From: a virus
Lineage: Duplodnaviria; Heunggongvirae; Uroviricota; Caudoviricetes
Virus record (IMG/VR): IMGVR_UViG_3300031555_002573
Span: 44,572-108,571 of that record
Length of the DNA: 64,000 bases
Direction: 5' to 3' (one strand)
Below the pieces are notes generated by a model. It did no database searches, was not told where the DNA came from, and worked only from the letters and a program-made list of their open reading frames with translations. Of this stretch, positions 1 through 64,000 are shown piece after piece. Each line of letters starts with the position of its first letter. The stretch's first letter is position 1. A program made the position numbers and the translations under genes.

Positions 1-837
1 CAAGATAATATTCCAATAACTTGTCCACATCACAAAGGAGGAAAGGAAAATAAGCCTTCCTGCTTTGTATATTGTAGAAAAGATAACGATAAGGTTGAGT
101 ATGGTAGAGTTCACTGTTTTACTTGCGGATATAGTGTGAACTTACCTAAATTTGTAGGAGATTGTTTCAACCAATCTGAAGAGTTCGGAAAGTCTTGGCT
201 AGTACAACGATTTGGGTCATCTCTATTGATAGACTCAGATTATTTAGAGCCGATAGTGTTAGACCACCCTAAAAAACATTATATGGATGAGAGGATATTA
301 AATAACTATATGTATTATCATCCATATATGTGGAAAAGGGGATTGTCCAAAGAGGTTGTGGATAGATTTGGTGTTGGGTATGATAAAGAATACAATGCCA
401 TAACTTTCCCTGTTTGGGATGCTAATGATAACTTAGTTATGATTACATCAAGAAGTGTGTCCAACAAATATTTCCATATAGAAAAGAATAAAGATAAACC
501 TGTTTATTTATTAAATTTTATAAAGAGAGATAAGATAAATAAGGTTTATGTTACGGAATCACAGATTAACGCTCTTACTCTGTGGAGTTGGGGGTATCCA
601 GCCATAGCTCTTTTTGGAACAGGTAGTTCTTATCAGTATGACATATTAAATGGGTCAGGGATAAGAAATTATGTTTTATGTTTTGACGGAGATGAGGCCG
701 GCTTAAAAGGAAGAGACAGATTTATAAAAAACATAAGAAAAGATGTTTTGATATCCACTATTTCTATCCCTATGGGTAAGGATGTTAATGATTTGACTAA
801 AGAACAATTTGAAAACTTAGAAGAAATTTTTATGTAA
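1..837 (+). CDS. DNA primase (DnaG-like, CHC2 zinc finger plus TOPRIM), 5' end outside the window
   Basis: The reading frame continues upstream of nt 1 (..CPHHKGGKENKPSC..VHCFTCGY = CHC2 Zn finger). TOPRIM-like YVTESQINALTLWSWGYPAIALFGTG and CFDGDEAG are present. Confidence 0.7.
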   Translation, partial: QDNIPITCPHHKGGKENKPSCFVYCRKDNDKVEYGRVHCFTCGYSVNLPKFVGDCFNQSEEFGKSWLVQRFGSSLLIDSDYLEPIVLDHPKKHYMDERILNNYMYYHPYMWKRGLSKEVVDRFGVGYDKEYNAITFPVWDANDNLVMITSRSVSNKYFHIEKNKDKPVYLLNFIKRDKINKVYVTESQINALTLWSWGYPAIALFGTGSSYQYDILNGSGIRNYVLCFDGDEAGLKGRDRFIKNIRKDVLISTISIPMGKDVNDLTKEQFENLEEIFM

Positions 838-873
838 CATTAGTTGACTTTTATGTCAACTTGTAGTATAATA
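838..873 (+). promoter_or_regulatory. conserved extended promoter (TTGACT, 17 nt, TATAAT) with a GTTGAC/GTCAAC palindrome over the -35
   Basis: Member of the 19-copy family; -35 at 844-849, -10 at 867-872. Confidence 0.6.
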
Positions 874-907
874 TAATTACTAATTATTAAAAAGGAGATT
901 TTTATTT

Positions 908-1678
908 ATGGCAAAAGTAAGTTTTGACACAGCAGTATCGAATATGAATAACGATACTAACAATGGTAACTCTGTAGGATTTTTCACATTGAAGAATGAT
1001 GGAGATGAGGCTATTGTTAGAATTATGCACGATAGTGTGGATGATTTTGACATTGTTAGTCTTCATCCGGTGAATCTTGGAGGAAAGTTCAGAACAGTTA
1101 ACTGTATTCGTGAGCCTCGTGAGCCGATTGATAATTGCCCTTTGTGTAAGAATGGCACAAAAATTCAATCTAAGATTTTTATTCACATGATTCAGTACAC
1201 TGTTACACCTGAGGGAAAGATTGAGGCAAAGCCTGTTGTGTGGGAGCGTTCTATCTCTTATGCAACTAAGTTGAAGAACGATATTGATGAGTATGGCCCT
1301 CTCTCTAATTGTATCTTTAAGATTAAGAGAAATGGTAAGCCTGGCGATATGCAAACTACTTATGATATGAAGTTGGGCAACCCTAATATGTATAATGAGG
1401 CTTCCTATCCTAAGATTGAAGGTGCATTCACTAATTATACCGCTTGTGGTACAGTGGTTATGAATAAGAACTATGATGAATTGGTCACTTTTGTGACTAC
1501 CGGAGCTTTCCCAGAGAAGCCTCAAAATAATACAAATACAACTGTTTCTAATGTCCCTCCCAGAGCCGCTATGGATGTCATCGTGGATGATGAACCACAA
1601 ACTAATCGAGCACCTTGGGACCCCACCCCCGGTACTAATACCTATACCACTCCTAATAGACCCACTCGCTATTATTAA
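908..1678 (+). CDS. hypothetical protein with a CPLCKNG Cys pair
   Basis: ATG after an AAAGGAG RBS; 256-aa ORF; no recognisable family. Confidence 0.55.
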   Translation: MAKVSFDTAVSNMNNDTNNGNSVGFFTLKNDGDEAIVRIMHDSVDDFDIVSLHPVNLGGKFRTVNCIREPREPIDNCPLCKNGTKIQSKIFIHMIQYTVTPEGKIEAKPVVWERSISYATKLKNDIDEYGPLSNCIFKIKRNGKPGDMQTTYDMKLGNPNMYNEASYPKIEGAFTNYTACGTVVMNKNYDELVTFVTTGAFPEKPQNNTNTTVSNVPPRAAMDVIVDDEPQTNRAPWDPTPGTNTYTTPNRPTRYY

Positions 1679-1696
1679 TAGCGAGGAGGGTTGCTA

Positions 1697-3136
1697 ATGA
1701 TGGATTCACTATGGGGTGAGGACTTTAAGGTTGAAGAAACCCCAAAAGTAGCAAAAAAGATTGTAAATAAGATAAACAATCCTAAAGGTGTAAGTAAATC
1801 AAAAAGCTCTAAAAAGGTTGTTGTAGCATTGGATGAACAAATGGACCTTATTAGAGCCGAGGTACATAGGATACTAGGTAAGTACAAAGACAACACAATA
1901 GTAATCAAGACGAAAGAGCAATTAAAAGATTATATTGATAAGTCAATTAAAAATGGAATTATCGCCATTGATACTGAAACTAACAATAGTCTTGACCCCA
2001 TTACATGTAAGTTGATGGGTCCTTGTATCTACACTCCGGGTGAGAAGAATGCCTACATACCAATTAATCATATTAACCCAAATACAAGGGAAAGATTAAG
2101 CTGGCAATTGACAGAGCAAGATATCTACGAGGAATTTGATAGGCTTGTTGATACTCTTATTATAATGCACAATGGTAAGTTCGACTATCAAGTTATTAAG
2201 TGTACAACAGGTAATAAACTTAAGGTATATTGGGATACAATGATAGCTACTCGAATTCTTAATGAGAACGAAAAAAGAGCTGGCTTGAAAGAACAATATA
2301 TTGATAAAATAGACTCCTCTATTGAAAAATATGACATTGAGCATCTGTTTAAGGGATTAGAGTATGCAATCTTTGAACCTGAGTTGTTTGCTTTGTATGC
2401 CGCTACTGACGCTTATATGACTTATAAGTTGTATTTGTGGCAAAAGAAACAGTTTGATAAGGCAGAGCATAAAAAGTTGTTAAGATTGTTTCTTGATGTT
2501 GAAATGCCCATTATGGAAGTTGCAGCTGAAATGGAACTCACAGGCATTGAGATAGATAAGGAATATGCTCAAAGATTGAGTGATAAATATCATAGAATGC
2601 TTGACAATGTACAAGCAAAGATTGATGCTCAATTGGATGAATATAAAGATGTTATTGCACAGTGGAGACTTACTGATGAGGCAAATTTCCATACGAAGAG
2701 TGATAAACCAGATAAAAATGGTGAATATAAACTAAAAAAGTCCAAGAGTGAACAACTTAAAAGCCCTCCTGAACTTACAAGTCCGTCACAATTTGCTATA
2801 CTTCTTTACGATGTATTAAAGATTCCCCCAATAGACAAAGATAATCCAAGGGGTACCGGCGAGGATATCATAAAGAAAATAGACAACCCTTTATGTGCTC
2901 TTGTGTTGGAACAACGAGGAATCGATAAACTTATTGGTACATATATTGATAAGTTACCTGGGTGTGTAAATGAAAAAACAGGTAGACTTCATGCTCACTT
3001 TAATCAGATGGGAACTGAAACTGGACGATTTAGTTCGAGTGACCCAAACCTTCAAAATATTCCATCTCACGAAAAAGCGATTCGTATGATGTTTAAGGCG
3101 AGAGATGGGTATGTTATGGTCGGAAGTGACTTCAGT
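1697..3136 (+). CDS. polA: DNA polymerase I family, exon 1 (3'-5' exonuclease domain and N-terminal part of the polymerase domain)
   Basis: Exo I IIAIDTETNNSLDP, Exo II NGKFDYQV and Exo III YAATDAYMTYKLY are present, followed by RLHAHFNQMGTETGRFSSSDPNLQNIP. The ORF then runs into a stop right after DFSLQ, exactly where motif A DYSQIELR is expected. Confidence 0.8.
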
Positions 3137-4239
3137 TTACAAAATGTTGGCTGAAGTAAAACTAACTTAAGTCAGTGAACACTTATAGTAGTGGTTCATA
3201 TTATAAGTCAATACTGAGCAAAGATTTTACTCAAAAAGATTTAAAAATTGATTTTGTTGAGAAAAGTCATAAAAATTTACACTAAATTATATGTAGAAAT
3301 AATTTTAAAGGTGTGAATAATAATGACTATCTACAAAATAACGAACAATATAAACGGAAAGGTATATATTGGACAAACCATACAAAAATTAAGTTCGAGA
3401 TACAGTAACCACTTACAACGAGCAAATAGAGGAGTTAACACTCGACTTTATAATGCTATGCGTAAATACGGTACAATGAATTTCACGATTGATGTTGTGG
3501 AAGAGATTGATGACACTGTTGACAATCCAAAGATGGTTCTTGATGAAAGGGAAAAATATTGGATTGATTATTATCAATCTTATGGTAAGAAAGGATATAA
3601 CTCAACAGTTGGTGGGGATGTAAATCCAATGAACTGTGAATATTCTAAAAACAAACACGACTCTAAAATGAGAAGTGAAAGTGTTAGAAAATCCATATCA
3701 GACTCTTTAAAAGAATACAGGAGGCAGCACCCATTTTCAGAAGAGCACAGAAAAAGATTGTCTCAAAGTGCTATGGGAAACCACAACTTTGGTACTGGTG
3801 ATACCCGTTCTATTGGTGTCTACTGTATAGATAAAGATGGTGAAAGAAGAGAGTTCCATTCGATAAAGGATGCCACTGTGTGGTGGTTTGATACATATAA
3901 ACCTTTTGGTGATAAATATGTTCTTATAACTCTACAACGAAAAATAAGAGCCTCAATAGATAAGAAAAAGAAATTTGATATTGATTGGTTTAAAATTGAG
4001 TAAAATTTGTGTGAAGAGACTATCGAAAGCGTATATTAAGTAGGGATATTTAATAAAGTAAGTGAGTAGAGTACAGCCCAAGTGGGTTAGCTTACTAATG
4101 AGATTAGTTAGTAGTAAGTCTATTAAATGGAAACAGTTAGATAAGTATATAGAAAGACCTTTTATATACTTATAAGAGATAGTCCAATTACTATGGTGAC
4201 ATAGGAAGATTGTGGGAACGACAATCAAAATTTTAAAAG
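3137..4239 (+). mobile_element. putative group I intron in the DNA polymerase gene (about 1.1 kb) carrying a GIY-YIG homing endonuclease ORF
   Basis: Exon 1 frame ends ..GSDFS(t). The exon 2 frame opens at 4240, after a G, with QQEPRLLSGYSGDEN. The joined product DFS|QQEPRLLSGYSGDE matches Pol I motif A DYSQIELRILAHLSGDE. Boundaries were inferred by frame and homology only. Confidence 0.5.
3323..4003 (+). CDS. GIY-YIG homing endonuclease (intron-encoded)
   Basis: N-terminus IYKITNNINGKVYIGQT ... SSRYSNH ... LYNAM ... E..W is a classic GIY-YIG module; own RBS. Confidence 0.8.
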   Translation: MTIYKITNNINGKVYIGQTIQKLSSRYSNHLQRANRGVNTRLYNAMRKYGTMNFTIDVVEEIDDTVDNPKMVLDEREKYWIDYYQSYGKKGYNSTVGGDVNPMNCEYSKNKHDSKMRSESVRKSISDSLKEYRRQHPFSEEHRKRLSQSAMGNHNFGTGDTRSIGVYCIDKDGERREFHSIKDATVWWFDTYKPFGDKYVLITLQRKIRASIDKKKKFDIDWFKIE

Positions 4240-5274
4240 CAACAAGAACCAAGACTCTTGAGTGGCTACTCAGGTGATGAAAATATGATAAATGCATACA
4301 AACAAGGTAAAGACCTATATGCCACTATCGCTTCCAAAATTTATCACAACGATTATTGGGATAATATGGAGCATTTACAAGATGGTACAGCAAGTCCTGA
4401 AGGTAAGAAAAGAAGAAGTTCTGTTAAAGGACTACTACTTGGAATCCTTTACGGAATGGGGGCACAATCTATTGCTAATACAATTAAGGGAACGTATGAA
4501 GAGGCACAAAAGATTATCGATGACTTCTATCGAGAGTTTCCTAAGGTAAAAAGATGGATTGATGAGACCAACGAATACGCTAAAGCTTATGGATATGTGG
4601 AGGATATGTGGGGCAGAAGACGAAGATTGCCTGACATACAAATGCCAAAATACATTGTTAGTGTGTATGGAGAAAATAATAATAGTCTTGAGTTTAATCC
4701 CATAATCGGTGCAAAGAATATTGTTAAAAAAGAAAAACATCCAAAAGTGGCACTTTATGAATCTTTGTTGGATAAGGCAAAAACACTTAAGGATGTAAAT
4801 AAGATAAAAAGTGATGCAAAAAGAGATGGTGTAGTTATTCAAGACAATGGTGGATACATAAGTAGAGCAGAGAGACAATGTGTAAACGCTCGTGTCCAAG
4901 GTGGGGCGGCAACAATGTCTAAAAAGGCAATGATAAAAGTTTATCATGATGAGGAGCTTAAAAATCTGGGATTTAGATTGATGCTAGCTGTTCATGATGA
5001 GTTAATCGGAGAGTGTCCACGAGAAAATGCTAATAGGGTGGCGGACAGACTTTGTGAGATTATGAAAGTGTCTGCCCTACCAGAGTGCATTACACCATTC
5101 AAATGCGACCCCACGATAGAAGGTGTTTGGTATGAAACTGATTACTCTGATGTTATTAGAGAAGAGTACCAATCCTACTTGACCACAATGAGTAAAGAGG
5201 AAGCATTCAATAAACTATGTGAGATTCATTGTGAGTGTACTCATTCACAATTGAGAAATTTTATAGATAACTAA
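4240..5274 (+). CDS. polA: DNA polymerase I family, exon 2 (motif A remainder, motifs B and C)
   Basis: LSGDENMINAYKQGKDLYATIASKIY matches Pol I after motif A; RRSSVKGLLLGILYGMG matches motif B; VHDELIGE matches motif C. Confidence 0.75.
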   Translation, partial: QQEPRLLSGYSGDENMINAYKQGKDLYATIASKIYHNDYWDNMEHLQDGTASPEGKKRRSSVKGLLLGILYGMGAQSIANTIKGTYEEAQKIIDDFYREFPKVKRWIDETNEYAKAYGYVEDMWGRRRRLPDIQMPKYIVSVYGENNNSLEFNPIIGAKNIVKKEKHPKVALYESLLDKAKTLKDVNKIKSDAKRDGVVIQDNGGYISRAERQCVNARVQGGAATMSKKAMIKVYHDEELKNLGFRLMLAVHDELIGECPRENANRVADRLCEIMKVSALPECITPFKCDPTIEGVWYETDYSDVIREEYQSYLTTMSKEEAFNKLCEIHCECTHSQLRNFIDN

Positions 5275-5285
5275 AAGGAGACAAA

Positions 5286-6416
5286 ATGGAAAAATTTATT
5301 ATTCGCTCAGAAGACTTGAAAGATGTATGTAGCAAGATTCTAACTGCAGTAGATAGCACCGAGCTATCCCTTGTAACTGAGACCCTTGAACTTATTGCAA
5401 AGGAAGATATTCTTACTGTTGGCGTTACCAATAGGGAGTACTTTGCAGAAGTAAAGTTCCAATTAGAAGATGTTCAGGATTTCCACGCAACAGTTAATGC
5501 TATGTTGTTCTTGAAGTTGGTGTCCCAAATTACAACTGACACCATTACATTAGGTGTGGAGGGCAACTCTCTTATCGTGAAGGGAAATGGTACCTATAAG
5601 TTGCCACTTATTTTTGATGGAGAAGAACTTCTCACCCTTCCTAAAATTGAAATCGAGAACCCTACCGCAACCTTCCCCATTAGTGCTGACACGCTAAACA
5701 GTATTCTACAATATAATAGCAAGGAACTTACAAAGGGCACTATTTCTAGACCAATCCAAAAATTGTATTATATGGATGAACTTGGTGCTATTACCTTTAC
5801 AAGTGGTGCTTGTGTGAACAGTTTCACCTTGCCTCAACCTGTCAAAGTTCTTTTTAATGGTAGACTTGTCAAACTCTTTAAGCTATTCAAAGAGGGCAAT
5901 GTAGAGTTTACTCTTGGTTATGATGCAATCAGTGATGAGATTATTCAAACTAAGGTTAGATTTAGCAATGGAGAAGTTTCTATTACTGCCATACTCTCTT
6001 GTGATGACACACTTGTAAATCAAGTGCCTGTTCAAGGAATCAGGGGTAGAGCAAATAATGAATACCCATACTCTATCAATATTAGTAAGGCGGCATTACT
6101 TCAAACCATTAACAGACTTACTCTATTTAACAACACAGATAATGCTTTTGCCAAACCTTATGGCACCATTGAATTTAAAGATAAGTGTATGGTAGTATAC
6201 GATGCTAAACATGAGAATTGTGAGGAACTCGATTACACCAATGAATCATCTAATGTAGAGGGTGTGTACGAGGCAGTGTTTAATCTATCCGACCTTAAGA
6301 CCACTCTTGATACATGTGTGGAACCTTACCTTTGTATGAGTTTTGGTGATAGCTCAGCGATGGTCATCTCTAGAGGAAATATTAAAAATGTTATTCCAGA
6401 GGTTAAATTAGTTTAA
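5286..6416 (+). CDS. hypothetical protein, possible sliding clamp or processivity factor
   Basis: 376 aa (beta-clamp size) immediately downstream of the polymerase; no motif verifiable by eye. Confidence 0.3.
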   Translation: MEKFIIRSEDLKDVCSKILTAVDSTELSLVTETLELIAKEDILTVGVTNREYFAEVKFQLEDVQDFHATVNAMLFLKLVSQITTDTITLGVEGNSLIVKGNGTYKLPLIFDGEELLTLPKIEIENPTATFPISADTLNSILQYNSKELTKGTISRPIQKLYYMDELGAITFTSGACVNSFTLPQPVKVLFNGRLVKLFKLFKEGNVEFTLGYDAISDEIIQTKVRFSNGEVSITAILSCDDTLVNQVPVQGIRGRANNEYPYSINISKAALLQTINRLTLFNNTDNAFAKPYGTIEFKDKCMVVYDAKHENCEELDYTNESSNVEGVYEAVFNLSDLKTTLDTCVEPYLCMSFGDSSAMVISRGNIKNVIPEVKLV

Positions 6417-6417
6417 T

Positions 6418-7266
6418 ATGATTAATGTAGAATCTATAGCCAATAAATTTAGAAACAGAGAATCAAAAGCTAAAGATATTTTTGACATACGAGAAGTCAG
6501 CAAAGAGATTGCTTATGACTTTATTAGGCAATACCACTATTTGGGTGATGCTAAATTCTTCTCTATGTATAACTATGGGTTATTTATACGGGGGACAAAT
6601 GAGTTGGTGGGGTGTGCCACCTACTCATTGCCCCAAGGCACGGAAGCATTGAAGGGATGGTTTGGTTTAGAATGTAATGACATTAGCGTTATGGAGTTAA
6701 CCAGACTATGTATGTTGCCAACTTTGAATGGTACAAACGCTACCTCATATCTTTTAAGCAATTCCATAAAAATGCTCAAGAATCATAAGGTCAGAGCGGT
6801 AATAACTTTGGCAGATGCGAGTAGGCATGTAGGTTCAATTTATCAAGTGTGTAACTTTAAATATTATGGATTGGCGAAAACAGCCAAGGATTTTTATAGA
6901 GATGATGGGGCTGTGAATCCAAGAGGAAAAACAGGCTCGATGATGGGAGTATATCTTCCAAGAACTAGGAAACATAGATATGCATACATACTAGATAAGA
7001 CACTTAAGTGTTTATATGAAGAAGAGGTTAGACCCACAACAGATGAAACACACACAACTTTGTGTTGTGATAGCGAGTTTGTAGTATATGACAATAGATA
7101 TGATAAATGGTATACATGTCCAAAATGTTGCACCCATATGATTGAGATTAACTCACAACAAGTTGATATGGTGATGAGTTCTGCCAATAAAAAAGAGTGT
7201 GTGGAGCAACTAATAAGAGAGATTGCACCAAAGCAACAATTGATGGAAGAAGTCTCGTTGTTTTGA
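6418..7266 (+). CDS. hypothetical protein (HYLG...ELTRL...ASRHVGSIYQVCNF core plus C-terminal CC..CPKCC zinc ribbon), possibly an acyltransferase-fold DNA-modification protein
   Basis: Motif pattern reminiscent of a GNAT/Mom-like acyltransferase fold; lies directly upstream of a DNA methyltransferase. Weak call. Confidence 0.3.
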   Translation: MINVESIANKFRNRESKAKDIFDIREVSKEIAYDFIRQYHYLGDAKFFSMYNYGLFIRGTNELVGCATYSLPQGTEALKGWFGLECNDISVMELTRLCMLPTLNGTNATSYLLSNSIKMLKNHKVRAVITLADASRHVGSIYQVCNFKYYGLAKTAKDFYRDDGAVNPRGKTGSMMGVYLPRTRKHRYAYILDKTLKCLYEEEVRPTTDETHTTLCCDSEFVVYDNRYDKWYTCPKCCTHMIEINSQQVDMVMSSANKKECVEQLIREIAPKQQLMEEVSLF

Positions 7267-7275
7267 GGAGGATGT

Positions 7276-8058
7276 ATGGTTGATTTAAAATTAGGTGACA
7301 ATAAAATAGTTCTTAAACAACTTGAGAGCGAGTCAATAGATTTTGTTGTCACCTCTCCCCCATATGATAACTTAAGAACTTATGATAATACGATGGATTG
7401 TTGGGGATGGGATGATTTTACAACAATTGCAAATGAATTATATCGAGTTATGAAACTTGGTGGCGTAGTTGTTTGGGTGGTGGGTGATGCTACAATCGAT
7501 GGCAGTGAAACTGGCACATCTTTTAAACAAGCATTGTATTTTAAAGAAGTTGGGTTCAATTTACATGATACAATGATTTATCATAAAGAGAATTATACAC
7601 CACTTACTCATAATCGATATGAGCAATGTTTTGAGTATATGTTTGTCCTTAGTAAGGGAAGACCTAAAACCTTTAATCCCATCAAGGTAAAATCAAAATT
7701 GGGTGGCAAGGTAGAAAAATACAGAAAAACCCAAACGGATGATAGGCAAGCTATTCGTGTCAGACATGATGATGAGTATTTTGTTATCAATGATACAAAG
7801 ATACATCCAAATATTTTTACCTATACTTGCGGGCAAGCAAAATCAGGACATCCAGCCGCATTCCCTGACGAACTTGCAAGGGATATGATTGAATCTTGGA
7901 CAAATGAGGGTGATGTGGTACTTGACCCATTTATGGGTAGTGGCACCACGGGTAAGTTTGCGGTGGCAATGAAAAGAAACTTTATAGGTATTGAGATAGT
8001 AGAAAGGTATTATGAGATTGCCAAATCCAGAATTGGTAACTCTAATGTCTTATGGTGA
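7276..8058 (+). CDS. DNA methyltransferase, beta class (N4-cytosine or N6-adenine)
   Basis: Motif IV VVTSPPYDN lies before motif I VLDPFMGSGTTGKFA (beta order); HPAAFP. Confidence 0.8.
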   Translation: MVDLKLGDNKIVLKQLESESIDFVVTSPPYDNLRTYDNTMDCWGWDDFTTIANELYRVMKLGGVVVWVVGDATIDGSETGTSFKQALYFKEVGFNLHDTMIYHKENYTPLTHNRYEQCFEYMFVLSKGRPKTFNPIKVKSKLGGKVEKYRKTQTDDRQAIRVRHDDEYFVINDTKIHPNIFTYTCGQAKSGHPAAFPDELARDMIESWTNEGDVVLDPFMGSGTTGKFAVAMKRNFIGIEIVERYYEIAKSRIGNSNVLW

Positions 8059-8064
8059 TGACTT

Positions 8065-8529
8065 GTGGCAAAGAATTATGGAAAAGAATTTGAGCAAAAG
8101 TTCAAAGAAGATTTTTTAAAAATTGCGAATTCCACCATAGATAGACTCTACGATGTGACCACTGGATATAAATCAATAAAACAAGTGTCAGATTTTATTG
8201 GGTATATTTATCCAAATATTTTTTATATCGAATGCAAGTCCCACAGAGGAGCATCCATTCCAATGGACAATATCACCCAATATGATAAGCTAAAAGAGAA
8301 GATAGGAATATCAGGTGTAAGGGCAGGAGTTGTCCTTTGGTTGATAGATAAGGATAAAGTAATGTACATCCCAATGTCAACTATAAAGAAACTGAAAGAA
8401 GATGGAGAAAAATCCATTGGAATAAGACACTTAAATGACTATAACATAATTGAAATACCCTCTACTAAAAAGAGGGTATTTATGGATAGTGACTATACAA
8501 TTTTAAAATCCTTGAAGGAGGGCGAATAA
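8065..8529 (+). CDS. RecU-like Holliday junction resolvase (PD-(D/E)xK)
   Basis: SDFIGYIYPNIFYIECKSH resembles the RecU catalytic D..E.K segment. GTG start. Confidence 0.4.
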   Translation: MAKNYGKEFEQKFKEDFLKIANSTIDRLYDVTTGYKSIKQVSDFIGYIYPNIFYIECKSHRGASIPMDNITQYDKLKEKIGISGVRAGVVLWLIDKDKVMYIPMSTIKKLKEDGEKSIGIRHLNDYNIIEIPSTKKRVFMDSDYTILKSLKEGE

Positions 8530-9014
8530 TGACAAGTTCAGTAGCAAAGGCATTAGATAATATCGATAAGACTTATGCTGATTTAATTGAAGTAGCAAAC
8601 GACATATTTGAAACTACCACAAAAGAAATTGATGCACTTATGGATGGTGCCTATGTTGACATTGAAAAAATGTCAAATGATGCCATTAGAGACTTAATGT
8701 TAAAGCTTTCTTTGAAATCCTATACTTTTAGTGAAATAAAAGAAAAATCAGCATTTAAGGCCACTCTTGGCGAAGTGACAAGAAAAGAAATATACGCTGA
8801 AAACTTTAATAATAGTGAAGGCACTGTAGCAGTCAGAGAGAATACAGCAATTCTTAATACTGGAGCAGAAATCTTGGCAGAAGAGATTTATGCCCTTGTT
8901 GCAAGTATGCTAAAAACTAAGCTGGAAGAAACACATAGAGTCGTAAGCACACTTCAAACCATTCTTATGACAAGAATGCAAGAAGCTAAGTTAACAACAG
9001 TAGATATTCAGTAA
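8529..9014 (+). CDS. hypothetical protein
   Basis: GGAGGG RBS followed by ATG; 161 aa. Confidence 0.55.
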   Translation: MTSSVAKALDNIDKTYADLIEVANDIFETTTKEIDALMDGAYVDIEKMSNDAIRDLMLKLSLKSYTFSEIKEKSAFKATLGEVTRKEIYAENFNNSEGTVAVRENTAILNTGAEILAEEIYALVASMLKTKLEETHRVVSTLQTILMTRMQEAKLTTVDIQ

Positions 9015-9025
9015 GGAGATATTAA

Positions 9026-10174
9026 ATGGCTTCAATTTCAGATATTGCAAAGAAACTAAATAGAGCTTATAAAAATGAAAAATTAGCATTGACAGCAAAT
9101 GTTATTCCTGCATACAAAAGATTGTCTTGTAATGATTTGGGCGCTGACTTCCCACTATATGGTGGGTTGCCTTATGGTAGAATTGTAACAGTTTCTGGAA
9201 AGGAACACAGCGGTAAAACAACTGGAGCGTGCACATTCTTATCGGCTTATCAAAGAGCAAATCCAGATAGGACTTGTATTTTCGTTGATGTTGAACATTC
9301 TCTAGACAAAGAGTTTCAAGCTGCTATGACCGGCCTTGACCTAACTAAACTTCTTTATGTTAACCCAGAAGGAATGTCAGGAGAGCAGATTATGGATGCT
9401 ATTCTTGAATTCCAAGATGCTGATGATGTTGGAATGATTGTGCTTGACTCTATTGCAGCCCTTGTATCTTCGAGAGACTACGATAGTGATATGGAAAAAG
9501 ATAATGGTATGGCAGGTGGTATTGCTAAACCTCTCGCCAAATTCATTAGAAAAATGCTTGATACACTTGCTGCAAAGGATAACATTCTGTTGCTCATTAA
9601 CCAAGTGAGACAAGTGGGTACCACCTTTACTGGGGCTGCAATTTATGATGAGCCTGGTGGACACGCACCTAAGTATTACGCATCAGTTAAGTTAAGATTT
9701 GGCACAAGAACCTTTACGAATGGTGACAAGGTGGATGCTAGGGATGGTGAAAATGCCGATGGATTTAGATTGACATTTGCTACTACCAAGAACAAGACAG
9801 CCTCTACACAAAGAGGTGGTGGTTTCTTAACTTATCGATATGATACGGGTCTTGATTGGTCATTTGACTTGCTAGAAGTTGCGATTAAGTATGAATTTAT
9901 CTCAAGACCAAACAACATGACTTATATTCTTGTAAATCTTGAAACTGGTGAGACATATAAGGATGAGGATGGAAATGACCTTAAATTTGTTGGTAAGCAG
10001 AAATTAAAGGATTTCTTAAATAGTAATGTTGAATTCCAAGTTCAATACCTCGAAATGCTAAATAGACATATTCAAGCAAATGCTAATCAATATGGAAGTT
10101 TGCTTGATGAGAGAACACTGGCCAAGATTAAAGCAGAAGAGAGTAGTGTGGAGAAGGAACAGGATGATGAATAA
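9026..10174 (+). CDS. RecA/UvsX-like recombinase
   Basis: Walker A GKEHSGKTT; IVLDSIAAL matches RecA strand-exchange motifs; 382 aa. Confidence 0.65.
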   Translation: MASISDIAKKLNRAYKNEKLALTANVIPAYKRLSCNDLGADFPLYGGLPYGRIVTVSGKEHSGKTTGACTFLSAYQRANPDRTCIFVDVEHSLDKEFQAAMTGLDLTKLLYVNPEGMSGEQIMDAILEFQDADDVGMIVLDSIAALVSSRDYDSDMEKDNGMAGGIAKPLAKFIRKMLDTLAAKDNILLLINQVRQVGTTFTGAAIYDEPGGHAPKYYASVKLRFGTRTFTNGDKVDARDGENADGFRLTFATTKNKTASTQRGGGFLTYRYDTGLDWSFDLLEVAIKYEFISRPNNMTYILVNLETGETYKDEDGNDLKFVGKQKLKDFLNSNVEFQVQYLEMLNRHIQANANQYGSLLDERTLAKIKAEESSVEKEQDDE

Positions 10175-10530
10175 TGCCACAAAGAAGGCAAAGGGAAGAT
10201 AAAATTCAACCTACAAGGCACTATTCAAAAGCACAAGAGACAAAAGTGGCATCTAAATTTAATGGGGAAAGAACATTGAATTCAGGTGCCACCCCTTTTC
10301 AAAAGGGAGATGTGACTACAAATAAAATAATTATAGAATGTAAAACTAAAGTTAAGCCATCTGAAACAATAACCATTCATAAGGAATGGTTAGAAAAGAA
10401 TGAAAAAGAAGCACTATTTATGGGTAAACCTTATAGTGCACTTGCCTTTAATTTTGGTCCAAATGAGAAAAACTACTACATAGTGGATGAGTATATGTTT
10501 GATATGATAAGGGAGAAAATAGATGATTGA
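10174..10530 (+). CDS. Hjc-like PD-(D/E)xK nuclease (putative resolvase)
   Basis: The GER..NSGA..GDV..IIIECKTK pattern matches the Hjc ER-SG-D-E.K motif. Confidence 0.4.
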   Translation: MPQRRQREDKIQPTRHYSKAQETKVASKFNGERTLNSGATPFQKGDVTTNKIIIECKTKVKPSETITIHKEWLEKNEKEALFMGKPYSALAFNFGPNEKNYYIVDEYMFDMIREKIDD

Positions 10531-11047
10531 CGATTTAATGAGAGATGAGTATGATGACTATTTGGCAAAACACATTAACGCAGTGAAAGTTGCTTTCTCT
10601 TGGATTTGTGCTAACTTACCCTCTTTGGTTGAAGAATATGACGCAGATGTTCTAGGGGAACGCATTGGAAAGCACGATAACTCAAAGTGGGATGATGAGG
10701 AGTATTTTGCCTATTGTGAGTATTTCTATGGTGACAGAACACCTGATGTAAGTAATGACTTCGATTTTGCTTGGTTACATCATCAACATAATAACCCACA
10801 TCATTGGCAACATTGGTTGTTAAGAGAAGATGAGGGTGATTTAAAAGCTCTTGAAATGCCTTACCTTGATGTAATAGAAATGGTGTGTGACCATTGGGCA
10901 TTCAGTTGGGTAAAGAATAATTTACATGAAATATTCGATTGGTATGAAGCTAACAAGGATAAGATGGTTTTACACGAAAATACTCGAACATTATATGAGA
11001 CTATTTTAAACGAAATAAAAAATAAATTAGACTCAAAAATTAGTTGA
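10523..11047 (+). CDS. hypothetical His-rich protein
   Basis: HHQHNNPHHWQHW; 174 aa. Confidence 0.5.
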   Translation: MIDDLMRDEYDDYLAKHINAVKVAFSWICANLPSLVEEYDADVLGERIGKHDNSKWDDEEYFAYCEYFYGDRTPDVSNDFDFAWLHHQHNNPHHWQHWLLREDEGDLKALEMPYLDVIEMVCDHWAFSWVKNNLHEIFDWYEANKDKMVLHENTRTLYETILNEIKNKLDSKIS

Positions 11048-11072
11048 CTTTTTGAGGATTATCATTATAATA
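11040..11072 (+). promoter_or_regulatory. conserved extended promoter (TTGACT, 16 nt, TATAAT)
   Basis: attagTTGACTtt..cattTATAATaat. Confidence 0.6.
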
Positions 11073-11128
11073 ATAACAAAGGGTGGCATAAATATGTACC
11101 CAAAAAACTTGTAAAGGATGACTAAAAG

Positions 11129-11455
11129 ATGACAAAAATTGAAATTCTGAAAATGACGGACGACAAGTTGGACGAGGCCATTAAAATTCAAGGCACTAAG
11201 TATGACCGTAAGCGTAAGTTGAGTGATTCTATTCTTAAGAAAATCAAGAAATTGGCTAAGAACAATACATACTATGAAATTGCTAAAGAGTTGGGATTGA
11301 GCCCTAACATTGTTCGATATCATGCCGACCCCGTGTGGAAGGCTCACTTTAATGCTACAAGAGATGGTAAGCATTGTGGCAAAGATAAAATCACTGTTAA
11401 AAATCGTGTTGAGTACAAGAGAAGTCTGGTAGCCGCAGGTAAGATTGGCATTTAA
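11129..11455 (+). CDS. putative helix-turn-helix DNA-binding protein
   Basis: NNTYYEIAKELGLSPNIVRYHA is HTH-like. Confidence 0.45.
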   Translation: MTKIEILKMTDDKLDEAIKIQGTKYDRKRKLSDSILKKIKKLAKNNTYYEIAKELGLSPNIVRYHADPVWKAHFNATRDGKHCGKDKITVKNRVEYKRSLVAAGKIGI

Positions 11456-11523
11456 TTGACATTTATAAGGCTGGCAAGACCAACACATCTTGCCAGCCTA
11501 TCTTGGTTTTGGAGGACATTAGT

Positions 11524-12159
11524 ATGCTTACAAAAGAACAAATTTTATCTAATAGAGAAGAGTTTTTGACACTCATAAAGTCTATCAATAGAGAGGGTGC
11601 AGATATTGATAGACTTGTTAAAAAGTTGGAATGCTCTGATTTTTTTATTGCCCCATCATCTACCAAATATCATTGTAATTATGAGGGTGGATTGTGTGAG
11701 CACTCTTTAAATGTGTATAAAAATTTTGTCACCCTAGCAAATAGCAAGACAAATTTGGACGCTTGTTGCTATGATGAGAATACTGTTAAAATTATTACCT
11801 TGCTTCATGATATTAGTAAGATGAACATCTATGAGAAAACAGCTAAGAATGAAAAGGTATATTGTGAAGATGGGGATAAATATGATTCTCTAGGCAAGTT
11901 CAAGTGGGTGACCACTATGGGGTGGGGCCTAAAAGAGCAAAGGTTTACCTATGGTAGCCACGAAATGACCTCTGAATTCATTGCAAGACAATTTATACCT
12001 CTAACGATTGATGAGAGTGTTGCTATTTTGCATCATATGGGTGGCAGAAATTGGGATAGCGCCCAAGATAACATTACTGAAATTTTTGGACAATATCAAG
12101 TTGCTACCCTGCTTCATTTAGCAGATATGTTGGCATCCTATGTAGACGAGAGGGATTAA
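11524..12159 (+). CDS. HD-domain phosphohydrolase
   Basis: H...HD...H pattern: EHSLNV, LLHDISK, LHHMG. Start chosen at the ATG after the GGAGGA RBS. Confidence 0.5.
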   Translation: MLTKEQILSNREEFLTLIKSINREGADIDRLVKKLECSDFFIAPSSTKYHCNYEGGLCEHSLNVYKNFVTLANSKTNLDACCYDENTVKIITLLHDISKMNIYEKTAKNEKVYCEDGDKYDSLGKFKWVTTMGWGLKEQRFTYGSHEMTSEFIARQFIPLTIDESVAILHHMGGRNWDSAQDNITEIFGQYQVATLLHLADMLASYVDERD

Positions 12160-12160
12160 T

Positions 12161-12532
12161 ATGAATCCTTTGGTTAAGACACAATTGGATAAAATTAGGG
12201 GGGTAGACTTGCCCCCCTATGATGACAACACCTTGGTAATAAATATAGATAAAATGTCTTCGACTATGAATGAGTTGAGACAAGATGAATGTTATCTAAT
12301 ATCTGTTGAGGACTACATATTGAATCCCCCGGATGGGTTTACACTTCATACAAATTGGAACAATAATAAAATTCCTAAGCATAAAGTTATGAAGGTAGAT
12401 GTCTCAAAGGTTATGGGAAAGATGATTAAAGTGAATGCAATAGGATATGACTTGAAAAGCAATCGTGACATTCCAGAATCTTGGGAGGGTTGGTTGCCAG
12501 AGAAATCAATTAAAGTTATTGAGAGGTTATAA
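12161..12532 (+). CDS. hypothetical protein
   Basis: 123-aa ORF, tightly packed with its neighbours. Confidence 0.5.
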   Translation: MNPLVKTQLDKIRGVDLPPYDDNTLVINIDKMSSTMNELRQDECYLISVEDYILNPPDGFTLHTNWNNNKIPKHKVMKVDVSKVMGKMIKVNAIGYDLKSNRDIPESWEGWLPEKSIKVIERL

Positions 12533-12534
12533 AA

Positions 12535-13554
12535 GTGGCAGAAAGTTTAGCAGTTAAATATAGACCTAAAGATTGGTCAGAGGTGTGCGGACAAGGTTCT
12601 GTGATAAGAATTTTAGAGAGACAACTTCAACTTAATGAATTGAAAAATGTATACTTGTTTTCAGGTGCATCAGGTTGTGGCAAAACCACCCTTGCTCGTA
12701 TTTTTGCAAACAAAATAAATAATTACATAGGAACACCAAATGAGATAGATGCAGCTTCAAATAATGGTGTTGATAATGTTAAGGCAATTATTAAATCCGC
12801 ACAAGAAAGGTCTATTGATAGTAAATATAAGATATTCATAATAGATGAGTGTCATATGATTACTACTCAAGGTTGGAATGCCTTTCTTAAGTGTATTGAA
12901 GAACCTCCTGCATTTACTATTTTTATCTTTTGTACTACCGACCCTCAAAAGATACCTGCAACTATATTGAATCGTGTACAAAGATTTAATATTACTCGTA
13001 TCAATGTGGATAAGGTAAGGGATAGATTAAGATACATATGTCAACGAGAAGGATTTACTAACTATGAGGAATCCACTGACTACATTGCTAAAATTAGTGA
13101 TGGTGGAATGAGGGATGCTATATCCACATTGGAAAAATGTGCTGGATATTCCACTGATTTATCTATTAACAATGTGTTAGAATCACTTGGTAATTATTCT
13201 TATGACACCTTCTTCACCTTAATAAATGGTATTATTGATGGTAAAGAATGCGAAGTTTTAAAAGTTCTTGATGAGTTCTACAAGGCAGGCAATGATTTAA
13301 GACTATTTGTGGATATGTTCTTATCTTTTTGTCTTGATGTGTCTAAATATATAGTGTTCCAATCAACAGATATGATTAAGATTCCTTCAAGTATGGAGCC
13401 AACAATTAGAAACTCTACTAATTTTAAAGATTCACTCAATTACTATATGTATGTGGTGAATCAACTTCTTGACTTGAAGAATATGCTCAAAAATGATACT
13501 AGTATGAAGTCCACCATTGAGGTAATGTTCTTGAAAATGACGAGGATGCAATAA
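12535..13554 (+). CDS. clamp loader AAA+ ATPase (DnaX/gp44-like)
   Basis: Walker A GASGCGKTT; Walker B IFIIDECH; sensor LNRVQRF. Confidence 0.7.
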   Translation: MAESLAVKYRPKDWSEVCGQGSVIRILERQLQLNELKNVYLFSGASGCGKTTLARIFANKINNYIGTPNEIDAASNNGVDNVKAIIKSAQERSIDSKYKIFIIDECHMITTQGWNAFLKCIEEPPAFTIFIFCTTDPQKIPATILNRVQRFNITRINVDKVRDRLRYICQREGFTNYEESTDYIAKISDGGMRDAISTLEKCAGYSTDLSINNVLESLGNYSYDTFFTLINGIIDGKECEVLKVLDEFYKAGNDLRLFVDMFLSFCLDVSKYIVFQSTDMIKIPSSMEPTIRNSTNFKDSLNYYMYVVNQLLDLKNMLKNDTSMKSTIEVMFLKMTRMQ

Positions 13555-13556
13555 TT

Positions 13557-14261
13557 ATGTGGGGATATTATGGCAGTAAAAGTAAAATAATTGATTATTA
13601 TCCAAAACCTATGTACAATAAAATTATAGAACCATTCGCAGGGACAGCACAATATTCCTTGAAGTATTTCGAAAATGATGTTGTGTTAGTTGATAAATAT
13701 GATGTGATAGTAAGATTGTGGAAGTGGCTACAGCAGTGCTCAAAAAAAGACATATTATCTTTGCCTACTCTGGAGTATGGACAAAGTGTTGACGATTTTA
13801 CTTTTGATTGTGAAGAAGCAAAATGGCTTATTGGATTTATAATAGTTGGTGCATCTACAGTGCCAAAGAAGCATCCGAGTAAATGGAAGACCATTATAAG
13901 ACCAAACACCCAAGACTATAAGTTGAATATGATTGCAAATAGTTTATATAAGATAAGGCATTGGGACATTAGATTGGGTGATTATTCCGACTTAGATAAT
14001 TGTAGGGCAACTTGGTTTATAGACCCACCGTACCAAGTAGGTGGAGAATATTATAAACATAGTAATAAAGGAATCAATTATTCAGAGTTAGCTACTTGGT
14101 GTAGGGGCAGGGAAGGTCAAGTGATTGTGTGTGGTAATACAGGAGACTCTTGGTTGGATTTTAAACCTCTAACTAATATGCGAGGAAGTATGAAGAATTC
14201 AATTGAGTGTATTTGTGAATTGAATGATAGAAGTTCTTTTGATTATTCTAAATTGTGGTGA
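13557..14261 (+). CDS. DNA adenine methyltransferase, Dam-like (alpha class)
   Basis: Motif I IIEPFAGTAQ is N-terminal and WFIDPPYQ (DPPY) is C-terminal. Confidence 0.6.
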   Translation: MWGYYGSKSKIIDYYPKPMYNKIIEPFAGTAQYSLKYFENDVVLVDKYDVIVRLWKWLQQCSKKDILSLPTLEYGQSVDDFTFDCEEAKWLIGFIIVGASTVPKKHPSKWKTIIRPNTQDYKLNMIANSLYKIRHWDIRLGDYSDLDNCRATWFIDPPYQVGGEYYKHSNKGINYSELATWCRGREGQVIVCGNTGDSWLDFKPLTNMRGSMKNSIECICELNDRSSFDYSKLW

Positions 14262-15064
14262 TATATATGATAAAAGGACAAGAAAAACTATGCAAAAAAA
14301 TAGACTCACACACAATGGATACATTTCCAAGAACCTTATTACTTCTTGGTGAATATGGTAGTGGAAGGCACTCCATAGTTAAGTATATCGCTGATAGGTT
14401 TAAGTGTGAGGTAGAGGACATATCAGGTAAACTTACATTAGAGTACATAGATACCATAAATCAAAGAGTAACACCTATGATTTATGTGATTGACTCTAAA
14501 GAGTTAACAATTAAAAATGAAAATGTGATTTTGAAATTCCTTGAAGAACCCCTCAAAAATGCATTTATAGTGGTTTTAAGCGAGAATAAATACAATATCA
14601 TCCCTACAATATTAAATAGATGCTTGGTGTGGGAGTTGGAGACATATAATATGTCACTTTTAAGACAATTTATTTCAAGTGATGTAGATGTTGAAGTGTT
14701 GCTTAGGGTGGCAACCACTCCTGGAAAGGTGATAAAATACCAAACATACCCAATTGATGAGATGATAAAATTGGCAACCAAAATTTTTACTAATATTGGG
14801 AAAGCAAACATTGCTAACGCATTGACTTTAAGTAAGTATGTAGCTTTTAAGGACGAGAAAGATAAGTTTGATTTTAACTTATTTCTGGATGTTTTGTTGA
14901 TGGTTAGTAGAGACTTGTGCCATAGCAAGTTTGACAAATGTTTTCAAATATATGGGTTAACAAATGAATTGAACAACAATAAATACTTATTTAATGTCGA
15001 TAAAAAAGCATTGTTTGAGCATTATTTGGTTGAGTTGAAATTATTAACAATAGGAGATAGGTAA
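14255..15064 (+). CDS. clamp loader subunit, delta-prime-like (degenerate AAA+)
   Basis: LLLLGEYGSGRHS degenerate P-loop; ILNRC resembles the SRC motif. Confidence 0.45.
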   Translation: MVIYMIKGQEKLCKKIDSHTMDTFPRTLLLLGEYGSGRHSIVKYIADRFKCEVEDISGKLTLEYIDTINQRVTPMIYVIDSKELTIKNENVILKFLEEPLKNAFIVVLSENKYNIIPTILNRCLVWELETYNMSLLRQFISSDVDVEVLLRVATTPGKVIKYQTYPIDEMIKLATKIFTNIGKANIANALTLSKYVAFKDEKDKFDFNLFLDVLLMVSRDLCHSKFDKCFQIYGLTNELNNNKYLFNVDKKALFEHYLVELKLLTIGDR

Positions 15065-15065
15065 T

Positions 15066-15848
15066 ATGTTTGAAAAAGTGAATAAGAGCCATCCTGATAA
15101 GGTGGCAGATAGAATTGCAGGCGCAATCGTAGACCTTGCTTATTCTAAACAATACAACCCAAAGATAGCGGTGGAAGTACTCATTGGACACGGGGTGTGT
15201 CATATTATTTCCGAATCTTCTGTGTCTTTTGTGAAAGATGAAGTTGAGCCTATTGTGGCAAGAATTGCAGGAAATGTTGAGGTGGATTTTGTAAGTGTGC
15301 CTCAAGATGAGCATCTTGCAAACAATCAATGTAAAGAGGTTAGATGTGGCGATAATGGTATCTTCAAGGGTGTGCCCCTTACTGATGAGCAGAAAAAACT
15401 ATCATCTATTGCTAAAGGAATTCATTCAAAATACCCAACAGATGGTAAGTATATTATTAATGGAGACCAACTTATTATTTGCCAAAGCAATGCTAAAAAT
15501 GAAGAACTGAAATTGATGTATCCTAACGCTATTATTAATCCATTGGGAGAGTGGACAGGTGGTACCAATGTGGATACGGGTGCTACCAATAGAAAACTTG
15601 GAAGTGATATGGCGGATAGTGTTACTGGTGGAGGTCTACACGGCAAGGATTTATCTAAAGCAGATGTATCTGTCAATATCTATGCATTTCTTAAAGCACA
15701 AGAAACTAACACACCTGTTGAGTTGTTTTGTGCTATAGGTGATAAAGAAATTGATGGAAAGCCATATTCCGAAGTGGTTGAGATTGCAAGGGAGTATATT
15801 AAGTCCGTGGGTGGATTTGAAAAATTCGCAGAGTGGGGAATAGTTTAA
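15066..15848 (+). CDS. metK: truncated S-adenosylmethionine synthetase homologue (MetK-like, 260 aa)
   Basis: KSHPDKVADRIAGAIVD matches MetK N-terminal GHPDKxxDQISDAxLD; DTGATNRKLG and GGGLHGKDLSKADVSVNIYA match the MetK DxGxTGRK and GGGAFSGKDPSKVDRS loops. About 120 aa shorter than bacterial MetK. Confidence 0.55.
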   Translation: MFEKVNKSHPDKVADRIAGAIVDLAYSKQYNPKIAVEVLIGHGVCHIISESSVSFVKDEVEPIVARIAGNVEVDFVSVPQDEHLANNQCKEVRCGDNGIFKGVPLTDEQKKLSSIAKGIHSKYPTDGKYIINGDQLIICQSNAKNEELKLMYPNAIINPLGEWTGGTNVDTGATNRKLGSDMADSVTGGGLHGKDLSKADVSVNIYAFLKAQETNTPVELFCAIGDKEIDGKPYSEVVEIAREYIKSVGGFEKFAEWGIV

Positions 15849-15868
15849 ATATTACAGGGGGATAAACA

Positions 15869-16783
15869 TTGACATTGCAAGAACTTAAAGAATCTATTGA
15901 GGGTGGCACATTCCAACCAACTACAATGATTATTGTTAGTGAGGACAAGTTTATCCCTCTTTTATATATTCATGAGATTTCAAAAAACTTTGATTACTCA
16001 ATTTCTTATATTGATTCTCTTAATGAGTTGCTTAACATAAATGATGATATTTTTGGTGGAGTGGATGAGCCTACATCAGATTTGGTTATATTTAATACAG
16101 AATTAGTTGACTTTTCTGATGAATTGTTGTATAATAAAAATAACATAATCGTAATTGCTAATAAGATAGATAAAGCATCTAAAAAATTCTACGATGGAAT
16201 GATTATTGAGGTGCCTAAGCTTGATGACTGGCAAGTTAAAGACATGGTTTATTCATTCGCGAGTGGTGTAAACACAAAAAGTTTGGATTGGTTGATACAT
16301 AACTGTAATGGGGATGTTAATAGATTATATCAAGAGTCTATTAAACTTTCTATATTTAATGAGCAAGAGAGAAACAATGTATTTGAAGAGATGGTAGAGG
16401 ATGGGGCGTTCAATGACTTATCCTCTAATACCATATTTAATTTTACTAACGCTATTCTTAAAAAAGACATAAATAGTTTACGAGCTATTTATGAGGAGAT
16501 TGAAAACATTGATATAAATGATTTTGGTCTGCTAACAATTCTATATAACAACTTTTTAAATGTAATAAACATCCAACTTGGTATAAATCCTACCGCAGAA
16601 TCATTGGGAATGAAGCCAGGGCAATTCAATGCAATAAGGCATAATTGTGGATATTATAGTAATTCACAATTAGTAGGGATATTTAAAATGCTTACTGATA
16701 TGGATAGAAAGATAAAGATGGGTGAATTCCCCACCAATATTATGAGAGATTATCTTATTTTAAGCGTTTTGTCTCAAAAATAA
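15869..16783 (+). CDS. hypothetical protein (possibly a delta-like clamp loader subunit)
   Basis: 304 aa; TTG start after a GGGGGA RBS; position within the clamp-loader cluster. Confidence 0.4.
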   Translation: MTLQELKESIEGGTFQPTTMIIVSEDKFIPLLYIHEISKNFDYSISYIDSLNELLNINDDIFGGVDEPTSDLVIFNTELVDFSDELLYNKNNIIVIANKIDKASKKFYDGMIIEVPKLDDWQVKDMVYSFASGVNTKSLDWLIHNCNGDVNRLYQESIKLSIFNEQERNNVFEEMVEDGAFNDLSSNTIFNFTNAILKKDINSLRAIYEEIENIDINDFGLLTILYNNFLNVINIQLGINPTAESLGMKPGQFNAIRHNCGYYSNSQLVGIFKMLTDMDRKIKMGEFPTNIMRDYLILSVLSQK

Positions 16784-16801
16784 CTACACAAGGAGAATCT
16801 A

Positions 16802-17302
16802 ATGATAGAATTAAATAAGGTATACAACATTGATTGTGTAGAAGGACTTAAACAAGTAGATGATAACTCTATTGATTTAATCGTAACTTCTCCTCCATAC
16901 AATGTGGGCATTGATTATGATACGTGGAAAGATGAAATGCCTTGGCAAGACTACCTCAATTGGTGCAAAAAATGGCTAAATGAGTGCTTCAGAGTCCTCA
17001 AAGATGATGGAAGAATATGTATAAACCATTATATAGCATTCAGCTCTCCTTTTGAAGATACTTGTCAATTCCCTCTTATGGACTTTAGAACTTTAATGAC
17101 AGAAATTGGGTTTAATGTACATAAACTTGCTATATGGGATGACAGAACGATGAATAAATACACTGCTTGGGGAAGTTGGCAAAGTGCATCAGCGCCTAAT
17201 ATAATGACGCCTTACGAGGGTATTCTTATTGCATATAAAAAGCAATGGGGTAAAATTAATAAGGGAGAGTCCACTATTACTAAAGAACAATTCATAGAAT
17301 AA
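16802..17302 (+). CDS. DNA methyltransferase beta class, N-terminal part (motif IV SPPY), ends at a TAA
   Basis: IVTSPPYNVGIDYD; AAGGAGA RBS. Confidence 0.65.
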   Translation: MIELNKVYNIDCVEGLKQVDDNSIDLIVTSPPYNVGIDYDTWKDEMPWQDYLNWCKKWLNECFRVLKDDGRICINHYIAFSSPFEDTCQFPLMDFRTLMTEIGFNVHKLAIWDDRTMNKYTAWGSWQSASAPNIMTPYEGILIAYKKQWGKINKGESTITKEQFIE

Positions 17303-17681
17303 GCATAGGTTTAATTATAAAAACACAGATGCCAATAATTTGGGAGATAAGATACTAAATATTTCCAGAAAGAACACTCACCCCACGGTAAAACCAACAG
17401 AACTTATGCAATACCTAATTCGTCTTGTAACTCCTAATGGCGGAACAATTCTTGACCCCTTTAATGGTAGCGGTAGTACAGGTAAGGCTGCTATGTATGA
17501 AAATAGGGAAAGAAATAAAGATTATAAGTACATAGGAATTGAACTTACTGAAGAATACTTGCCAATTGCAAAGGCAAGAATTGAATACCCTTTAACTTGT
17601 GTACTACATAATGACAAGAAAGAATCAAAGGTAAAAGAACAACCGACTACTGAACAAAACAAAGAAGTAAACTTATGGTGA
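17298..17681 (+). CDS. DNA methyltransferase beta class, C-terminal part (motif I), in the +1 frame relative to 16802..17302
   Basis: NTHPTVKPTELMQYLIRLVTPNGGTILDPFNGSGSTGKAA. The frame is open from 17298 and overlaps the upstream TAA. Confidence 0.55.
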   Translation, partial: NKHRFNYKNTDANNLGDKILNISRKNTHPTVKPTELMQYLIRLVTPNGGTILDPFNGSGSTGKAAMYENRERNKDYKYIGIELTEEYLPIAKARIEYPLTCVLHNDKKESKVKEQPTTEQNKEVNLW

Positions 17682-17685
17682 TAAA

Positions 17686-18738
17686 ATGAAATTGTTGATA
17701 TATGCTGACCCTCATTGGAGTTCCTACTCCTCTATTGTAAGAAGTAGAGGAGAGAAATACTCCACAAGACTTGAAAACTTAATTAAGACAATGAATTGGA
17801 TAGAAGTAGAGGCAGTAACAAAAGGTTGTGATGTCATTGTATGTCTAGGTGACTTTTTTGATAAGAGTGAACTTAATTCTGAAGAAGTTACATCATTACA
17901 AGAAGTAGCTTGGTCGGAGATTCCACATTGGTTTATTGTGGGTAATCATGAAATGGGAAGAGGAAATCTTGAACATAGTTCTTCTCACTTATTCAACTTA
18001 TTGCCGACTGCCTCTGTAATAGATGAGGTAAAGTTTTTTAACACTAATGATACTACTATAGTATCAATTCCTTATATACTTGAAAGCAACAGAAAACCAC
18101 TTAAAGACTACCTTGGGAATTATCCCCTAAAAGAAAATGTCATTATATTAAGTCATAATGACATAGCGGGTATTCAAATGGGTCAATTTGTATCAACCAC
18201 AGGGTTTTCTATTGAAGAGATAGAAGAAAATTGTAATTTATTTCTTAACGGACATTTACATAATGACACAGAGATAGGTAATAAGATTATCAATGTAGGT
18301 AATATAACGGGACAAAACTTTAGTGAGGACGCATTTGCTCATACTCATAAAGCACTTATACTTGATACTGATGGAAAGAGTTTGACCCCTGTTGTAAATC
18401 CGCACGCTATGAATTTCTATAAAGTAGATTTAACTAATTGTAGACCTACCATAGATGATAAGAATATCCAAGATGCACTATCAAGTCTTAAATATCCTGC
18501 CGTAGCAACAATTAAAATAAATCCTGATATAAATTTTATTGTAAGAGATTTATTAACAACTTGTGAAAATATAATTGAATGTAGACTTATTACTGATGGT
18601 GTTAAGGGTGATGAACCTATTGAGAGCATTAGTAATGAAATAAATCTTGACCATATTCAAAAATTTCAAATGTATGTTATTGAGAATATAGGTAAAGATG
18701 AATTAACCTTAAATGAATTAGAAAGGGTGTCTAAATAA
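17686..18738 (+). CDS. sbcD: SbcD/Mre11-like nuclease
   Basis: Calcineurin-like motifs DPHW, GDFFD, GNHE, SHND and GHLH. Confidence 0.75.
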   Translation: MKLLIYADPHWSSYSSIVRSRGEKYSTRLENLIKTMNWIEVEAVTKGCDVIVCLGDFFDKSELNSEEVTSLQEVAWSEIPHWFIVGNHEMGRGNLEHSSSHLFNLLPTASVIDEVKFFNTNDTTIVSIPYILESNRKPLKDYLGNYPLKENVIILSHNDIAGIQMGQFVSTTGFSIEEIEENCNLFLNGHLHNDTEIGNKIINVGNITGQNFSEDAFAHTHKALILDTDGKSLTPVVNPHAMNFYKVDLTNCRPTIDDKNIQDALSSLKYPAVATIKINPDINFIVRDLLTTCENIIECRLITDGVKGDEPIESISNEINLDHIQKFQMYVIENIGKDELTLNELERVSK

Positions 18739-19040
18739 TGGACATTAAATTTAAGAAATTACATATTGAGAATTTTATGTCTATTGGTGAAGCAGACATT
18801 GACCTTTCTGATAGAGCATTTACACTTATTGAAGGTGTAAACAATAATGAAAATGATAACGCAAGAAGTAATGGTTCTGGTAAGAGTTCTATTTTTGAAT
18901 CTTTAGTGTGGACTCTTACAGGAACTACAATGCGTGGAAATAAAGATATTGTAAACTACAATGGTAACGGAGCCTGTAAAGTTGTACTCACACTCAATGT
19001 TGATGGTGATGAGTATGTAATTGAAAGAGGTGTAGACTAA
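18738..19040 (+). CDS. sbcC: SbcC/Rad50-like ATPase, exon 1 (Walker A)
   Basis: NGSGKSSIFESLVWTLTG Walker A; ends ..YVIERGVD then a stop. Confidence 0.7.
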   Translation: MDIKFKKLHIENFMSIGEADIDLSDRAFTLIEGVNNNENDNARSNGSGKSSIFESLVWTLTGTTMRGNKDIVNYNGNGACKVVLTLNVDGDEYVIERGVD

Positions 19041-19935
19041 CATTTTTTCAATAACTCATATACAAATATTGTATATACTATTGAAGTATATTTTAAGGAG
19101 TATATGATTTATGTACGGATACATTTATAAAACCACAAATATATGTAATGGAAAAATTTATATAGGTCAGCACAAATCACCTGAATTTTGTGGTAATTCA
19201 TACATAGGCAGTGGTAAAAAATTACTGTGTGCCGTGAAACATTATGGAGAAGATAGCTTTAGAGTTGAACTTATTGAATCAATTGAGAGAGAAGAACTGA
19301 TGGATGAAAGAGAAATTTACTGGATACAATATTATGATTCAACTAACCAAGAAATAGGTTATAATATATCGTCAGGTGGCAATTGTAACCGAACTATGAA
19401 AGGCAAACTACATCCAATGTATGGTGTAAGCAGGTATGGTGCTGACAACCCATCTTATGGTAAACACTGGTGGACAAATGGTGTGATAAATAAGATAAGT
19501 AAAGAGCGTCCAGGTGATGGGTGGTACAAAGGGGTTTCTGACACCTTAAAACAAAAACATTCAGAATGTAGAAAAGGTAGAGACGCTTGGAATAAAGGAC
19601 TTACTAAATCTACGGACGACAGATTAAATGGTAATAAGAATCCTCGTTCAAAAGAATTCAAACTTAATCTATCTAAATTAAATAGTGGTTCAGGCAACCC
19701 AATGTATGGAAAAGCAGGATATTTAAAATACAGATATATTTATGATAATAAAGAATTTTTAGGCAAGGGTGAACTAATTGAATATTTAAAAAACAATGGG
19801 TTCCCAACATTCAATGCTAATAATATTGATAGTATAGTTAAAGGTAAACCGTTGAGAAAATTTCCTGAATTAAAAGGTAAAATAGAACGAATAACCTTAA
19901 GTAAAGATGAAATCATTGAGGTAAGAAAAAAGTGG
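19035..19935 (+). mobile_element. putative group I intron in sbcC (about 0.9 kb) with a GIY-YIG homing endonuclease ORF
   Basis: The Rad50 homology (compare T4 gp46 ..YYIKRGQKP|NVFEITVNGT..) resumes at 19932 with KYLKIQKNGVD after a 0.9-kb gap occupied by a GIY-YIG ORF. Boundaries are approximate. Confidence 0.45.
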
Positions 19936-19947
19936 GAAAATACTTAA
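19111..19947 (+). CDS. GIY-YIG homing endonuclease (intron-encoded)
   Basis: YGYIYKTTNICNGKIYIGQHKS ... EIYWIQYY; repeated WxxG/NKG DNA-binding modules. Confidence 0.8.
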   Translation: MYGYIYKTTNICNGKIYIGQHKSPEFCGNSYIGSGKKLLCAVKHYGEDSFRVELIESIEREELMDEREIYWIQYYDSTNQEIGYNISSGGNCNRTMKGKLHPMYGVSRYGADNPSYGKHWWTNGVINKISKERPGDGWYKGVSDTLKQKHSECRKGRDAWNKGLTKSTDDRLNGNKNPRSKEFKLNLSKLNSGSGNPMYGKAGYLKYRYIYDNKEFLGKGELIEYLKNNGFPTFNANNIDSIVKGKPLRKFPELKGKIERITLSKDEIIEVRKKWENT

Positions 19948-21497
19948 AAATACAAAAAAATGGGGTAGACATAAGTGGAAAAGGGTTGAGGCAAAGTGAA
20001 TCATTACTTGAAGAATACCTCCCTGACCTGACATCTTCTCTTATTGGTTCAGTAATTGTTCTTGGACAAGGACTACCTCAAAAGTTTACTAATAATAGTC
20101 CTTCAGGTCGTAAAGAAGTGCTTGAAAAACTATTTAAGTCTGACTTTATGATTCAAGACTTAAAAGATAGAATTTCAACCCGTAAGGGTGAACTTAATGA
20201 AGAATTAAGAAAAGTGCAAGATAGTAAATTAGTGGCACTTACTAAATTAGAAAGTGCGATTGATACTATAAATCTTAATAATGCAAAACTTAAACAACTA
20301 CAAGAACAGGATAGCCTTGAATTTGAGGCTGATGTACTTCATAAAGAGATTCTTGAGATTGAAGAACGACAAATTCAACTGAAAGATGAGATTGATACAT
20401 ACACAATTAAAAGAGACGATGCTAACACAAAAATATCCGCAGCTAAAATTAGAAAAGCAGAGATAATCAGTGAGATTGACAAGGATTATGAATCAACAAA
20501 AGAGTTTGCTACGGATGGTATAAATGTTTGTAAAGTTAAACTAAATTTAGCAGAAACTGAATATAGAAAAGTTAAAGATATTAAAGATGTTTGCCCCACT
20601 TGTGGTCAAAAATTACCTGAAGTTCACAAACCAGATTTAAAACCCTATGAAAAAGCAATTAACGATGCGTTGGCAGACCTTGGGCATTGGAACGAACAGT
20701 TAGATAATATTAAGACAGAAATTGCGAATAAGAAAGTAAGTAGTACAAAAGAACTCGAAGAAGATATTGTACTTTGTGAAAAAGAATTACTTGAATGTTC
20801 ACTTAAAATAGATGAACTTAAAAATAGATATAGCAATAATGATAGAGCTCTAATAGAGAAAAGAAGATTATTTGATGAGAATATGTCTTTACAAAAAACC
20901 CGACATATTCAAATTCAACAACTACTTGAAGAGATAGAGAAGAAAGAGACATTAAAATCTAACGAGGAGATACATATAAATAACCTTCAAATTTCCGAGG
21001 AAGAGATAAATAATAGATTAGGTATTATAAGTAAATTTAATACAGTAATTACAAGAGATTTCCGTGGTTATTTACTCAACGATATTATTGTATATATAAA
21101 TAGTAGAGCAAAAGAATATTGCGAAGATGTGTTTGGTACAGACTTAATTGACTTTTCTCTGGACGGCAATAACTTACTCATAAGCTACAATGGTAAAGAG
21201 TATGAAGCGTTATCGGGAGGAGAAAGGCAAAAAGTTGACCTTATTATTCAATTTGCAATAAGAGATATGCTTTGTAGACATACATCTTTTTCAAGTAATA
21301 TAATCGTAATGGATGAGATTTTCGATAATTTAGATGATATTGGTTGTCAAAAAATTATAGATTTGATTACTAAAAAGTTGTATGATATAAGTAGTATATT
21401 TATTATTTCTCATCACGGAAATGAATTGAATATTCCGTATGATGATGTAATAAAAATTGAAAAAGATAATAATGGAATAACTAGGTTGTGTAATTAA
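19932..21497 (+). CDS. sbcC: SbcC/Rad50-like ATPase, exon 2 (coiled coil, zinc hook, ABC signature, Walker B)
   Basis: Zinc hook CPTCGQKL; signature LSGGERQ; Walker B IIVMDEIFDNLD; H-loop ISHH. Confidence 0.75.
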   Translation: MGKYLKIQKNGVDISGKGLRQSESLLEEYLPDLTSSLIGSVIVLGQGLPQKFTNNSPSGRKEVLEKLFKSDFMIQDLKDRISTRKGELNEELRKVQDSKLVALTKLESAIDTINLNNAKLKQLQEQDSLEFEADVLHKEILEIEERQIQLKDEIDTYTIKRDDANTKISAAKIRKAEIISEIDKDYESTKEFATDGINVCKVKLNLAETEYRKVKDIKDVCPTCGQKLPEVHKPDLKPYEKAINDALADLGHWNEQLDNIKTEIANKKVSSTKELEEDIVLCEKELLECSLKIDELKNRYSNNDRALIEKRRLFDENMSLQKTRHIQIQQLLEEIEKKETLKSNEEIHINNLQISEEEINNRLGIISKFNTVITRDFRGYLLNDIIVYINSRAKEYCEDVFGTDLIDFSLDGNNLLISYNGKEYEALSGGERQKVDLIIQFAIRDMLCRHTSFSSNIIVMDEIFDNLDDIGCQKIIDLITKKLYDISSIFIISHHGNELNIPYDDVIKIEKDNNGITRLCN

Positions 21498-21498
21498 A

Positions 21499-22332
21499 AT
21501 GTTTTTTGATAAGCCTGATATACGATATGTAGATATGTGTATCTACATAGACAATAATGCCTATACGAGTAAATGTGAAAATGATTTGATATATGAGTAC
21601 TTATATCATATTATAATGATGCTATCTGTTAAGTGGGATTATTTTGATTCTGTGAAGACTGCGGATGACTTCAGTTTATATGCTGCCTCTGTGTATTATA
21701 TGAGACTGAAAGATAAAAGACAATTTGAGGAAAATTCCTCTATAGAGCCTATAAGAAGTATACTAAATTACATCAAAAAAACTTTATACTCTATAAAGGC
21801 AAGTTATATTAAAAAATACTTAAAAGAACAAAACACCGTTGGGGAGGACCAATTACTGTCATTGGACCTGGATGGGTTTAGATGTTTTGCTAGTCATCTA
21901 ATATCTCCTCTTGACAAATGTGACTTTAGTTATTGTCTTGAGGATATTCAATATGTTATAAAGGACACATTGAAAACAGTTCCCTATAAGAAAAACTCTG
22001 TAATGTATCATAATATATATATTAGTTGTATATTAAGTTTTTTGAATTCTATCACCTTAAGAAACAGTGTGTTAAAAAGAATAAATAATTTTAAAAGGCC
22101 CACTAGTTTAACGGATGACTTATTAGAAAGTTTATATTTGAGAGAGAGATATAATTCAGTAATTTTATATCATCTTGATGATAGTATGAAAAACTATATT
22201 GCGATACTGACTAACAAAATTAGAGTCACTATAGCCAAGGAGTTATCATATACAATTCATAAAAGTATGCCGTCTTGTGTAAATATGAAAAATCTACTTA
22301 TGTCAAATACTTTTGAGGAGGATGATTGCTAA
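21499..22332 (+). CDS. hypothetical protein
   Basis: 277-aa ORF. Confidence 0.5.
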   Translation: MFFDKPDIRYVDMCIYIDNNAYTSKCENDLIYEYLYHIIMMLSVKWDYFDSVKTADDFSLYAASVYYMRLKDKRQFEENSSIEPIRSILNYIKKTLYSIKASYIKKYLKEQNTVGEDQLLSLDLDGFRCFASHLISPLDKCDFSYCLEDIQYVIKDTLKTVPYKKNSVMYHNIYISCILSFLNSITLRNSVLKRINNFKRPTSLTDDLLESLYLRERYNSVILYHLDDSMKNYIAILTNKIRVTIAKELSYTIHKSMPSCVNMKNLLMSNTFEEDDC

Positions 22333-22334
22333 TA

Positions 22335-22712
22335 ATGAGTATAAAAAGTGAATTAGACAAATTAAAGACAGAAGATATTTATTCAATGTTAATGTTCACC
22401 CTTTATCAATGTAGAAAAACAAATGAGTATTCCGCTATTAGTGAATTGTCTTATATTTTAGATGAAAAAAATCTTTTGAATTTGTGTGAGTACTTTGGCG
22501 GTCTAACTATAACTGTCCCTACTATTGAAGAGTTAGAGTTGTTGTTAAGTGGATTGACAGCCTATAAGAGTATCGTGATAGACAGATGCCTAGTTGAAGA
22601 ATATTTTGACTCTTTGAATCAACACAAGGATAGAGTGGAAAAAATTAAAGATGTATATCTAAAAATAGTGGATGTTATGAAAGATTTTTCTTTCGGAGAA
22701 TGTGATGTTTAA
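22335..22712 (+). CDS. hypothetical protein
   Basis: ATG after a GGAGGA RBS. Confidence 0.5.
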   Translation: MSIKSELDKLKTEDIYSMLMFTLYQCRKTNEYSAISELSYILDEKNLLNLCEYFGGLTITVPTIEELELLLSGLTAYKSIVIDRCLVEEYFDSLNQHKDRVEKIKDVYLKIVDVMKDFSFGECDV

Positions 22713-22893
22713 TAGTAGACTGGAAAAAATTCGTGAAAATCTTTCTTATAGACATCGAGATAAATCAGATATAATGGAAGAGGCTATTAAAGTCAGATTA
22801 GATAAATCCTTGACAACATATACAAAAACATTAGATGCTGGTGTATCGTACATGTCAGTTAAAGATGAGATAAGAGTAATAAAAAAATTGTAG
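22702..22893 (+). CDS. hypothetical small protein
   Basis: 63-aa ORF with overlapping start. Confidence 0.35.
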   Translation: MMFNSRLEKIRENLSYRHRDKSDIMEEAIKVRLDKSLTTYTKTLDAGVSYMSVKDEIRVIKKL

Positions 22894-22903
22894 GTGAAAA
22901 CAA

Positions 22904-23230
22904 ATGAGCAAACTTATAGAGGATATATCCGCTATAACCACTTTACCAATAAAGACACTAGACAGATTGTTTGATAAGGGAGCTGAGTGTATATGTCATT
23001 CAGTACTAGAAAGTAAACTTAATGGAGAATCTGTTTGTAGTATAGATATATCTGTTGGGGAAATAAAAGTGATTATTAGTAACGATACTATTTCATACAG
23101 ATTTATACCATCAAATAAATTAGAAGCGATGCTTGTAGACACTATTGTAAATAATAATGACCCACTTGTAAAAGATATTGAAGATACATTAATAAATAGA
23201 ATTCTAAATACATATAAGGATTTGGTTTAA
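22904..23230 (+). CDS. hypothetical protein
   Basis: 108-aa ORF. Confidence 0.5.
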   Translation: MSKLIEDISAITTLPIKTLDRLFDKGAECICHSVLESKLNGESVCSIDISVGEIKVIISNDTISYRFIPSNKLEAMLVDTIVNNNDPLVKDIEDTLINRILNTYKDLV

Positions 23231-23231
23231 T

Positions 23232-23723
23232 ATGAGCGGTGATATGATTGTGAAAACTGATGGGCTTGATGAATCAATTTCTAAAATAGCACAAGAAATC
23301 ATAAATGAGAATGATGTTGATTCTATTAAAGACCTAACACACTTGTTCAATCTTAATCAAGCCAAGAAAAATGTTATAAGAGTAATAAAGTTGAATGGAT
23401 TGTTGGACACTGTGTCCGATAAAATCATTGAGAGATTTGAAAAATATCCTGATAATTTTAGTAGTGCGGATTTGTTGAATTATTTACAGGTCACCCAAAC
23501 TGCTATAGATAAGGCAAATAAAAATTTAAATCTTGTAGATGACACTCCTGTAATTCAAGTAAATCATAATAATCAATTAAATGTAAATATAATTGATACA
23601 TATGATAGAGAATCTAAAGAGCGTGTTCTCGACTATATAAAATCTGTGTTGGCCAATTCAACTGACTCAAATGATGTTTCGGAATACATTGAAATAAAAG
23701 ACGAGGTAGATAATGATGAATGA
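23232..23723 (+). CDS. hypothetical acidic protein
   Basis: 163-aa ORF. Confidence 0.5.
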   Translation: MSGDMIVKTDGLDESISKIAQEIINENDVDSIKDLTHLFNLNQAKKNVIRVIKLNGLLDTVSDKIIERFEKYPDNFSSADLLNYLQVTQTAIDKANKNLNLVDDTPVIQVNHNNQLNVNIIDTYDRESKERVLDYIKSVLANSTDSNDVSEYIEIKDEVDNDE

Positions 23724-24915
23724 ATATTTGATACCATTGGATGGGGAGTCCTTTGACGAATATCGTTTAAGAGTTTATAAAGCAAAACAACTTGGAGAAT
23801 GCAATCTTCGTTGGACAGACATCGCTGAAATGTTTGGGGAATCTTTTGGTGTGTTCAAGGATGAGAGTAAATGGAGAAAAGAAGCAAAAGAAATGCTAAT
23901 AGCTAATGTTGAAAATGTTACCTCGGAAGAGGAAAGCATAAAAGAAGACTTAAAAGAGCTGATTCTTAAGTACAAGAAAGAAAGAGTTAAGCTTTCTGAT
24001 GAACGTGTGCAAAATAATGCCTATATCAGAGGAATCTCAAGAGAAGAAACAATCAAAGAGATTGCGTTAAAAGTTGCTCAAGAGATGAGTAGCAAGAAAA
24101 TTCTAGACACCAATTTTATTAAGTCTGTGTATACCCATACAGATGATTGTGAGGGTATTTTACAATTGTCCGATTGGCATTATGGTATTGATATTAATAC
24201 ATACTGGAATGTATTTAACACAGAGGTGTGTAAACAAAGAGTTTCTAAATTGCTAAAAGAGACCATTGAGTTTTGTAATTTCTTTGGTGTTCATAAGATG
24301 CATATTGTAAATCTATCAGATTTAATTTGTGGTAGAATACACTATACATTAAGACTTCAGTCTCGTATTGATGTAATAACTCAAATTATGGATGTATCTG
24401 AGATATTGGCAGAGTTTATCTCAGAACTAACATCAAATGATATATTTGTTGAATACTATGATTGCTTGGACAATCATAGTAGATTGGAGCCAGATAAGAG
24501 TGCTTCATTAAATTTGGAATCACTTGCTAGAATTACTCCTTGGTATCTTAAGGAAAGATTGAAAAATAATCCAAATGTAAGAATAAACGCCAACTATTAT
24601 GATGAAGACATAATTGATTTTGAGGTTATGGGATATAAAGTTGGAGGTGTTCACGGGCATAAAGATAAGCCTTGCAAGGTCGTAGAGGGACTAACTTTAA
24701 TGACTAAGCAAAATTTCGATTTAATTTTAACTTCACATTTACACCATTTTAATAGTGATGAAAAGAATGAAGTTGTAGTGGTTAGTAATGGGTCACTAAT
24801 GGGTACTGATTACTACGCAAAGGACTTGAGATTAAGTTCAGTACCATCCCAAAATATTATTTTAGTCAATAATAAAAGTGTTATAGACTACATCCATCGT
24901 GTTGTCTTGAAATAA
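23713..24915 (+). CDS. hypothetical protein with a C-terminal metallophosphoesterase-like domain
   Basis: GGVHGHKDKP, SHLHHF and GSLMGTD resemble calcineurin-like phosphoesterase motifs. Confidence 0.35.
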   Translation: MMNEYLIPLDGESFDEYRLRVYKAKQLGECNLRWTDIAEMFGESFGVFKDESKWRKEAKEMLIANVENVTSEEESIKEDLKELILKYKKERVKLSDERVQNNAYIRGISREETIKEIALKVAQEMSSKKILDTNFIKSVYTHTDDCEGILQLSDWHYGIDINTYWNVFNTEVCKQRVSKLLKETIEFCNFFGVHKMHIVNLSDLICGRIHYTLRLQSRIDVITQIMDVSEILAEFISELTSNDIFVEYYDCLDNHSRLEPDKSASLNLESLARITPWYLKERLKNNPNVRINANYYDEDIIDFEVMGYKVGGVHGHKDKPCKVVEGLTLMTKQNFDLILTSHLHHFNSDEKNEVVVVSNGSLMGTDYYAKDLRLSSVPSQNIILVNNKSVIDYIHRVVLK

Positions 24916-25016
24916 TATTGTATAAACATATATAAGCACTCATATAAATCTATAAGTCAAAAAAAGTAAGTCCCATTAAATTGGGTAAGTCTTAAACATG
25001 TAAGGAGATTATAAAT

Positions 25017-25427
25017 ATGAGATTTTATTCAGACGAATTAAAGAGATTTTTTGAAACCGAGGAAGAGTGTCTTTCTGCAGAAGAACAGGCAAGAGTTGCC
25101 GCTGAGGAAAAGAAGGTAACGAAAGCTAAACTTGCAAAAGCAGTTGAAGATGCGGATAAAGCACTTGACAAGGCATATGAAAATCTTAAATTAGCTGAGG
25201 AACAAGTAGCAAAACTACAAAAAGAATATGATGATAAAGTAGATGCTATTATGACTCCCGCACACGATGAGATTAAAGCGTGTGCAAAAGCAAGAGCAGA
25301 AGCAATTAAAGATTTCAATGATAATTTTGGTGCATATACCACCACATATAGTGGAAATAAAGCAATTCAAGAACTTGATAAGCTTGATAGTATGATTAAT
25401 CAATTCTGGAAAAGATTTTATTTCTAA
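25017..25427 (+). CDS. hypothetical coiled-coil protein
   Basis: Strong AAGGAGA RBS; followed by an intrinsic terminator. Confidence 0.55.
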   Translation: MRFYSDELKRFFETEEECLSAEEQARVAAEEKKVTKAKLAKAVEDADKALDKAYENLKLAEEQVAKLQKEYDDKVDAIMTPAHDEIKACAKARAEAIKDFNDNFGAYTTTYSGNKAIQELDKLDSMINQFWKRFYF

Positions 25428-25490
25428 TAAAAAATAAAGAGTGCTTATAAATAAAGATAACATCGGGAGATTAGTTGCAGAATTATAGAT

Positions 25491-25530
25491 TAAAAGTCAG
25501 GGTTATGCAACACTTAACCCTGACTTATTT
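25491..25530 (+). terminator. rho-independent terminator
   Basis: agtcagggtta...taaccctgact hairpin followed by tattttt. Confidence 0.6.
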
Positions 25531-25548
25531 TTAAGTAGGAGAAGAATT

Positions 25549-25884
25549 ATGGCTGTAAAACACATAAAAGAATATTATGAAAAAGTATGTACCCAATACA
25601 TACAAATGAATGAAGAATTGAAAGATTTTCAAAAAGAGGTAGAGAACGGCATTGTAGAACCTGAAAGAATTGAAAATCTTAAAAAGATTATAGAACCACT
25701 AAAAAATAATTATATGACACTATCCTGGGTTATGTTTTTGTTAAACAAGCCAACTAGAGAGTCAAAAAGAGGTGGCTATGAAAAAAGAATGACAAAGTTC
25801 ACATCTAAATTAGACACCTCATTTAATGACCAAGGAATCATAACCCAAAATGAAAAAGTACTAGATGAATTAGGTAGGTTGTGA
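25549..25884 (+). CDS. hypothetical protein
   Basis: 111-aa ORF with an AGGAGAAG RBS. Confidence 0.5.
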   Translation: MAVKHIKEYYEKVCTQYIQMNEELKDFQKEVENGIVEPERIENLKKIIEPLKNNYMTLSWVMFLLNKPTRESKRGGYEKRMTKFTSKLDTSFNDQGIITQNEKVLDELGRL

Positions 25885-26156
25885 TGTATATGGAAAAGTT
25901 TTTAAGTGACATAGGAATAGAACAAGTTGGACATTACACAAATAATAATTCTTATGTCATTGACATTGAAGATTCAGATGAGTATGGAAAATTTTATAGT
26001 AGGTTTGACAAGAGTGGTCTTGTGGAAGAGGATGATGATGCCAGTACAATAACTCTACACAACTCAAACATTATTTTTAGGTCAGATGATTTTCAATTTA
26101 ACTTAATCGCAGATTTTGACCAAGACACATATAAATTAGTTGCAAGAGAACTTTAA
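25881..26156 (+). CDS. hypothetical protein
   Basis: 91-aa ORF. Confidence 0.45.
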   Translation: MMYMEKFLSDIGIEQVGHYTNNNSYVIDIEDSDEYGKFYSRFDKSGLVEEDDDASTITLHNSNIIFRSDDFQFNLIADFDQDTYKLVAREL

Positions 26157-26168
26157 GGAGATGAATTA

Positions 26169-26855
26169 ATGGATATTATTACTGATATTGATAAGCTATC
26201 TGTTAGAGCAGATGAGGTTGATGTTAGAAAAGAAAATTCGTTGATAAGAGAAATTGTTGTAGAATTAAAAAAGACAATCAGAGAAAACAATTTAACAAGT
26301 CTTTCCTCTACACAACTTGGATATGATAAAAGAGTTTTTGTTATCAACTTTAATGGAGAATTAAGAGCATTTGTAAATCCTGTAATTACAGAGGTAAAGG
26401 GATTTGAGTTGTCTAGAGAGACATGTCCCAGCATTCCTGATAAGACTTTCATTAGACCCAGACATAATGACATTAGAGTGATGTATCAAACACCTCTTGG
26501 GAAGATTGAATCAAAACAATTTTTAGGATTGGCGGCAAAGATATTTCAACATGAGATTGACCATCTTGATGGATTATTATTGTCAGATATAGGTCTTGAA
26601 ATTGATGACGATTTTGATAATGCCTCAGATGAGGATAAGATGAAAGTTATTCAAATGTATCTAGACTCATTGGATATCAGACAAAAAGAGATGAACAAAG
26701 AAATTGATAATGATAAAGAATTGAAGCAACTTTCAGATGGAATTAAATTTATGGAAAAAGTTAAGAAAGGAGAAGTTCAGATAGAAAGAGTTCCTGTTGA
26801 AAAAGATAACGACACGGAATCCTCAACTTCTGACACAGACAATGAAAATGAGTGA
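26169..26855 (+). CDS. def: peptide deformylase-like protein with an acidic C-terminal tail
   Basis: Motif I-like LSSTQLG, motif II-like RETCPSIP and motif III QHEIDHLDG (HExxH). Confidence 0.55.
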   Translation: MDIITDIDKLSVRADEVDVRKENSLIREIVVELKKTIRENNLTSLSSTQLGYDKRVFVINFNGELRAFVNPVITEVKGFELSRETCPSIPDKTFIRPRHNDIRVMYQTPLGKIESKQFLGLAAKIFQHEIDHLDGLLLSDIGLEIDDDFDNASDEDKMKVIQMYLDSLDIRQKEMNKEIDNDKELKQLSDGIKFMEKVKKGEVQIERVPVEKDNDTESSTSDTDNENE

Positions 26856-27330
26856 TAAAGAAAAAGAAATAGTATTAGATACTATTCAACTTAAAAAGAT
26901 TACAACAGATTATAACTCAAAAAGTAAATATGTACCAGCTCAATCTGAGCCCATCTACATAGATGGTGCGGTCGAAGTAGGACCTTGTATCGTGGTGGGA
27001 GATGGTATTACATCGGTGGAAGGTCTCATAGTCAACGGCAAAGCTTTTCAAGTGTCTGCTGATGTGAGTGAGGCAATTACCAATTCTGTACAGAACGTTA
27101 CATCGCAGTCAAATTTTGGCTACTCAGTAGTGACCCCACAAGAAGATGAAGTTTCTGGTGATTTGGAAGACCCAGAAAAATTAGCCAAGATTGGACATTC
27201 ACACACACTTTCTTATGACACCTTAAAGAAGCTCGGAGTTAGAAAAATACATTCTGGTACTGAAGAGCCTACTGATGACTTTGGTGAAGTAGGAGATATT
27301 TATATTAAATATCAAAGCAGTGGCGAGTAA
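26842..27330 (+). CDS. hypothetical protein
   Basis: ORF overlapping the deformylase 3' end; start chosen at an internal ATG. Confidence 0.45.
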   Translation: MKMSDKEKEIVLDTIQLKKITTDYNSKSKYVPAQSEPIYIDGAVEVGPCIVVGDGITSVEGLIVNGKAFQVSADVSEAITNSVQNVTSQSNFGYSVVTPQEDEVSGDLEDPEKLAKIGHSHTLSYDTLKKLGVRKIHSGTEEPTDDFGEVGDIYIKYQSSGE

Positions 27331-27342
27331 GGAGGGGTATTA

Positions 27343-28809
27343 GTGGCTTCTACAACATCGAGCACAACAGGAAATTGGGTTCCTTTCGGTGGTGACTATC
27401 CATATGCTGCGTACGGGTATGGAGACTCAGTAAAATTTTATATTAAATTTTATTATAATACTTCCTCAACCCCAACTGAAGCTTATTTTAGAGCAGAATT
27501 CAATCATCCAACAGCTAAAACAGGCGCCTACACAGATTTCTTTTTTCTATATTTTCCAGCAGGGGCAGAAATAACAAGTAGTAATATATTGCATAATGGC
27601 GGAGATGGGACATCCACTGCCTATAACTATCAAAGAGTTATACCTGGAAATGTATACTTTAAAGTGCCTAAGAGCATAGATGCCAAAACAGTTACTATAC
27701 CGGAATTTTGGATTTGTAATCAGGGCAGACAATTTTCTCCTGTAAATAAGTTTAGGGTGGATGCTTTTGAGAAGGGTGGAACAAGAACACAGTATTGTAC
27801 CAAATACACCAGTAAGTCAAGCTCTAATCCAGGCGAGAGAAAATTACCTGAGTATACCAACGCTCCTGTGATTGAAAAACTTGATAAGCCGACTATACTT
27901 AATGCACGACAAATTAATAATAATTTACATATTGAGTATAAATTACCAAACGACTACCAAAATGGAAATGCAACAAATAAACTTACAAAAGCCTATGTGT
28001 ATTGGTCTCTATCCGGTAATATAGAATCTGCTGGTAATATGATGGCATTAAGCACTGACAAAAAGGACAGGCAAAGTTCAGTAGATATAAAAATTCCTTT
28101 TTACAATGGTAAAGATGAAAAGGAAACTCCAATAGCTTTCTCAATTTCAGTTCAAGGAGAATATTATGCCCCAGTTAATGCCACTCCTAAAACTGTAGAT
28201 TGCAAATACTACATACCCCCAACATTAATGTCAGGAGGTAAGTTATATGTTGGAGACAATGAAGGGAATGAACTTTCTGGCAATATAATAGCAACTCCTG
28301 ATGCACATTATTGGTATTATCCTAATGAGGCTTCTAAAGGAAATGGAAATTCCCCTGTATCTTATAAACATAGCTTATACATAATTACTTATGATAAAGA
28401 GAGTTTAGAAATAGAGCCACAAACGACATATATTACTTCAATAACACAAGAAGAAAGTGTTTCTCTAATTGATGTTTCAAAAGTATTAGAAGATATATCA
28501 TCCCAACCATTAGACCCCGGTAAATTTATTCAATTTAAATCTGAAGTATGGACAAAGTGGCCAGATGAGAATGGTAATCTTGTAGAGTATCGCAGTGATA
28601 AATACTCAACTGCTGTGTCCAATATGATAGAAATAGTTCCGGGAGGACCTATCATTATAAAATTGTCAAAGGATAAAATTATACACGGTATACCTTATGT
28701 TAAACACACAACAAATAGTGAGGACGAGGTTGATGGTGGAGTGTGGTCGCTTGGAACTGATGTATATATCAAAACAAAAAATAACAAGTGGGAACATTCT
28801 GTAGAGTGA
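27343..28809 (+). CDS. hypothetical large protein (488 aa)
   Basis: GTG after a GGAGGGG RBS. Confidence 0.55.
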   Translation: MASTTSSTTGNWVPFGGDYPYAAYGYGDSVKFYIKFYYNTSSTPTEAYFRAEFNHPTAKTGAYTDFFFLYFPAGAEITSSNILHNGGDGTSTAYNYQRVIPGNVYFKVPKSIDAKTVTIPEFWICNQGRQFSPVNKFRVDAFEKGGTRTQYCTKYTSKSSSNPGERKLPEYTNAPVIEKLDKPTILNARQINNNLHIEYKLPNDYQNGNATNKLTKAYVYWSLSGNIESAGNMMALSTDKKDRQSSVDIKIPFYNGKDEKETPIAFSISVQGEYYAPVNATPKTVDCKYYIPPTLMSGGKLYVGDNEGNELSGNIIATPDAHYWYYPNEASKGNGNSPVSYKHSLYIITYDKESLEIEPQTTYITSITQEESVSLIDVSKVLEDISSQPLDPGKFIQFKSEVWTKWPDENGNLVEYRSDKYSTAVSNMIEIVPGGPIIIKLSKDKIIHGIPYVKHTTNSEDEVDGGVWSLGTDVYIKTKNNKWEHSVE

Positions 28810-28812
28810 GGG

Positions 28813-29430
28813 TTGATTAAAATGAATTTTATTTATTTAAGGGGAATAATAAAAAACATAAGACCTTCTCATTCTATCGGTGGAATAGTCTTTAACAAAG
28901 CAGATTTAATTGTAAAAAGAAATGATGGCACAGAAGATTTAGTTGTTGTAAAGTTTAAGCAATTTAGTCTTAACTGTCAAGAAGATTCAGAAGTAGAATT
29001 AATTGGAAATATCAGGTCTTTCTCACAACAAGTGGAAGGAAAAAATAAGGTTGAGATTTATGTATTCTCATACTTTGATGATGTTCCAAATAATGATATG
29101 TATAGTAATGTGACCAATATTGCTAAATTAGATGGTAAGATTTGTAAAAAAGATATTATCAGAACAACTAAAAATGGGAAGCATTATATTCATTTTATAG
29201 TTGCCAACAATTTAATTTTGGAAGATAATCAAAAATTAAATAGTTATATACCGTGTGTTGCTTGGGGAGAATTGGCTAAAACTATATCAGAGTTCTATAA
29301 CATAAATGACTCAGTTCATATTGAAGGACAACTACATAGTAGAGAGTACAAGAAGAAAATAGATGAAAACAATGTAGAACTTAGAGTAGCACATGAATTT
29401 GCTACCTTATCTATAGAGAAAGTGATATAA
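28813..29430 (+). CDS. hypothetical protein
   Basis: 205-aa ORF. Confidence 0.5.
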   Translation: MIKMNFIYLRGIIKNIRPSHSIGGIVFNKADLIVKRNDGTEDLVVVKFKQFSLNCQEDSEVELIGNIRSFSQQVEGKNKVEIYVFSYFDDVPNNDMYSNVTNIAKLDGKICKKDIIRTTKNGKHYIHFIVANNLILEDNQKLNSYIPCVAWGELAKTISEFYNINDSVHIEGQLHSREYKKKIDENNVELRVAHEFATLSIEKVI

Positions 29431-29786
29431 TGAATTTTGAATATCTTATAAAAATAAAGAAGGAAGATTCTATTGACATTGAAAATGTAGGCAATTGTGC
29501 TATTGATGTTTTCAATGATATGGGATTTGAGTGGATACTTTTAATAAGTACTGATGAAGGCATTACCGAAATACTAGAGTATGGGCCTATTGTTCCTGAT
29601 ATAGAAAAACTTCCAAACAGTGTTTCATACACATATGATAGAATTAATTATAGTCAATCAAAAATAAGCACAAGAATAGATAAATTTTTGAATGCCGGAT
29701 ATAGAATGATTACCCAAGCCAGTGAGATTTCAAAAGAAGAAGCTAAAGAAAAAATGAGAAATTTGGTGAGTTATGTATGTTGGTAA
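29430..29786 (+). CDS. hypothetical protein
   Basis: 118-aa ORF. Confidence 0.5.
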   Translation: MNFEYLIKIKKEDSIDIENVGNCAIDVFNDMGFEWILLISTDEGITEILEYGPIVPDIEKLPNSVSYTYDRINYSQSKISTRIDKFLNAGYRMITQASEISKEEAKEKMRNLVSYVCW

Positions 29787-29983
29787 GTAAAGATACAATT
29801 AAAGACAGAAATGGAAAAATACTTGGTTTTGTGGAGACAGACCATTTAGGCAACAAAACGGCAAGAGATTTTTATGGTAGAATCCTTGGCACTTATAGTA
29901 AAACATCGAGACTAACTAAAGATTTTTATGGTAGAATTGTGGCTCACGGAGACGCCACAACTGGTCTTTTGTATAGAAAATAA
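29777..29983 (+). CDS. hypothetical small protein with a duplicated DFYGRI(L/V) motif
   Basis: ARDFYGRILGTYSKTSRLTKDFYGRIVAHG; a 17-nt direct DNA repeat underlies it. Confidence 0.45.
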   Translation: MLVSKDTIKDRNGKILGFVETDHLGNKTARDFYGRILGTYSKTSRLTKDFYGRIVAHGDATTGLLYRK

Positions 29984-29989
29984 TAATAA

Positions 29990-30026
29990 AAATAACTACT
30001 GACTAAAAATCAGTAGTTATTTTTAT
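29990..30026 (+). terminator. rho-independent terminator
   Basis: aactactgactaaaaatcagtagtt hairpin followed by atttttatt. Confidence 0.6.
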
Positions 30027-30027
30027 T

Positions 30028-30061
30028 ATAGTTGATTTTTATTTGTTTTTAATATATAATA
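30028..30061 (+). promoter_or_regulatory. conserved extended promoter (TTGATT, 17 nt, TATAAT)
   Basis: tatagTTGATTttt..TATAAT; first of a tandem pair. Confidence 0.55.
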
Positions 30062-30130
30062 TAATTATACTAAATAGGTACAGTTGATAAGAAGTTTACT
30101 AATGGCACTTGTAAATTTATTTGATGTAAG

Positions 30131-30164
30131 TTTAAATAAAATAGTTGATTTTTTTTATTTTAAT
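30131..30164 (+). promoter_or_regulatory. conserved extended promoter (TTGATT, 17 nt, TATAAT)
   Basis: aaatagTTGATTttt..gatTATAAT; second of the tandem pair, upstream of 30211. Confidence 0.55.
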
Positions 30165-30210
30165 GATTATAATATAAGTATAGACTTAATTAATTGAGAG
30201 GAAGATTTTT

Positions 30211-30555
30211 ATGTTTATTTGTTTGAAGTGCGGCGAAGTTTTTCTTGAACCCGGTACTTATCGTGAAAAACATCCTTACGGAGACACCTACGCAGAGGAG
30301 CTCTTTGCTTGTTGTCCGGAATGTTCAGGAGAAATTACCGAGGCATCTCAATGTTCTCAATGTGGAACCTATGTTCCCGACCATGATATTAATGGTAGTA
30401 TTTGCGAGGAATGTATGATGGACAACAAGAAGTGTATTGCTAAAGCTATCGCCAACTTGTTCACAAAAGAAGAGTTTAATAATCTTCCTGATGATATTTT
30501 TGATGACATTTGGGAGAATGTAGAAAATGCCTATAAGGAAGAGGTTAATCAATGA
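30211..30555 (+). CDS. Cys-rich zinc-ribbon protein
   Basis: CLKCGE...CCPECSGE...CSQCGT...CEEC. Confidence 0.55.
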   Translation: MFICLKCGEVFLEPGTYREKHPYGDTYAEELFACCPECSGEITEASQCSQCGTYVPDHDINGSICEECMMDNKKCIAKAIANLFTKEEFNNLPDDIFDDIWENVENAYKEEVNQ

Positions 30556-30809
30556 TTAATATTAAAGAAACGATTGATGGACTGAAATCCTACTCATTCA
30601 AAACAAAAGTAATTTTAGATGCGACAAAACTATTAGAAGGATTATTAGAGGAAAAGGCACTTCAACAATCACATTGGGAAATAAACCCAGACGGATACTA
30701 TCCTTATTGTGCCTTGTGTGGTGAAGAGCCGAGGGGCGGTTATATGACACCACATTGTCCAAATTGTGGGGCAGAAATGCTCAACAAATATGATACTCAT
30801 AATAAATAA
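30552..30809 (+). CDS. Cys-rich zinc-ribbon protein
   Basis: CALCGEEP...CPNCGA. Confidence 0.5.
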   Translation: MINIKETIDGLKSYSFKTKVILDATKLLEGLLEEKALQQSHWEINPDGYYPYCALCGEEPRGGYMTPHCPNCGAEMLNKYDTHNK

Positions 30810-30820
30810 GGAAAGTTAAT

Positions 30821-30979
30821 ATGAAGCCTTTTATGTCTAATGAGTGTTATCACCCACATTGTATGAGAACAGATTGTGACAAATGTATTTACTATACTCC
30901 TAAATTCTTGGGCATTAAAGTTCCTATTTGGTTGACAAAGATTTTTTACTACATAGAAAATAAATTAACTAGGAGGTAA
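30821..30979 (+). CDS. small Cys/His-rich protein (52 aa), below the ORF-track length cutoff
   Basis: AAGGAAAG RBS then ATG; CYHPHC...CDKC. Confidence 0.35.
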   Translation: MKPFMSNECYHPHCMRTDCDKCIYYTPKFLGIKVPIWLTKIFYYIENKLTRR

Positions 30980-30984
30980 CTATT

Positions 30985-31203
30985 ATGATGTATGTTAGAA
31001 TTAAATCCTACAAGGAAGGCGTCTTTACTGGATGTGAGCAGCTGTACTCTAACTGTAATACGCTTGACGAAGGCATTCAGAAATTTAGAAGAGATTATCC
31101 TGAGCACGAAAGTTGTTTGATTATTTCCGAGTATTATGACGCTGAAGAAGAGTGCAATAAAGAACACTTTGAAGTATGTAAGGCTTGCGGTTGTGTTCAT
31201 TGA
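30985..31203 (+). CDS. small Cys-rich protein
   Basis: AGGAGG RBS; CKACGC. Confidence 0.5.
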   Translation: MMYVRIKSYKEGVFTGCEQLYSNCNTLDEGIQKFRRDYPEHESCLIISEYYDAEEECNKEHFEVCKACGCVH

Positions 31204-31213
31204 GAGGTGATAG

Positions 31214-31622
31214 TATGCAAGTTGTTCTTGACTTGAAAGACTTCTGCCGAAAAGCTCCTAACTCTGATGAGCGGGATTACAATGAGCAGTTCTATCGCTA
31301 CAATATCACGGATATGGGAGAGGTTGTAGCAGTTGTATGGTTTGCTCAGATGGTTGACAGTGGTAACATCTATTCTGTCAGCGTAGCCATCAAAGATGAA
31401 GTTGTCCGTGATATCTGCGAAGTATTTGTGCGTTGCGGATTGTCTCGTGACATATACTATCCCAGTGACTTTCACATATCGTTGTTGAGCAAGAGACTCA
31501 ACACTCAAAACTTTGATGACTTTAAGATGGCTCTTGATGCAGCATATGAGATTGTTAATAAAGTAATGACTATATTCGATTCTCCCGAACACCTCAATCC
31601 TTACAAGGAGGCACATAAGTAA
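31214..31622 (+). CDS. hypothetical protein
   Basis: ATG after a GAGAGGTG RBS; the track ORF begins upstream at an alternative start. Confidence 0.5.
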
Positions 31623-31816
31623 TGAGTACTATTCTGTTGTTATACTATCGAGCACCTTATGTGGATGAGCCTGAACTGATTTGTGCTTGTGACTCACAGG
31701 ATGCAGTAAATAAGAAGATATATCAACTACGCTATATGCATCCTGACGCTTATATTGATATCAATAGATTTGAAACTATCAGAGTAGAGCATTTCAAAGG
31801 AGTTGTAACAAACTGA
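31622..31816 (+). CDS. hypothetical small protein
   Basis: 64 aa; paralogous to 35136..35330 (LLYYR...LxCxCD...YxxRFETxxxxHFK). Confidence 0.5.
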   Translation: MSTILLLYYRAPYVDEPELICACDSQDAVNKKIYQLRYMHPDAYIDINRFETIRVEHFKGVVTN

Positions 31817-31962
31817 TGTATTGCAATGTTAAAGGCTGTAAGTATAACAGCAATGGTTACTGTGAGATTATTAACTACATCACAATCAGTGAAGATGGTG
31901 AGTGCGAAGACCGGTTTATTGTTAATAACTACAATTATAAAGATGTAGATGAAGATGAATAA
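31816..31962 (+). CDS. small Cys-rich protein (48 aa)
   Basis: MYCNVKGCKYNSNGYCE...GECEDRF; overlapping start. Confidence 0.35.
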   Translation: MYCNVKGCKYNSNGYCEIINYITISEDGECEDRFIVNNYNYKDVDEDE

Positions 31963-31995
31963 ATGCAAAGAGTATTGAAACTCATGAGGAGGAAT

Positions 31996-32310
31996 ATGAT
32001 GAATAACTATGGAAAGTTTAGAGCTTTAGATGTCAGGGAGCTTATCGAACTTACAAGTTTAGCTGGAACTGTCTATAACTCTCATATTCAAATGCAAATT
32101 GAATCTCAACTAAAGATAGTTGTTATCGCTAATCGTGTTGACAGTAACGAGAGATGTCGTATCGTATTTACTAAACCTGACCCTGACATTGTACAGTTTA
32201 TAGGGAAAACAAAATACTATGGGTATGAAGGCCCTTGGGAAACGATTGTCCCAGGTGACGTCTTTGAAATAAAAGAAACTAATACATATGATATAGTAAC
32301 TATCTTGTAA
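31996..32310 (+). CDS. hypothetical protein
   Basis: ATG after a GAGGAGG RBS. Confidence 0.5.
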   Translation: MMNNYGKFRALDVRELIELTSLAGTVYNSHIQMQIESQLKIVVIANRVDSNERCRIVFTKPDPDIVQFIGKTKYYGYEGPWETIVPGDVFEIKETNTYDIVTIL

Positions 32311-32323
32311 GGAGGAATAATAG

Positions 32324-32539
32324 ATGGCAAATGTAAAAACTTGTAAAATTGAATTTATTCTGGAGGACAATGAACTTACAATGAATAGCTGGAACGATGG
32401 CTTTGATGTCCTTCAGATTATCGGGTTACTTGAGCGCAAGAAAGATGACTTGTTGACTCAAATCAGAGACTCTGCTAACTTTGACCGCAAGTGTGTTACT
32501 GATGACGGCGTAATTGATATCACAGAGAAAGAGAAGTAA
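32324..32539 (+). CDS. hypothetical small protein
   Basis: GGAGGAATAATAG RBS. Confidence 0.5.
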   Translation: MANVKTCKIEFILEDNELTMNSWNDGFDVLQIIGLLERKKDDLLTQIRDSANFDRKCVTDDGVIDITEKEK

Positions 32540-32540
32540 C

Positions 32541-32891
32541 ATGCAGTATTATGTTATTAGAGATGCTGACACTGGCATGTATTGGCGTGGCAAAGGCGTT
32601 AACAAGTGGGGACAATACTATAACCAATGTAGTATATTCCGTATTAGAGGTCAAGCTGAGTCAAGCTTACGAGAGATACAGATAAGAGATGCTAAGAACG
32701 CTGAAATAGTTCCTATTACAATTCATGAGGAAGCGTTTTGGGTAAAGCCTTCTCTAGGGTCTCAAGAGTTCTGCAGTAACTGCAAACTTACTGCTAAAAT
32801 GATATTCGGTATACTTCCTCCGTTCTGTCCTCATTGTGGCAGTCCTATGAAAGAAGAAGTATACAAATTGTATGAGGAGGACACTAAGTAA
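32541..32891 (+). CDS. Cys-rich zinc-ribbon protein
   Basis: CSNC...CPHCGSPM. Confidence 0.45.
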   Translation: MQYYVIRDADTGMYWRGKGVNKWGQYYNQCSIFRIRGQAESSLREIQIRDAKNAEIVPITIHEEAFWVKPSLGSQEFCSNCKLTAKMIFGILPPFCPHCGSPMKEEVYKLYEEDTK

Positions 32892-33289
32892 TGAACATCA
32901 CAACTATAGCTGAAAAATATCGCAACGGCGACTATAATCATCCCATCAAGTATGGAAATAAAGTATCTGCGAACTATGTATTTGATGAGGAACTGTCTGT
33001 TCGTCGTAATCGTGAAATGGTAGAAGAGCATAATGCAAAGGTAGAAGCAGAAAAGAAAGAAGCTTATGCTAAACAAGCAGAACTGACTAAGCAACTTGCT
33101 CATGATGTTACTTGCTATATTACAGAGAACTATTATGTTGATTATCAAGTAGCAAGTAAGATTGAACGCTTCTGCTATGATAAGTATTACTCTGACGTTT
33201 ATGATTACCTCAGCCAGATTGATACTATTGCAGAATTTGTTGAAGGTATTATTTCTACTATGAAAGATGAGGGCATTCTTAATGTCTGA
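32891..33289 (+). CDS. hypothetical protein
   Basis: 132-aa ORF. Confidence 0.5.
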   Translation: MNITTIAEKYRNGDYNHPIKYGNKVSANYVFDEELSVRRNREMVEEHNAKVEAEKKEAYAKQAELTKQLAHDVTCYITENYYVDYQVASKIERFCYDKYYSDVYDYLSQIDTIAEFVEGIISTMKDEGILNV

Positions 33290-33467
33290 AAAAGTTGAAA
33301 TTGTTAGATGTATTAACTGCATCTATTCTAAGCCCATTGATACAACTATGCCTCCTTATAAGTATTATCGTCCCGAGTGCATTATTTGTCAATGTGAAGA
33401 CGTGGTTGGAGATGAGCCGATGGTTTATCTTCCTAATCATTTTTGCAGCTTTGGTAAGGAGAAATAA
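33282..33467 (+). CDS. small Cys-rich protein
   Basis: CINC...CIICQC. Confidence 0.4.
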   Translation: MSEKVEIVRCINCIYSKPIDTTMPPYKYYRPECIICQCEDVVGDEPMVYLPNHFCSFGKEK

Positions 33468-33468
33468 A

Positions 33469-33654
33469 ATGTTTAAGAAATACTTTGAAAAAAGAAATAA
33501 ATTCAAATGCCCCTACTGTTCCGCAGATATTGAATTAGGATTGTGGGAATGGTTGAAGTGTCCACATTTCTTTGATATCTGGAGATTTGTTACATGTCCT
33601 GTTTGTAAAATAAAACTTTGGATGAAGAGAGTGAAACCGGATGACAACAATTGA
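33469..33654 (+). CDS. small Cys-rich protein (61 aa)
   Basis: CPYC...CPH...CPVC; starts at the ATG after a GGAGAAATAAA RBS. Confidence 0.4.
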   Translation: MFKKYFEKRNKFKCPYCSADIELGLWEWLKCPHFFDIWRFVTCPVCKIKLWMKRVKPDDNN

Positions 33655-33847
33655 ATGGATTATTATCTGTGTAGCTATCTGTGGTGCTCTTATCGGTTGT
33701 GTCAGTACTTATGCTGTTATGAAGGCTGCTGAACAACGAAAGTGCTTACATAACTTTGTTGAAGTTCTCCGTGTTGATGCTCCTGGCGTACATAAGGTAG
33801 CTTATATCTGCGAAAAATGCGGTAAAGTAAAGAAGGTGCACCTCTAA
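33641..33847 (+). CDS. small membrane protein with a C-terminal CEKCGK motif
   Basis: N-terminal hydrophobic helix. Confidence 0.45.
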   Translation: MTTIEWIIICVAICGALIGCVSTYAVMKAAEQRKCLHNFVEVLRVDAPGVHKVAYICEKCGKVKKVHL

Positions 33848-34036
33848 ATGAGTAAAGTAAGATATTTTAGAAATAGATACCTACCAGACCTAGAAGCATC
33901 TATCAATAAGTTTATTAAGGATAAAGATGTAATCAATGTATCATGTGCTGTTGTTGAGGACGGCTTTGGTCTTCAGTATATATCTATTGTAGCTTATAGG
34001 GAGTATCATAATAACAACGGAGGCGATGTTGATTGA
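33848..34036 (+). CDS. hypothetical small protein
   Basis: 62-aa ORF. Confidence 0.4.
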   Translation: MSKVRYFRNRYLPDLEASINKFIKDKDVINVSCAVVEDGFGLQYISIVAYREYHNNNGGDVD

Positions 34037-34521
34037 GTGTACATAAATGTCCAATATGTGAAGGAAGGGGACAAGTGCCAGCAGGATTTTACTATACATA
34101 TAAATCCTCTACTGTGGTGAATACCTGCCCTGAAACTTGTAGGAGCTGTAATGGTAAAGGTGTTATCTTTGATACAGATTGTTTCTATCCGTATACTAAC
34201 ACACCCCTACCTGATGATTACACATTCGATTACGGCACAATTTGTGCTAGTAATAGTTGTTCCAATTGTGGCCATAATGACTGCGGAATGGTAGATACTT
34301 CAAATACTGTTAAGTATAAGTGTGCACTAACTAACGAATGGCACGAAGCAGGACACACGTGTAAAGATTGGTGTGGGCAATGCTTAAAGTTATTTACAGG
34401 AACTGATGTACCCGACATTTCAGATTATATTTCACTCACAAACTTAAATGCTACAGGAACGGAGGAGAGTACTGTTGAATTCGTCAATGGAACAAACACA
34501 ACAGAACAAACCGCTGACTGA
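34033..34521 (+). CDS. Cys-rich protein with DnaJ-type CxxCxGxG zinc-finger repeats
   Basis: CPICEGRG and CRSCNGKG; many further Cys pairs. Confidence 0.5.
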   Translation: MSVHKCPICEGRGQVPAGFYYTYKSSTVVNTCPETCRSCNGKGVIFDTDCFYPYTNTPLPDDYTFDYGTICASNSCSNCGHNDCGMVDTSNTVKYKCALTNEWHEAGHTCKDWCGQCLKLFTGTDVPDISDYISLTNLNATGTEESTVEFVNGTNTTEQTAD

Positions 34522-34747
34522 AGAATCAATGGCGGAAATGGTGTATGAAAAACTTAATGAAGCATATCGTAAAGGCTATAACGATGCTTGTGACGTTGTT
34601 TCAGAAGTGCTGATGTCTCACGCAAATGATTTCGGCGACCAGAAGATTAAGATGGTTGTAGAGGGATTAGCGAGTACAATCAAAAAATGTCATCTTAAAG
34701 AAGATTGTAAACATCTTGTAGGAACAGGAGAGATGAATAATGAGTAA
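34487..34747 (+). CDS. hypothetical small protein
   Basis: In-frame ATG inside the track ORF 34448..34747. Confidence 0.4.
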   Translation: MEQTQQNKPLTEESMAEMVYEKLNEAYRKGYNDACDVVSEVLMSHANDFGDQKIKMVVEGLASTIKKCHLKEDCKHLVGTGEMNNE

Positions 34748-34895
34748 CAATGAAACTGATAAGAAAGTAACTATTAAGCGTAGAGGCGATGGTGTTTACG
34801 ATATCTATGTCAACGATAAACTTGTAGAAAGTAAGGGCTCAGCTCGTTCTGCAAGTGAGTTTGTAGAAGCTGTACTTAGTGAGGACTTCAAATGA
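34740..34895 (+). CDS. hypothetical small protein (51 aa)
   Basis: Overlapping ATGA junctions at both ends. Confidence 0.35.
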   Translation: MSNNETDKKVTIKRRGDGVYDIYVNDKLVESKGSARSASEFVEAVLSEDFK

Positions 34896-35125
34896 GTAGA
34901 CTGAGTACAAACACTAAAATTGTTTACTGTGCTGTTTACTATACGGAAGATGGATTTGGGGTGCGAGAAAACGATAATGAATCCATTGACTATGATTTTG
35001 AGGACGATGCTATTGATGCTGCTAAGATGTATTGTTCTATGATGAACGAGAATATGATTAATATAAATAGCAGTAAGCATTATTTCGCTCGAATTGAGAA
35101 GAGGATTGTTCCGATTTATTGTTGA
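34892..35125 (+). CDS. hypothetical small protein
   Basis: 77-aa ORF. Confidence 0.45.
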   Translation: MSRLSTNTKIVYCAVYYTEDGFGVRENDNESIDYDFEDDAIDAAKMYCSMMNENMININSSKHYFARIEKRIVPIYC

Positions 35126-35135
35126 GGTGAGTTAA

Positions 35136-35330
35136 GTGACTACAACAAATGTTCTCTTGTATTACAGGACTAAATCAGGTGATAGAATTCTTCTTTGCTC
35201 TTGTGACACAGATAATATTGCTCAGAAAAAGAAGATTGAATACTACACAGAGTATCCAGATATGTTTTCTTTTCTTGAACGATTCGAGACTCAAATTATT
35301 ATACACTTCAAAGAGGAGGACTTCAAATGA
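35136..35330 (+). CDS. hypothetical small protein, paralogue of 31622..31816
   Basis: LLYYRTKSGDRILLCSCDTDN...ERFETQIIIHFK compared with LLYYRAPYVDEPELICACDSQD...NRFETIRVEHFK. Confidence 0.5.
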   Translation: MTTTNVLLYYRTKSGDRILLCSCDTDNIAQKKKIEYYTEYPDMFSFLERFETQIIIHFKEEDFK

Positions 35331-35500
35331 ACAACATGGAGTATATCCGTAACTTGATGGTTATACATAGAGACTTAGCTCACCACATTACTGACTCAAC
35401 AAAAGTCAAATTTGATGAAACAATTTCTGCCGCCATTCTAGCGCTTAGTAGATGTGAAGAATTAACAGAGAAGGAAGTTAAAGAAAATGAAATGCCCTAA
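35327..35500 (+). CDS. hypothetical small protein (57 aa)
   Basis: ATGA overlap with the upstream gene. Confidence 0.35.
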   Translation: MNNMEYIRNLMVIHRDLAHHITDSTKVKFDETISAAILALSRCEELTEKEVKENEMP

Positions 35501-35699
35501 ATACATCAAAGAAGCATTACGACAAAGAGCTAATCACGCAGCGAGGTTCACTGAACTTGATGTTATGATTGGTGAGTGGTTAGAAAAGAATCACTTAATT
35601 GACGAAGTTGAAGACTATGATATCTACGGCGGTTGTGAAGCATATTGTAATCCTGATTCATCTTCTGCTAGAATATTGGAGGTAATTGAAAATGCCTAA
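35487..35699 (+). CDS. hypothetical small protein
   Basis: 70-aa ORF. Confidence 0.45.
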   Translation: MKCPKYIKEALRQRANHAARFTELDVMIGEWLEKNHLIDEVEDYDIYGGCEAYCNPDSSSARILEVIENA

Positions 35700-35940
35700 C
35701 ATCACAGTTCCTAACTTTGATTCTGACAGTGAAATTGCTGTTTTCGTGAAGGATAGTTCACCTTGTACTCTTGGAAGTACTTTCGGAGTGATGAGAGATG
35801 AACTTATTGAAAAGATTCAACTTGAGGAAAAGAAATATGCATTAACTGAGCGGGAAAAGATTTTTGTAGACGCCATCTATGATTTACTAGATGTATTAGA
35901 TAGAGACCTTATTCAAAGAGTCAGCTCAAGGATGAGATAA
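35686..35940 (+). CDS. hypothetical small protein
   Basis: 84-aa ORF. Confidence 0.45.
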   Translation: MKMPNITVPNFDSDSEIAVFVKDSSPCTLGSTFGVMRDELIEKIQLEEKKYALTEREKIFVDAIYDLLDVLDRDLIQRVSSRMR

Positions 35941-36047
35941 TAGATATTACTATTGTCTTGTGATTAGTGATGTCTTTCTTACTATTGGAACTACTATGGG
36001 CAATTTGAAATAAATGATATGAAAATTTTAGACTATTAATTTTTTTA

Positions 36048-36081
36048 ATAGTTGACTTTCTTTCTAAGAAGTAGTATAATT
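36048..36081 (+). promoter_or_regulatory. conserved extended promoter
   Basis: taatagTTGACTttc..gtagTATAAT. Confidence 0.6.
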
Positions 36082-36114
36082 ATAACACAACAAGAGGAAA
36101 GAAGGTACTATATT

Positions 36115-36453
36115 ATGTATGAGTTTAAAGATTTTGTCCCCGCTAATAAGATTTGGCCCAACGCTACTGCTCCTGTTTACAAAGGTGTTAAGTCTGGTCT
36201 CTGCACTGGTTGGTGCATTGAGCTGAATACTTGGAAGGGTGAAACCTTCTGGCATTCCTGCACTTTTGCCTATGGCACTCCTGAGGAATTGTTTAACGAT
36301 GATTTCTGGACTTGGTGTTTTGAGGAACACGGCTGGACTCCTACTGGTCGTATCTCCTTCCGTGGGTACTACATTGAGGAGTATGATTGTGGTGAGCGTG
36401 ATTACTACTACATCGAGTGTGACGAAAATGGTAACATACTGAAGGGGGAATAA
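36115..36453 (+). CDS. hypothetical Cys/Trp-rich protein
   Basis: ATG after an AAGAGGAAAGAAGG RBS, downstream of the promoter at 36052. Confidence 0.5.
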   Translation: MYEFKDFVPANKIWPNATAPVYKGVKSGLCTGWCIELNTWKGETFWHSCTFAYGTPEELFNDDFWTWCFEEHGWTPTGRISFRGYYIEEYDCGERDYYYIECDENGNILKGE

Positions 36454-36455
36454 TC

Positions 36456-36593
36456 ATGGCTAGACTTATAAATTTCTGGATAATGCGGTCTTGCGGTTAT
36501 GAATGTAGTCACTGCGGCTCACTGAGTGATGAGCCTATTGAGTTGTGTCCGTGTTGTGATTCTGATATGGAAGAGTACGACGAGGAGGAATGA
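36456..36593 (+). CDS. small zinc-ribbon protein (45 aa)
   Basis: CGYECSHCGS...CPCCDSDM. Confidence 0.35.
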   Translation: MARLINFWIMRSCGYECSHCGSLSDEPIELCPCCDSDMEEYDEEE

Positions 36594-36596
36594 ATA

Positions 36597-37073
36597 ATGA
36601 CCCTTGTAGAAAAAAGACAATTAAGACACCCGAATACTCATACTTTTATGTATTATAATGCTAATCCTAAAAATAAGATAACTACGGACTGTGTTATCAG
36701 AGCGTTATGTACAGGGATGAGAAAAGAATACAATGAAGTAGTTTTAGAACTTGCTAAAATGCAATGTGAGACTGGGTACGATGATGGCGATGTGTCTCTC
36801 ATTGATAGATACTTGAAGAAAAACGGTTGGACAAGATGTAAACAACCTAGAAAGAAAGACAATAAAAAGTATACAGGGGAAGAGTTTTGTCTTAAGCTTC
36901 AGCATCCCATTTATTGTGAAGAATTGACTTCGTTGCCTAATGAATTCGATTGGCAACATGTGATTGCAAATATTGGAGGACATCACATTGTAGCCATTGT
37001 GGATGGCAAAGTACATGATATATGGAATTCTACACATAAATCTATCGGCACTGTCTGGGTTAAAGAATACTAA
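36597..37073 (+). CDS. putative NlpC/P60 or papain-fold cysteine hydrolase
   Basis: TDCVIRALC (Cys) and HHIVAIVDGKVHD (His-x9-His) resemble NlpC/P60 catalytic segments. Confidence 0.3.
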   Translation: MTLVEKRQLRHPNTHTFMYYNANPKNKITTDCVIRALCTGMRKEYNEVVLELAKMQCETGYDDGDVSLIDRYLKKNGWTRCKQPRKKDNKKYTGEEFCLKLQHPIYCEELTSLPNEFDWQHVIANIGGHHIVAIVDGKVHDIWNSTHKSIGTVWVKEY

Positions 37074-37145
37074 CCCAGACTTTATTTTTATAACATCTTT
37101 ATTGTATATAATTATACAAATATTTTTATAAGGAGACTCACAATA

Positions 37146-39440
37146 ATGAAAGTTATTAAAAGAAACGGTGATAGAGTAGAGTTTGATATTGAAAAAGTTA
37201 GGTCCGCAATAACAATTGCCAACGACAGTGTTGAGCCTGCCTATAAGCGTATTACAAAAACTTTAATAAATCAAATTACAGATGAAATTTCTGATGAATA
37301 TACAAGCAAAAATAGAACAAAGTCAGTTGAGTATATTGCTGACCAAGTAGAAAAGAAACTTGTACAGTACAATGCCTACGATGTTGCGAAAGAATACATT
37401 ACATACAGATATCTACACACAATGGCTCGTAGTAAGTATGATGACTTGATGGATGCTATTAAAGTAAAGTTGGGAGCAGAGGATGTTCAAAATCAAAACG
37501 CTAATGTTGACGAGCATTCATTTGGCGGTCGTGTAGGTGAGATGGCTAACTTAATCAATAAACAATTTGCTCTAGATTATCTGCTATCTGATATGGCAAG
37601 ACAGAATCATCTGAATAATGAGGTTTATATTCATGATTTAGATGCTTACGCGGTGGGTAGTCACAACTGTATGTCTATCCCCTTTGACCACTTACTTGAA
37701 AATGGATTTAACACTCGTCAGACTGATGTAAGACCTGCGGGGTCTGTTAACACAGCTTTTCAACTTGTAGCTGTAATATTCCAACTTCAAAGTTTACAAC
37801 AGTTTGGTGGGGTCAGCGCTACACATATAGACTGGACATTAGCGCCGTATGTGCGATTGAGCTTCTTGAAGCACTACAATATGTTAGTTGATTTCATTCA
37901 ATCTATCCCATTTATAGGTAAACTGTCAAAAGTTAAAAAACGACAAGTTCTTGACCCCAAGTCAGTGTCAATCAATGACGAGAATGTTTACAGTAGAAAA
38001 GGACTATTCAATAAACTAGTACACAGATATGCTAAAAAGCTTACATATAAAGAGGTGTATCAAGGCGCTGAAGGTCTATATCATAATCTGAATACATTAC
38101 AAAGTAGAAGTGGTAACCAACTTCCTTTCACTTCTATTAACTACGGTACTTGTACAACAGAAGAAGGAAGAATGATTACTAAAGCATTGTTAGAGGTAAG
38201 CATCAGGGGTCTTGGAGAAAAGAGAAGAACTTCAATCTTCCCTTGTGGCATCTTTCAATGTGCTAAAGGTGTAAATAGAAAACCTGGTGACCCAAACTAC
38301 GATTTGTTTAAGTTAGCTTTGAAGTCAACATCACAACGATTATACCCTAACTACGCTAATGTAGATTGGTCAGGTAATGCTGGTTATGATGTTAATGACC
38401 CAAGAACTTATTTCTCTACTATGGGATGTCGTACTGCTAATGGTTGGGATGTTAATGGATTGGGTCAACAAAAGGATGGCAGGGGAAATATCTGCCCTGT
38501 GACAATTATCCTACCTACATTAGCTATGCAAGCTAAAGAACGATTTGAACGCATCTGTAGAGGTGAGGAAGAGGAGCCTATTGGTGCAGAGGGATTTGAT
38601 GCTGTTGACTACTTCTTGATGCTACTTGATGTAAAGATACACGAGGCTAAAGATATGTTAATTGAACGCTTCGAGTGGATTTGTTCTCAATCCCCAGAGG
38701 CTGCAAAGTTCATGTACGAGAACAATGTTATGGCAGGGTATATTCCAGAGGAAGGAATTCGTTCTGCTCTCAAGCACGGCACATTGGCTATTGGACAACT
38801 CGGACTTGCTGAAACACTACAGATTCTTATCGGTTGTGACCACACAGAAGAAAGAGGAATGGATGTAGCTAAAAAGATAGAGGAGTTATTCAAGACCCTT
38901 TGTGCGGAGTTTAAGAAAGAGTACAACCTTAACTTCGGTGTCTATTTCACACCGGCTGAAAATCTTTGTAAGACAGCAATGATGAAATTCAAAGAAACGT
39001 ATGGTGTAATTCCGAATGTGTCAGACAAGGATTTCTTTACGAACAGTATGCATGTTCCTGTATGGAAAAATATTTCAATCTTCGACAAGATTGATGTTGA
39101 AGCACAACTAACTGGTTACAGTAGTGCAGGGTGTATCACATATGTAGAACTTGACACTACAACAAAGAATAATCTTGAAGCATTAGAGACCATTGTTAAC
39201 TATGCTATGGATAAAGACATTCCGTATTTTGCTATCAACATTCCGAATGACTTCTGTGTAGATTGTGGATATACAGATGAATTTGAAGATGAGTGTCCTG
39301 AATGTGGAAGCAAGAACATTATGCAGTTAAGACGAGTGACCGGTTATTTGACAGGAAATTATACTACTGCATTTAATTCTGGTAAGATTCAGGAAGTAAG
39401 AATGAGAGTAAAACATGGCTATGAAAAATCGGATTGTTAA
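37146..39440 (+). CDS. nrdD: anaerobic (class III) ribonucleoside-triphosphate reductase NrdD
   Basis: 764 aa; N-terminal ATP-cone-like segment; C-terminal CxxC...CPECGS zinc site and glycyl-radical motif RRVTGYL. Confidence 0.8.
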   Translation: MKVIKRNGDRVEFDIEKVRSAITIANDSVEPAYKRITKTLINQITDEISDEYTSKNRTKSVEYIADQVEKKLVQYNAYDVAKEYITYRYLHTMARSKYDDLMDAIKVKLGAEDVQNQNANVDEHSFGGRVGEMANLINKQFALDYLLSDMARQNHLNNEVYIHDLDAYAVGSHNCMSIPFDHLLENGFNTRQTDVRPAGSVNTAFQLVAVIFQLQSLQQFGGVSATHIDWTLAPYVRLSFLKHYNMLVDFIQSIPFIGKLSKVKKRQVLDPKSVSINDENVYSRKGLFNKLVHRYAKKLTYKEVYQGAEGLYHNLNTLQSRSGNQLPFTSINYGTCTTEEGRMITKALLEVSIRGLGEKRRTSIFPCGIFQCAKGVNRKPGDPNYDLFKLALKSTSQRLYPNYANVDWSGNAGYDVNDPRTYFSTMGCRTANGWDVNGLGQQKDGRGNICPVTIILPTLAMQAKERFERICRGEEEEPIGAEGFDAVDYFLMLLDVKIHEAKDMLIERFEWICSQSPEAAKFMYENNVMAGYIPEEGIRSALKHGTLAIGQLGLAETLQILIGCDHTEERGMDVAKKIEELFKTLCAEFKKEYNLNFGVYFTPAENLCKTAMMKFKETYGVIPNVSDKDFFTNSMHVPVWKNISIFDKIDVEAQLTGYSSAGCITYVELDTTTKNNLEALETIVNYAMDKDIPYFAINIPNDFCVDCGYTDEFEDECPECGSKNIMQLRRVTGYLTGNYTTAFNSGKIQEVRMRVKHGYEKSDC

Positions 39441-40026
39441 TATAACATTAAAATCTATCGGGGCAGGAATGTGTATAGCTTTAGGGCTATACGCATTTCT
39501 ACACTTAGATGCTATACTTGGAAGTTTTGTGTTCTCAGTTGGACTGCTTAGTGTGTTTACACTTAACTTCAACTTATACACAGGACTTGTTCCTTACGCG
39601 TCTATTAAATCTATACCGATGCTCGTTCATGTTGTAGCAGGAAATGCTATTGGATGTCTTATAATGTTGTTGTTACCACATTTGAACTCTGCTGATGTTA
39701 TTGCTGCCAGTAAACTATCTGAACCGTTGTTAGTAGTTTTTGTTGAAGCAATTATGTGCAATATTCTTATCTATATTGCAGTGGAAGCAAACAAACAGCA
39801 TAATACTATAACAGTAATACTATCAGTAGCAACATTTATAATATGTGGGTTTGAACACAGTGTAGCAAACATAGCACTATTCACTGCTGCGAGAATGTTT
39901 TCTATTGATATGTGTGTGCACTTGTTGATTACTATTGCTGGAAATGCCTTCGGCGGAATCCTTATTAGAAAGGTACATTGTGGATTAGATGAGAATAGCA
40001 AAGATAGAAAAAGACTCGTTGAATAA
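39415..40026 (+). CDS. formate/nitrite transporter (FNT) family channel-like membrane protein
   Basis: Multi-TM protein; CGFEHSVANI matches the FNT FEHS(I/V)AN motif; AGNAIGC and AGNAFGG match GNxxG; 203 aa, short for the family. Confidence 0.45.
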   Translation: MAMKNRIVNITLKSIGAGMCIALGLYAFLHLDAILGSFVFSVGLLSVFTLNFNLYTGLVPYASIKSIPMLVHVVAGNAIGCLIMLLLPHLNSADVIAASKLSEPLLVVFVEAIMCNILIYIAVEANKQHNTITVILSVATFIICGFEHSVANIALFTAARMFSIDMCVHLLITIAGNAFGGILIRKVHCGLDENSKDRKRLVE

Positions 40027-40498
40027 TGGCCCAGGCGTTAGACTTGTAGTGTGGTGTCAAGGGTGTTCCATCAGATGTGAAGGTTGCCATAATCCTGAGA
40101 CTTGGGATATGTTTGGTGGCAGAGAGATGACATATGGTGACATTGAGGAAATTATACAATACTTAAATAATGATTATGTGTCAGGTATAACATTTTCAGG
40201 TGGACATCCTCTTGAGCACTACAACATAGACTATGTAGAGTGCCTTGCACAATTAGTAAAAAGGAGATGCCCAGGTAAGACAATATGGTTATACACAGGG
40301 TTAGAGCTTGATTACAAGAAGATAATCAATGACAGCAAGTTGCTAAGTTGTTTAAGTTTTTGTGATGTTGTCGTAGATGGGCCTTATGTTCAATCTCTAC
40401 GAGATACTAGATTGGCTTTTAGAGGCAGTTCAAATCAAAGATTGATTGATATATCGGAAACATTAAAACAGAAAAAGATAATACTATGGAAAGAATAA
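39989..40498 (+). CDS. nrdG: anaerobic ribonucleotide reductase activating protein NrdG (radical SAM)
   Basis: CQGCSIRCEGCHNPETW cluster. Confidence 0.75.
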   Translation: MRIAKIEKDSLNNGPGVRLVVWCQGCSIRCEGCHNPETWDMFGGREMTYGDIEEIIQYLNNDYVSGITFSGGHPLEHYNIDYVECLAQLVKRRCPGKTIWLYTGLELDYKKIINDSKLLSCLSFCDVVVDGPYVQSLRDTRLAFRGSSNQRLIDISETLKQKKIILWKE

Positions 40499-40522
40499 CA
40501 TAAATTGTTATTCTTTCTTTTT
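40488..40522 (+). terminator. rho-independent terminator
   Basis: agaataacataaattgttattct hairpin followed by ttcttttt. Confidence 0.5.
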
Positions 40523-40525
40523 ATT

Positions 40526-40559
40526 ATAGTTGACTTTTGATTATATATACTATATAATA
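40526..40559 (+). promoter_or_regulatory. conserved extended promoter
   Basis: tatagTTGACTttt..TATAAT; first of a tandem pair. Confidence 0.55.
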
Positions 40560-40615
40560 CATATAAAAGAAATAGCTCAAATGTGTTATTAATTAAATAA
40601 AATAACTTTATTTAA

Positions 40616-40649
40616 TTAGTTGACTTTTAATTCGAATATTATTATAATA
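40616..40649 (+). promoter_or_regulatory. conserved extended promoter
   Basis: aattagTTGACTttt..atTATAAT. Confidence 0.6.
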
Positions 40650-40684
40650 TATGTGTAGATTATGTAGACAAGGATAATAAGAAA

Positions 40685-40927
40685 ATGAGAGAATTTACAG
40701 TATATGCATTTCATACAAAAACTAAGGATTTTCGTGTTGTGTATGAGTATGTTGAGACAGCTGATGATGCAATGTTGTTGAGTCAGTTGGCTATGGAAAG
40801 AAAGGGCCCTGAAGAAATAATTCTTGTTACACCTGGTAGCAATAAGGGTATAACTAAGTATCCTGAGCTATATAAGAAAGCATTAGAACTTGAGAAGAAA
40901 GTTATTGAGTATATGGAGGAGGATTAA
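40685..40927 (+). CDS. hypothetical small protein
   Basis: Downstream of tandem promoters; 80 aa. Confidence 0.5.
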   Translation: MREFTVYAFHTKTKDFRVVYEYVETADDAMLLSQLAMERKGPEEIILVTPGSNKGITKYPELYKKALELEKKVIEYMEED

Positions 40928-40929
40928 CT

Positions 40930-41274
40930 ATGTATGAGGAAATGAGACTTAGACCTGATGGTGAAATAGTTCGTGTGTACAGTATTACTGGAGATTTGGC
41001 GACTATATGGTGTGAGTCACTGTTTGTTAGGGCGAATCAGGGTTGGAAGCAAGTTAAAGTGACTAAGCTTGTTCCAAAGGAGTATGACTTACATAACACC
41101 GATTTTATAAGTAAGACTCAAGAAGCAAAAGCTAAGAAACGCATGCGCCTTGAGGACGCCACTTGGAAAACAAGTGACGGTCTTTTGTGGCGACACGTTG
41201 ATATTAAAGAAGCAATCCAGCATGAACTTAAACTAATGAATGAAAAGGAGGGGAATGCAAATGAGACGGTATAA
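40930..41274 (+). CDS. hypothetical protein
   Basis: 114-aa ORF. Confidence 0.5.
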   Translation: MYEEMRLRPDGEIVRVYSITGDLATIWCESLFVRANQGWKQVKVTKLVPKEYDLHNTDFISKTQEAKAKKRMRLEDATWKTSDGLLWRHVDIKEAIQHELKLMNEKEGNANETV

Positions 41275-41635
41275 AAATCATAAATCCACAGGCTATGGAG
41301 TTTATGTTCTACTTTTTGTAGTAATTGTAATTGTATTTTGTTTAGCTAATCTAAGTTCCCTTGTAACCAATGAGTACAACAATCTTGTTGTAACAGATAA
41401 ATCGTACTCCGGAAGTGAAGACGGGTTTATTGTATGGATGGAAGATTTAGATGGTACTCAATATGAATTTTCAAACAACGATGTGTGGTTGCGAGGCAAG
41501 TTTGATTCAACTACAGTACAAGGAAATCTGAAAGTTGGCTCTACATATAGAATTAAAACATGTGGCTGGAGAATTCCTTTATTCAGCTGTTATGAAAATA
41601 TCATTGAATATGAATTGATTGAAAGTGAGGATTGA
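41261..41635 (+). CDS. membrane-anchored hypothetical protein
   Basis: AAGGAGGGG RBS; N-terminal TM helix. Confidence 0.5.
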   Translation: MRRYKNHKSTGYGVYVLLFVVIVIVFCLANLSSLVTNEYNNLVVTDKSYSGSEDGFIVWMEDLDGTQYEFSNNDVWLRGKFDSTTVQGNLKVGSTYRIKTCGWRIPLFSCYENIIEYELIESED

Positions 41636-41641
41636 TACATA

Positions 41642-42805
41642 TTGATTATTGATGGTAAGAGAGCACTAGCTTATGTTGCTACTCTAGATGAGATTAAACC
41701 CATTGAGGGTTATGACAGAGTACAACACGGAAGAACTTCTGGTTGGTGGTGTATCATCAACAAAGCGGATGAGATGAACGTTGGGGATAAAATTGTTTAC
41801 TTTGAAGTAGACAGTAAAGTTCCTGCAACAGAGCAGTTTGCATTCTTGGGGAAGCGTAATTACAAGATTAAGACTCTCAAGATGTGTAAAGTACTTAGTC
41901 AAGGTCTTATTATGCCCTTGTCTGCATTTCCACAGTTTAATTATGAAAAGACCTCGGTCGGAACCGATTTGACTGAAGCTCTTGGAGTGAAGTATGCGGA
42001 GGCGGAAGATGAGTCCCGTAAGAACGGTAACCCTAATGCTAAGTATGAGTCGATGAAGGCACGCCATAAAAACCTATTTAAGAAGCCTTGGGCAAAGTGG
42101 ATGATGAAACGAGCTTGGGGTCGTAAAGTAATGTTCTTCTTCTTTGGTAAGAAGAAAGATAACCCTCGTGGGTTCCCATCATTCGTTTCTAGGACAGATG
42201 AAGAGCGAGTTGAGAATCAACCTTGGCGTATCGGTGATGGCAAAGAGTATCTTTGTACTGAAAAACTTGATGGGACTTCTTGTACTTATGCACTTGAGAG
42301 AAAAGGCAGAAATAAGTTTGAGTTCTATGTGTGCTCTCGTAATGTAAGACAAAAAGATGAAACTCAAGAATGTTATCACGACCACAACATATATTGGGAC
42401 TTGGCATTCAAGTATAACATTGAGGAACATCTTAAAGAGTATCTAGATATATTCCCCGACAGAAAATGGGTATGTATTCAAGGAGAAGGCGTTGGAACGG
42501 TACAAGGTAATCCTCTAAAGTTAAAAGAAGATGACTTGTATGTGTTCAACCTCAAAGACTCTTTAAGAGGTAGATACAGTTCTCAAACTGGCAAAAAGTT
42601 CATTGAGGATTGGGGTATGAAATGGGTACCGATTATTGGCATTGTAAAGATGCCTGATACAATGGAAGAACTTAAGGCACAAGCAACTGGACCTTCTCTG
42701 GTAAATCCTGATGTCCTTCGTGAGGGATATGTATATAGAACTCTGGATGGTCAAGAGAGTTTCAAGAATGTTTCAAATGAATATTTACTTAAACATAATG
42801 GTTAA
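41642..42805 (+). CDS. RNA ligase-like nucleotidyltransferase (Rnl1 type) with an N-terminal extension
   Basis: Motif I EKLDGTS (KxDG), EGVG...LKLK, and motif IV REGYVYR followed by FKN. Confidence 0.4.
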   Translation: MIIDGKRALAYVATLDEIKPIEGYDRVQHGRTSGWWCIINKADEMNVGDKIVYFEVDSKVPATEQFAFLGKRNYKIKTLKMCKVLSQGLIMPLSAFPQFNYEKTSVGTDLTEALGVKYAEAEDESRKNGNPNAKYESMKARHKNLFKKPWAKWMMKRAWGRKVMFFFFGKKKDNPRGFPSFVSRTDEERVENQPWRIGDGKEYLCTEKLDGTSCTYALERKGRNKFEFYVCSRNVRQKDETQECYHDHNIYWDLAFKYNIEEHLKEYLDIFPDRKWVCIQGEGVGTVQGNPLKLKEDDLYVFNLKDSLRGRYSSQTGKKFIEDWGMKWVPIIGIVKMPDTMEELKAQATGPSLVNPDVLREGYVYRTLDGQESFKNVSNEYLLKHNG

Positions 42806-42819
42806 AGGAGAAAGATAAA

Positions 42820-43746
42820 ATGGCACTTGGATGGATTTTTGGTTTACTGTTTTTTGCTGCTATGGTTGTAGCATCTGTGTTCTGTGGTATTGGGTACTAC
42901 AAAGCATATGATGCGTATGATGACAATGAAGCAAAGCCACATAAGCGTAAAGGTAATCTATGCCTGCTTACAACTATTGTAATGCTGATTCTGTTCATTT
43001 GTGTACCGTTTAGCTTCCATACTGTTGACACAGGTGAGGTCGCAGTTGTGAAGTTTATGGGTAAAGTAAATGATGTTAAGACTCCAGGTACTTACTGGGA
43101 TTTCTGGATGTTTAATAGTTATCAAACTTATGACGGCAAAGTGCAGAACATTGATATCAACACAGCAGCATATTCTAGTGACGCACAGACAATGACAATT
43201 TCAATGACTTTGCAGTATCAAGTTATGACAGATAAAGTGACTAATATTGCATCCCAGTATGGTTCACTTGACGCGCTGACAACTCGAATCAATTCTATTG
43301 CAACTGAGAAGACTAAATCAGTACTTTCCGGACATAAGGCGATGGATATTATTGCTAATCGTCAGGATATGTCCCCCGCAGTTGAAGAAGCTATTCGTGA
43401 TGCAATCGGTGAAGAGTATTTTGTTAATGTGGTAGCTGTAGTACTGACTGATATTGAATTTAGTGAACAGTTTGAGACCGCCGTTGAAGAGAAAATGATT
43501 GCGGAACAGGCAAAGCTGAAAGCTGACTATGAGAACGAGACTAAGATTGCAAAGGCAGAGGCCGACGCTAAAGCAAAGATTATGGCAGCCGAAGCTGAAG
43601 CAAAAGCTAATGAGCTTCTTGAGAAGACATTGACCGATAAAATTCTTCAAGAAATGTACATCGACAAGTGGGATGGTAAGTTGCCTGATGTTATGACTGG
43701 CGACAACACAGGAGTAATGATTCCTTATTCTGCTGACGAAGAGTAA
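42820..43746 (+). CDS. SPFH/band-7 (prohibitin/flotillin-like) membrane protein
   Basis: N-terminal TM helix; FHTVDTGEVAVVKFMGKV...TPGTYW matches the SPFH domain start; C-terminal Ala/Glu/Lys-rich coiled coil. Confidence 0.5.
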   Translation: MALGWIFGLLFFAAMVVASVFCGIGYYKAYDAYDDNEAKPHKRKGNLCLLTTIVMLILFICVPFSFHTVDTGEVAVVKFMGKVNDVKTPGTYWDFWMFNSYQTYDGKVQNIDINTAAYSSDAQTMTISMTLQYQVMTDKVTNIASQYGSLDALTTRINSIATEKTKSVLSGHKAMDIIANRQDMSPAVEEAIRDAIGEEYFVNVVAVVLTDIEFSEQFETAVEEKMIAEQAKLKADYENETKIAKAEADAKAKIMAAEAEAKANELLEKTLTDKILQEMYIDKWDGKLPDVMTGDNTGVMIPYSADEE

Positions 43747-43803
43747 GTATAGATATTATATTGACAATAAAGAATTAAAACATAAATAAAGGAGATTATA
43801 AAA

Positions 43804-44145
43804 ATGATTAAAGAATTCCCGATTGAAAAATATAAATTTGTCGTTGCCGGCAATAAAATTGTCGCTATTTCCACCTATGCTGGAAAGATTGTTAGAGGTG
43901 TTGCGAAGTGTGACCCCAATGATGTCTTTAACCTTGAAGAAGGTAAGAAGTTGGCAGCCGCACGATGTGATGAAAAAGTAAATTCTCGACGGCTCCGTCG
44001 TGCTCAAAACAATGTTAAGTGGTATAAAGAGCTTATTGAGTATTATAACTCTCAACTGCGAAAGGAACAAGAGTTTGAGCGAGAGGCAAAAGAGGCATAC
44101 AATAAGTCTTGGAATAAACTGGTGAAGATTCAAGGTGAAATGTAA
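43804..44145 (+). CDS. hypothetical protein
   Basis: AAAGGAGA RBS. Confidence 0.5.
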   Translation: MIKEFPIEKYKFVVAGNKIVAISTYAGKIVRGVAKCDPNDVFNLEEGKKLAAARCDEKVNSRRLRRAQNNVKWYKELIEYYNSQLRKEQEFEREAKEAYNKSWNKLVKIQGEM

Positions 44146-44147
44146 TA

Positions 44148-44630
44148 ATGAAATTTGAAAAAATAGGATATCTTCAATTTAAGGCAGATAAGCTTGATGC
44201 TCTTATTGATTATGAGAGCATCAAACTCCCGAAAAGAGCGACAAAATACTCTGCTGGTTATGATATTTATAGCATTAGTGATTTTACGCTACATCCGGGG
44301 GAAACAATTAAGTTGCCTACTGGACTTAAGATGGAAATTGATGAAGACAAATTTCTGTTAATTGCTCCTCGTAGTGGTCAAGGATTTAGTTACAAGGTAC
44401 AACTATACAATACTGTTGGTGTAATTGATTCAGATTATTATAATAATAAGAACAATGATGGTCACATTTGGGTAAAGTTGTACAATGATTCTCCTGAGGG
44501 TAAAGTGCTTGAAGTACATAAAGGGGATGCCATTTGCCAAGGAATTATTCTTCCCTATTATAAAGTAGAGGGTGACATTTCACATGAGGAGCGAGAAGGT
44601 GGATTTGGGTCTACTTCGAGTATGATTTGA
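44148..44630 (+). CDS. dut: dUTPase
   Basis: AGYDIYS, PRSGQG, GVIDSDY and REGGFGSTS motifs. Confidence 0.75.
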   Translation: MKFEKIGYLQFKADKLDALIDYESIKLPKRATKYSAGYDIYSISDFTLHPGETIKLPTGLKMEIDEDKFLLIAPRSGQGFSYKVQLYNTVGVIDSDYYNNKNNDGHIWVKLYNDSPEGKVLEVHKGDAICQGIILPYYKVEGDISHEEREGGFGSTSSMI

Positions 44631-44654
44631 GAATAATCAAGGGGTTAATGTGTA

Positions 44655-44876
44655 ATGACTTATGAAATTCCAATGACTGTAAAAGAGTGGTTTGATGCAT
44701 ATTTTTGTTCTAACTTTGAAGATTTTAAAGTATTCACGGGTGGAATTATTTATATGATTGAAAAGTCAGGACAAATGACTTTGATATTTATTGAAGCACT
44801 AGAGGACCTTACAAAATACTATAATAAAAATGTTGTACAAGTTGATGGGTGTAATAGATTAATTTTCAAGGAATAA
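44655..44876 (+). CDS. hypothetical small protein
   Basis: GTG start after an AAGGGG RBS. Confidence 0.4.
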   Translation: MTYEIPMTVKEWFDAYFCSNFEDFKVFTGGIIYMIEKSGQMTLIFIEALEDLTKYYNKNVVQVDGCNRLIFKE

Positions 44877-44884
44877 ATATATCA

Positions 44885-45091
44885 ATGACATATAGAGAGT
44901 TATTAAATAAGTTAAGTGATGAAGAGTTTGGGCAAGCAATAATTGATGATGTAGTGCTACACATGTCTTGTAATTGTTCCATAGTTGATGGGAAGCCGGT
45001 TTGTCCATATGAGATAGGGGATTGCTTAAAATGCGTTGTAAGACTATTGTCCTCTGATGTAGATGATATAGAGGCCATAAATAGTCTATAA
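44885..45091 (+). CDS. hypothetical small Cys-containing protein
   Basis: 68-aa ORF. Confidence 0.4.
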   Translation: MTYRELLNKLSDEEFGQAIIDDVVLHMSCNCSIVDGKPVCPYEIGDCLKCVVRLLSSDVDDIEAINSL

Positions 45092-45121
45092 TTAAAAAAA
45101 ATTATTTTACTTTTATTAAAA

Positions 45122-45156
45122 AATAGTTGACTTTTAGAGTTTTTTGTAGTATAATA
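45122..45156 (+). promoter_or_regulatory. conserved extended promoter (18-nt spacer)
   Basis: aaatagTTGACTttt..gtagTATAAT. Confidence 0.55.
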
Positions 45157-45189
45157 TGAGTACAAACTAAACAAAGGGGACTACATATT

Positions 45190-45402
45190 ATGATGAGCAA
45201 GAAGTCTAAAAGAAATGTTCGACTTGGCTTGATTGTGATAAAAAATGTTCTTAAGTTTTTATACACAATTTCTGCCATAGCGTTGTTGTTATGGATTGGA
45301 TTTTCTATCATAGAAGTGTGGATTCAAAACTGGAATATGTCAAGTGAATCTCCCAATGTATATTCCTCTTTTAATGTGTTTGAAGTCCTGTTCAAAGTGT
45401 AA
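45190..45402 (+). CDS. small membrane protein
   Basis: AAAGGGGA RBS; hydrophobic core; immediately downstream of the promoter at 45126. Confidence 0.45.
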   Translation: MMSKKSKRNVRLGLIVIKNVLKFLYTISAIALLLWIGFSIIEVWIQNWNMSSESPNVYSSFNVFEVLFKV

Positions 45403-45900
45403 GTACATAACTATTAGTAAGATTTATCCGTAGTGAGTATAAAGCCATATCGAGTATGCTACAATGTACAAACTCAAGGAAACGGGAAAGACGATTAGTT
45501 TAAAGTAAGAACGCTGGGTAACAATCGCAGAGATTTCGGTGAGCCTAAGTCCGATATCGTCTGAACCAATAACCATCTGTACAATGGTTGAATTGAGAGT
45601 AGCAGAGTTTAGTGTTCATGGTGTAGAGGTAGCACGCTGGCCATAGAGGGTCGGAGGGTTGGGTTCGAATCCTGATGACACGACCGAAAAGAAAAACTCT
45701 TAAAAGTACAGAGATATGAAAAAGCAAGGTAACAGTATAGAACTTGGTCGGTATAATTAATGAGTGAAAATAATCTATGAAAGTGATTATTAGAAAAAGA
45801 CCGTTGGAAGTGGTTGCAAACACGAACCCAACCCTTGCTCCTAATGGTGAAAGTCCATTAGCGGACACAATTTAAAAATAAATTGTATAAAAATAAATAA

Positions 45901-45935
45901 ATTAGTTGATTTTTATACAAATATGTACTATAATA
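45901..45935 (+). promoter_or_regulatory. conserved extended promoter driving a transcript with no ORF
   Basis: attagTTGATTttt..acTATAAT. Confidence 0.55.
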
Positions 45936-46485
45936 TGTTTGTAAATTGGTTAGGGCCAAGCAGAAAGTAGACCCAAAGAGCTAATAGCTGTCGCCCCCAA
46001 TTTCATATATGCCATTCTAGTAACGGCAATTACTAGTGAGGATGTTGCCGAATCCAAAAGGTTATGCACTCACCACAAGTTAATAGTGCACAGACAGCTC
46101 GCCTGTTGAGGAGTGAAGAACAAGTTGAAGCCCGCATGAAACTTGTCACCAGAATCTGATGGTAAAGAGGAAGGTTAATCGCGGCGGGATATATTGTAGC
46201 GGTGCAAATCCGATATATTCTGGATGGATGCGCTGTGGAATAGACGAGTAGTTGGTTTTCCTAACGGTGAATACAAGCTTGTTTCCACCCAGAATGAATC
46301 CGCCAAGGCGGCGGGAAATTAAGGACAGCAGGAAAGCTCTCGCATTAGTATAGGTGACAATGGAATAACTTGTTCTAATGTAGAAGCCGTAAGTACTCAG
46401 TAATGAGATACGCGGGACTTTGTTGAGAGACAGAGCTTTGGGTAGCCAGTGGGAAAAGCTATCATTTATATATTATTTTATTAAA

Positions 46486-46520
46486 ATAGTTGACTTTTTG
46501 TAGAGTTTGATGTATACTAT
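46486..46520 (+). promoter_or_regulatory. conserved extended promoter (TTGACT, 18 nt, TATACT)
   Basis: aaatagTTGACTttt..tgTATACT. Confidence 0.5.
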
Positions 46521-46670
46521 ATACACAGTTAATATTCCTTTAACAACAGTGGGAAACGAGAACAAGCGGACTCGTGGATGTAGGATGGGTAGGTTTTCTA
46601 CATCAATAATTGTATATAATATTACTAGTGAAGATACAACAAATAGTTAGTGTGCTACTCATATCTATAT

Positions 46671-46757
46671 GCGGGATTGGTGGAATAGGCAGACACAAGG
46701 GACTTAAAATCCCTCGGTGGTGACATCGTATCGGTTCAAGTCCGATATCCCGCACCA
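46671..46757 (+). tRNA. tRNA-Leu(TAA), CCA encoded
   Basis: GCGGGAT/ATCCCGC acceptor; anticodon arm AGGGA-CTTAAAA-TCCCT; long variable arm; T arm ATCGG-TTCAAGT-CCGAT. Confidence 0.8.
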
Positions 46758-46820
46758 ATGTCGAAGTTTGCTAGAGTTCGTCGCGACTTTAACCCTAAAC
46801 TAGCTCTTCCTTTCGTAAAT

Positions 46821-46897
46821 GCAAGAGTAGTTCAACGGGTAGAATATAGTAGCCTTACAAGCACTATCTATTGGTTCGAATCCAATCTCTTGCACCA
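46821..46897 (+). ncRNA. tRNA-like gene with an aberrant anticodon region (possibly a degenerate tRNA-Val(TAC))
   Basis: Perfect acceptor GCAAGAG/CTCTTGC, D arm and T arm ATTGG-TTCGAAT-CCAAT, CCA encoded. Positions 27-43 do not form a 5-bp stem; an ATAGT/ACTAT stem encloses the 12-nt loop AGCCTTACAAGC. Confidence 0.4.
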
Positions 46898-46919
46898 TAC
46901 ATACTGTTTATTATAATAT

Positions 46920-46994
46920 GGCCCGGTGGTCAAGCGGTTAAGACACCGCCCTTTCACGGCGGTAACACGAGTTCGATTCTCGTCCGGGTCACCA
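46920..46994 (+). tRNA. tRNA-Glu(TTC), CCA encoded
   Basis: GGCCCGGTGGTCAAGCGGTTAAGACACCGCCCTTTCACGGCGG...; near-identical to the Bacillus tRNA-Glu. Confidence 0.85.
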
Positions 46995-47524
46995 TAACAA
47001 TGTAGATGCTAATATAGGCGGCGCGAAAAGGGTATAATGAAAAGTTATGCTAGTGGACATGTCGTTACCACCGAGAAGCGGGAACTGCTCCTATGGCTGT
47101 AGGTTCCTTACATTGTTTAGGCACAATAAGGTGTAATGAGCCTGTTGAAGTTGAAATGATATATACTTCTTCGGTACTGATACTTATCATGTGTTGTGTT
47201 TGAGGTTATTCCTACTACCTGTACCATAAACAGGGGAAGAGTTAGAGTGTAGGAACAGAATATGTAGCGTATATACATAAGGTCGCTAATAGATGATAAG
47301 ATTGTACTAACAACAATCTAATGCGCGATGAGTATCAGATATTAGTGGGCTGTATAAACTATAATAACTGAATAGTATGATACGAGGCGGCTGGCCCAGT
47401 AGGGTACATTGAACTAAATCGTAGTGTTAGTTCCTGTTGATAGGATGCGGTGAGGCGATGGCAGACCAACTTAAACTTTTGAAGTGTCTTGGCCATTAGT
47501 AGTTGATTACGACTAAAGTTATTG

Positions 47525-47598
47525 TAGTAGATATGCGGGATTGGTGTAATGGTAGCACAACAGCCTTCCAAGCTGTTGGTGCCAGTTCAAATCTGGTA
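47525..47598 (+). tRNA. tRNA-Gly(TCC), CCA encoded
   Basis: Anticodon arm ACAGC-CTTCCAA-GCTGT; discriminator U. Confidence 0.8.
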
Positions 47599-47632
47599 TC
47601 TCGCTCCAAGTAATTAAAAAATATTTTTTATA

Positions 47633-47665
47633 ATAGTTGACTTTTTGTAAAAAATATTGTATAAT
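47633..47665 (+). promoter_or_regulatory. conserved extended promoter
   Basis: taatagTTGACTttt..tgTATAAT; upstream of the Met-Gln-Ile-Val tRNA group. Confidence 0.6.
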
Positions 47666-47690
47666 ATATAGTGTTCTAAATAATAGATAA

Positions 47691-47767
47691 GGGCCTTTAG
47701 CTCAGTTGGTTAGAGCCCCCGGCTCATAACCGGTCGGTCGTAGGTTCGAGTCCTACAAGGCCCACCA
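47691..47767 (+). tRNA. tRNA-Met(CAT), elongator type (or Ile2), CCA encoded
   Basis: GGGCCTT/AAGGCCC acceptor (G1-C72); loop CTCATAA. Confidence 0.8.
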
Positions 47768-47773
47768 ACAACA

Positions 47774-47849
47774 TTGAGGTGTAGTCCAACGGTTAGGACA
47801 ATGGACTTTGACTCCATTGATGTAAGTTCGATTCTTGCCACCTCAGCCA
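47774..47849 (+). tRNA. tRNA-Gln(TTG), CCA encoded
   Basis: U1-A72 acceptor TGAGGTG/CACCTCA; anticodon arm ATGGA-CTTTGAC-TCCAT. Confidence 0.8.
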
Positions 47850-47983
47850 ACCCACAGTATAGTTGTGTTTAGAATTATTAATTAGAAGCATATCTGATGG
47901 GAAGGATATGCGGAAGGGTACAAAGAAGACTATACCGGATTTGTAAATTAAGTGTCGTTGCTTACCCCTCAACGAATGTACAT

Positions 47984-48059
47984 GCACCACTAACTCAATG
48001 GTTAGAGTACCTGGCTTATATCCAGTTAGTTCGGGGTTCGAATCCCTGGTGGTGTACCA
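47984..48059 (+). tRNA. tRNA-Ile(TAT), CCA encoded
   Basis: Anticodon loop CTTATAT on a CTGG/CCAG stem; T arm CGGGG-TTCGAAT-CCCTG. Confidence 0.65.
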
Positions 48060-48130
48060 ATACGGAAGCTGAAGATTATGGGTTCAGTAGTGTAGGAGTT
48101 TCGGAAGGTTGACTTCTACAGCGTACATAT

Positions 48131-48207
48131 GCGGGATTAGCTCAGCTGGTTAGAGCACCTGCCTTACAAGCAGGGGGTCATTGGTTCGAGTCCAATATCC
48201 CGCACCA
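48131..48207 (+). tRNA. tRNA-Val(TAC), CCA encoded
   Basis: GCGGGAT...CCTGC-CTTACAA-GCAGG...ATTGG-TTCGAGT-CCAAT. Confidence 0.85.
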
Positions 48208-48470
48208 GTTAAATTAGAATAACTGTAATTGAGGGATGGAAAAGTCTAATAGGGTTGAGGTCTTACAGTGTTGTAAGTGAGTCAGCTTGGAGACTCAAGA
48301 GGATGTGGAGAGGTCAGCGTCTAAGTGACACAAGATTAGCTTATGAACGCGTGGTAAATCTTATTGGATGGGGCACTAGATAGGATGTGCTAAGGAGTAG
48401 GAGTAATACCTATGCCTACTGTGTAAATTATAGTTATCTAGTTTAATTTTTAAAGACAATATATTCATAT

Positions 48471-48553
48471 GCCGATGTGGTGGAATGGCAGACACGCCTG
48501 TCTTAGGAGCAGGTACGAAAGTGTGAAGGTTCGAGTCCTTTCATCGGCACCAA
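48471..48553 (+). tRNA. tRNA-Leu(TAG), CCA encoded
   Basis: Loop CTTAGGA; long variable arm; acceptor GCCGATG/CATCGGC. Confidence 0.8.
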
Positions 48554-49268
48554 TCGGGAATCCCGGGTACTTATTAGTTCATACCGGTAAGTAAGCAATG
48601 TCCCGACCCCAAGAGGTCAAGCCCCTCTGTACAAGGCTATGCGGCACTGTCCGAAACCAAGCAGCGTTTGTAAGTATACTCGTTAAAACTTTCCGCGATT
48701 CAGTTTGTTTGTAGTTGTTACCGCGTTCCAGTGTAAGAGGAATAGATAAAGACTTCAACTGCTCGGATTTGTTTACTCCGATGAAGCATCATAAGGAATC
48801 CAATGATGGTAAACAAAATAAGGTGCCACGAAGCTTTATCAATTTTGATAAGGATTGTTACCCAAAGTACAAGGGAGTGCAGAAGCAGTGGTAAATGGAG
48901 CGGAATGAACAGCCTTATTTTTGAATAATGTGCCGCATTCACCTCAACAATTCGTCGAAAGATGTTGGTGTTACGAAACGGCTAAGTGGAATTTGAGAGA
49001 CAGCATTATTCTGTGGTATCAAGATATCTTGACTAAGTGAGTAACATTCAGTTACGATGCCACAATAGACTTGCCATAGGTCGAGATACCTTCGAGGCTT
49101 GGAGCAACGAAGTAAAATAAAGTCCCCAAGATGTTACTAGGTCAGAACAACTAGTCGCCGCAAGGTAGAGCACAAGTGTTAGAGGTCGATAGGGTATATG
49201 GCACGAGCCCGATTAGGTAATGACAAGGCGTGTAAATGTGCAGAATCGCGAAAAACCTCCGCTTATAT

Positions 49269-49348
49269 CTAGGTGTTGGGGAGTTTGGTCACCCCGCCAG
49301 TTTTGGGAACTGGAGAACTCGTGAGTTCGAATCTCACCACCTAGACCA
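49269..49348 (+). tRNA. tRNA-Pro(TGG), CCA encoded
   Basis: C1-G72 acceptor CTAGGTG/CACCTAG; anticodon arm CCAGT-TTTGGGA-ACTGG. Confidence 0.75.
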
Positions 49349-49614
49349 GCCGGAAGAGATGGTCCTTCATCACCCTCACTTCACAAGGTAGCTCTTGTAT
49401 AAAGAAGAATGATGAACACATTTTTGGTTTGATGTAAGACTTTCTATGAGGTTAAGAAAGAAAGGAAACTCATGTTGCAACAGGGTTGGTAAACCTCTCT
49501 AACGGGAGAAAGCTTCCAATATATGTGCAGATTGATATCGGATTATATCGGGGAGGAGTCATTACCTCTTGGGGACGCCCTTGGCAGGTTCAAGTCCTGC
49601 ACTGTACACTATAT

Positions 49615-49691
49615 GCAGATGTAATTCAGTTGGTTAGAATGCTCGTCTGATACGCGAGTCGTCAATGGTTCAAATCCATTCATCTGCACCA
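49615..49691 (+). tRNA. tRNA-Ile(GAT), CCA encoded
   Basis: Anticodon arm CTCGT-CTGATAC-GCGAG; T arm AATGG-TTCAAAT-CCATT. Confidence 0.8.
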
Positions 49692-49745
49692 TTTAGATGT
49701 AATTTCGTTGAAAGTACTATATATTATTTTTAACGAAATGAGTAT

Positions 49746-49819
49746 GCGGGTATAGTTTAATGGTAAAACCCCTGCCTTCCAAGCAGATGATGACAGTTCG
49801 ATTCTGTTTACTCGCTCCA
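49746..49819 (+). tRNA. tRNA-Gly(TCC), second copy, CCA encoded
   Basis: Loop CTTCCAA; acceptor GCGGGTA/TACTCGC. Confidence 0.75.
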
Positions 49820-49994
49820 ATAAGTGAATAGCGACTTAGTTAACTGTTGCAACAGTTACAAACTGCTTGTGGGATGCGAAACCCCTGAAGTATAACTCAC
49901 TACAATACATGGAGGAAAAAGCCATCAATGGACTTCTGCAAGATGTAAAATACAGGAGGTAAAGGTTGTTATTAGTGAGATGACAATCATATAT

Positions 49995-50079
49995 GGATGA
50001 GTTGCATAGTGGCAATTGCAGCGGACTGTAAATCCGCCGTCTCACGACTACGCTGGTTCGAGTCCAGCCTCATCCACCA
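49995..50079 (+). tRNA. tRNA-Tyr(GTA), CCA encoded
   Basis: Anticodon arm GCGGA-CTGTAAA-TCCGC; long variable arm; T arm GCTGG-TTCGAGT-CCAGC. Confidence 0.85.
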
Positions 50080-50420
50080 GAGGGAAGTTGACTTTGAGTA
50101 TTTCAAACACACCTACTAATAGTGGTAGTAAATACTATACATGGGTTGATTTGCACGGGGCAAATAAGTAGTATAATAAGTACAGAAGTAAAAACTGCGG
50201 AAGAAACCGCCAAGCGGGTCCGAACCGGTGTAGGATGGACGAGTCTCTCTGGAAAGTTATATGAAAAAAGAGCGGTTCGAGTCCGTTATAACCCACCACT
50301 GGTAGAAATGTTAGCAAAAGAAGTCACTACCTCAAACGATTGTATCAACTTAATAAGTGTAGATTATTCGGTATCAAATTGACGGATGTGCGGTTAGCCG
50401 ACCTTAAGGTGTTATATACG

Positions 50421-50520
50421 GATAAGTAAACTGAAATGGGTACAGTAGGGTAATTGCCTGTACGGTTCGATTCCGTCTTGGTCTTGGCAGATATGCTGGT
50501 TCGAGTCCAGTCTTATCCAT
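50421..50520 (+). ncRNA. tRNA-like element (about 100 nt) with a perfect acceptor stem, D arm and two T-arm-like hairpins, no canonical anticodon arm, no encoded CCA
   Basis: GGATAAG...CTTATCC acceptor; D arm ACTG/CAGT; hairpins ACGG-TTCGATT-CCGT and GCTGG-TTCGAGT-CCAGT. Confidence 0.35.
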
Positions 50521-50603
50521 CAAATAAGCCCTGTCCGTGGTAAAAGTCGGTAAAGAGGTGTAATCCCACCAGGCAATTAAATAAGTGAGTTAAAAGATTA
50601 TTT

Positions 50604-50679
50604 GGGGGAGTAGCCTAACGGCTAGGCACACGACTTTTAATCGTGACCACGTAGGGTTCGACTCCCACCTCCCCCACCA
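50604..50679 (+). tRNA. tRNA-Lys(TTT), CCA encoded
   Basis: GGGGGAG/CTCCCCC acceptor; anticodon arm CACGA-CTTTTAA-TCGTG; weak T stem. Confidence 0.75.
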
Positions 50680-50825
50680 GGCGCTGATAGGTAGCAAATA
50701 ATAGCAGCGACAGTGGGCACTACAAAGTGTGTTAACAAACTAATATGTGTGGTAACCGAGTACCTTAAGCGGTGTTAAATATGGAGACATGGGTTAGAGG
50801 ATTAAATCACCTCTCTCCATATATG

Positions 50826-50908
50826 GCTATGTAACTCAATCGGTAGAGTTTTTCGGTACCACTTAACAAAGAGTTGTTAGTTGCAAGTTCGAGTCTTGCC
50901 ATAGCCAA
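50826..50908 (+). ncRNA. tRNA-like element lacking an anticodon arm
   Basis: Acceptor GGCTATG/CATAGCC, D arm ACTC-AATCGGTA-GAGT and T arm GCAAG-TTCGAGT-CTTGC are canonical. The 33 nt between them contain only a TAACAA-AGAG-TTGTTA hairpin. No CCA. Confidence 0.4.
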
Positions 50909-50922
50909 ATATTTTTTATTTA

Positions 50923-50956
50923 ATAGTTGATTTTCAAATTATTTTATTGTATAATG
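50923..50956 (+). promoter_or_regulatory. conserved extended promoter
   Basis: taatagTTGATTttc..tgTATAAT; upstream of tRNA-Arg. Confidence 0.55.
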
Positions 50957-51007
50957 AATATGTCAAGTGAGTTTGAACACATCACTATGCTACCAATATT
51001 AATATAT

Positions 51008-51085
51008 GCGCCCTTAGCTCAGCAGGAACAGAGCATCTGCCTTCTAAGCAGAGGGTCGGGGGTTCGAGTCCCTCAGGGCGTGCCA
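51008..51085 (+). tRNA. tRNA-Arg(TCT), CCA encoded
   Basis: Anticodon arm TCTGC-CTTCTAA-GCAGA. Confidence 0.8.
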
Positions 51086-51291
51086 TTTGCAGGTAGCTCC
51101 TGCTGATTTGAGAGGACAGTATTGCCCTCAATAAGAATGACAATGACATACTACAATATGTTTTAGTGACATAATCAGCTGTAACGATGTGCTACTGTCG
51201 TGTACGAGTATTAGAACAAACGGCACAATGACGGTATGATAGGATAGGCTCCTTGATGGGATGTATTGTATTGTGTAAGTATACTTGATAT

Positions 51292-51384
51292 GGAGGAGTA
51301 CCCAAGTAGGTGAAGGGGCGAGTTTGCTAAACTTGTAGGTCGGAGTAATTCGGCGCGGGAGTTCGAGCCTCCCCTCCTCCGCCA
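51292..51384 (+). tRNA. tRNA-Ser(GCT), CCA encoded
   Basis: 3-bp D stem; loop TTGCTAA; long variable arm; T arm GGGAG-TTCGAGC-CTCCC. Confidence 0.8.
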
Positions 51385-51563
51385 GCTGTCGTACATGGAC
51401 GTCGCGACATTAAATGCAGATAAGCACACAAGAAGGTTGATGTCCCGTTTCAATTGATTTGGGAGTTAAAATCAAAGGTTCTTAGCTATTCCAGAAACTA
51501 AGCGTAAGTGAGAATGAAAGTGCACGCATTGTGTAACATGTAGTACGAGAAGCTACCTTATAC

Positions 51564-51652
51564 GGAGGAGTAGCGAAGTGGTCATAACGCGGCGGTCTTG
51601 AAAACCGTTTGTCCGAAAGGACACGTGGGTTCGAATCCCACCTCCTCCGCCA
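51564..51652 (+). tRNA. tRNA-Ser(TGA), CCA encoded
   Basis: Loop CTTGAAA; variable-arm hairpin GTCCGAAAGGAC; T arm GTGGG-TTCGAAT-CCCAC. Confidence 0.8.
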
Positions 51653-51671
51653 CAAGTAAACACAGATAGAG

Positions 51672-52490
51672 GTGATTTCTATGTATAGAGGATGTATCCC
51701 ATCTAAGGTTGATATCAGAGATTATAAAATTACATATTCTGCTTCTGATGTTCTACCTGCTAAGTTCAGATTAACAAAACTTCCCAAAGTAAAAGACCAG
51801 AAGTGTGTTAATTCTTGTGTAGCTCACGCTACAAGTACTATTTTAGAATACTTTGATTATCAAGATGGAAAAGGTCATGAACTATCCACAAACTTTCTTT
51901 ATGGTGGACAAAAAAAGTTGTGTGGTTACGAGGGACAAGGAATGTATCTTAGGGATGCGTGTGAAATTGCGAAAGATTATGGTGACCCGATAGAATCCTT
52001 GTGTAAGGGAAATGATGAGGTTCCTGATTCTTGGGCAGTAGCAGAAGAAGCACTTGATAATCAAGAGGCGTTGGACAACGCTAAATTTTTCAAAATAAAA
52101 TCTTATTATAGATGTGATAACATAGGTGCCATCAAGAAAGCCGTTCATAAATATGGTCCTGTTCTTGTTTGTATAAAATGGTATAATGATTTTTCAGTTG
52201 ATAGTACAGGAGTAATTCACAGTACACAAACAGGAGACTACGGATATCATGCCGTGATTATTTATGGATGGAATGACAAAGGATTTTACATTCAAAACTC
52301 TTGGGGTAGAAACTGGGGAAAGAATGGCAGAGCAATTCTTCCATATGAAATTCCAGTTGAAGAGGGAAGAGTATTGATTGATGATTCTATTGACATTGAT
52401 AAAAAAGATGTTGTTGTTCCAAAAAGAAACTCTTTGTTAGACATCTTTTGCAAAATTGCCAACTGGATTATTAATTTATTTAAAAAATAA
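51672..52490 (+). CDS. papain-like C1 family cysteine peptidase
   Basis: QKCVNSCVAHAT (Gln/Cys), GYHAVIIYGW (His) and NSWGRNWGKNG (Asn-Ser-Trp-Gly) in canonical order; GGAGGTG RBS. Confidence 0.55.
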   Translation: MISMYRGCIPSKVDIRDYKITYSASDVLPAKFRLTKLPKVKDQKCVNSCVAHATSTILEYFDYQDGKGHELSTNFLYGGQKKLCGYEGQGMYLRDACEIAKDYGDPIESLCKGNDEVPDSWAVAEEALDNQEALDNAKFFKIKSYYRCDNIGAIKKAVHKYGPVLVCIKWYNDFSVDSTGVIHSTQTGDYGYHAVIIYGWNDKGFYIQNSWGRNWGKNGRAILPYEIPVEEGRVLIDDSIDIDKKDVVVPKRNSLLDIFCKIANWIINLFKK

Positions 52491-52498
52491 TTTTTATA

Positions 52499-52532
52499 AT
52501 AGTTGATTTTTTAGTTTTTTTATTGTATAATA
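52499..52532 (+). promoter_or_regulatory. conserved extended promoter
   Basis: taatagTTGATTttt..tgTATAAT; upstream of tRNA-Thr and tRNA-Ala. Confidence 0.55.
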
Positions 52533-52608
52533 ATATATGGTGCTTAAAGGTAAGATAAGACATATGTGCTTATGAAGCGTTTTGACCATAACTCGAAACG
52601 AATCACAT

Positions 52609-52684
52609 GCTGGATTAGCTCAGTTGGTAGAGCAACGCACTTGTAATGCGTAGGTCGTCAGTTCGAGTCTGACATCCAGCTCCA
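52609..52684 (+). tRNA. tRNA-Thr(TGT), CCA encoded
   Basis: Anticodon arm ACGCA-CTTGTAA-TGCGT. Confidence 0.85.
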
Positions 52685-52687
52685 TAT

Positions 52688-52763
52688 GGGCCCGTAACTC
52701 AGCTGGGAGAGTGCCACCCTTGCAAGGTGGAAGTCGTGAGTTCGAATCTCATCGGGTCCACCA
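52688..52763 (+). tRNA. tRNA-Ala(TGC), CCA encoded
   Basis: Anticodon arm CCACC-CTTGCAA-GGTGG. Confidence 0.85.
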
Positions 52764-53548
52764 TGTTGTACCTTGAAAGATGAATACATACTAACTCAGT
52801 GCTAAACAACGAATACGCTTTCGTTGCTGAGAAAGGTTGAATGTGCTGGGAACACACGAAGACGGATACGTTGGATAGTTCGCCGGACTCTAATTCGTGA
52901 GGGTTAGAGGTAAGAGGTTGATAGCCCAAACACAAGACCTTGTACTAGAGTTATTCCCAAATAAGGGCAGAATGTGTATCGTGGGAACAATAGAAAGATT
53001 GAGTGAACAGCTCTTTCCGAATCCAAGTTAGGGTTTAGCCGGTGACTGTATCAAACCTTGGAAATACCAACAATCCCATTGGTCGTGAAGCATAGAAATA
53101 TGTGTATAAGATATGCATGTCATCTCCAAGTAGCCGAAGACCTTGACAAACTGATAAATTATCTACTTGAGATAGTAAATAATTTTCTGAACAGACGGTG
53201 AAAGGTACAGGTAACCAGACCTGTGGTAGCTCGTGTGGAAAGCGGCGGATATCTAATCCGTGCGGCTAACTCCTCGTGGCAAGAAGTTAGAGGTCGCTCC
53301 TCGAAGCTCAGACTTGTCATCTACATAGCTTAATATATTTGAGAATAATTGTAGCAACCCGAAGGGGTAGTAGATGTATTTGTCTTTCAGGGTACAATTT
53401 ACAATACATAGACCTGTTGGTTATGCTTACTATAAGAGTAGTTCAGCTCATTACTTGATGAAATTATAAGTAAGAAACACAGTAGATGCTAGCTCTATTT
53501 TCTTCGGAAGCAGGTCATTGGCCAGGGGATGCGTCCTTTGGCTTATAT

Positions 53549-53622
53549 CGCAGTGGTGGAGCAATGGTAGCTCATCGGGCTCATAATCCGAAGACGAGGT
53601 TCGAATCCTACGACTGCACCCA
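53549..53622 (+). tRNA. initiator-like tRNA-Met(CAT) with irregular acceptor and T stems, CCA encoded
   Basis: TGGAGCAATGGTAGCTCATCGGGCTCATAATCCGA closely matches the Bacillus tRNA-fMet core. C1 x A72 mismatch; only 3 bp in the T stem. Confidence 0.5.
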
Positions 53623-53771
53623 GCTTTTTAGGTTTATACACATTGTTTACAGTTAAGCATATCAAACTACAAACAAGTGGGTGTATTTACTAGTTTTCTA
53701 CCATAAGATGTAAACTAGTCGGTGGTTATGAAGTACCTGTGGAATACCGTCATAGAAAAACTTCATTATAT

Positions 53772-53859
53772 ATCCGAATGGTGTAAGGTAGCATATCACA
53801 GAGTGCTCTAAAAGAGACGAGATTGTGAGGATGAGGTTCGAGTCCTCTTTCGGGTACCA
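53772..53859 (+). ncRNA. tRNA-like element with acceptor, D and T arms and CCA but no anticodon arm
   Basis: ATCCGAA/TTCGGGT acceptor; D arm TGGTGTAAGGTAGCAT; T arm TGAGG-TTCGAGT-CCTCT; ACCA 3' end. No 5-bp stem plus 7-nt loop anywhere in the 37-nt central region. Confidence 0.35.
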
Positions 53860-54097
53860 AACTTCTTTGGTATAGTATAATGCGTCTTATCTATGCAATC
53901 CAAGGCTATGATAAGCGACCTATAACAGAAGACAAATTGATGCATCAATCGTTTCACCAAGGTGTGAGCGTGTCAACATTCCAAGAGTAAGAACTTTGGT
54001 TGAGGAATGAGAAGTTTATTTATATAAAGAATGAACAGTTAGCAACGCTTGAGGTAACCTTATAAAAACTCAGCCCTGCTACCATATGGCTCCATAG

Positions 54098-54174
54098 TAC
54101 AGTTGGTCAGTACGCTAGCCTGTCACGCTAGAGGTCGCGGGTTCGAACCCCGCTGGAGTCGCCAATCTTCCATA
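54098..54174 (+). tRNA. tRNA-Asp(GTC), CCA encoded
   Basis: Anticodon arm CTAGC-CTGTCAC-GCTAG; discriminator G. Confidence 0.85.
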
Positions 54175-54199
54175 ACTAATTTCTATAATTTTCTATTTA

Positions 54200-54233
54200 A
54201 TAGTTGAAATAATTTACAATATGTAGTATAATA
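54200..54233 (+). promoter_or_regulatory. conserved extended promoter (TTGAAA -35)
   Basis: taatagTTGAAAtaa..gtagTATAAT. Confidence 0.5.
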
Positions 54234-54262
54234 AATACGAAGTAAAAACAAGGAGAGTACTT

Positions 54263-54571
54263 ATGGAAACTACAAATCATTGGAATAGTAGAAATGATAG
54301 ACTCGCGTTCATTCAGAAAGAAATTGGAATTGGTAAGCCTGTTAAAACATTTAAGTGGGACAAGGGGCATCCTAATGGTCCAGAGCTACATACTATAACT
54401 GATACTGGAATTATTATCATTAGAAATGCTCTAACCAATAAACTTGTAACTACTTTAATTGCAAGGCCCGGACAAATAAAAAGATACTATGACAAACTAA
54501 AGACTGAAGTTCCGGAATTCATAATGAAACTTGCTTATGAACACGAGCAAAAAGGTTATAATTACATATAA
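54263..54571 (+). CDS. hypothetical protein
   Basis: AAGGAGAG RBS; downstream of the promoter at 54204. Confidence 0.5.
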   Translation: METTNHWNSRNDRLAFIQKEIGIGKPVKTFKWDKGHPNGPELHTITDTGIIIIRNALTNKLVTTLIARPGQIKRYYDKLKTEVPEFIMKLAYEHEQKGYNYI

Positions 54572-54584
54572 AATTATTATTAAA

Positions 54585-54618
54585 ATAGTTGACAAACAAC
54601 TCTATTAAGAGTATAATA
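54585..54618 (+). promoter_or_regulatory. conserved extended promoter (TTGACA, 17 nt, TATAAT)
   Basis: aaatagTTGACAaac..gagTATAAT; upstream of tRNA-Asn. Confidence 0.6.
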
Positions 54619-54655
54619 AATAGCATAGTAAACAAACTGCTATGCTATTAGATAT

Positions 54656-54732
54656 TCCCCTGTAGCTCAGCTGGTGGTAGCATCTGACTGTTAATCAGAG
54701 GGTCGCTGGTTCAAGTCCGGCCGGGGGAGCCA
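54656..54732 (+). tRNA. tRNA-Asn(GTT), CCA encoded
   Basis: Anticodon arm TCTGA-CTGTTAA-TCAGA; preceded by a 10-bp leader hairpin. Confidence 0.8.
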
Positions 54733-55003
54733 GGGTGTGTAAGAAAGCAAATGTGCCCACACACGTTGTCAATAAAAAGGGAAATGTGCAGTTTCGGCTA
54801 CTTCAACCGACCAATTAAATATCATCACTGTCGCCCAGTTTCTCTGACAAAATCACAATAAGTAGTGTTAATTCGTTGTACATTTCTCTTTCCTCCTTCG
54901 ATTTTATTGAACTCAAAAAATAACAACACTCCTTTCGTTTTTATGTTTACAACACTACTGGCGACAGTTTATTTTTATATTAAAGAGGGTTATATGCAAA
55001 AAA

Positions 55004-55551
55004 TAGTTGTTTCAGATATGGACGATGTGCTTGTTGATTTAATACCTGCTTGGGTTGATTTGTTGAATAAACAACATAATAGAAATGTAAATTATAAAGA
55101 TATTACTGAATGGGATATGCATATTTCATACCCAGGACTAACTGACAAAGAATTGTTCGGTGTGCTTAACACAGAAGAACTTTGGAAGAGTGTTCAACCA
55201 AAAGTAAATGCTGTTGAAGGCGTAAAAAGATTTATAGATGATGGTTATAAATTTTATGTCTGTACAGCTTCTCACTACAAGACGATAGCTAATAAAATGA
55301 CACATGCACTTTTCCCTTATTTTAATCTAAATTACCAAGACATAATTGTATGTCACGACAAACATCTAATACACTGTGACTATATAGTAGACGATAACCC
55401 CGAAAATCTAAAACATAGTTCGGCAATTAGGTTTTTAATGGATACTCCACATAATCAAAAAGCAGATATGCATCATTACGATTTTAGAGTATCTTCTCTA
55501 TTGGATATGTATAATATTATAAAGGAGTTGGAAAGACTAGAAAATGAATAA
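55004..55551 (+). CDS. 5'(3')-deoxyribonucleotidase (HAD superfamily, NT5C family)
   Basis: IVVSDMDDVLVD matches VLVDMDGVLADF; FYVCTASHYK...DKHLIHCDYIVDDNPENL matches FICTSPIKMFKYC...DKTVVSADLLIDDRPD of NT5C enzymes. Start set at the ATG after an AGAGGG RBS. Confidence 0.65.
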
Positions 55552-55768
55552 AATCAAAGTAATGTTAGACACTGGAACAGATTGTGCTAACTTCGTGCAA
55601 ATTGCTAACACTATCAATGAACCAGTATTTCTTGAAGATGGCTCTAGTTATAGGGTAAATGCGAAATCTCTTATGGGAGTTATGTATGGCAAGCACGAAT
55701 TTACAGAACTTTATGTAATAAGTGATAACGAAAATATTGCTACAAAATTTTTAAGATTCATTGTTTGA
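55544..55768 (+). CDS. hypothetical small protein
   Basis: 74-aa ORF. Confidence 0.45.
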   Translation: MNKIKVMLDTGTDCANFVQIANTINEPVFLEDGSSYRVNAKSLMGVMYGKHEFTELYVISDNENIATKFLRFIV

Positions 55769-55771
55769 AAT

Positions 55772-55804
55772 AAGTGCCTATAACAATTGGCACTTATTTT
55801 TTTA
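55772..55804 (+). terminator. rho-independent terminator
   Basis: aagtgcctataacaattggcactt hairpin followed by attttttt. Confidence 0.65.
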
Positions 55805-55808
55805 TTTA

Positions 55809-55842
55809 ATAGTTGATTTATTTTAATAATTATAATATAATA
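55809..55842 (+). promoter_or_regulatory. conserved extended promoter
   Basis: taatagTTGATTtat..TATAAT. Confidence 0.5.
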
Positions 55843-55872
55843 TACTTACAGTAAGGAAGGGGAGAGACAAAT

Positions 55873-56208
55873 ATGAAGCGGTATTTGATTAAGGAAATTT
55901 CTACTGGGACAGAAAACAATCCTAGTTTTGCTGGAGTCAAGAATACATATTACTTGGGTAAAGGTCATTCCACCAATGTTGGACGCATGGTTATTGAGAA
56001 TGATGTGAGTTCCGACAGATTGGATTTTGCTATTCAATATCTTGCACGAGAGTACGGATACGAATCTGAACGAGCATGTAAGATTGGTATTGCAGCCGAG
56101 AAGAAACGTTCTGATGAAGAGACAGCACAGTGGCGTCATCACACCTTTGAATTGGAAGTTTTTGAAGTGGAGGTGTTCAACAATGACTCGAAAAGAATTA
56201 TTAAATAA
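55873..56208 (+). CDS. hypothetical protein
   Basis: AAGGAAGGGGAGAG RBS. Confidence 0.5.
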   Translation: MKRYLIKEISTGTENNPSFAGVKNTYYLGKGHSTNVGRMVIENDVSSDRLDFAIQYLAREYGYESERACKIGIAAEKKRSDEETAQWRHHTFELEVFEVEVFNNDSKRIIK

Positions 56209-56449
56209 ACTTGAAGAGGTTTTCAGCAATGGCCTCTATGCAGGTATGATAGTATTCAGAAGTCCTGTTGATATGAAGCTTTATGAGAGACACATCTATG
56301 CGGATTACAACGCGGAAGTAGTTTTGTGGTTAGACTCAGTTTGTAAGTTCTATGAAGAGTACAATATGGAGTATATAGCATACCTTAACAATGGGATTTA
56401 CAAAGAGAATAAATTTCAGATTACTGAGGAGGATTGTACTGATGAATAA
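56183..56449 (+). CDS. hypothetical protein
   Basis: Internal ATG (MTRKELL) of track ORF 56027..56449, overlapping the upstream gene end. Confidence 0.45.
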   Translation: MTRKELLNKLEEVFSNGLYAGMIVFRSPVDMKLYERHIYADYNAEVVLWLDSVCKFYEEYNMEYIAYLNNGIYKENKFQITEEDCTDE

Positions 56450-56744
56450 AACGGAATTTATGCGTAAACTTGAGAGTATTGATGCCAAGTTTGCTAATGT
56501 GTCAATCACAGAAAATGAGTATAAAATTATTGAGTATGTGTATAATTGGCATCCGTCTATCGATGCCGTAAGAGGAAAAGAACAGATTGCCTATTTATAC
56601 TGTGAATTTGGTATGTCTCTTATAAACGATATGGTGAACACTGCGACGGCGGCTATGGAAGCTGAACAAGAAATGATGAAAGCTAAAGAAGCCTATGAGA
56701 TTGCAGTAATGAACTACAATAAATTAAAACAAGGTACTCATTAA
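56442..56744 (+). CDS. hypothetical protein
   Basis: MNKTEFMRKL start overlapping the upstream stop. Confidence 0.45.
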   Translation: MNKTEFMRKLESIDAKFANVSITENEYKIIEYVYNWHPSIDAVRGKEQIAYLYCEFGMSLINDMVNTATAAMEAEQEMMKAKEAYEIAVMNYNKLKQGTH

Positions 56745-56753
56745 AAATAATTA

Positions 56754-56999
56754 TTGAAAGGTTTGGTATTTATTATGTGTTGCTTGATTGCTTTTATGTT
56801 GTCATTCTTTTCTGTTCTACTCAATATATCAGAAATTACAGGATGGTTCAAGGGCGTATTCATTATTATTATGATTCTGTTAGTATGGGTAGGATACATA
56901 GTCGAGGAAAGACAATATGATAAAATTAAAAATTTAGAAGAGGAGCTTTCCTCTATGAAGGACAAAATTTCTAGTTTGGAAGAACATAATAAGAAATAA
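56754..56999 (+). CDS. small membrane protein with a C-terminal coiled coil
   Basis: Two hydrophobic helices then EELSSMKDKISSLEEHNKK. Confidence 0.45.
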   Translation: MKGLVFIMCCLIAFMLSFFSVLLNISEITGWFKGVFIIIMILLVWVGYIVEERQYDKIKNLEEELSSMKDKISSLEEHNKK

Positions 57000-57014
57000 A
57001 ATAATTTTTATTTA

Positions 57015-57049
57015 ATAGTTGATTTATTATGTTAAATGCGGTATAATAT
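57015..57049 (+). promoter_or_regulatory. conserved extended promoter (18-nt spacer)
   Basis: taatagTTGATTtat..cggTATAAT. Confidence 0.55.
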
Positions 57050-57079
57050 ATTTACACTAAAGAAAAGGAGAAATGTAAA

Positions 57080-58012
57080 ATGAGTCACGAAGTAGAAACT
57101 ATGTTCAGTGTTAGAGAGGTGCCGTGGCACGGTCTGGGTACCATTGTTCAGGATGCCCCTACTTCCAAGGAGGCAATTAAACTCGCTGGTTTGGATTGGA
57201 AAGTTGATAGTCAACCGATTTTCACAGAACACCAAATCGAAATTCCTAACTACAGGGCAAATGTTAGAGATAGTGATAACAAAGTTCTCGGCATTGTTAC
57301 TAATCGTTATCAAATTGTACAAAATAGTGATGCCTTTGATTTCACAGACTCCTTGATTGGAGAAGGTTGTAAATATGAAACTGCCGGGTCTTTGTTTGGG
57401 GGTAAGAAAATTTTCTTGCTTGCCAAACTGCCGGAAAGAAAAATCTTGGACGATAGCTTTGACCCCTATATCTGCTTTACCAATTCTCACGATGGTATGG
57501 GAGCCATTCGTGCTTGTATGACTCCTGTTCGAGTTGTTTGTAATAATACTTTGAACTTGGCACTCTCTACTACTAAGCGTCAATGGTCTACAAAACATGT
57601 GGGTGACCTCGATAGCAAATTGAGTGAGGCTCAACACACTCTTCAACTTGCTAATTCCTATATGGATGATTTGGCAGTAGTTGCTGACAAATTGGCAAAT
57701 ACAAAGATTACCGATGAGAAGATTATGGAATTGCTCAATGAGTTGTTCCCCATCGTAGAAACTGACAGTGACCGTAAAAAGAACAATGCCAAAGAAATGC
57801 AAACTCGATTTATGACATGTATGTTTGCTCCTGACATCCTTAAATTCAAGGGTACGGCATGGCAAGCAGTTCAAGCGGCCAGTGATTTTGCCACTCACAT
57901 CGCCCCTAAAAGAATGACCGACACCTATCAAGAGAACAACTTCAACAGAGTTCTTGATGGTCACATCATCATCGACAAAGTATTTGAAGAAATGATGAAG
58001 AAAGTAGCATAA
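57080..58012 (+). CDS. hypothetical protein (N-terminus resembles phage/plasmid DUF932-type proteins)
   Basis: AAAGGAGAAATG RBS; the minus-strand ORF of equal length is judged to be a frame shadow. Confidence 0.5.
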   Translation: MSHEVETMFSVREVPWHGLGTIVQDAPTSKEAIKLAGLDWKVDSQPIFTEHQIEIPNYRANVRDSDNKVLGIVTNRYQIVQNSDAFDFTDSLIGEGCKYETAGSLFGGKKIFLLAKLPERKILDDSFDPYICFTNSHDGMGAIRACMTPVRVVCNNTLNLALSTTKRQWSTKHVGDLDSKLSEAQHTLQLANSYMDDLAVVADKLANTKITDEKIMELLNELFPIVETDSDRKKNNAKEMQTRFMTCMFAPDILKFKGTAWQAVQAASDFATHIAPKRMTDTYQENNFNRVLDGHIIIDKVFEEMMKKVA

Positions 58013-58013
58013 A

Positions 58014-58047
58014 ATAGTTGATTTTTAATAAGACTTGTTATATAATA
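58014..58047 (+). promoter_or_regulatory. conserved extended promoter embedded in an 18-bp perfect inverted repeat
   Basis: aaatagTTGATTttt..TATAAT; palindrome arms at 58028-58045 and 58058-58075. Confidence 0.55.
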
Positions 58048-58092
58048 TACTTGTTAGTTATATAACAAGTCTTATTTTAGGAGGAACAAGTA

Positions 58093-58635
58093 ATGAAGCC
58101 GTTGGAGAAGGACATAATCATCAAAGAGGCAATCAATACTAAACCCGGAACTATCACTCGAATTTGCTATATGAGTGAGCAAAAGGTCAAGGCTTCCTAC
58201 AAAAAGCAAGGATGGAAAGTTTTTAAGGTAACTGAAACTTCCGCTAGACTTGGGGTTAACTATGGTCACATTGCCTCTGTAATTGCTCGTAAGGCAGAAG
58301 AGCAACTTATTGAAACTGCTCAAAGAGTTAATAACTATGAGTGGGTAGTTGAAAATAAGGTGAGATACAACAACAATACTGGCAAATATTATTTGTTTAC
58401 CGCTAATTTTAATAATGGTCATAATACTAAATCTTTTTATATTGTGACTAATGAAGAAGAAAACTTTGTAACTGTTGTGGATGATTTGAAAAACAGTAAC
58501 TTTGAGTATTTGATGCTTCCCTCTCAATGGACAACTTCAAATACTCACAATGAAGTAAAAACTATCTCTTTTGAGAACATCTATAGAATTGGCTCGGCAG
58601 GTATGTCTATAACAAAAGATTCTATAGCTATGTAA
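58093..58635 (+). CDS. hypothetical protein
   Basis: AGGAGGAACAAGTAATG RBS. Confidence 0.5.
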   Translation: MKPLEKDIIIKEAINTKPGTITRICYMSEQKVKASYKKQGWKVFKVTETSARLGVNYGHIASVIARKAEEQLIETAQRVNNYEWVVENKVRYNNNTGKYYLFTANFNNGHNTKSFYIVTNEEENFVTVVDDLKNSNFEYLMLPSQWTTSNTHNEVKTISFENIYRIGSAGMSITKDSIAM

Positions 58636-58658
58636 ATATAGTTTAGGAGGTATTTATA

Positions 58659-59432
58659 GTGAAGATTATTTATAATATGAGAAAATATAAATATAAATTA
58701 AAATCAATTTTTATGTGTCTTCTTATTTTGGTCGCTGTATGTAATACCATAGGATTTTTTAAGTACAAGTCGTTGTACAAAGACCACTCCGAAAACTTAC
58801 ACTCTACTTTGATTTCTAATGAGGCACTAAAAAATCAATTACAACTATTACAAGATGATATTTCAAAGTTGGAATCCACATTGTATGAGAGGGATAATCA
58901 ACTTGAAGATAGCGCCAATAAAGTGGAAGAATTAAAAAATAAAAATAAAACTTTGTTGAAAAATTCTGCTAATAATATTTCTTATCCGGATAAAACATAT
59001 ATTCAATCTACATATATTTGGGTGTATCTTACTGACACTTTAGGCCTAAGCAAATATGTGGCAGCAGGAATTCTTGGAAATATTATGGTTGAAGTTGGCG
59101 GACAATCTCTGGATATTTCTAGGTACTCATGTGGGTACTCTTCTAACAAAGAGTATTATGGCATTTGTCAGTGGTCAAAACATCGTAAGGATAGATTATT
59201 CAAAGATTTTGGATACTCTCTTGAGGCTCAACTTAAGTTTTTGTCCGTGGAGATATTTGAAGAAATTCCAGAAAATACAGGATTCTATGAATTGACTGAC
59301 GAAAAAGAAGTTGCTCTATACTTTGCCAAAAATTATGAGCGTTGCAATACTAGAAGTTATAAATTGAGGCAACAATGTGCGACAAAAGCATTAGAATACT
59401 TTACGAATAATTCTAATTCACTTTTTTGGTGA
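58659..59432 (+). CDS. membrane-anchored coiled-coil protein with a phage tail lysozyme-like (G-L/I-x-GN...QW) C-terminal domain
   Basis: N-terminal TM helix; GILGNIMVEVGGQSLD...YYGICQWSKHRKDRL resembles the phage tail lysozyme family. Confidence 0.4.
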   Translation: MKIIYNMRKYKYKLKSIFMCLLILVAVCNTIGFFKYKSLYKDHSENLHSTLISNEALKNQLQLLQDDISKLESTLYERDNQLEDSANKVEELKNKNKTLLKNSANNISYPDKTYIQSTYIWVYLTDTLGLSKYVAAGILGNIMVEVGGQSLDISRYSCGYSSNKEYYGICQWSKHRKDRLFKDFGYSLEAQLKFLSVEIFEEIPENTGFYELTDEKEVALYFAKNYERCNTRSYKLRQQCATKALEYFTNNSNSLFW

Positions 59433-59483
59433 ATATCATTGAATTTGTTAATAGGAAAAGTTTATGTAGAAGGGGTGGAATAA

Positions 59484-60545
59484 TTGTCAGAGTATGTTGG
59501 ATGGACACTATTCGACAAAGTAATCATAGTTGCTAAAAGAGAGTACAAATGGGATTTTAATCAACATAAAACTGTTGAAGGAGAGTTACAAGGATACATA
59601 GTTGACCCAAGTAACAAGAAGATGCTAGAGTCTGCTATCAGTTGGGGAACAGTTACTAGAAGGCTTGATGAAAAAGATGAGCACGGCAGATACATCTATG
59701 AAAAGATAGAGCCAGCTCAATATGAATTTGACAATGAAGATTTCTCTCTGGAGCTACTTGATTGTGCTGAAGGCAGCAGTCAAGGTGGCAAGTTAAGTTT
59801 TTGGAATTGTTTAGTGACTAAAGGCGAGTATAGATTTAAGGTAGGTATTGCATCTAATCTATTGCTTGAACTCTTGAAGAGCTCTACATTCCGAAATGGT
59901 GTGTGTTTACATAAAGTGTTCTTTGCCCGATGTAAGGGTGGAGTAGGGATGCTACACAAGGATATGGAAGCATATAAAGAAGCCATCGCTGATATGGATA
60001 AAAAGGAAGCTGTTAAATCAGCTAAGAAAACAAGTAAGTGGGAAGTTGGTTGTAATTATGTCACTCTTACGGAAGATTCAATGTATCTGTGCACAGCTTA
60101 TAGATGGTTAAAACCTTTGTACAGAAGGACCCTATACCGATTTGACGAGTTTATAGGCTATGAGAAACTGTCTAAACCAGAGCGAGTACACATTACTGCT
60201 GACACAAGTTCTGTCTACAAAGATATAAGTTCTTATTTTAATTCAAATCGGTACTTACATGAAAGAGATAAATGTCCTTCTCGCATGAGAGGTAGTTTAC
60301 AACTGAATGTTGATATTGATAATGAATTTATTGATAAGTATTTCTTTGATAAAGCAATTGAAGAATTACAGAGTCAACTGAGTTACATCAACGATTGTAA
60401 GAAAAAGAACTGGAGCTACAACCTCTACTCTCTTCGTGATGTGGGGCTGAGTTCTTCTGCTGAGTCTTATGATACACCCGAAGAGGTTAAAAGATTAATC
60501 GCAGAATGCGGATTGGAGTATAAAGAAGATGGACAGAAGAGTTAA
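59484..60545 (+). CDS. hypothetical protein
   Basis: 353-aa ORF; TTG start after a GAAGGGGTGG RBS. Confidence 0.5.
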   Translation: MSEYVGWTLFDKVIIVAKREYKWDFNQHKTVEGELQGYIVDPSNKKMLESAISWGTVTRRLDEKDEHGRYIYEKIEPAQYEFDNEDFSLELLDCAEGSSQGGKLSFWNCLVTKGEYRFKVGIASNLLLELLKSSTFRNGVCLHKVFFARCKGGVGMLHKDMEAYKEAIADMDKKEAVKSAKKTSKWEVGCNYVTLTEDSMYLCTAYRWLKPLYRRTLYRFDEFIGYEKLSKPERVHITADTSSVYKDISSYFNSNRYLHERDKCPSRMRGSLQLNVDIDNEFIDKYFFDKAIEELQSQLSYINDCKKKNWSYNLYSLRDVGLSSSAESYDTPEEVKRLIAECGLEYKEDGQKS

Positions 60546-60828
60546 GAAATTTTATAGCAAATATCCTTTGTTTAAGAGAGCGTTTGAAGATGGTAAAGAT
60601 GTTTATGCGGTTGCTGCATCTATTATGTTTAATTGTGAATATGAGGATTGTTTAGAGTACAAAAAAGGTAAACCTTTCCCTGAAGGGAAATATCGAAGAA
60701 CGGTAGCAAAAAAGATTTTATGTGCTATGTATTTTTCTACTAAGAGAAAATATCATAATGTGGCATTTGATATGATTGAACGCTTTGATTTTAATGGGTA
60801 TAAACTGGAGGCAAAAAGAGACGTATGA
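60529..60828 (+). CDS. hypothetical protein
   Basis: 99-aa ORF. Confidence 0.45.
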   Translation: MDRRVKKFYSKYPLFKRAFEDGKDVYAVAASIMFNCEYEDCLEYKKGKPFPEGKYRRTVAKKILCAMYFSTKRKYHNVAFDMIERFDFNGYKLEAKRDV

Positions 60829-61538
60829 AAGTAACTTTAACTAGAATTACAAATGACCCTATTCTTGCCATTGAGGAGGCTGCAAGTAATTGCTATGATA
60901 GTATTCCTGATGGCAGTGGAAAGATTATGAAGCATTGCATCAAGTCAGGACATCAAAGTGTCCTCGAATTTTGTGACTTCACTTTTCACATTGAAGGAAT
61001 TAGCAGAGCACTGTCACACCAGTTAGTAAGACATCGTATTGCAAGTTATGCACAACGTAGCCAGAGGTATTGTAGTGAAGACGGATTTGCTTATGTAACT
61101 CCAAAATCTATTTCTACTAGTGAACGAGCAAACTATATCTACAATGAGCTAATGGAAAAAATTGAGGAATATTATGAGACACTACAATCCCTTGGTATTC
61201 CTAATGAGGATGCTCGTATGGTACTTCCTAACGCTTGTGAAACTATCATCGAAGTTAAAATGAATCTTCGTACTCTTATGAACTTCATGAATGAGCGTTT
61301 GTGCACTTGTGCTCAATGGGAAATTCGTGAAATGGCATTAGCTATGAAAAAAGCAGTTGTAGAGCAAGTTCCTCAACTGGAGGAGAATCTTGTTCCTAAA
61401 TGTGAGCGATTTGGTAAAGAGTTTGGTTTCTGTATGGAGACAAAACAACGCAGAGAAGCTCTCAAATGCAATCGACATCCTCGTCTTGCTGATGTTTTTG
61501 AAGATTATCATAACTACAAGGATATGCAGGAAAGTTGA
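60825..61538 (+). CDS. thyX: flavin-dependent thymidylate synthase ThyX
   Basis: ThyX signature QLVRHRIASYAQRSQRY (RHRxxSxxxxSxR). Confidence 0.8.
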   Translation: MKVTLTRITNDPILAIEEAASNCYDSIPDGSGKIMKHCIKSGHQSVLEFCDFTFHIEGISRALSHQLVRHRIASYAQRSQRYCSEDGFAYVTPKSISTSERANYIYNELMEKIEEYYETLQSLGIPNEDARMVLPNACETIIEVKMNLRTLMNFMNERLCTCAQWEIREMALAMKKAVVEQVPQLEENLVPKCERFGKEFGFCMETKQRREALKCNRHPRLADVFEDYHNYKDMQES

Positions 61539-61544
61539 TTTAAT

Positions 61545-61790
61545 ATGAAAGAGAAACTATACTTATATGCAGCAAAAGACACCGTGACTGGAAAACTTGT
61601 CTCTGATATCACTAATCCGAAGCGTAAGTATTGGGATAAGAAAGGCAACGCAGTTAAAGCTATTGATAGCTATAATCGCAGTTATGCAAATAGAAATGTT
61701 CCAACATACATCTCTAATAAAGGTGCACACAATATTGTTGAGTTAGTAACATTTGAGCTTATGGAGGTACATAATGAAAGTAACAATTGA
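61545..61790 (+). CDS. hypothetical small protein
   Basis: 81-aa ORF. Confidence 0.45.
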   Translation: MKEKLYLYAAKDTVTGKLVSDITNPKRKYWDKKGNAVKAIDSYNRSYANRNVPTYISNKGAHNIVELVTFELMEVHNESNN

Positions 61791-62343
61791 GATGGACAAT
61801 CTTCAGTCGGTGATTGAAGGCGCGGTTAAGAAGAATACTGGCGAGGTAATTGAAGATTGGGTACGACAGACAACCACATCAATTCTCGATAGGGACTACA
61901 AAGAGGTCATTGAAGAAGTTGTCACTTCTAAGATGAAAGAGTGTATCGATACATATATCAGTAACTATCAACTCGCTGTTGGAGGAGGTTTTGAAGGAAC
62001 TCCTATTCAATATTACACTCCGCATGAATACATCAATAAGATTATCAGTGACACTTTCCGTGATAAGAAGTTTACTACTTATGTTGAGAGACCTTATGGT
62101 GGTAAAGATAAGAAAGAAGTTACTTTCGGGGAGTTAATCAAAGACATTCTTAATCCTACACTTGAAATTCAACGTCATATGGAATCTTTAGCAAAAGGTG
62201 TTAAGAGTGAAGTTAACATACTACTTAAGAAAGAATATGATAAGTCTTTGCAGAATGCGTTGTCTGGTGTTATAATGGATGTTATTATGCAAAACCAAGA
62301 GTTCAAGAATATCAATGATAATATCAAGAGACTTGGTGATTAA
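61774..62343 (+). CDS. hypothetical protein
   Basis: ATG after a GGAGGTACATA RBS. Confidence 0.5.
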   Translation: MKVTIEMDNLQSVIEGAVKKNTGEVIEDWVRQTTTSILDRDYKEVIEEVVTSKMKECIDTYISNYQLAVGGGFEGTPIQYYTPHEYINKIISDTFRDKKFTTYVERPYGGKDKKEVTFGELIKDILNPTLEIQRHMESLAKGVKSEVNILLKKEYDKSLQNALSGVIMDVIMQNQEFKNINDNIKRLGD

Positions 62344-62345
62344 CT

Positions 62346-62525
62346 ATGCGTGGGGAAATCATCGAAAATTATACGACTTGTGAATACTGTGAGCGAACTT
62401 ACTACGAATGGGACACCGGATATGAAGAATATGGGTGCACTCTTGGTGACAGTAATCCTGATGAAACACCTTGTTGTCACGACTGTTGTCCACTAAATTG
62501 TAAGTATGAGGTGAAAAGCGATTGA
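62346..62525 (+). CDS. small Cys-rich protein (59 aa)
   Basis: CEYCE...CCHDCCPLNC. Confidence 0.35.
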   Translation: MRGEIIENYTTCEYCERTYYEWDTGYEEYGCTLGDSNPDETPCCHDCCPLNCKYEVKSD

Positions 62526-62827
62526 TAATTGTTTATTATGACGATAAAGATAAGCAAGAAAATATATTAGCTACAATTGAGACTATTAAAGAAGCCACGA
62601 AAGAACCCATCATAGCCATTCCAAAAAACTATGATGTACTATTAAATTGCTCCTTTGACCAATTGGCTACCCTTAAAGGAATTATAGACACAGCGCTTGG
62701 CTTGAAATTAAGTCTTGGAGCTGCTAATTCGACTGACAAAGAGTTGCCATCCATTGATGAAGAGACTGATGATTTTGAAAAAAATCATCCCAACGTAACA
62801 TTTATAGATAGTAAAAATATTCATTAA
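62522..62827 (+). CDS. hypothetical acidic protein
   Basis: 101-aa ORF followed by a terminator hairpin. Confidence 0.45.
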   Translation: MIIVYYDDKDKQENILATIETIKEATKEPIIAIPKNYDVLLNCSFDQLATLKGIIDTALGLKLSLGAANSTDKELPSIDEETDDFEKNHPNVTFIDSKNIH

Positions 62828-62835
62828 AAGTTAAA

Positions 62836-62873
62836 ATAAATCAACTATTTTTAAATAAGTAGTTGATTTATTT
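62836..62873 (+). terminator. intrinsic terminator hairpin overlapping the -35 of the next promoter
   Basis: aaataaatcaact...agttgatttattt inverted repeat followed by a T-rich tract. Confidence 0.45.
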
Positions 62874-62892
62874 TATTTATTGTAGTATAATA
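62859..62892 (+). promoter_or_regulatory. conserved extended promoter
   Basis: agtagTTGATTtat..gtagTATAAT. Confidence 0.55.
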
Positions 62893-62956
62893 CAAATACA
62901 TTAAATAGATATTTTTGAAGAATAAACCGCTGTAGAAGAAACGGAGTTTGACAACA

Positions 62957-63301
62957 ATGACTGAATATATCTGTTGTCGCAAATGCGATTCACCGTATTG
63001 TGTTGGATGTAACTTAAAGACATTAGAAACAATGTTAGAAGACGGTAGATTTGATTGTCTTATGGACAACAACCATACTATCAACCCAACTGCTGATGTG
63101 GAAAAGGTACGACATGGTGTGTGGATAGAGCACCACAGACAATCTTATCTTGTTCATCCTATGATATATGATGAAGATGGTCCTATACTTCAGGACTATG
63201 TTAGTTATGAATGTTCTGAGTGTGGTAGAACGGAGAGCAAGAAAGAACCTTATTGTCACTGCGGGGCAAAGATGAATGGAGGTAGTAATGAGCAAGAATA
63301 A
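62957..63301 (+). CDS. Cys-rich zinc-ribbon protein, paralogue of 63288..63647
   Basis: CCRKCDSPYCVGC...CSECG...EPYCHCGAKMNGG. Confidence 0.5.
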   Translation: MTEYICCRKCDSPYCVGCNLKTLETMLEDGRFDCLMDNNHTINPTADVEKVRHGVWIEHHRQSYLVHPMIYDEDGPILQDYVSYECSECGRTESKKEPYCHCGAKMNGGSNEQE

Positions 63302-63647
63302 AGAATATGCTGAGCGTGAAGAGTTGGTAGAGTTTCTGAAGGTTGAAATACAACAATGTGAGGCCGAACTTGCGGAAAGCGACGGAGAGGATGACCGCTA
63401 CGAACAAGCGGTTGAGAGCAGAATGCTTGGACTTGTGGAAGTGTTGAGAAAAGTCACGAACACAACTCCTGCTGATGTAGCAGAAGTATGTCACGGGGAG
63501 TGGATTGAAGAAGAACAAGAAGTAGAATTCTATGGTTGTATTGACAAGCAAACTTTCTACAGATGCTCCTTGTGTGGCAGATATGAAGATAAGCAAGAGC
63601 CGTACTGCAATTGTGGTGCGAAGATGGATGGAAGTGGTGAGGGATAA
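63288..63647 (+). CDS. Cys-rich zinc-ribbon protein, paralogue of 62957..63301
   Basis: CSLCGRYEDKQEPYCNCGAKMDGSG; GGAGG RBS. Confidence 0.5.
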   Translation: MSKNKEYAEREELVEFLKVEIQQCEAELAESDGEDDRYEQAVESRMLGLVEVLRKVTNTTPADVAEVCHGEWIEEEQEVEFYGCIDKQTFYRCSLCGRYEDKQEPYCNCGAKMDGSGEG

Positions 63648-63946
63648 TGGGATATAGGCATTATTTTCATAGTGTACCGAAAACAGAAATTGCAGAAATA
63701 AAACAATGTAAGACAAACGAGGAGTTTTGCAGCTGGGCAAAAAGCAAGGATTACAGCAGAGACGATGAGTTTGTTTCGGTTTACAATATCGGAAAAGAAT
63801 TATACGAACTTGGGAAATATGTTGATTGGGCTTTTGAGATGCAAGAGAACAACGAAAGCATATTTGGTGATAAAGGGTTAGAAGAAATGTATTCCGATTA
63901 CTGCCCCTGTGATATGCACAAAAGAAGATTTCCTTTTTGCGATTAA
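63647..63946 (+). CDS. hypothetical protein
   Basis: 99-aa ORF. Confidence 0.45.
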   Translation: MGYRHYFHSVPKTEIAEIKQCKTNEEFCSWAKSKDYSRDDEFVSVYNIGKELYELGKYVDWAFEMQENNESIFGDKGLEEMYSDYCPCDMHKRRFPFCD

Positions 63947-64000
63947 CAAATACAAAGAAAAAGTTGTCGCATATTATAAGGGTCTTTTAGAGGGGGATAA

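Follow-up and report, generated by a model that had tools for sequence, protein, structure and literature searches.

What do tRNA-like genes contribute to a phage once the arm that would read a codon has been replaced? Several such genes lie in the tRNA array of the window, by which we mean the whole 64-kb stretch of phage DNA analysed here, and the initial annotation treated them as one family. They are instead several independent tRNA derivatives, which appear no longer to decode: E1 derives from tRNA-Val, E2 is nearest to tRNA-Tyr, E4 and E5 have a Gly-type D arm, and E6 belongs to a separate family of six members (Table 1). We give about an even chance to the reading that they serve as processing cassettes derived from tRNAs, or as natural 'tRNA scaffolds', which would be cut by RNase P and 3'-end enzymes.

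Table 1. Positions of the tRNA-like elements in the window and evidence for them
Element	Description	Position	Strand	Basis
E1	tRNA-Val(UAC)-derived gene	46821..46897	+	Rfam tRNA, 49.5 bits; inserts within anticodon stem
E2	Six-helix tRNA-like RNA	50420..50522	+	Homologues, covariation, model R1
E3	tRNA-like RNA with acceptor, D and T arms	50825..50908	+	Rfam alignment; homologue L092:2500-2583
E4	tRNA-like RNA with Gly-type D arm	53772..53859	+	Rfam tRNA, 29.9 bits
E5	Weak tRNA-like domain	45612..45690 (Rfam match 45612-45682)	+	Rfam, 27.3 bits
E6	tRNA-like RNA, absent from the initial annotation	49525..49611	+	Six-member family, model R2
X	149-nt RNA, absent from the initial annotation	50143..50291	+	Conserved in L018

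Results

The array occupies ~46.6-54.8 kb on the + strand and comprises 23 ARAGORN calls and a ROOL RNA, with much non-coding DNA; tRNA-Phe, -His, -Cys and -Trp are missing from these calls. An RNA ligase gene lies ~4 kb upstream. The true tRNAs of the window have a common leader, TAT at -3 to -1 (15 of 21, against a background of 2.7%), and this triplet also precedes E3, E4 and E6; E2 has TAC, as does tRNA-Ser, and X has CAT. All elements with a clear acceptor stem (E1-E4, E6 and X) share discriminator A73. Outside the array, a scan of both strands of the 64 kb for an acceptor stem plus T arm yielded just two AT-rich spurious matches, and the array elements are therefore not chance matches. 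Relatives used for comparison are metagenomic phage loci, labelled L###, of which 170+ were searched for homologues; shifted-partner controls for pairs changed on both sides gave 0-3 pairs.

A rescan for anticodon arms (5-bp stem, 7-nt loop, U33 and R37) agrees with the earlier statement that no 5-bp stem with a 7-nt loop is present, the best candidates in E1, E3 and E4 reaching 3 of 5 pairs. Likewise, ARAGORN with its intron option recovered no canonical tRNA from E2, E3, E4, E6 or X. Without that option, ARAGORN had labelled E1 as Cys(aca) and E3 as Gly(acc); these calls were forced, on stems of 2-3 real pairs, and were rejected. The original description of intact terminal domains without an anticodon arm is accurate for E2, E3 and E4, each of which combines a 7-bp acceptor and a consensus T arm with GG in the D loop; the acceptors are perfect, as had been claimed, in E1, E2 and E3, but E4 includes one U.G pair and E5 is mismatched.

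E1 had been described as lacking a functional anticodon arm and as having a simple 12-nt loop. Infernal alignment instead places a canonical 7-nt loop, CUUACAA (anticodon UAC), with closing pairs G-C and C-G, on an irregular, lengthened stem broken by 2-nt and 1-nt insertions; depending on how this stem is drawn, the variable loop has 2-4 nt. In the rest of E1, the acceptor is GCAAGAG/CTCTTGC, the D loop contains GG and the T arm is ATTGG-TTCGAAT-CCAAT; ACCA is encoded. The best match among the window's tRNAs is tRNA-Val at 48131, which has the GCCTTACAAGCA block in common with E1 and is identical to it in the loop, the loop-closing pairs and the T stem. E1 is positioned between two tRNAs; no homologue was found in the 170+ loci, and the corresponding slot after Leu(taa) in L005 holds a normal Val(tac). 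E1 is a tRNA-Val(UAC) paralogue, which could still be decoding or could be decaying.

E2 has six helices. The acceptor stem (GGATAAG/CTTATCC) is followed by an additional D-like hairpin whose loop contains GG, a short one with GUAAUUG in its loop, a copy of the T arm (ACGG-TTCGATT-CCGT) at the anticodon-arm site, a variable-arm hairpin and finally the T arm, in keeping with the tandem T-arm-like hairpins first noticed here. The body (50420-50518) is followed by ATCA, that is, discriminator A and then TCA, so that CCA is not encoded. Across E2 and its two homologues (L004:503-606 and L042:1813-1911), 97.5% of pair cells are standard and 11 of 27 pairs are changed on both sides; model R1 detects just these three members, at 107-120 bits, the next match being the window's tRNA-Ser at 43.9 bits. 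The 'anticodon' loop of the three reads UUCGAUU, UUCGACU and UUCAAUU; this is the T-loop consensus, and position 37 is a pyrimidine. Within the window the closest tRNA is the class II tRNA-Tyr, near-identical in acceptor and T arm; the variable-arm hairpin is conserved among the homologues but differs in sequence from that of tRNA-Tyr. The L004 copy lies between two genes for tRNA-Leu, separated from them by 2-4 nt.

E3 is the last element ahead of a promoter at 50927 and has the leader TATAT. Its acceptor is GGCTATG/CATAGCC, and its body (50825-50906) is followed by AAAT, CCA not being encoded. The Rfam tRNA alignment skips the entire anticodon arm and places 27 nt there. In this region a single strand of ~13 nt (UUUCGGUACCACU) precedes a 7-bp hairpin, TTAACAA-AGAG-TTGTTAG, whose AGAG tetraloop had already been recognised. 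The sole candidate for a 7-nt loop is closed by a stem of 2-3 pairs and is broken by an indel in L092. Between E3 and its L092 homologue, 6 of 23 pairs are compensatory, all in the acceptor and T stems, and in these two sequences the centre is identical in 30 of 32 columns versus 33 of 51 elsewhere (Fisher p = 0.003). Such a near-invariant centre implies an additional function.

E4 has the acceptor ATCCGAA/TTCGGGT, a T arm and, after its body (53772-53855), an encoded ACCA. Where a 7-nt loop belongs, the Rfam alignment finds 23 nt: a 5-bp stem, UCACA/UGUGA, encloses an insert with an inner hairpin, CUCU-AAA-AGAG. In the two sequences available, E4 and its syntenic homologue at L092:8661-8751, 8 of 16 pairs are changed on both sides, including all 7 acceptor pairs, and the D arm is kept. 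The homologue's central arm is also a long hairpin, of different sequence and with no loop in common. A conserved spacer after tRNA-Met ends exactly at the E4 5' end in the window and in L092, exactly at tRNA-Asp in L175 and L176, and ~5 nt before tRNA-Asp in L178; in L006, tRNA-Asp follows this spacer by ~85 nt. These last four loci lack E4, which is therefore dispensable.

The D arm that E4 shares with E5 had been considered unusual, but it is essentially that of the window's own tRNA-Gly(UCC) at 47535 (TGGTGTAATGGTAGCA, compared with TGGTGTAAGGTAGCA in E4 and TGGTGTAGAGGTAGCA in E5). E5, rightly singled out as weaker, scores below the Rfam tRNA threshold of 29 bits and combines this D arm with a T arm and a poor, mismatched acceptor. 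The domain is an insert that caps a helix, AGAGTTT/AAACTCT, inside a ~440-nt conserved non-coding block (45427-45865) that is 69% identical over 459 nt to L007:12039-12454, where the flanks are conserved but the tRNA-like insert differs. E5 belongs, as one domain, to a larger RNA.

ARAGORN calls nothing at E6, with or without the intron option. Its acceptor has 6 bp and a conserved A.A mismatch and ends at 49607; within it lie a D-like hairpin with CGGATT in its loop, another hairpin, a 3-bp stem capped by the tetraloop GACG, and the T arm GCAGG-TTCAAGT-CCTGC, and the discriminator is A, with CCA not encoded. The other five members (L005:3220-3310, L083:384-473, L004:48-145, L075:473-558 and L081:589-674) extend the alignment to six sequences, in which 100% of pair cells are standard and 12 of 19 pairs are changed on both sides, compared with at most 3 in the shifted controls. 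With model R2 the members reach 78-93 bits, and the next match 35.5. The tRNA-Ile(GAU) at 49615 begins 3 nt downstream of E6 (7 nt from the acceptor stem end), and a conserved spacer (49349-49524) ends at E6 in the window, L005, L083 and L004, and at tRNA-Lys in L178.

In X, the 5' end GGGTTGA pairs with ATAACCC beside a T arm (AGCGG-TTCGAGT-CCGTT), followed by ACCA, around a long, non-tRNA body with a hairpin, TTTGC-ACGGG-GCAAA. In the L018 homologue (~1668-1805), both the T stem (CGG/CCG becomes AAG/CTT) and the 5' hairpin show compensatory changes. ARAGORN called no tmRNA at X. Ahead of X is a conserved block that looks like a promoter; in L078 and L092 it is tRNA genes that come after this block.

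Discussion

The processing-cassette reading would have independent tRNA duplicates remodelled, Val into E1 and a Tyr-like class II tRNA into E2, with a Gly-type D arm left in E4 and E5. Each would retain just the features that the enzymes of tRNA maturation recognise, namely the TAT leader before +1, an acceptor stacked on the T arm, the corner between D-loop GG and T loop, and A73. Transcribed inside polycistronic operons of tRNAs and non-coding RNAs, the elements would be cut at their 5' ends by RNase P, fixing the exact end of the conserved upstream spacer RNA, and finished at their 3' ends by RNase Z or exonucleases and the CCA-adding enzyme. We infer that cleavage and CCA addition would free a stable, L-shaped RNA with a family-specific 'cargo' arm in place of the anticodon arm; the cargo of E3 seems to be under sequence selection, and hence would also have to act in trans. 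Similar elements occur inside other RNAs in relatives, and recognition by processing enzymes would be their obvious common denominator. The earlier suggestion of processing punctuation gains comparative support from the spacers that end exactly where E4 and E6 begin, in slots occupied by tRNA-Asp or tRNA-Lys in sister phages, and from the common TAT leader; X similarly takes a place behind its promoter-like block that belongs to tRNA genes in relatives. Pairs changed on both sides in E2, E3, E4 and E6 point to selection on the 'top half' of the tRNA fold.

Punctuation in its pure form would be redundant for E6, 3 nt before tRNA-Ile, for E1, between tRNAs, and for the L004 copy of E2. It also leaves unexplained the near-invariant 32-column centre of E3 and the covarying extra T-loop hairpin of E2.

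It is unlikely that the elements are decoys or sponges, in which a tRNA-shaped body competes outside translation for a host defence enzyme, be it a nuclease or a transferase, with a recognition site at the acceptor end, the L-shape corner or the variable arm, thereby sparing real tRNAs. Host tRNA-Tyr gains partial protection when a phage tRNA-Tyr is over-expressed, and the authors of that work suggest that the latter 'may act as a decoy or supplement' (PMC13096335). A decoy for tRNA-targeting toxins is possible mainly in the case of E2, with its likeness to tRNA-Tyr and its conserved variable-arm hairpin; the RNA ligase gene, the exact Val anticodon loop in E1 and the conserved centre of E3, which would fit a specific binding partner, also favour this idea. 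However, most known tRNA nucleases cut the anticodon loop, which E3, E4 and E6 lack, the E2 variable arm departs in sequence from that of tRNA-Tyr, and the E4 central arm is not conserved in sequence. In addition, literature searches found no dedicated non-decoding tRNA decoy.

That the elements are functionless tRNA pseudogenes, decaying leftovers of duplication in a fast-evolving array, is improbable. Each does resemble a particular tRNA type, the array has ample non-coding DNA, E1 has no homologue and its L005 slot is filled by a normal Val, E4 is missing in four relatives, and the E5 acceptor is degenerate. Yet every stem of E2, E3, E4 and E6 is kept paired by compensatory changes across diverged phages, and these four are for that reason not decaying pseudogenes; the initial annotation had likewise held that such elements are not random pseudogenes, and the both-strand changes in the acceptor and T stems of E2, E3 and E4 bear this out. 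The leader motif is also retained, the replaced centre of E3 is better conserved than its stems, and pairing is fully standard in all six E6 members. A pseudogene origin is plausible for E1 and E5 only.

Quite improbable is the notion of working tRNAs in disguise, in which an insert would be excised and the two halves joined again, for instance by the phage's own RNA ligase, or an unusual anticodon arm would decode as it stands. Such tRNAs could supply one of the missing Phe, His, Cys or Trp species, a ligase gene is nearby, E1 keeps a perfect Val loop, and some true tRNAs of relatives have an anticodon loop split by an insert that ends in CCA. A deletion scan of the window, however, found no nested insert ending in CCA, and the intron search restored nothing canonical. 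Furthermore, the E2 'anticodon' shifts from CGA to CAA between homologues and its pyrimidine 37 is a T-loop signature, the E3 candidate loop is poorly paired and disrupted in L092, and E4 and its homologue share no central loop.

Highly improbable, and wholly speculative, is a role as aminoacylated carriers for non-ribosomal use (peptide transfer, cell-wall chemistry) charged by a synthetase of the Leu, Ser or Ala type, which ignore the anticodon: A73, the variable-arm-like hairpins of E2, E3 and E6, and the tRNA-Leu genes directly downstream of E6-family members in L005, L083, L075 and L081 are compatible with it, but the G3:U70 pair that AlaRS needs is in none of the elements, their D arms do not resemble the ones in the window's tRNA-Leu or tRNA-Ser, and no transferase gene was seen near the array.

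If the processing-cassette reading is correct, these elements represent a little-studied kind of phage RNA. Their nearest known counterparts are T4 RNA C and D, stable RNAs without known function in the T4 tRNA cluster (PMC9697503), and the t-elements of plant mitochondria, RNase P and RNase Z cleavage sites that define mRNA ends (PMC1920247). The layout of X is like that of T4 rnaC, which is 139 nt long and has a T arm, CCGGG-TTCGAAT-CCCGG, near its 3' end; t-elements set RNA ends, as proposed here for the upstream spacer. In tRNA-scaffold chimeras the anticodon arm is replaced, and the products are processed and protected in bacteria (PMC3401473). The elements of this array would, on this reading, be the natural counterpart of that engineered scaffold, with a cargo arm replacing the anticodon arm.

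Recovery of the elements and the state of their anticodon region

The initial annotation had described tRNA-like genes with intact acceptor and T arms, and for E1 to E4, its first four elements, this description was confirmed. Both strands of the 64 kb were searched for T arms of the consensus type whose adjoining 3' strand pairs 7/7 with an upstream 5' strand; the scan recovered most canonical tRNAs together with E1, E2, E3 and E4, all at 7/7 acceptor pairs, and only two AT-rich spurious hits elsewhere, and we therefore take the elements to be real. Each of the four has a 7-bp acceptor on a 5-bp T stem with the T-loop TTCRANY (T arms GCTGG-TTCGAGT-CCAGT in E2, GCAAG-TTCGAGT-CTTGC in E3 and TGAGG-TTCGAGT-CCTCT in E4). 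E6, one of two elements added here, has the T arm GCAGG-TTCAAGT-CCTGC. The acceptor is exceptional in E6 and in X, the second addition, each having 6 bp plus an A.A mismatch, and in E5, the remaining element of the annotation, in which Infernal alignment also places mismatches.

The same annotation held that a functional anticodon arm is lacking, a claim that stands for E2, E3 and E4, and likewise for E6 and X, which are without such an arm, and that fails for the loop of E1, present on an interrupted, lengthened stem. When a 5-bp stem with a 7-nt loop carrying U33 and R37 was sought, the best candidates in E1, E3 and E4 reached 3/5 pairs. Infernal places in E1 a canonical loop, CUUACAA, closed by G-C and C-G, with 2-nt and 1-nt inserts inside the stem; in E3 the whole arm is exchanged for 27 nt; in E4 a 5-bp stem (UCACA/UGUGA) carries 23 nt instead of 7; and E2 matches only through an alternative register, with a T-loop hairpin in the anticodon position and a pyrimidine at position 37. 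Scores against Rfam RF00005 were 49.5 (E1), 46.9 (E3), 29.9 (E4), 27.3 (E5) and 20.4 bits (E2), with no hit for E6 and X; the gathering threshold is 29 bits, so that E1, E3 and E4 lie above it, with a score contributed only by the acceptor, D and T arms, and E5 and E2 below. Other than this partial membership in the tRNA family, the elements belong to no Rfam family. ARAGORN mislabels E1 as 'tRNA-Cys(aca)' and E3 as 'tRNA-Gly(acc)'.

Features of the window and of related loci (L numbers; positions within each locus)
Feature	Position	Strand	Description
RNA ligase gene	41642-42805	+	Pfam PHA02142 OB-fold and RNA_ligase; phrog_968; ~4 kb upstream of array
E5 host block	45427-45865	+	~440-nt conserved non-coding block downstream of a 70-aa ORF; 69% identity to L007:12039-12454
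E5	45612-45690	+	tRNA-like element
E1	46821-46897	+	tRNA-like element
E6	49525-49611	+	6-bp acceptor with conserved A.A mismatch, D-like hairpin, second hairpin, 3-bp hairpin with GACG tetraloop, T arm
X	50143-50291	+	149 nt; tRNA-like acceptor, T arm and ACCA at the ends; long body
E2	50420-50522	+	tRNA-like element
E3	50825-50908	+	tRNA-like element
Peptidase_C1 gene	51681-52490	+	papain-family cysteine protease; sole protein gene within array
ROOL RNA	52771-53389	+	RF03087; Rfam 288.9 bits, full-length
E4	53772-53859	+	tRNA-like element
Further elements	L092:2189-2307; L092:4751-4844; L095:5148-5261 (= L096); L013:4946-5013 (= L014, L066)		tRNA-like, without canonical anticodon arm
Nested inserts	L013:1559-1704 (= L014, L066); L075:1343-1491; L116:248-434; L092:4446-4600; L011:4691-4823; L011:4962-5110; L100:6594-6715; L100:9767-9913; L138:3070-3257 (= L139); L018:2667-2812; L031:1592-1739; L058:4869-5013; L006:2815-2961		tRNA genes interrupted in the anticodon loop

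Conservation and covariation among related phages

By means of two markers, the Peptidase_C1 gene and a 102-aa protein encoded at 54263, more than 170 related loci were fetched from metagenomes and IMG/VR; the strain-level contigs L002, L084 and L085 are identical to the window and therefore uninformative. BLAST found no homologues of E1 to E5 in 80 IMG/VR loci recovered via the Peptidase_C1 marker, and exact-pattern scans returned nothing from IMG/VR (E3 T arm plus acceptor, E2 core, E3 central core) or from GTDB genomes (E3 core). Covariance models, for which E-values are rough, gathered only three members for E2 (model R1, 107-120 bits) and six for E6 (model R2, 78-93 bits, the next match lying at 35.5 bits).

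The initial annotation had argued that the elements are not random pseudogenes and had proposed covariation across relatives as a check, and here the argument was borne out: orthologues of E2, E3 and E4 keep 97-100% standard pairs with 6-11 two-sided changes, and with E6 included the number of pairs changed on both sides spans 6-12.

Base-pair conservation between elements and their homologues; the E3 and E4 comparisons involve two sequences each
Element	Homologues	Standard pairs	Both sides changed	Shifted-partner controls
E2	L004:503-606, L042:1813-1911	97.5%	11/27	0-2
E3	L092:2500-2583	100%	6/23	0-1
E4	L092:8661-8751 (syntenic)	96.9%	8/16	0-3
E6	five other members	100%	12/19	0-3

Paired changes occur in all six helices of E2. 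The homologues of E3 and E4 lie in L092, which belongs to a 156-kb contig in synteny with the window. From the window to L092 the acceptor of E3 changes from GGCTATG/CATAGCC to GTCCCAG/CTGGGGC and its T stem from GCAAG/CTTGC to GTAGG/CCTAC, whereas a single substitution and a single indel separate the two copies over the central 32 columns (UUUUUCGGUACCA-N-UUAACAAAGAGUUGUUAGU), giving an identity of 30/32 in the centre against 33/51 outside it (Fisher p = 0.003; two sequences). The conserved centre contains UUUUUCGGUACCAcUUAACAAAGAGUUGUUAGU, and E3 also holds a GGUACC palindrome; judged from this comparison, the cargo of E3 appears to be under strong sequence constraint. In E4 all of the acceptor pairs (7/7) are changed on both sides and the D arm is kept, and the centre of the L092 copy is again a long irregular hairpin, of unrelated sequence; orthology of the two copies is based on synteny and the common D arm. 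Several ideas were dropped: an antisense partner of the E3 centre (no complementary site in the window), enrichment of GGTACC (8 sites vs 5.9 expected) and a GGUACC common to the E3 centre and the E4 3' end (not conserved in L092).

X is kept in L018 with compensatory changes. The promoter-like TTGATT...TATAAT within X has no conserved counterpart in L018; it was therefore dropped as a promoter and treated as part of the X RNA. Among the further tRNA-like elements of related loci, one family, in L092 and L095/L096, has the conserved centre CCGAATCCCAGG(A/T)AAAAGACCA.

Derivation from several tRNAs

The elements clearly derive from tRNAs. A single origin fails, the D-arm trait noted in the initial annotation aside: E1 is closest to tRNA-Val, E2 to tRNA-Tyr, and the D arm of E4 and E5 is of the Gly type. 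That D arm, which had been called unusual, is essentially the one of the window tRNA-Gly(UCC) at 47535.

For E1, the best match among the window tRNAs is tRNA-Val(UAC), with which it has in common the 12-nt block GCCTTACAAGCA and the T stem, and the position behind tRNA-Leu(UAA) is occupied in L005 by a normal Val(tac) with 97.5% identity to the window Val. On these grounds we read E1 as a Val paralogue with a longer, bulged anticodon stem and a shorter variable loop; no E1 homologue was found among the more than 170 fetched loci.

E2 is closest among window tRNAs to tRNA-Tyr (acceptor GGATAAG vs GGATGAG, T arm near-identical), and the next-best alignment of its covariance model is with class II tRNA-Ser. 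On the latter alignment its short hairpin falls on the D arm, the T-loop hairpin on the anticodon arm and the third hairpin on the variable arm, with an extra 17-nt D-like hairpin as an insertion. The reading by ARAGORN of the L004 copy as tRNA-Ser(cga) was dropped, its alternative inner acceptor not being conserved. Across the three homologues the loop at the anticodon position reads UUCGAUU, UUCGACU and UUCAAUU; because this is the T-loop consensus with a pyrimidine at 37, and because the 'anticodon' varies between homologues, E2 is by this comparison non-decoding. E5 is a tRNA-like insert on the helix AGAGTTT/AAACTCT of its host block, and the corresponding point of L007 carries another, different tRNA-like insert.

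The array and its conserved spacers

The tRNA array, at ~46.6-54.8 kb and all on the + strand, comprises 23 tRNAs (ARAGORN) and one ROOL RNA (Rfam), with all of the elements on the same strand amid the tRNAs; tRNAs for Phe, His, Cys and Trp are absent (ARAGORN). CCA is encoded in all true tRNAs but one (Met2 at 53549, followed by CCCA), and E2, E3 and E6 are without it. Directly before +1, (T)ATAT stands in nearly every tRNA or tRNA-like gene of window 46671-54732. Repeated promoters of the form aatagTTGAc-N17-TATAAT, at 45127, 45906, 46490, 47637, 50927, 52503, 54204 and 54589, divide the array into units. The ROOL RNA, 84-86% identical to copies in L004 and L006, starts 8 nt past tRNA-Ala, and tRNA-Met lies ~160 nt downstream of it. 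Many phage contigs from gut and rumen likewise have a Peptidase_C1 homologue embedded in a tRNA array (192 proteins at E <= 1e-10; 342 relatives in IMG/VR).

The phage is a large one known from metagenomes, and its genes include those for DNA polymerase, NrdD, an SbcC-like nuclease, Thy1, dUTPase and RNA ligase. JGI contigs of up to 141,933 bp carry the same marker proteins, and the phage is present in rumen or gut samples (JGI 3300032167, 3300029705). An SPFH/Band 7 gene comes after the RNA ligase gene, and no polynucleotide kinase was recognised among 13 window ORFs scanned against Pfam. By NrdD the closest cultured phages are the Thomasclavelia phages TR-TP1 and TR-TP2 (64% amino-acid identity); no tRNA genes are annotated in the inspected 35-kb, densely coding stretch of TR-TP2 downstream of its NrdD, and megablast and blastn against INPHARED found no relatives of the array in cultured phages, matching single tRNAs only.

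Long non-coding spacers lie between the tRNAs, and many are kept in related contigs. Those at 45940-46470, 46995-47530, 48553-49268, 49349-49524, 51093-51295 and 53623-53771 have no Rfam match and are conserved in parts in related phage contigs; identity is 92% to L005 for 51093-51295 and 82-85% to L092, L175 and L178 for 53544-53771, and at least 8 phage loci of the human gut share a 48-nt core (49088-49135) at ~90% identity. The conserved long spacers are probably undescribed structured RNAs. A 55-nt promoter-like block at 50080-50135 (+), GTTGACTTT..N..TACTAATAG, missed by a simple promoter scan, is also conserved and begins right after the CCA of a tRNA, which is Tyr in the window, Pro in L078 and L092, and Phe in L007.

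A proposed processing role and its alternatives

Elements and tRNAs share a leader and occupy equivalent slots. TAT stands at -3 to -1 in 15/21 true window tRNAs, against a background TAT frequency of 2.7%, and also in E3, E4 and E6; E2 has TAC, as does tRNA-Ser(UGA), and X has CAT, as do Gln, Ile and Thr. This common leader fits one shared 5' processing step. The conserved spacer 53623-53771, which follows tRNA-Met, stops exactly at the start of E4 in the window and L092, whereas tRNA-Asp comes directly next in L175 and L176, and after ~5 nt in L178. The spacer 49349-49524 is likewise followed by E6 in the window, L005, L083 and L004, and by tRNA-Lys instead in L178, and X comes after the conserved promoter-like block that tRNA genes follow in L078 and L092. 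That spacer homology ends exactly at the 5' ends of E4 and E6 is comparative evidence, drawn from sequences alone.

RNase P, RNase Z and the CCA-adding enzyme act on the tRNA parts that the elements retain, and the comparisons suggest that selection keeps exactly this part. Cleavage by RNase P and RNase Z is predicted from the structure and from the leader common with tRNAs, and the elements would then be tRNA-derived processing cassettes that also yield stable tRNA-shaped RNAs, a reading that we favour because of the leader, the slot equivalence, the preserved tRNA parts and the precedents discussed below. Some observations point beyond punctuation: only 3 nt separate the end of E6 from a genuine tRNA, E1 is flanked by a tRNA on either side, the E2 homologue of L004 is wedged in between a pair of tRNA-Leu genes, and the cargo of E3 is strongly constrained in sequence. 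A role in trans is probable for E2 and E3 at least.

Among other explanations, a decoy role, in which the RNA would serve as a tRNA mimic, is the most attractive rival for E2; literature searches for dedicated tRNA decoys in phages, as for nested tRNAs and tRNA-like introns, found nothing relevant. A decaying pseudogene is possible for E1 and E5, and is excluded for E2, E3, E4 and E6 because of the covariation. The evidence is against a hidden decoder or an intron-containing tRNA, the T-loop type of the E2 loop being joined here by further results. The ARAGORN intron option, a check proposed in the initial annotation, gave a spurious 3-nt 'intron' for E1 only and nothing for E2, E4, E5, E6 and X, and restored no canonical tRNA from E3 or E4, which were rejected as intron-containing tRNAs; and a deletion scan for inserts ending in CCA gave 16 candidates in related loci and none in the window. 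That the elements are aminoacylated carriers is pure speculation.

The findings suggest that nature already uses the 'tRNA scaffold' trick for stable small RNAs. Perhaps the elements also cut long phage non-coding transcripts, such as the adjoining ROOL RNA, to size.

Nested inserts in related arrays

In arrays of related phages, the anticodon loop of some otherwise intact tRNA genes is split, in most cases immediately behind U34, by an insert of 50-115 nt. Every insert forms an acceptor-like stem of 7 bp, varies in its body and terminates in N-CCA, and some have D and T arms as well. The outer tRNAs are all U34 (Lys(UUU), Gln(UUG), Arg(UCU), Ile(UAU), Leu(UAA) and Thr(UGU)), and the insert at L100:9767-9913 is a complete tRNA-Lys. 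If RNase P and a 3'-end nuclease excise these inserts, tRNA-maturation enzymes would be removing a tRNA intron of a new type, excision would leave tRNA halves with 3'-OH and 5'-phosphate, suited to rejoining by a phage RNA ligase, and E2, E3, E4, E6 and X of the window would represent free-standing forms of that device. If spliced, the inserts would offer a new way to interrupt and rebuild tRNAs. An RNA ligase is encoded by the window phage, which has no nested case of its own. An association of nested tRNAs with an RNA ligase was dropped: across the flanks that had been fetched, which are too short for a judgement, a ligase match occurred at one locus only (L169). It is tempting to speculate, as a possibility that we consider rather unlikely, that the free-standing elements of the window belong with the nested inserts to a wider, undescribed class of phage 'tRNA-like cassettes'.

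Several related arrays also contain CUA-anticodon tRNAs, called 'Pyl' by ARAGORN (L011:4999, L027:17644, L046:3182, L056-L059 and L061:20093; none in the window), which suggests amber-codon suppression or recoding in those phages. At L090:13734-16779, Thg1-like, metallophosphatase and KTI12/AAA_33-like proteins are encoded in a row, a set that may serve tRNA end repair.

Comparison with known systems

Phage tRNA arrays are now viewed as tools of counter-defence and translation, and annotation pipelines miss or mislabel such look-alikes. No account of conserved families of tRNA-like genes that lack an anticodon emerged for phage arrays from our literature searches. If several independent tRNA duplicates have become conserved non-decoding tRNA-shaped RNAs, they provide a testable handle on the kind of puzzle posed by T4 RNA C and D.

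The tRNA-like domains of tmRNA and YrlA are alike in mimicking the acceptor and T arm without an anticodon, and the start of X, GGGUUGAUU, resembles the start of a tmRNA. The elements were rejected as tmRNAs: the ARAGORN tmRNA search was negative for the window and for each element, none has G3:U70, and there was no Rfam tmRNA hit. Rfam returned no tmRNA or Y RNA-like family at E <= 1 across 44500-55500, nor, for three sub-stretches, at E <= 10.

The T4 RNAs C and D, for which no function has yet been established (PMC9697503), are likewise small non-decoding RNAs inside a phage tRNA cluster. Both adjoin tRNA-Arg on the same strand, much as the window elements share the strand of their tRNAs, and rnaC (139 nt) resembles X (149 nt) in that a consensus T arm (CCGGG-TTCGAAT-CCCGG in rnaC) adjoins the 3' end. 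The elements have no sequence homology to rnaC or rnaD, blastn giving only matches of 12-15 nt at the T loop. RNA C has a long body, whereas E2, E3, E4 and E6 have the size of a tRNA, complete D and T arms and a substitute for the anticodon arm; T4 differs also in phage lineage and host, the closest cultured relatives of the window phage infecting Thomasclavelia.

In plant mitochondria, RNase P and RNase Z cleave t-elements, which thereby fix where the adjoining transcripts end (PMC1920247). The t-elements are non-canonical cloverleaves with a conserved GGTTCRANYCC T arm, features also found in E2, E3, E4 and E6. The MALAT1 mascRNA principle, in which RNase P and RNase Z cuts set transcript ends, offers the same likeness. 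These precedents flank mRNAs in organelles or nuclei, whereas the window elements flank non-coding spacer RNAs in a tRNA-filled phage operon; and, unlike in t-elements, the centre of E3 is conserved in sequence, for which a pure processing signal has no need.

In engineered tRNA-scaffold chimeras the anticodon arm is swapped for another RNA, and the products are processed and protected like tRNAs in bacteria (PMC3401473). This design (Ponchon and Dardel) has the architecture of E3 and E4, in which the acceptor, D and T arms are kept and the anticodon stem-loop is replaced by a structured RNA, and it differs in being a laboratory construct; no natural phage counterpart described as such was found in our literature searches. 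By analogy, then, the elements would work most like t-elements or tRNA scaffolds, in a genomic setting most like that of T4 RNA C and D.
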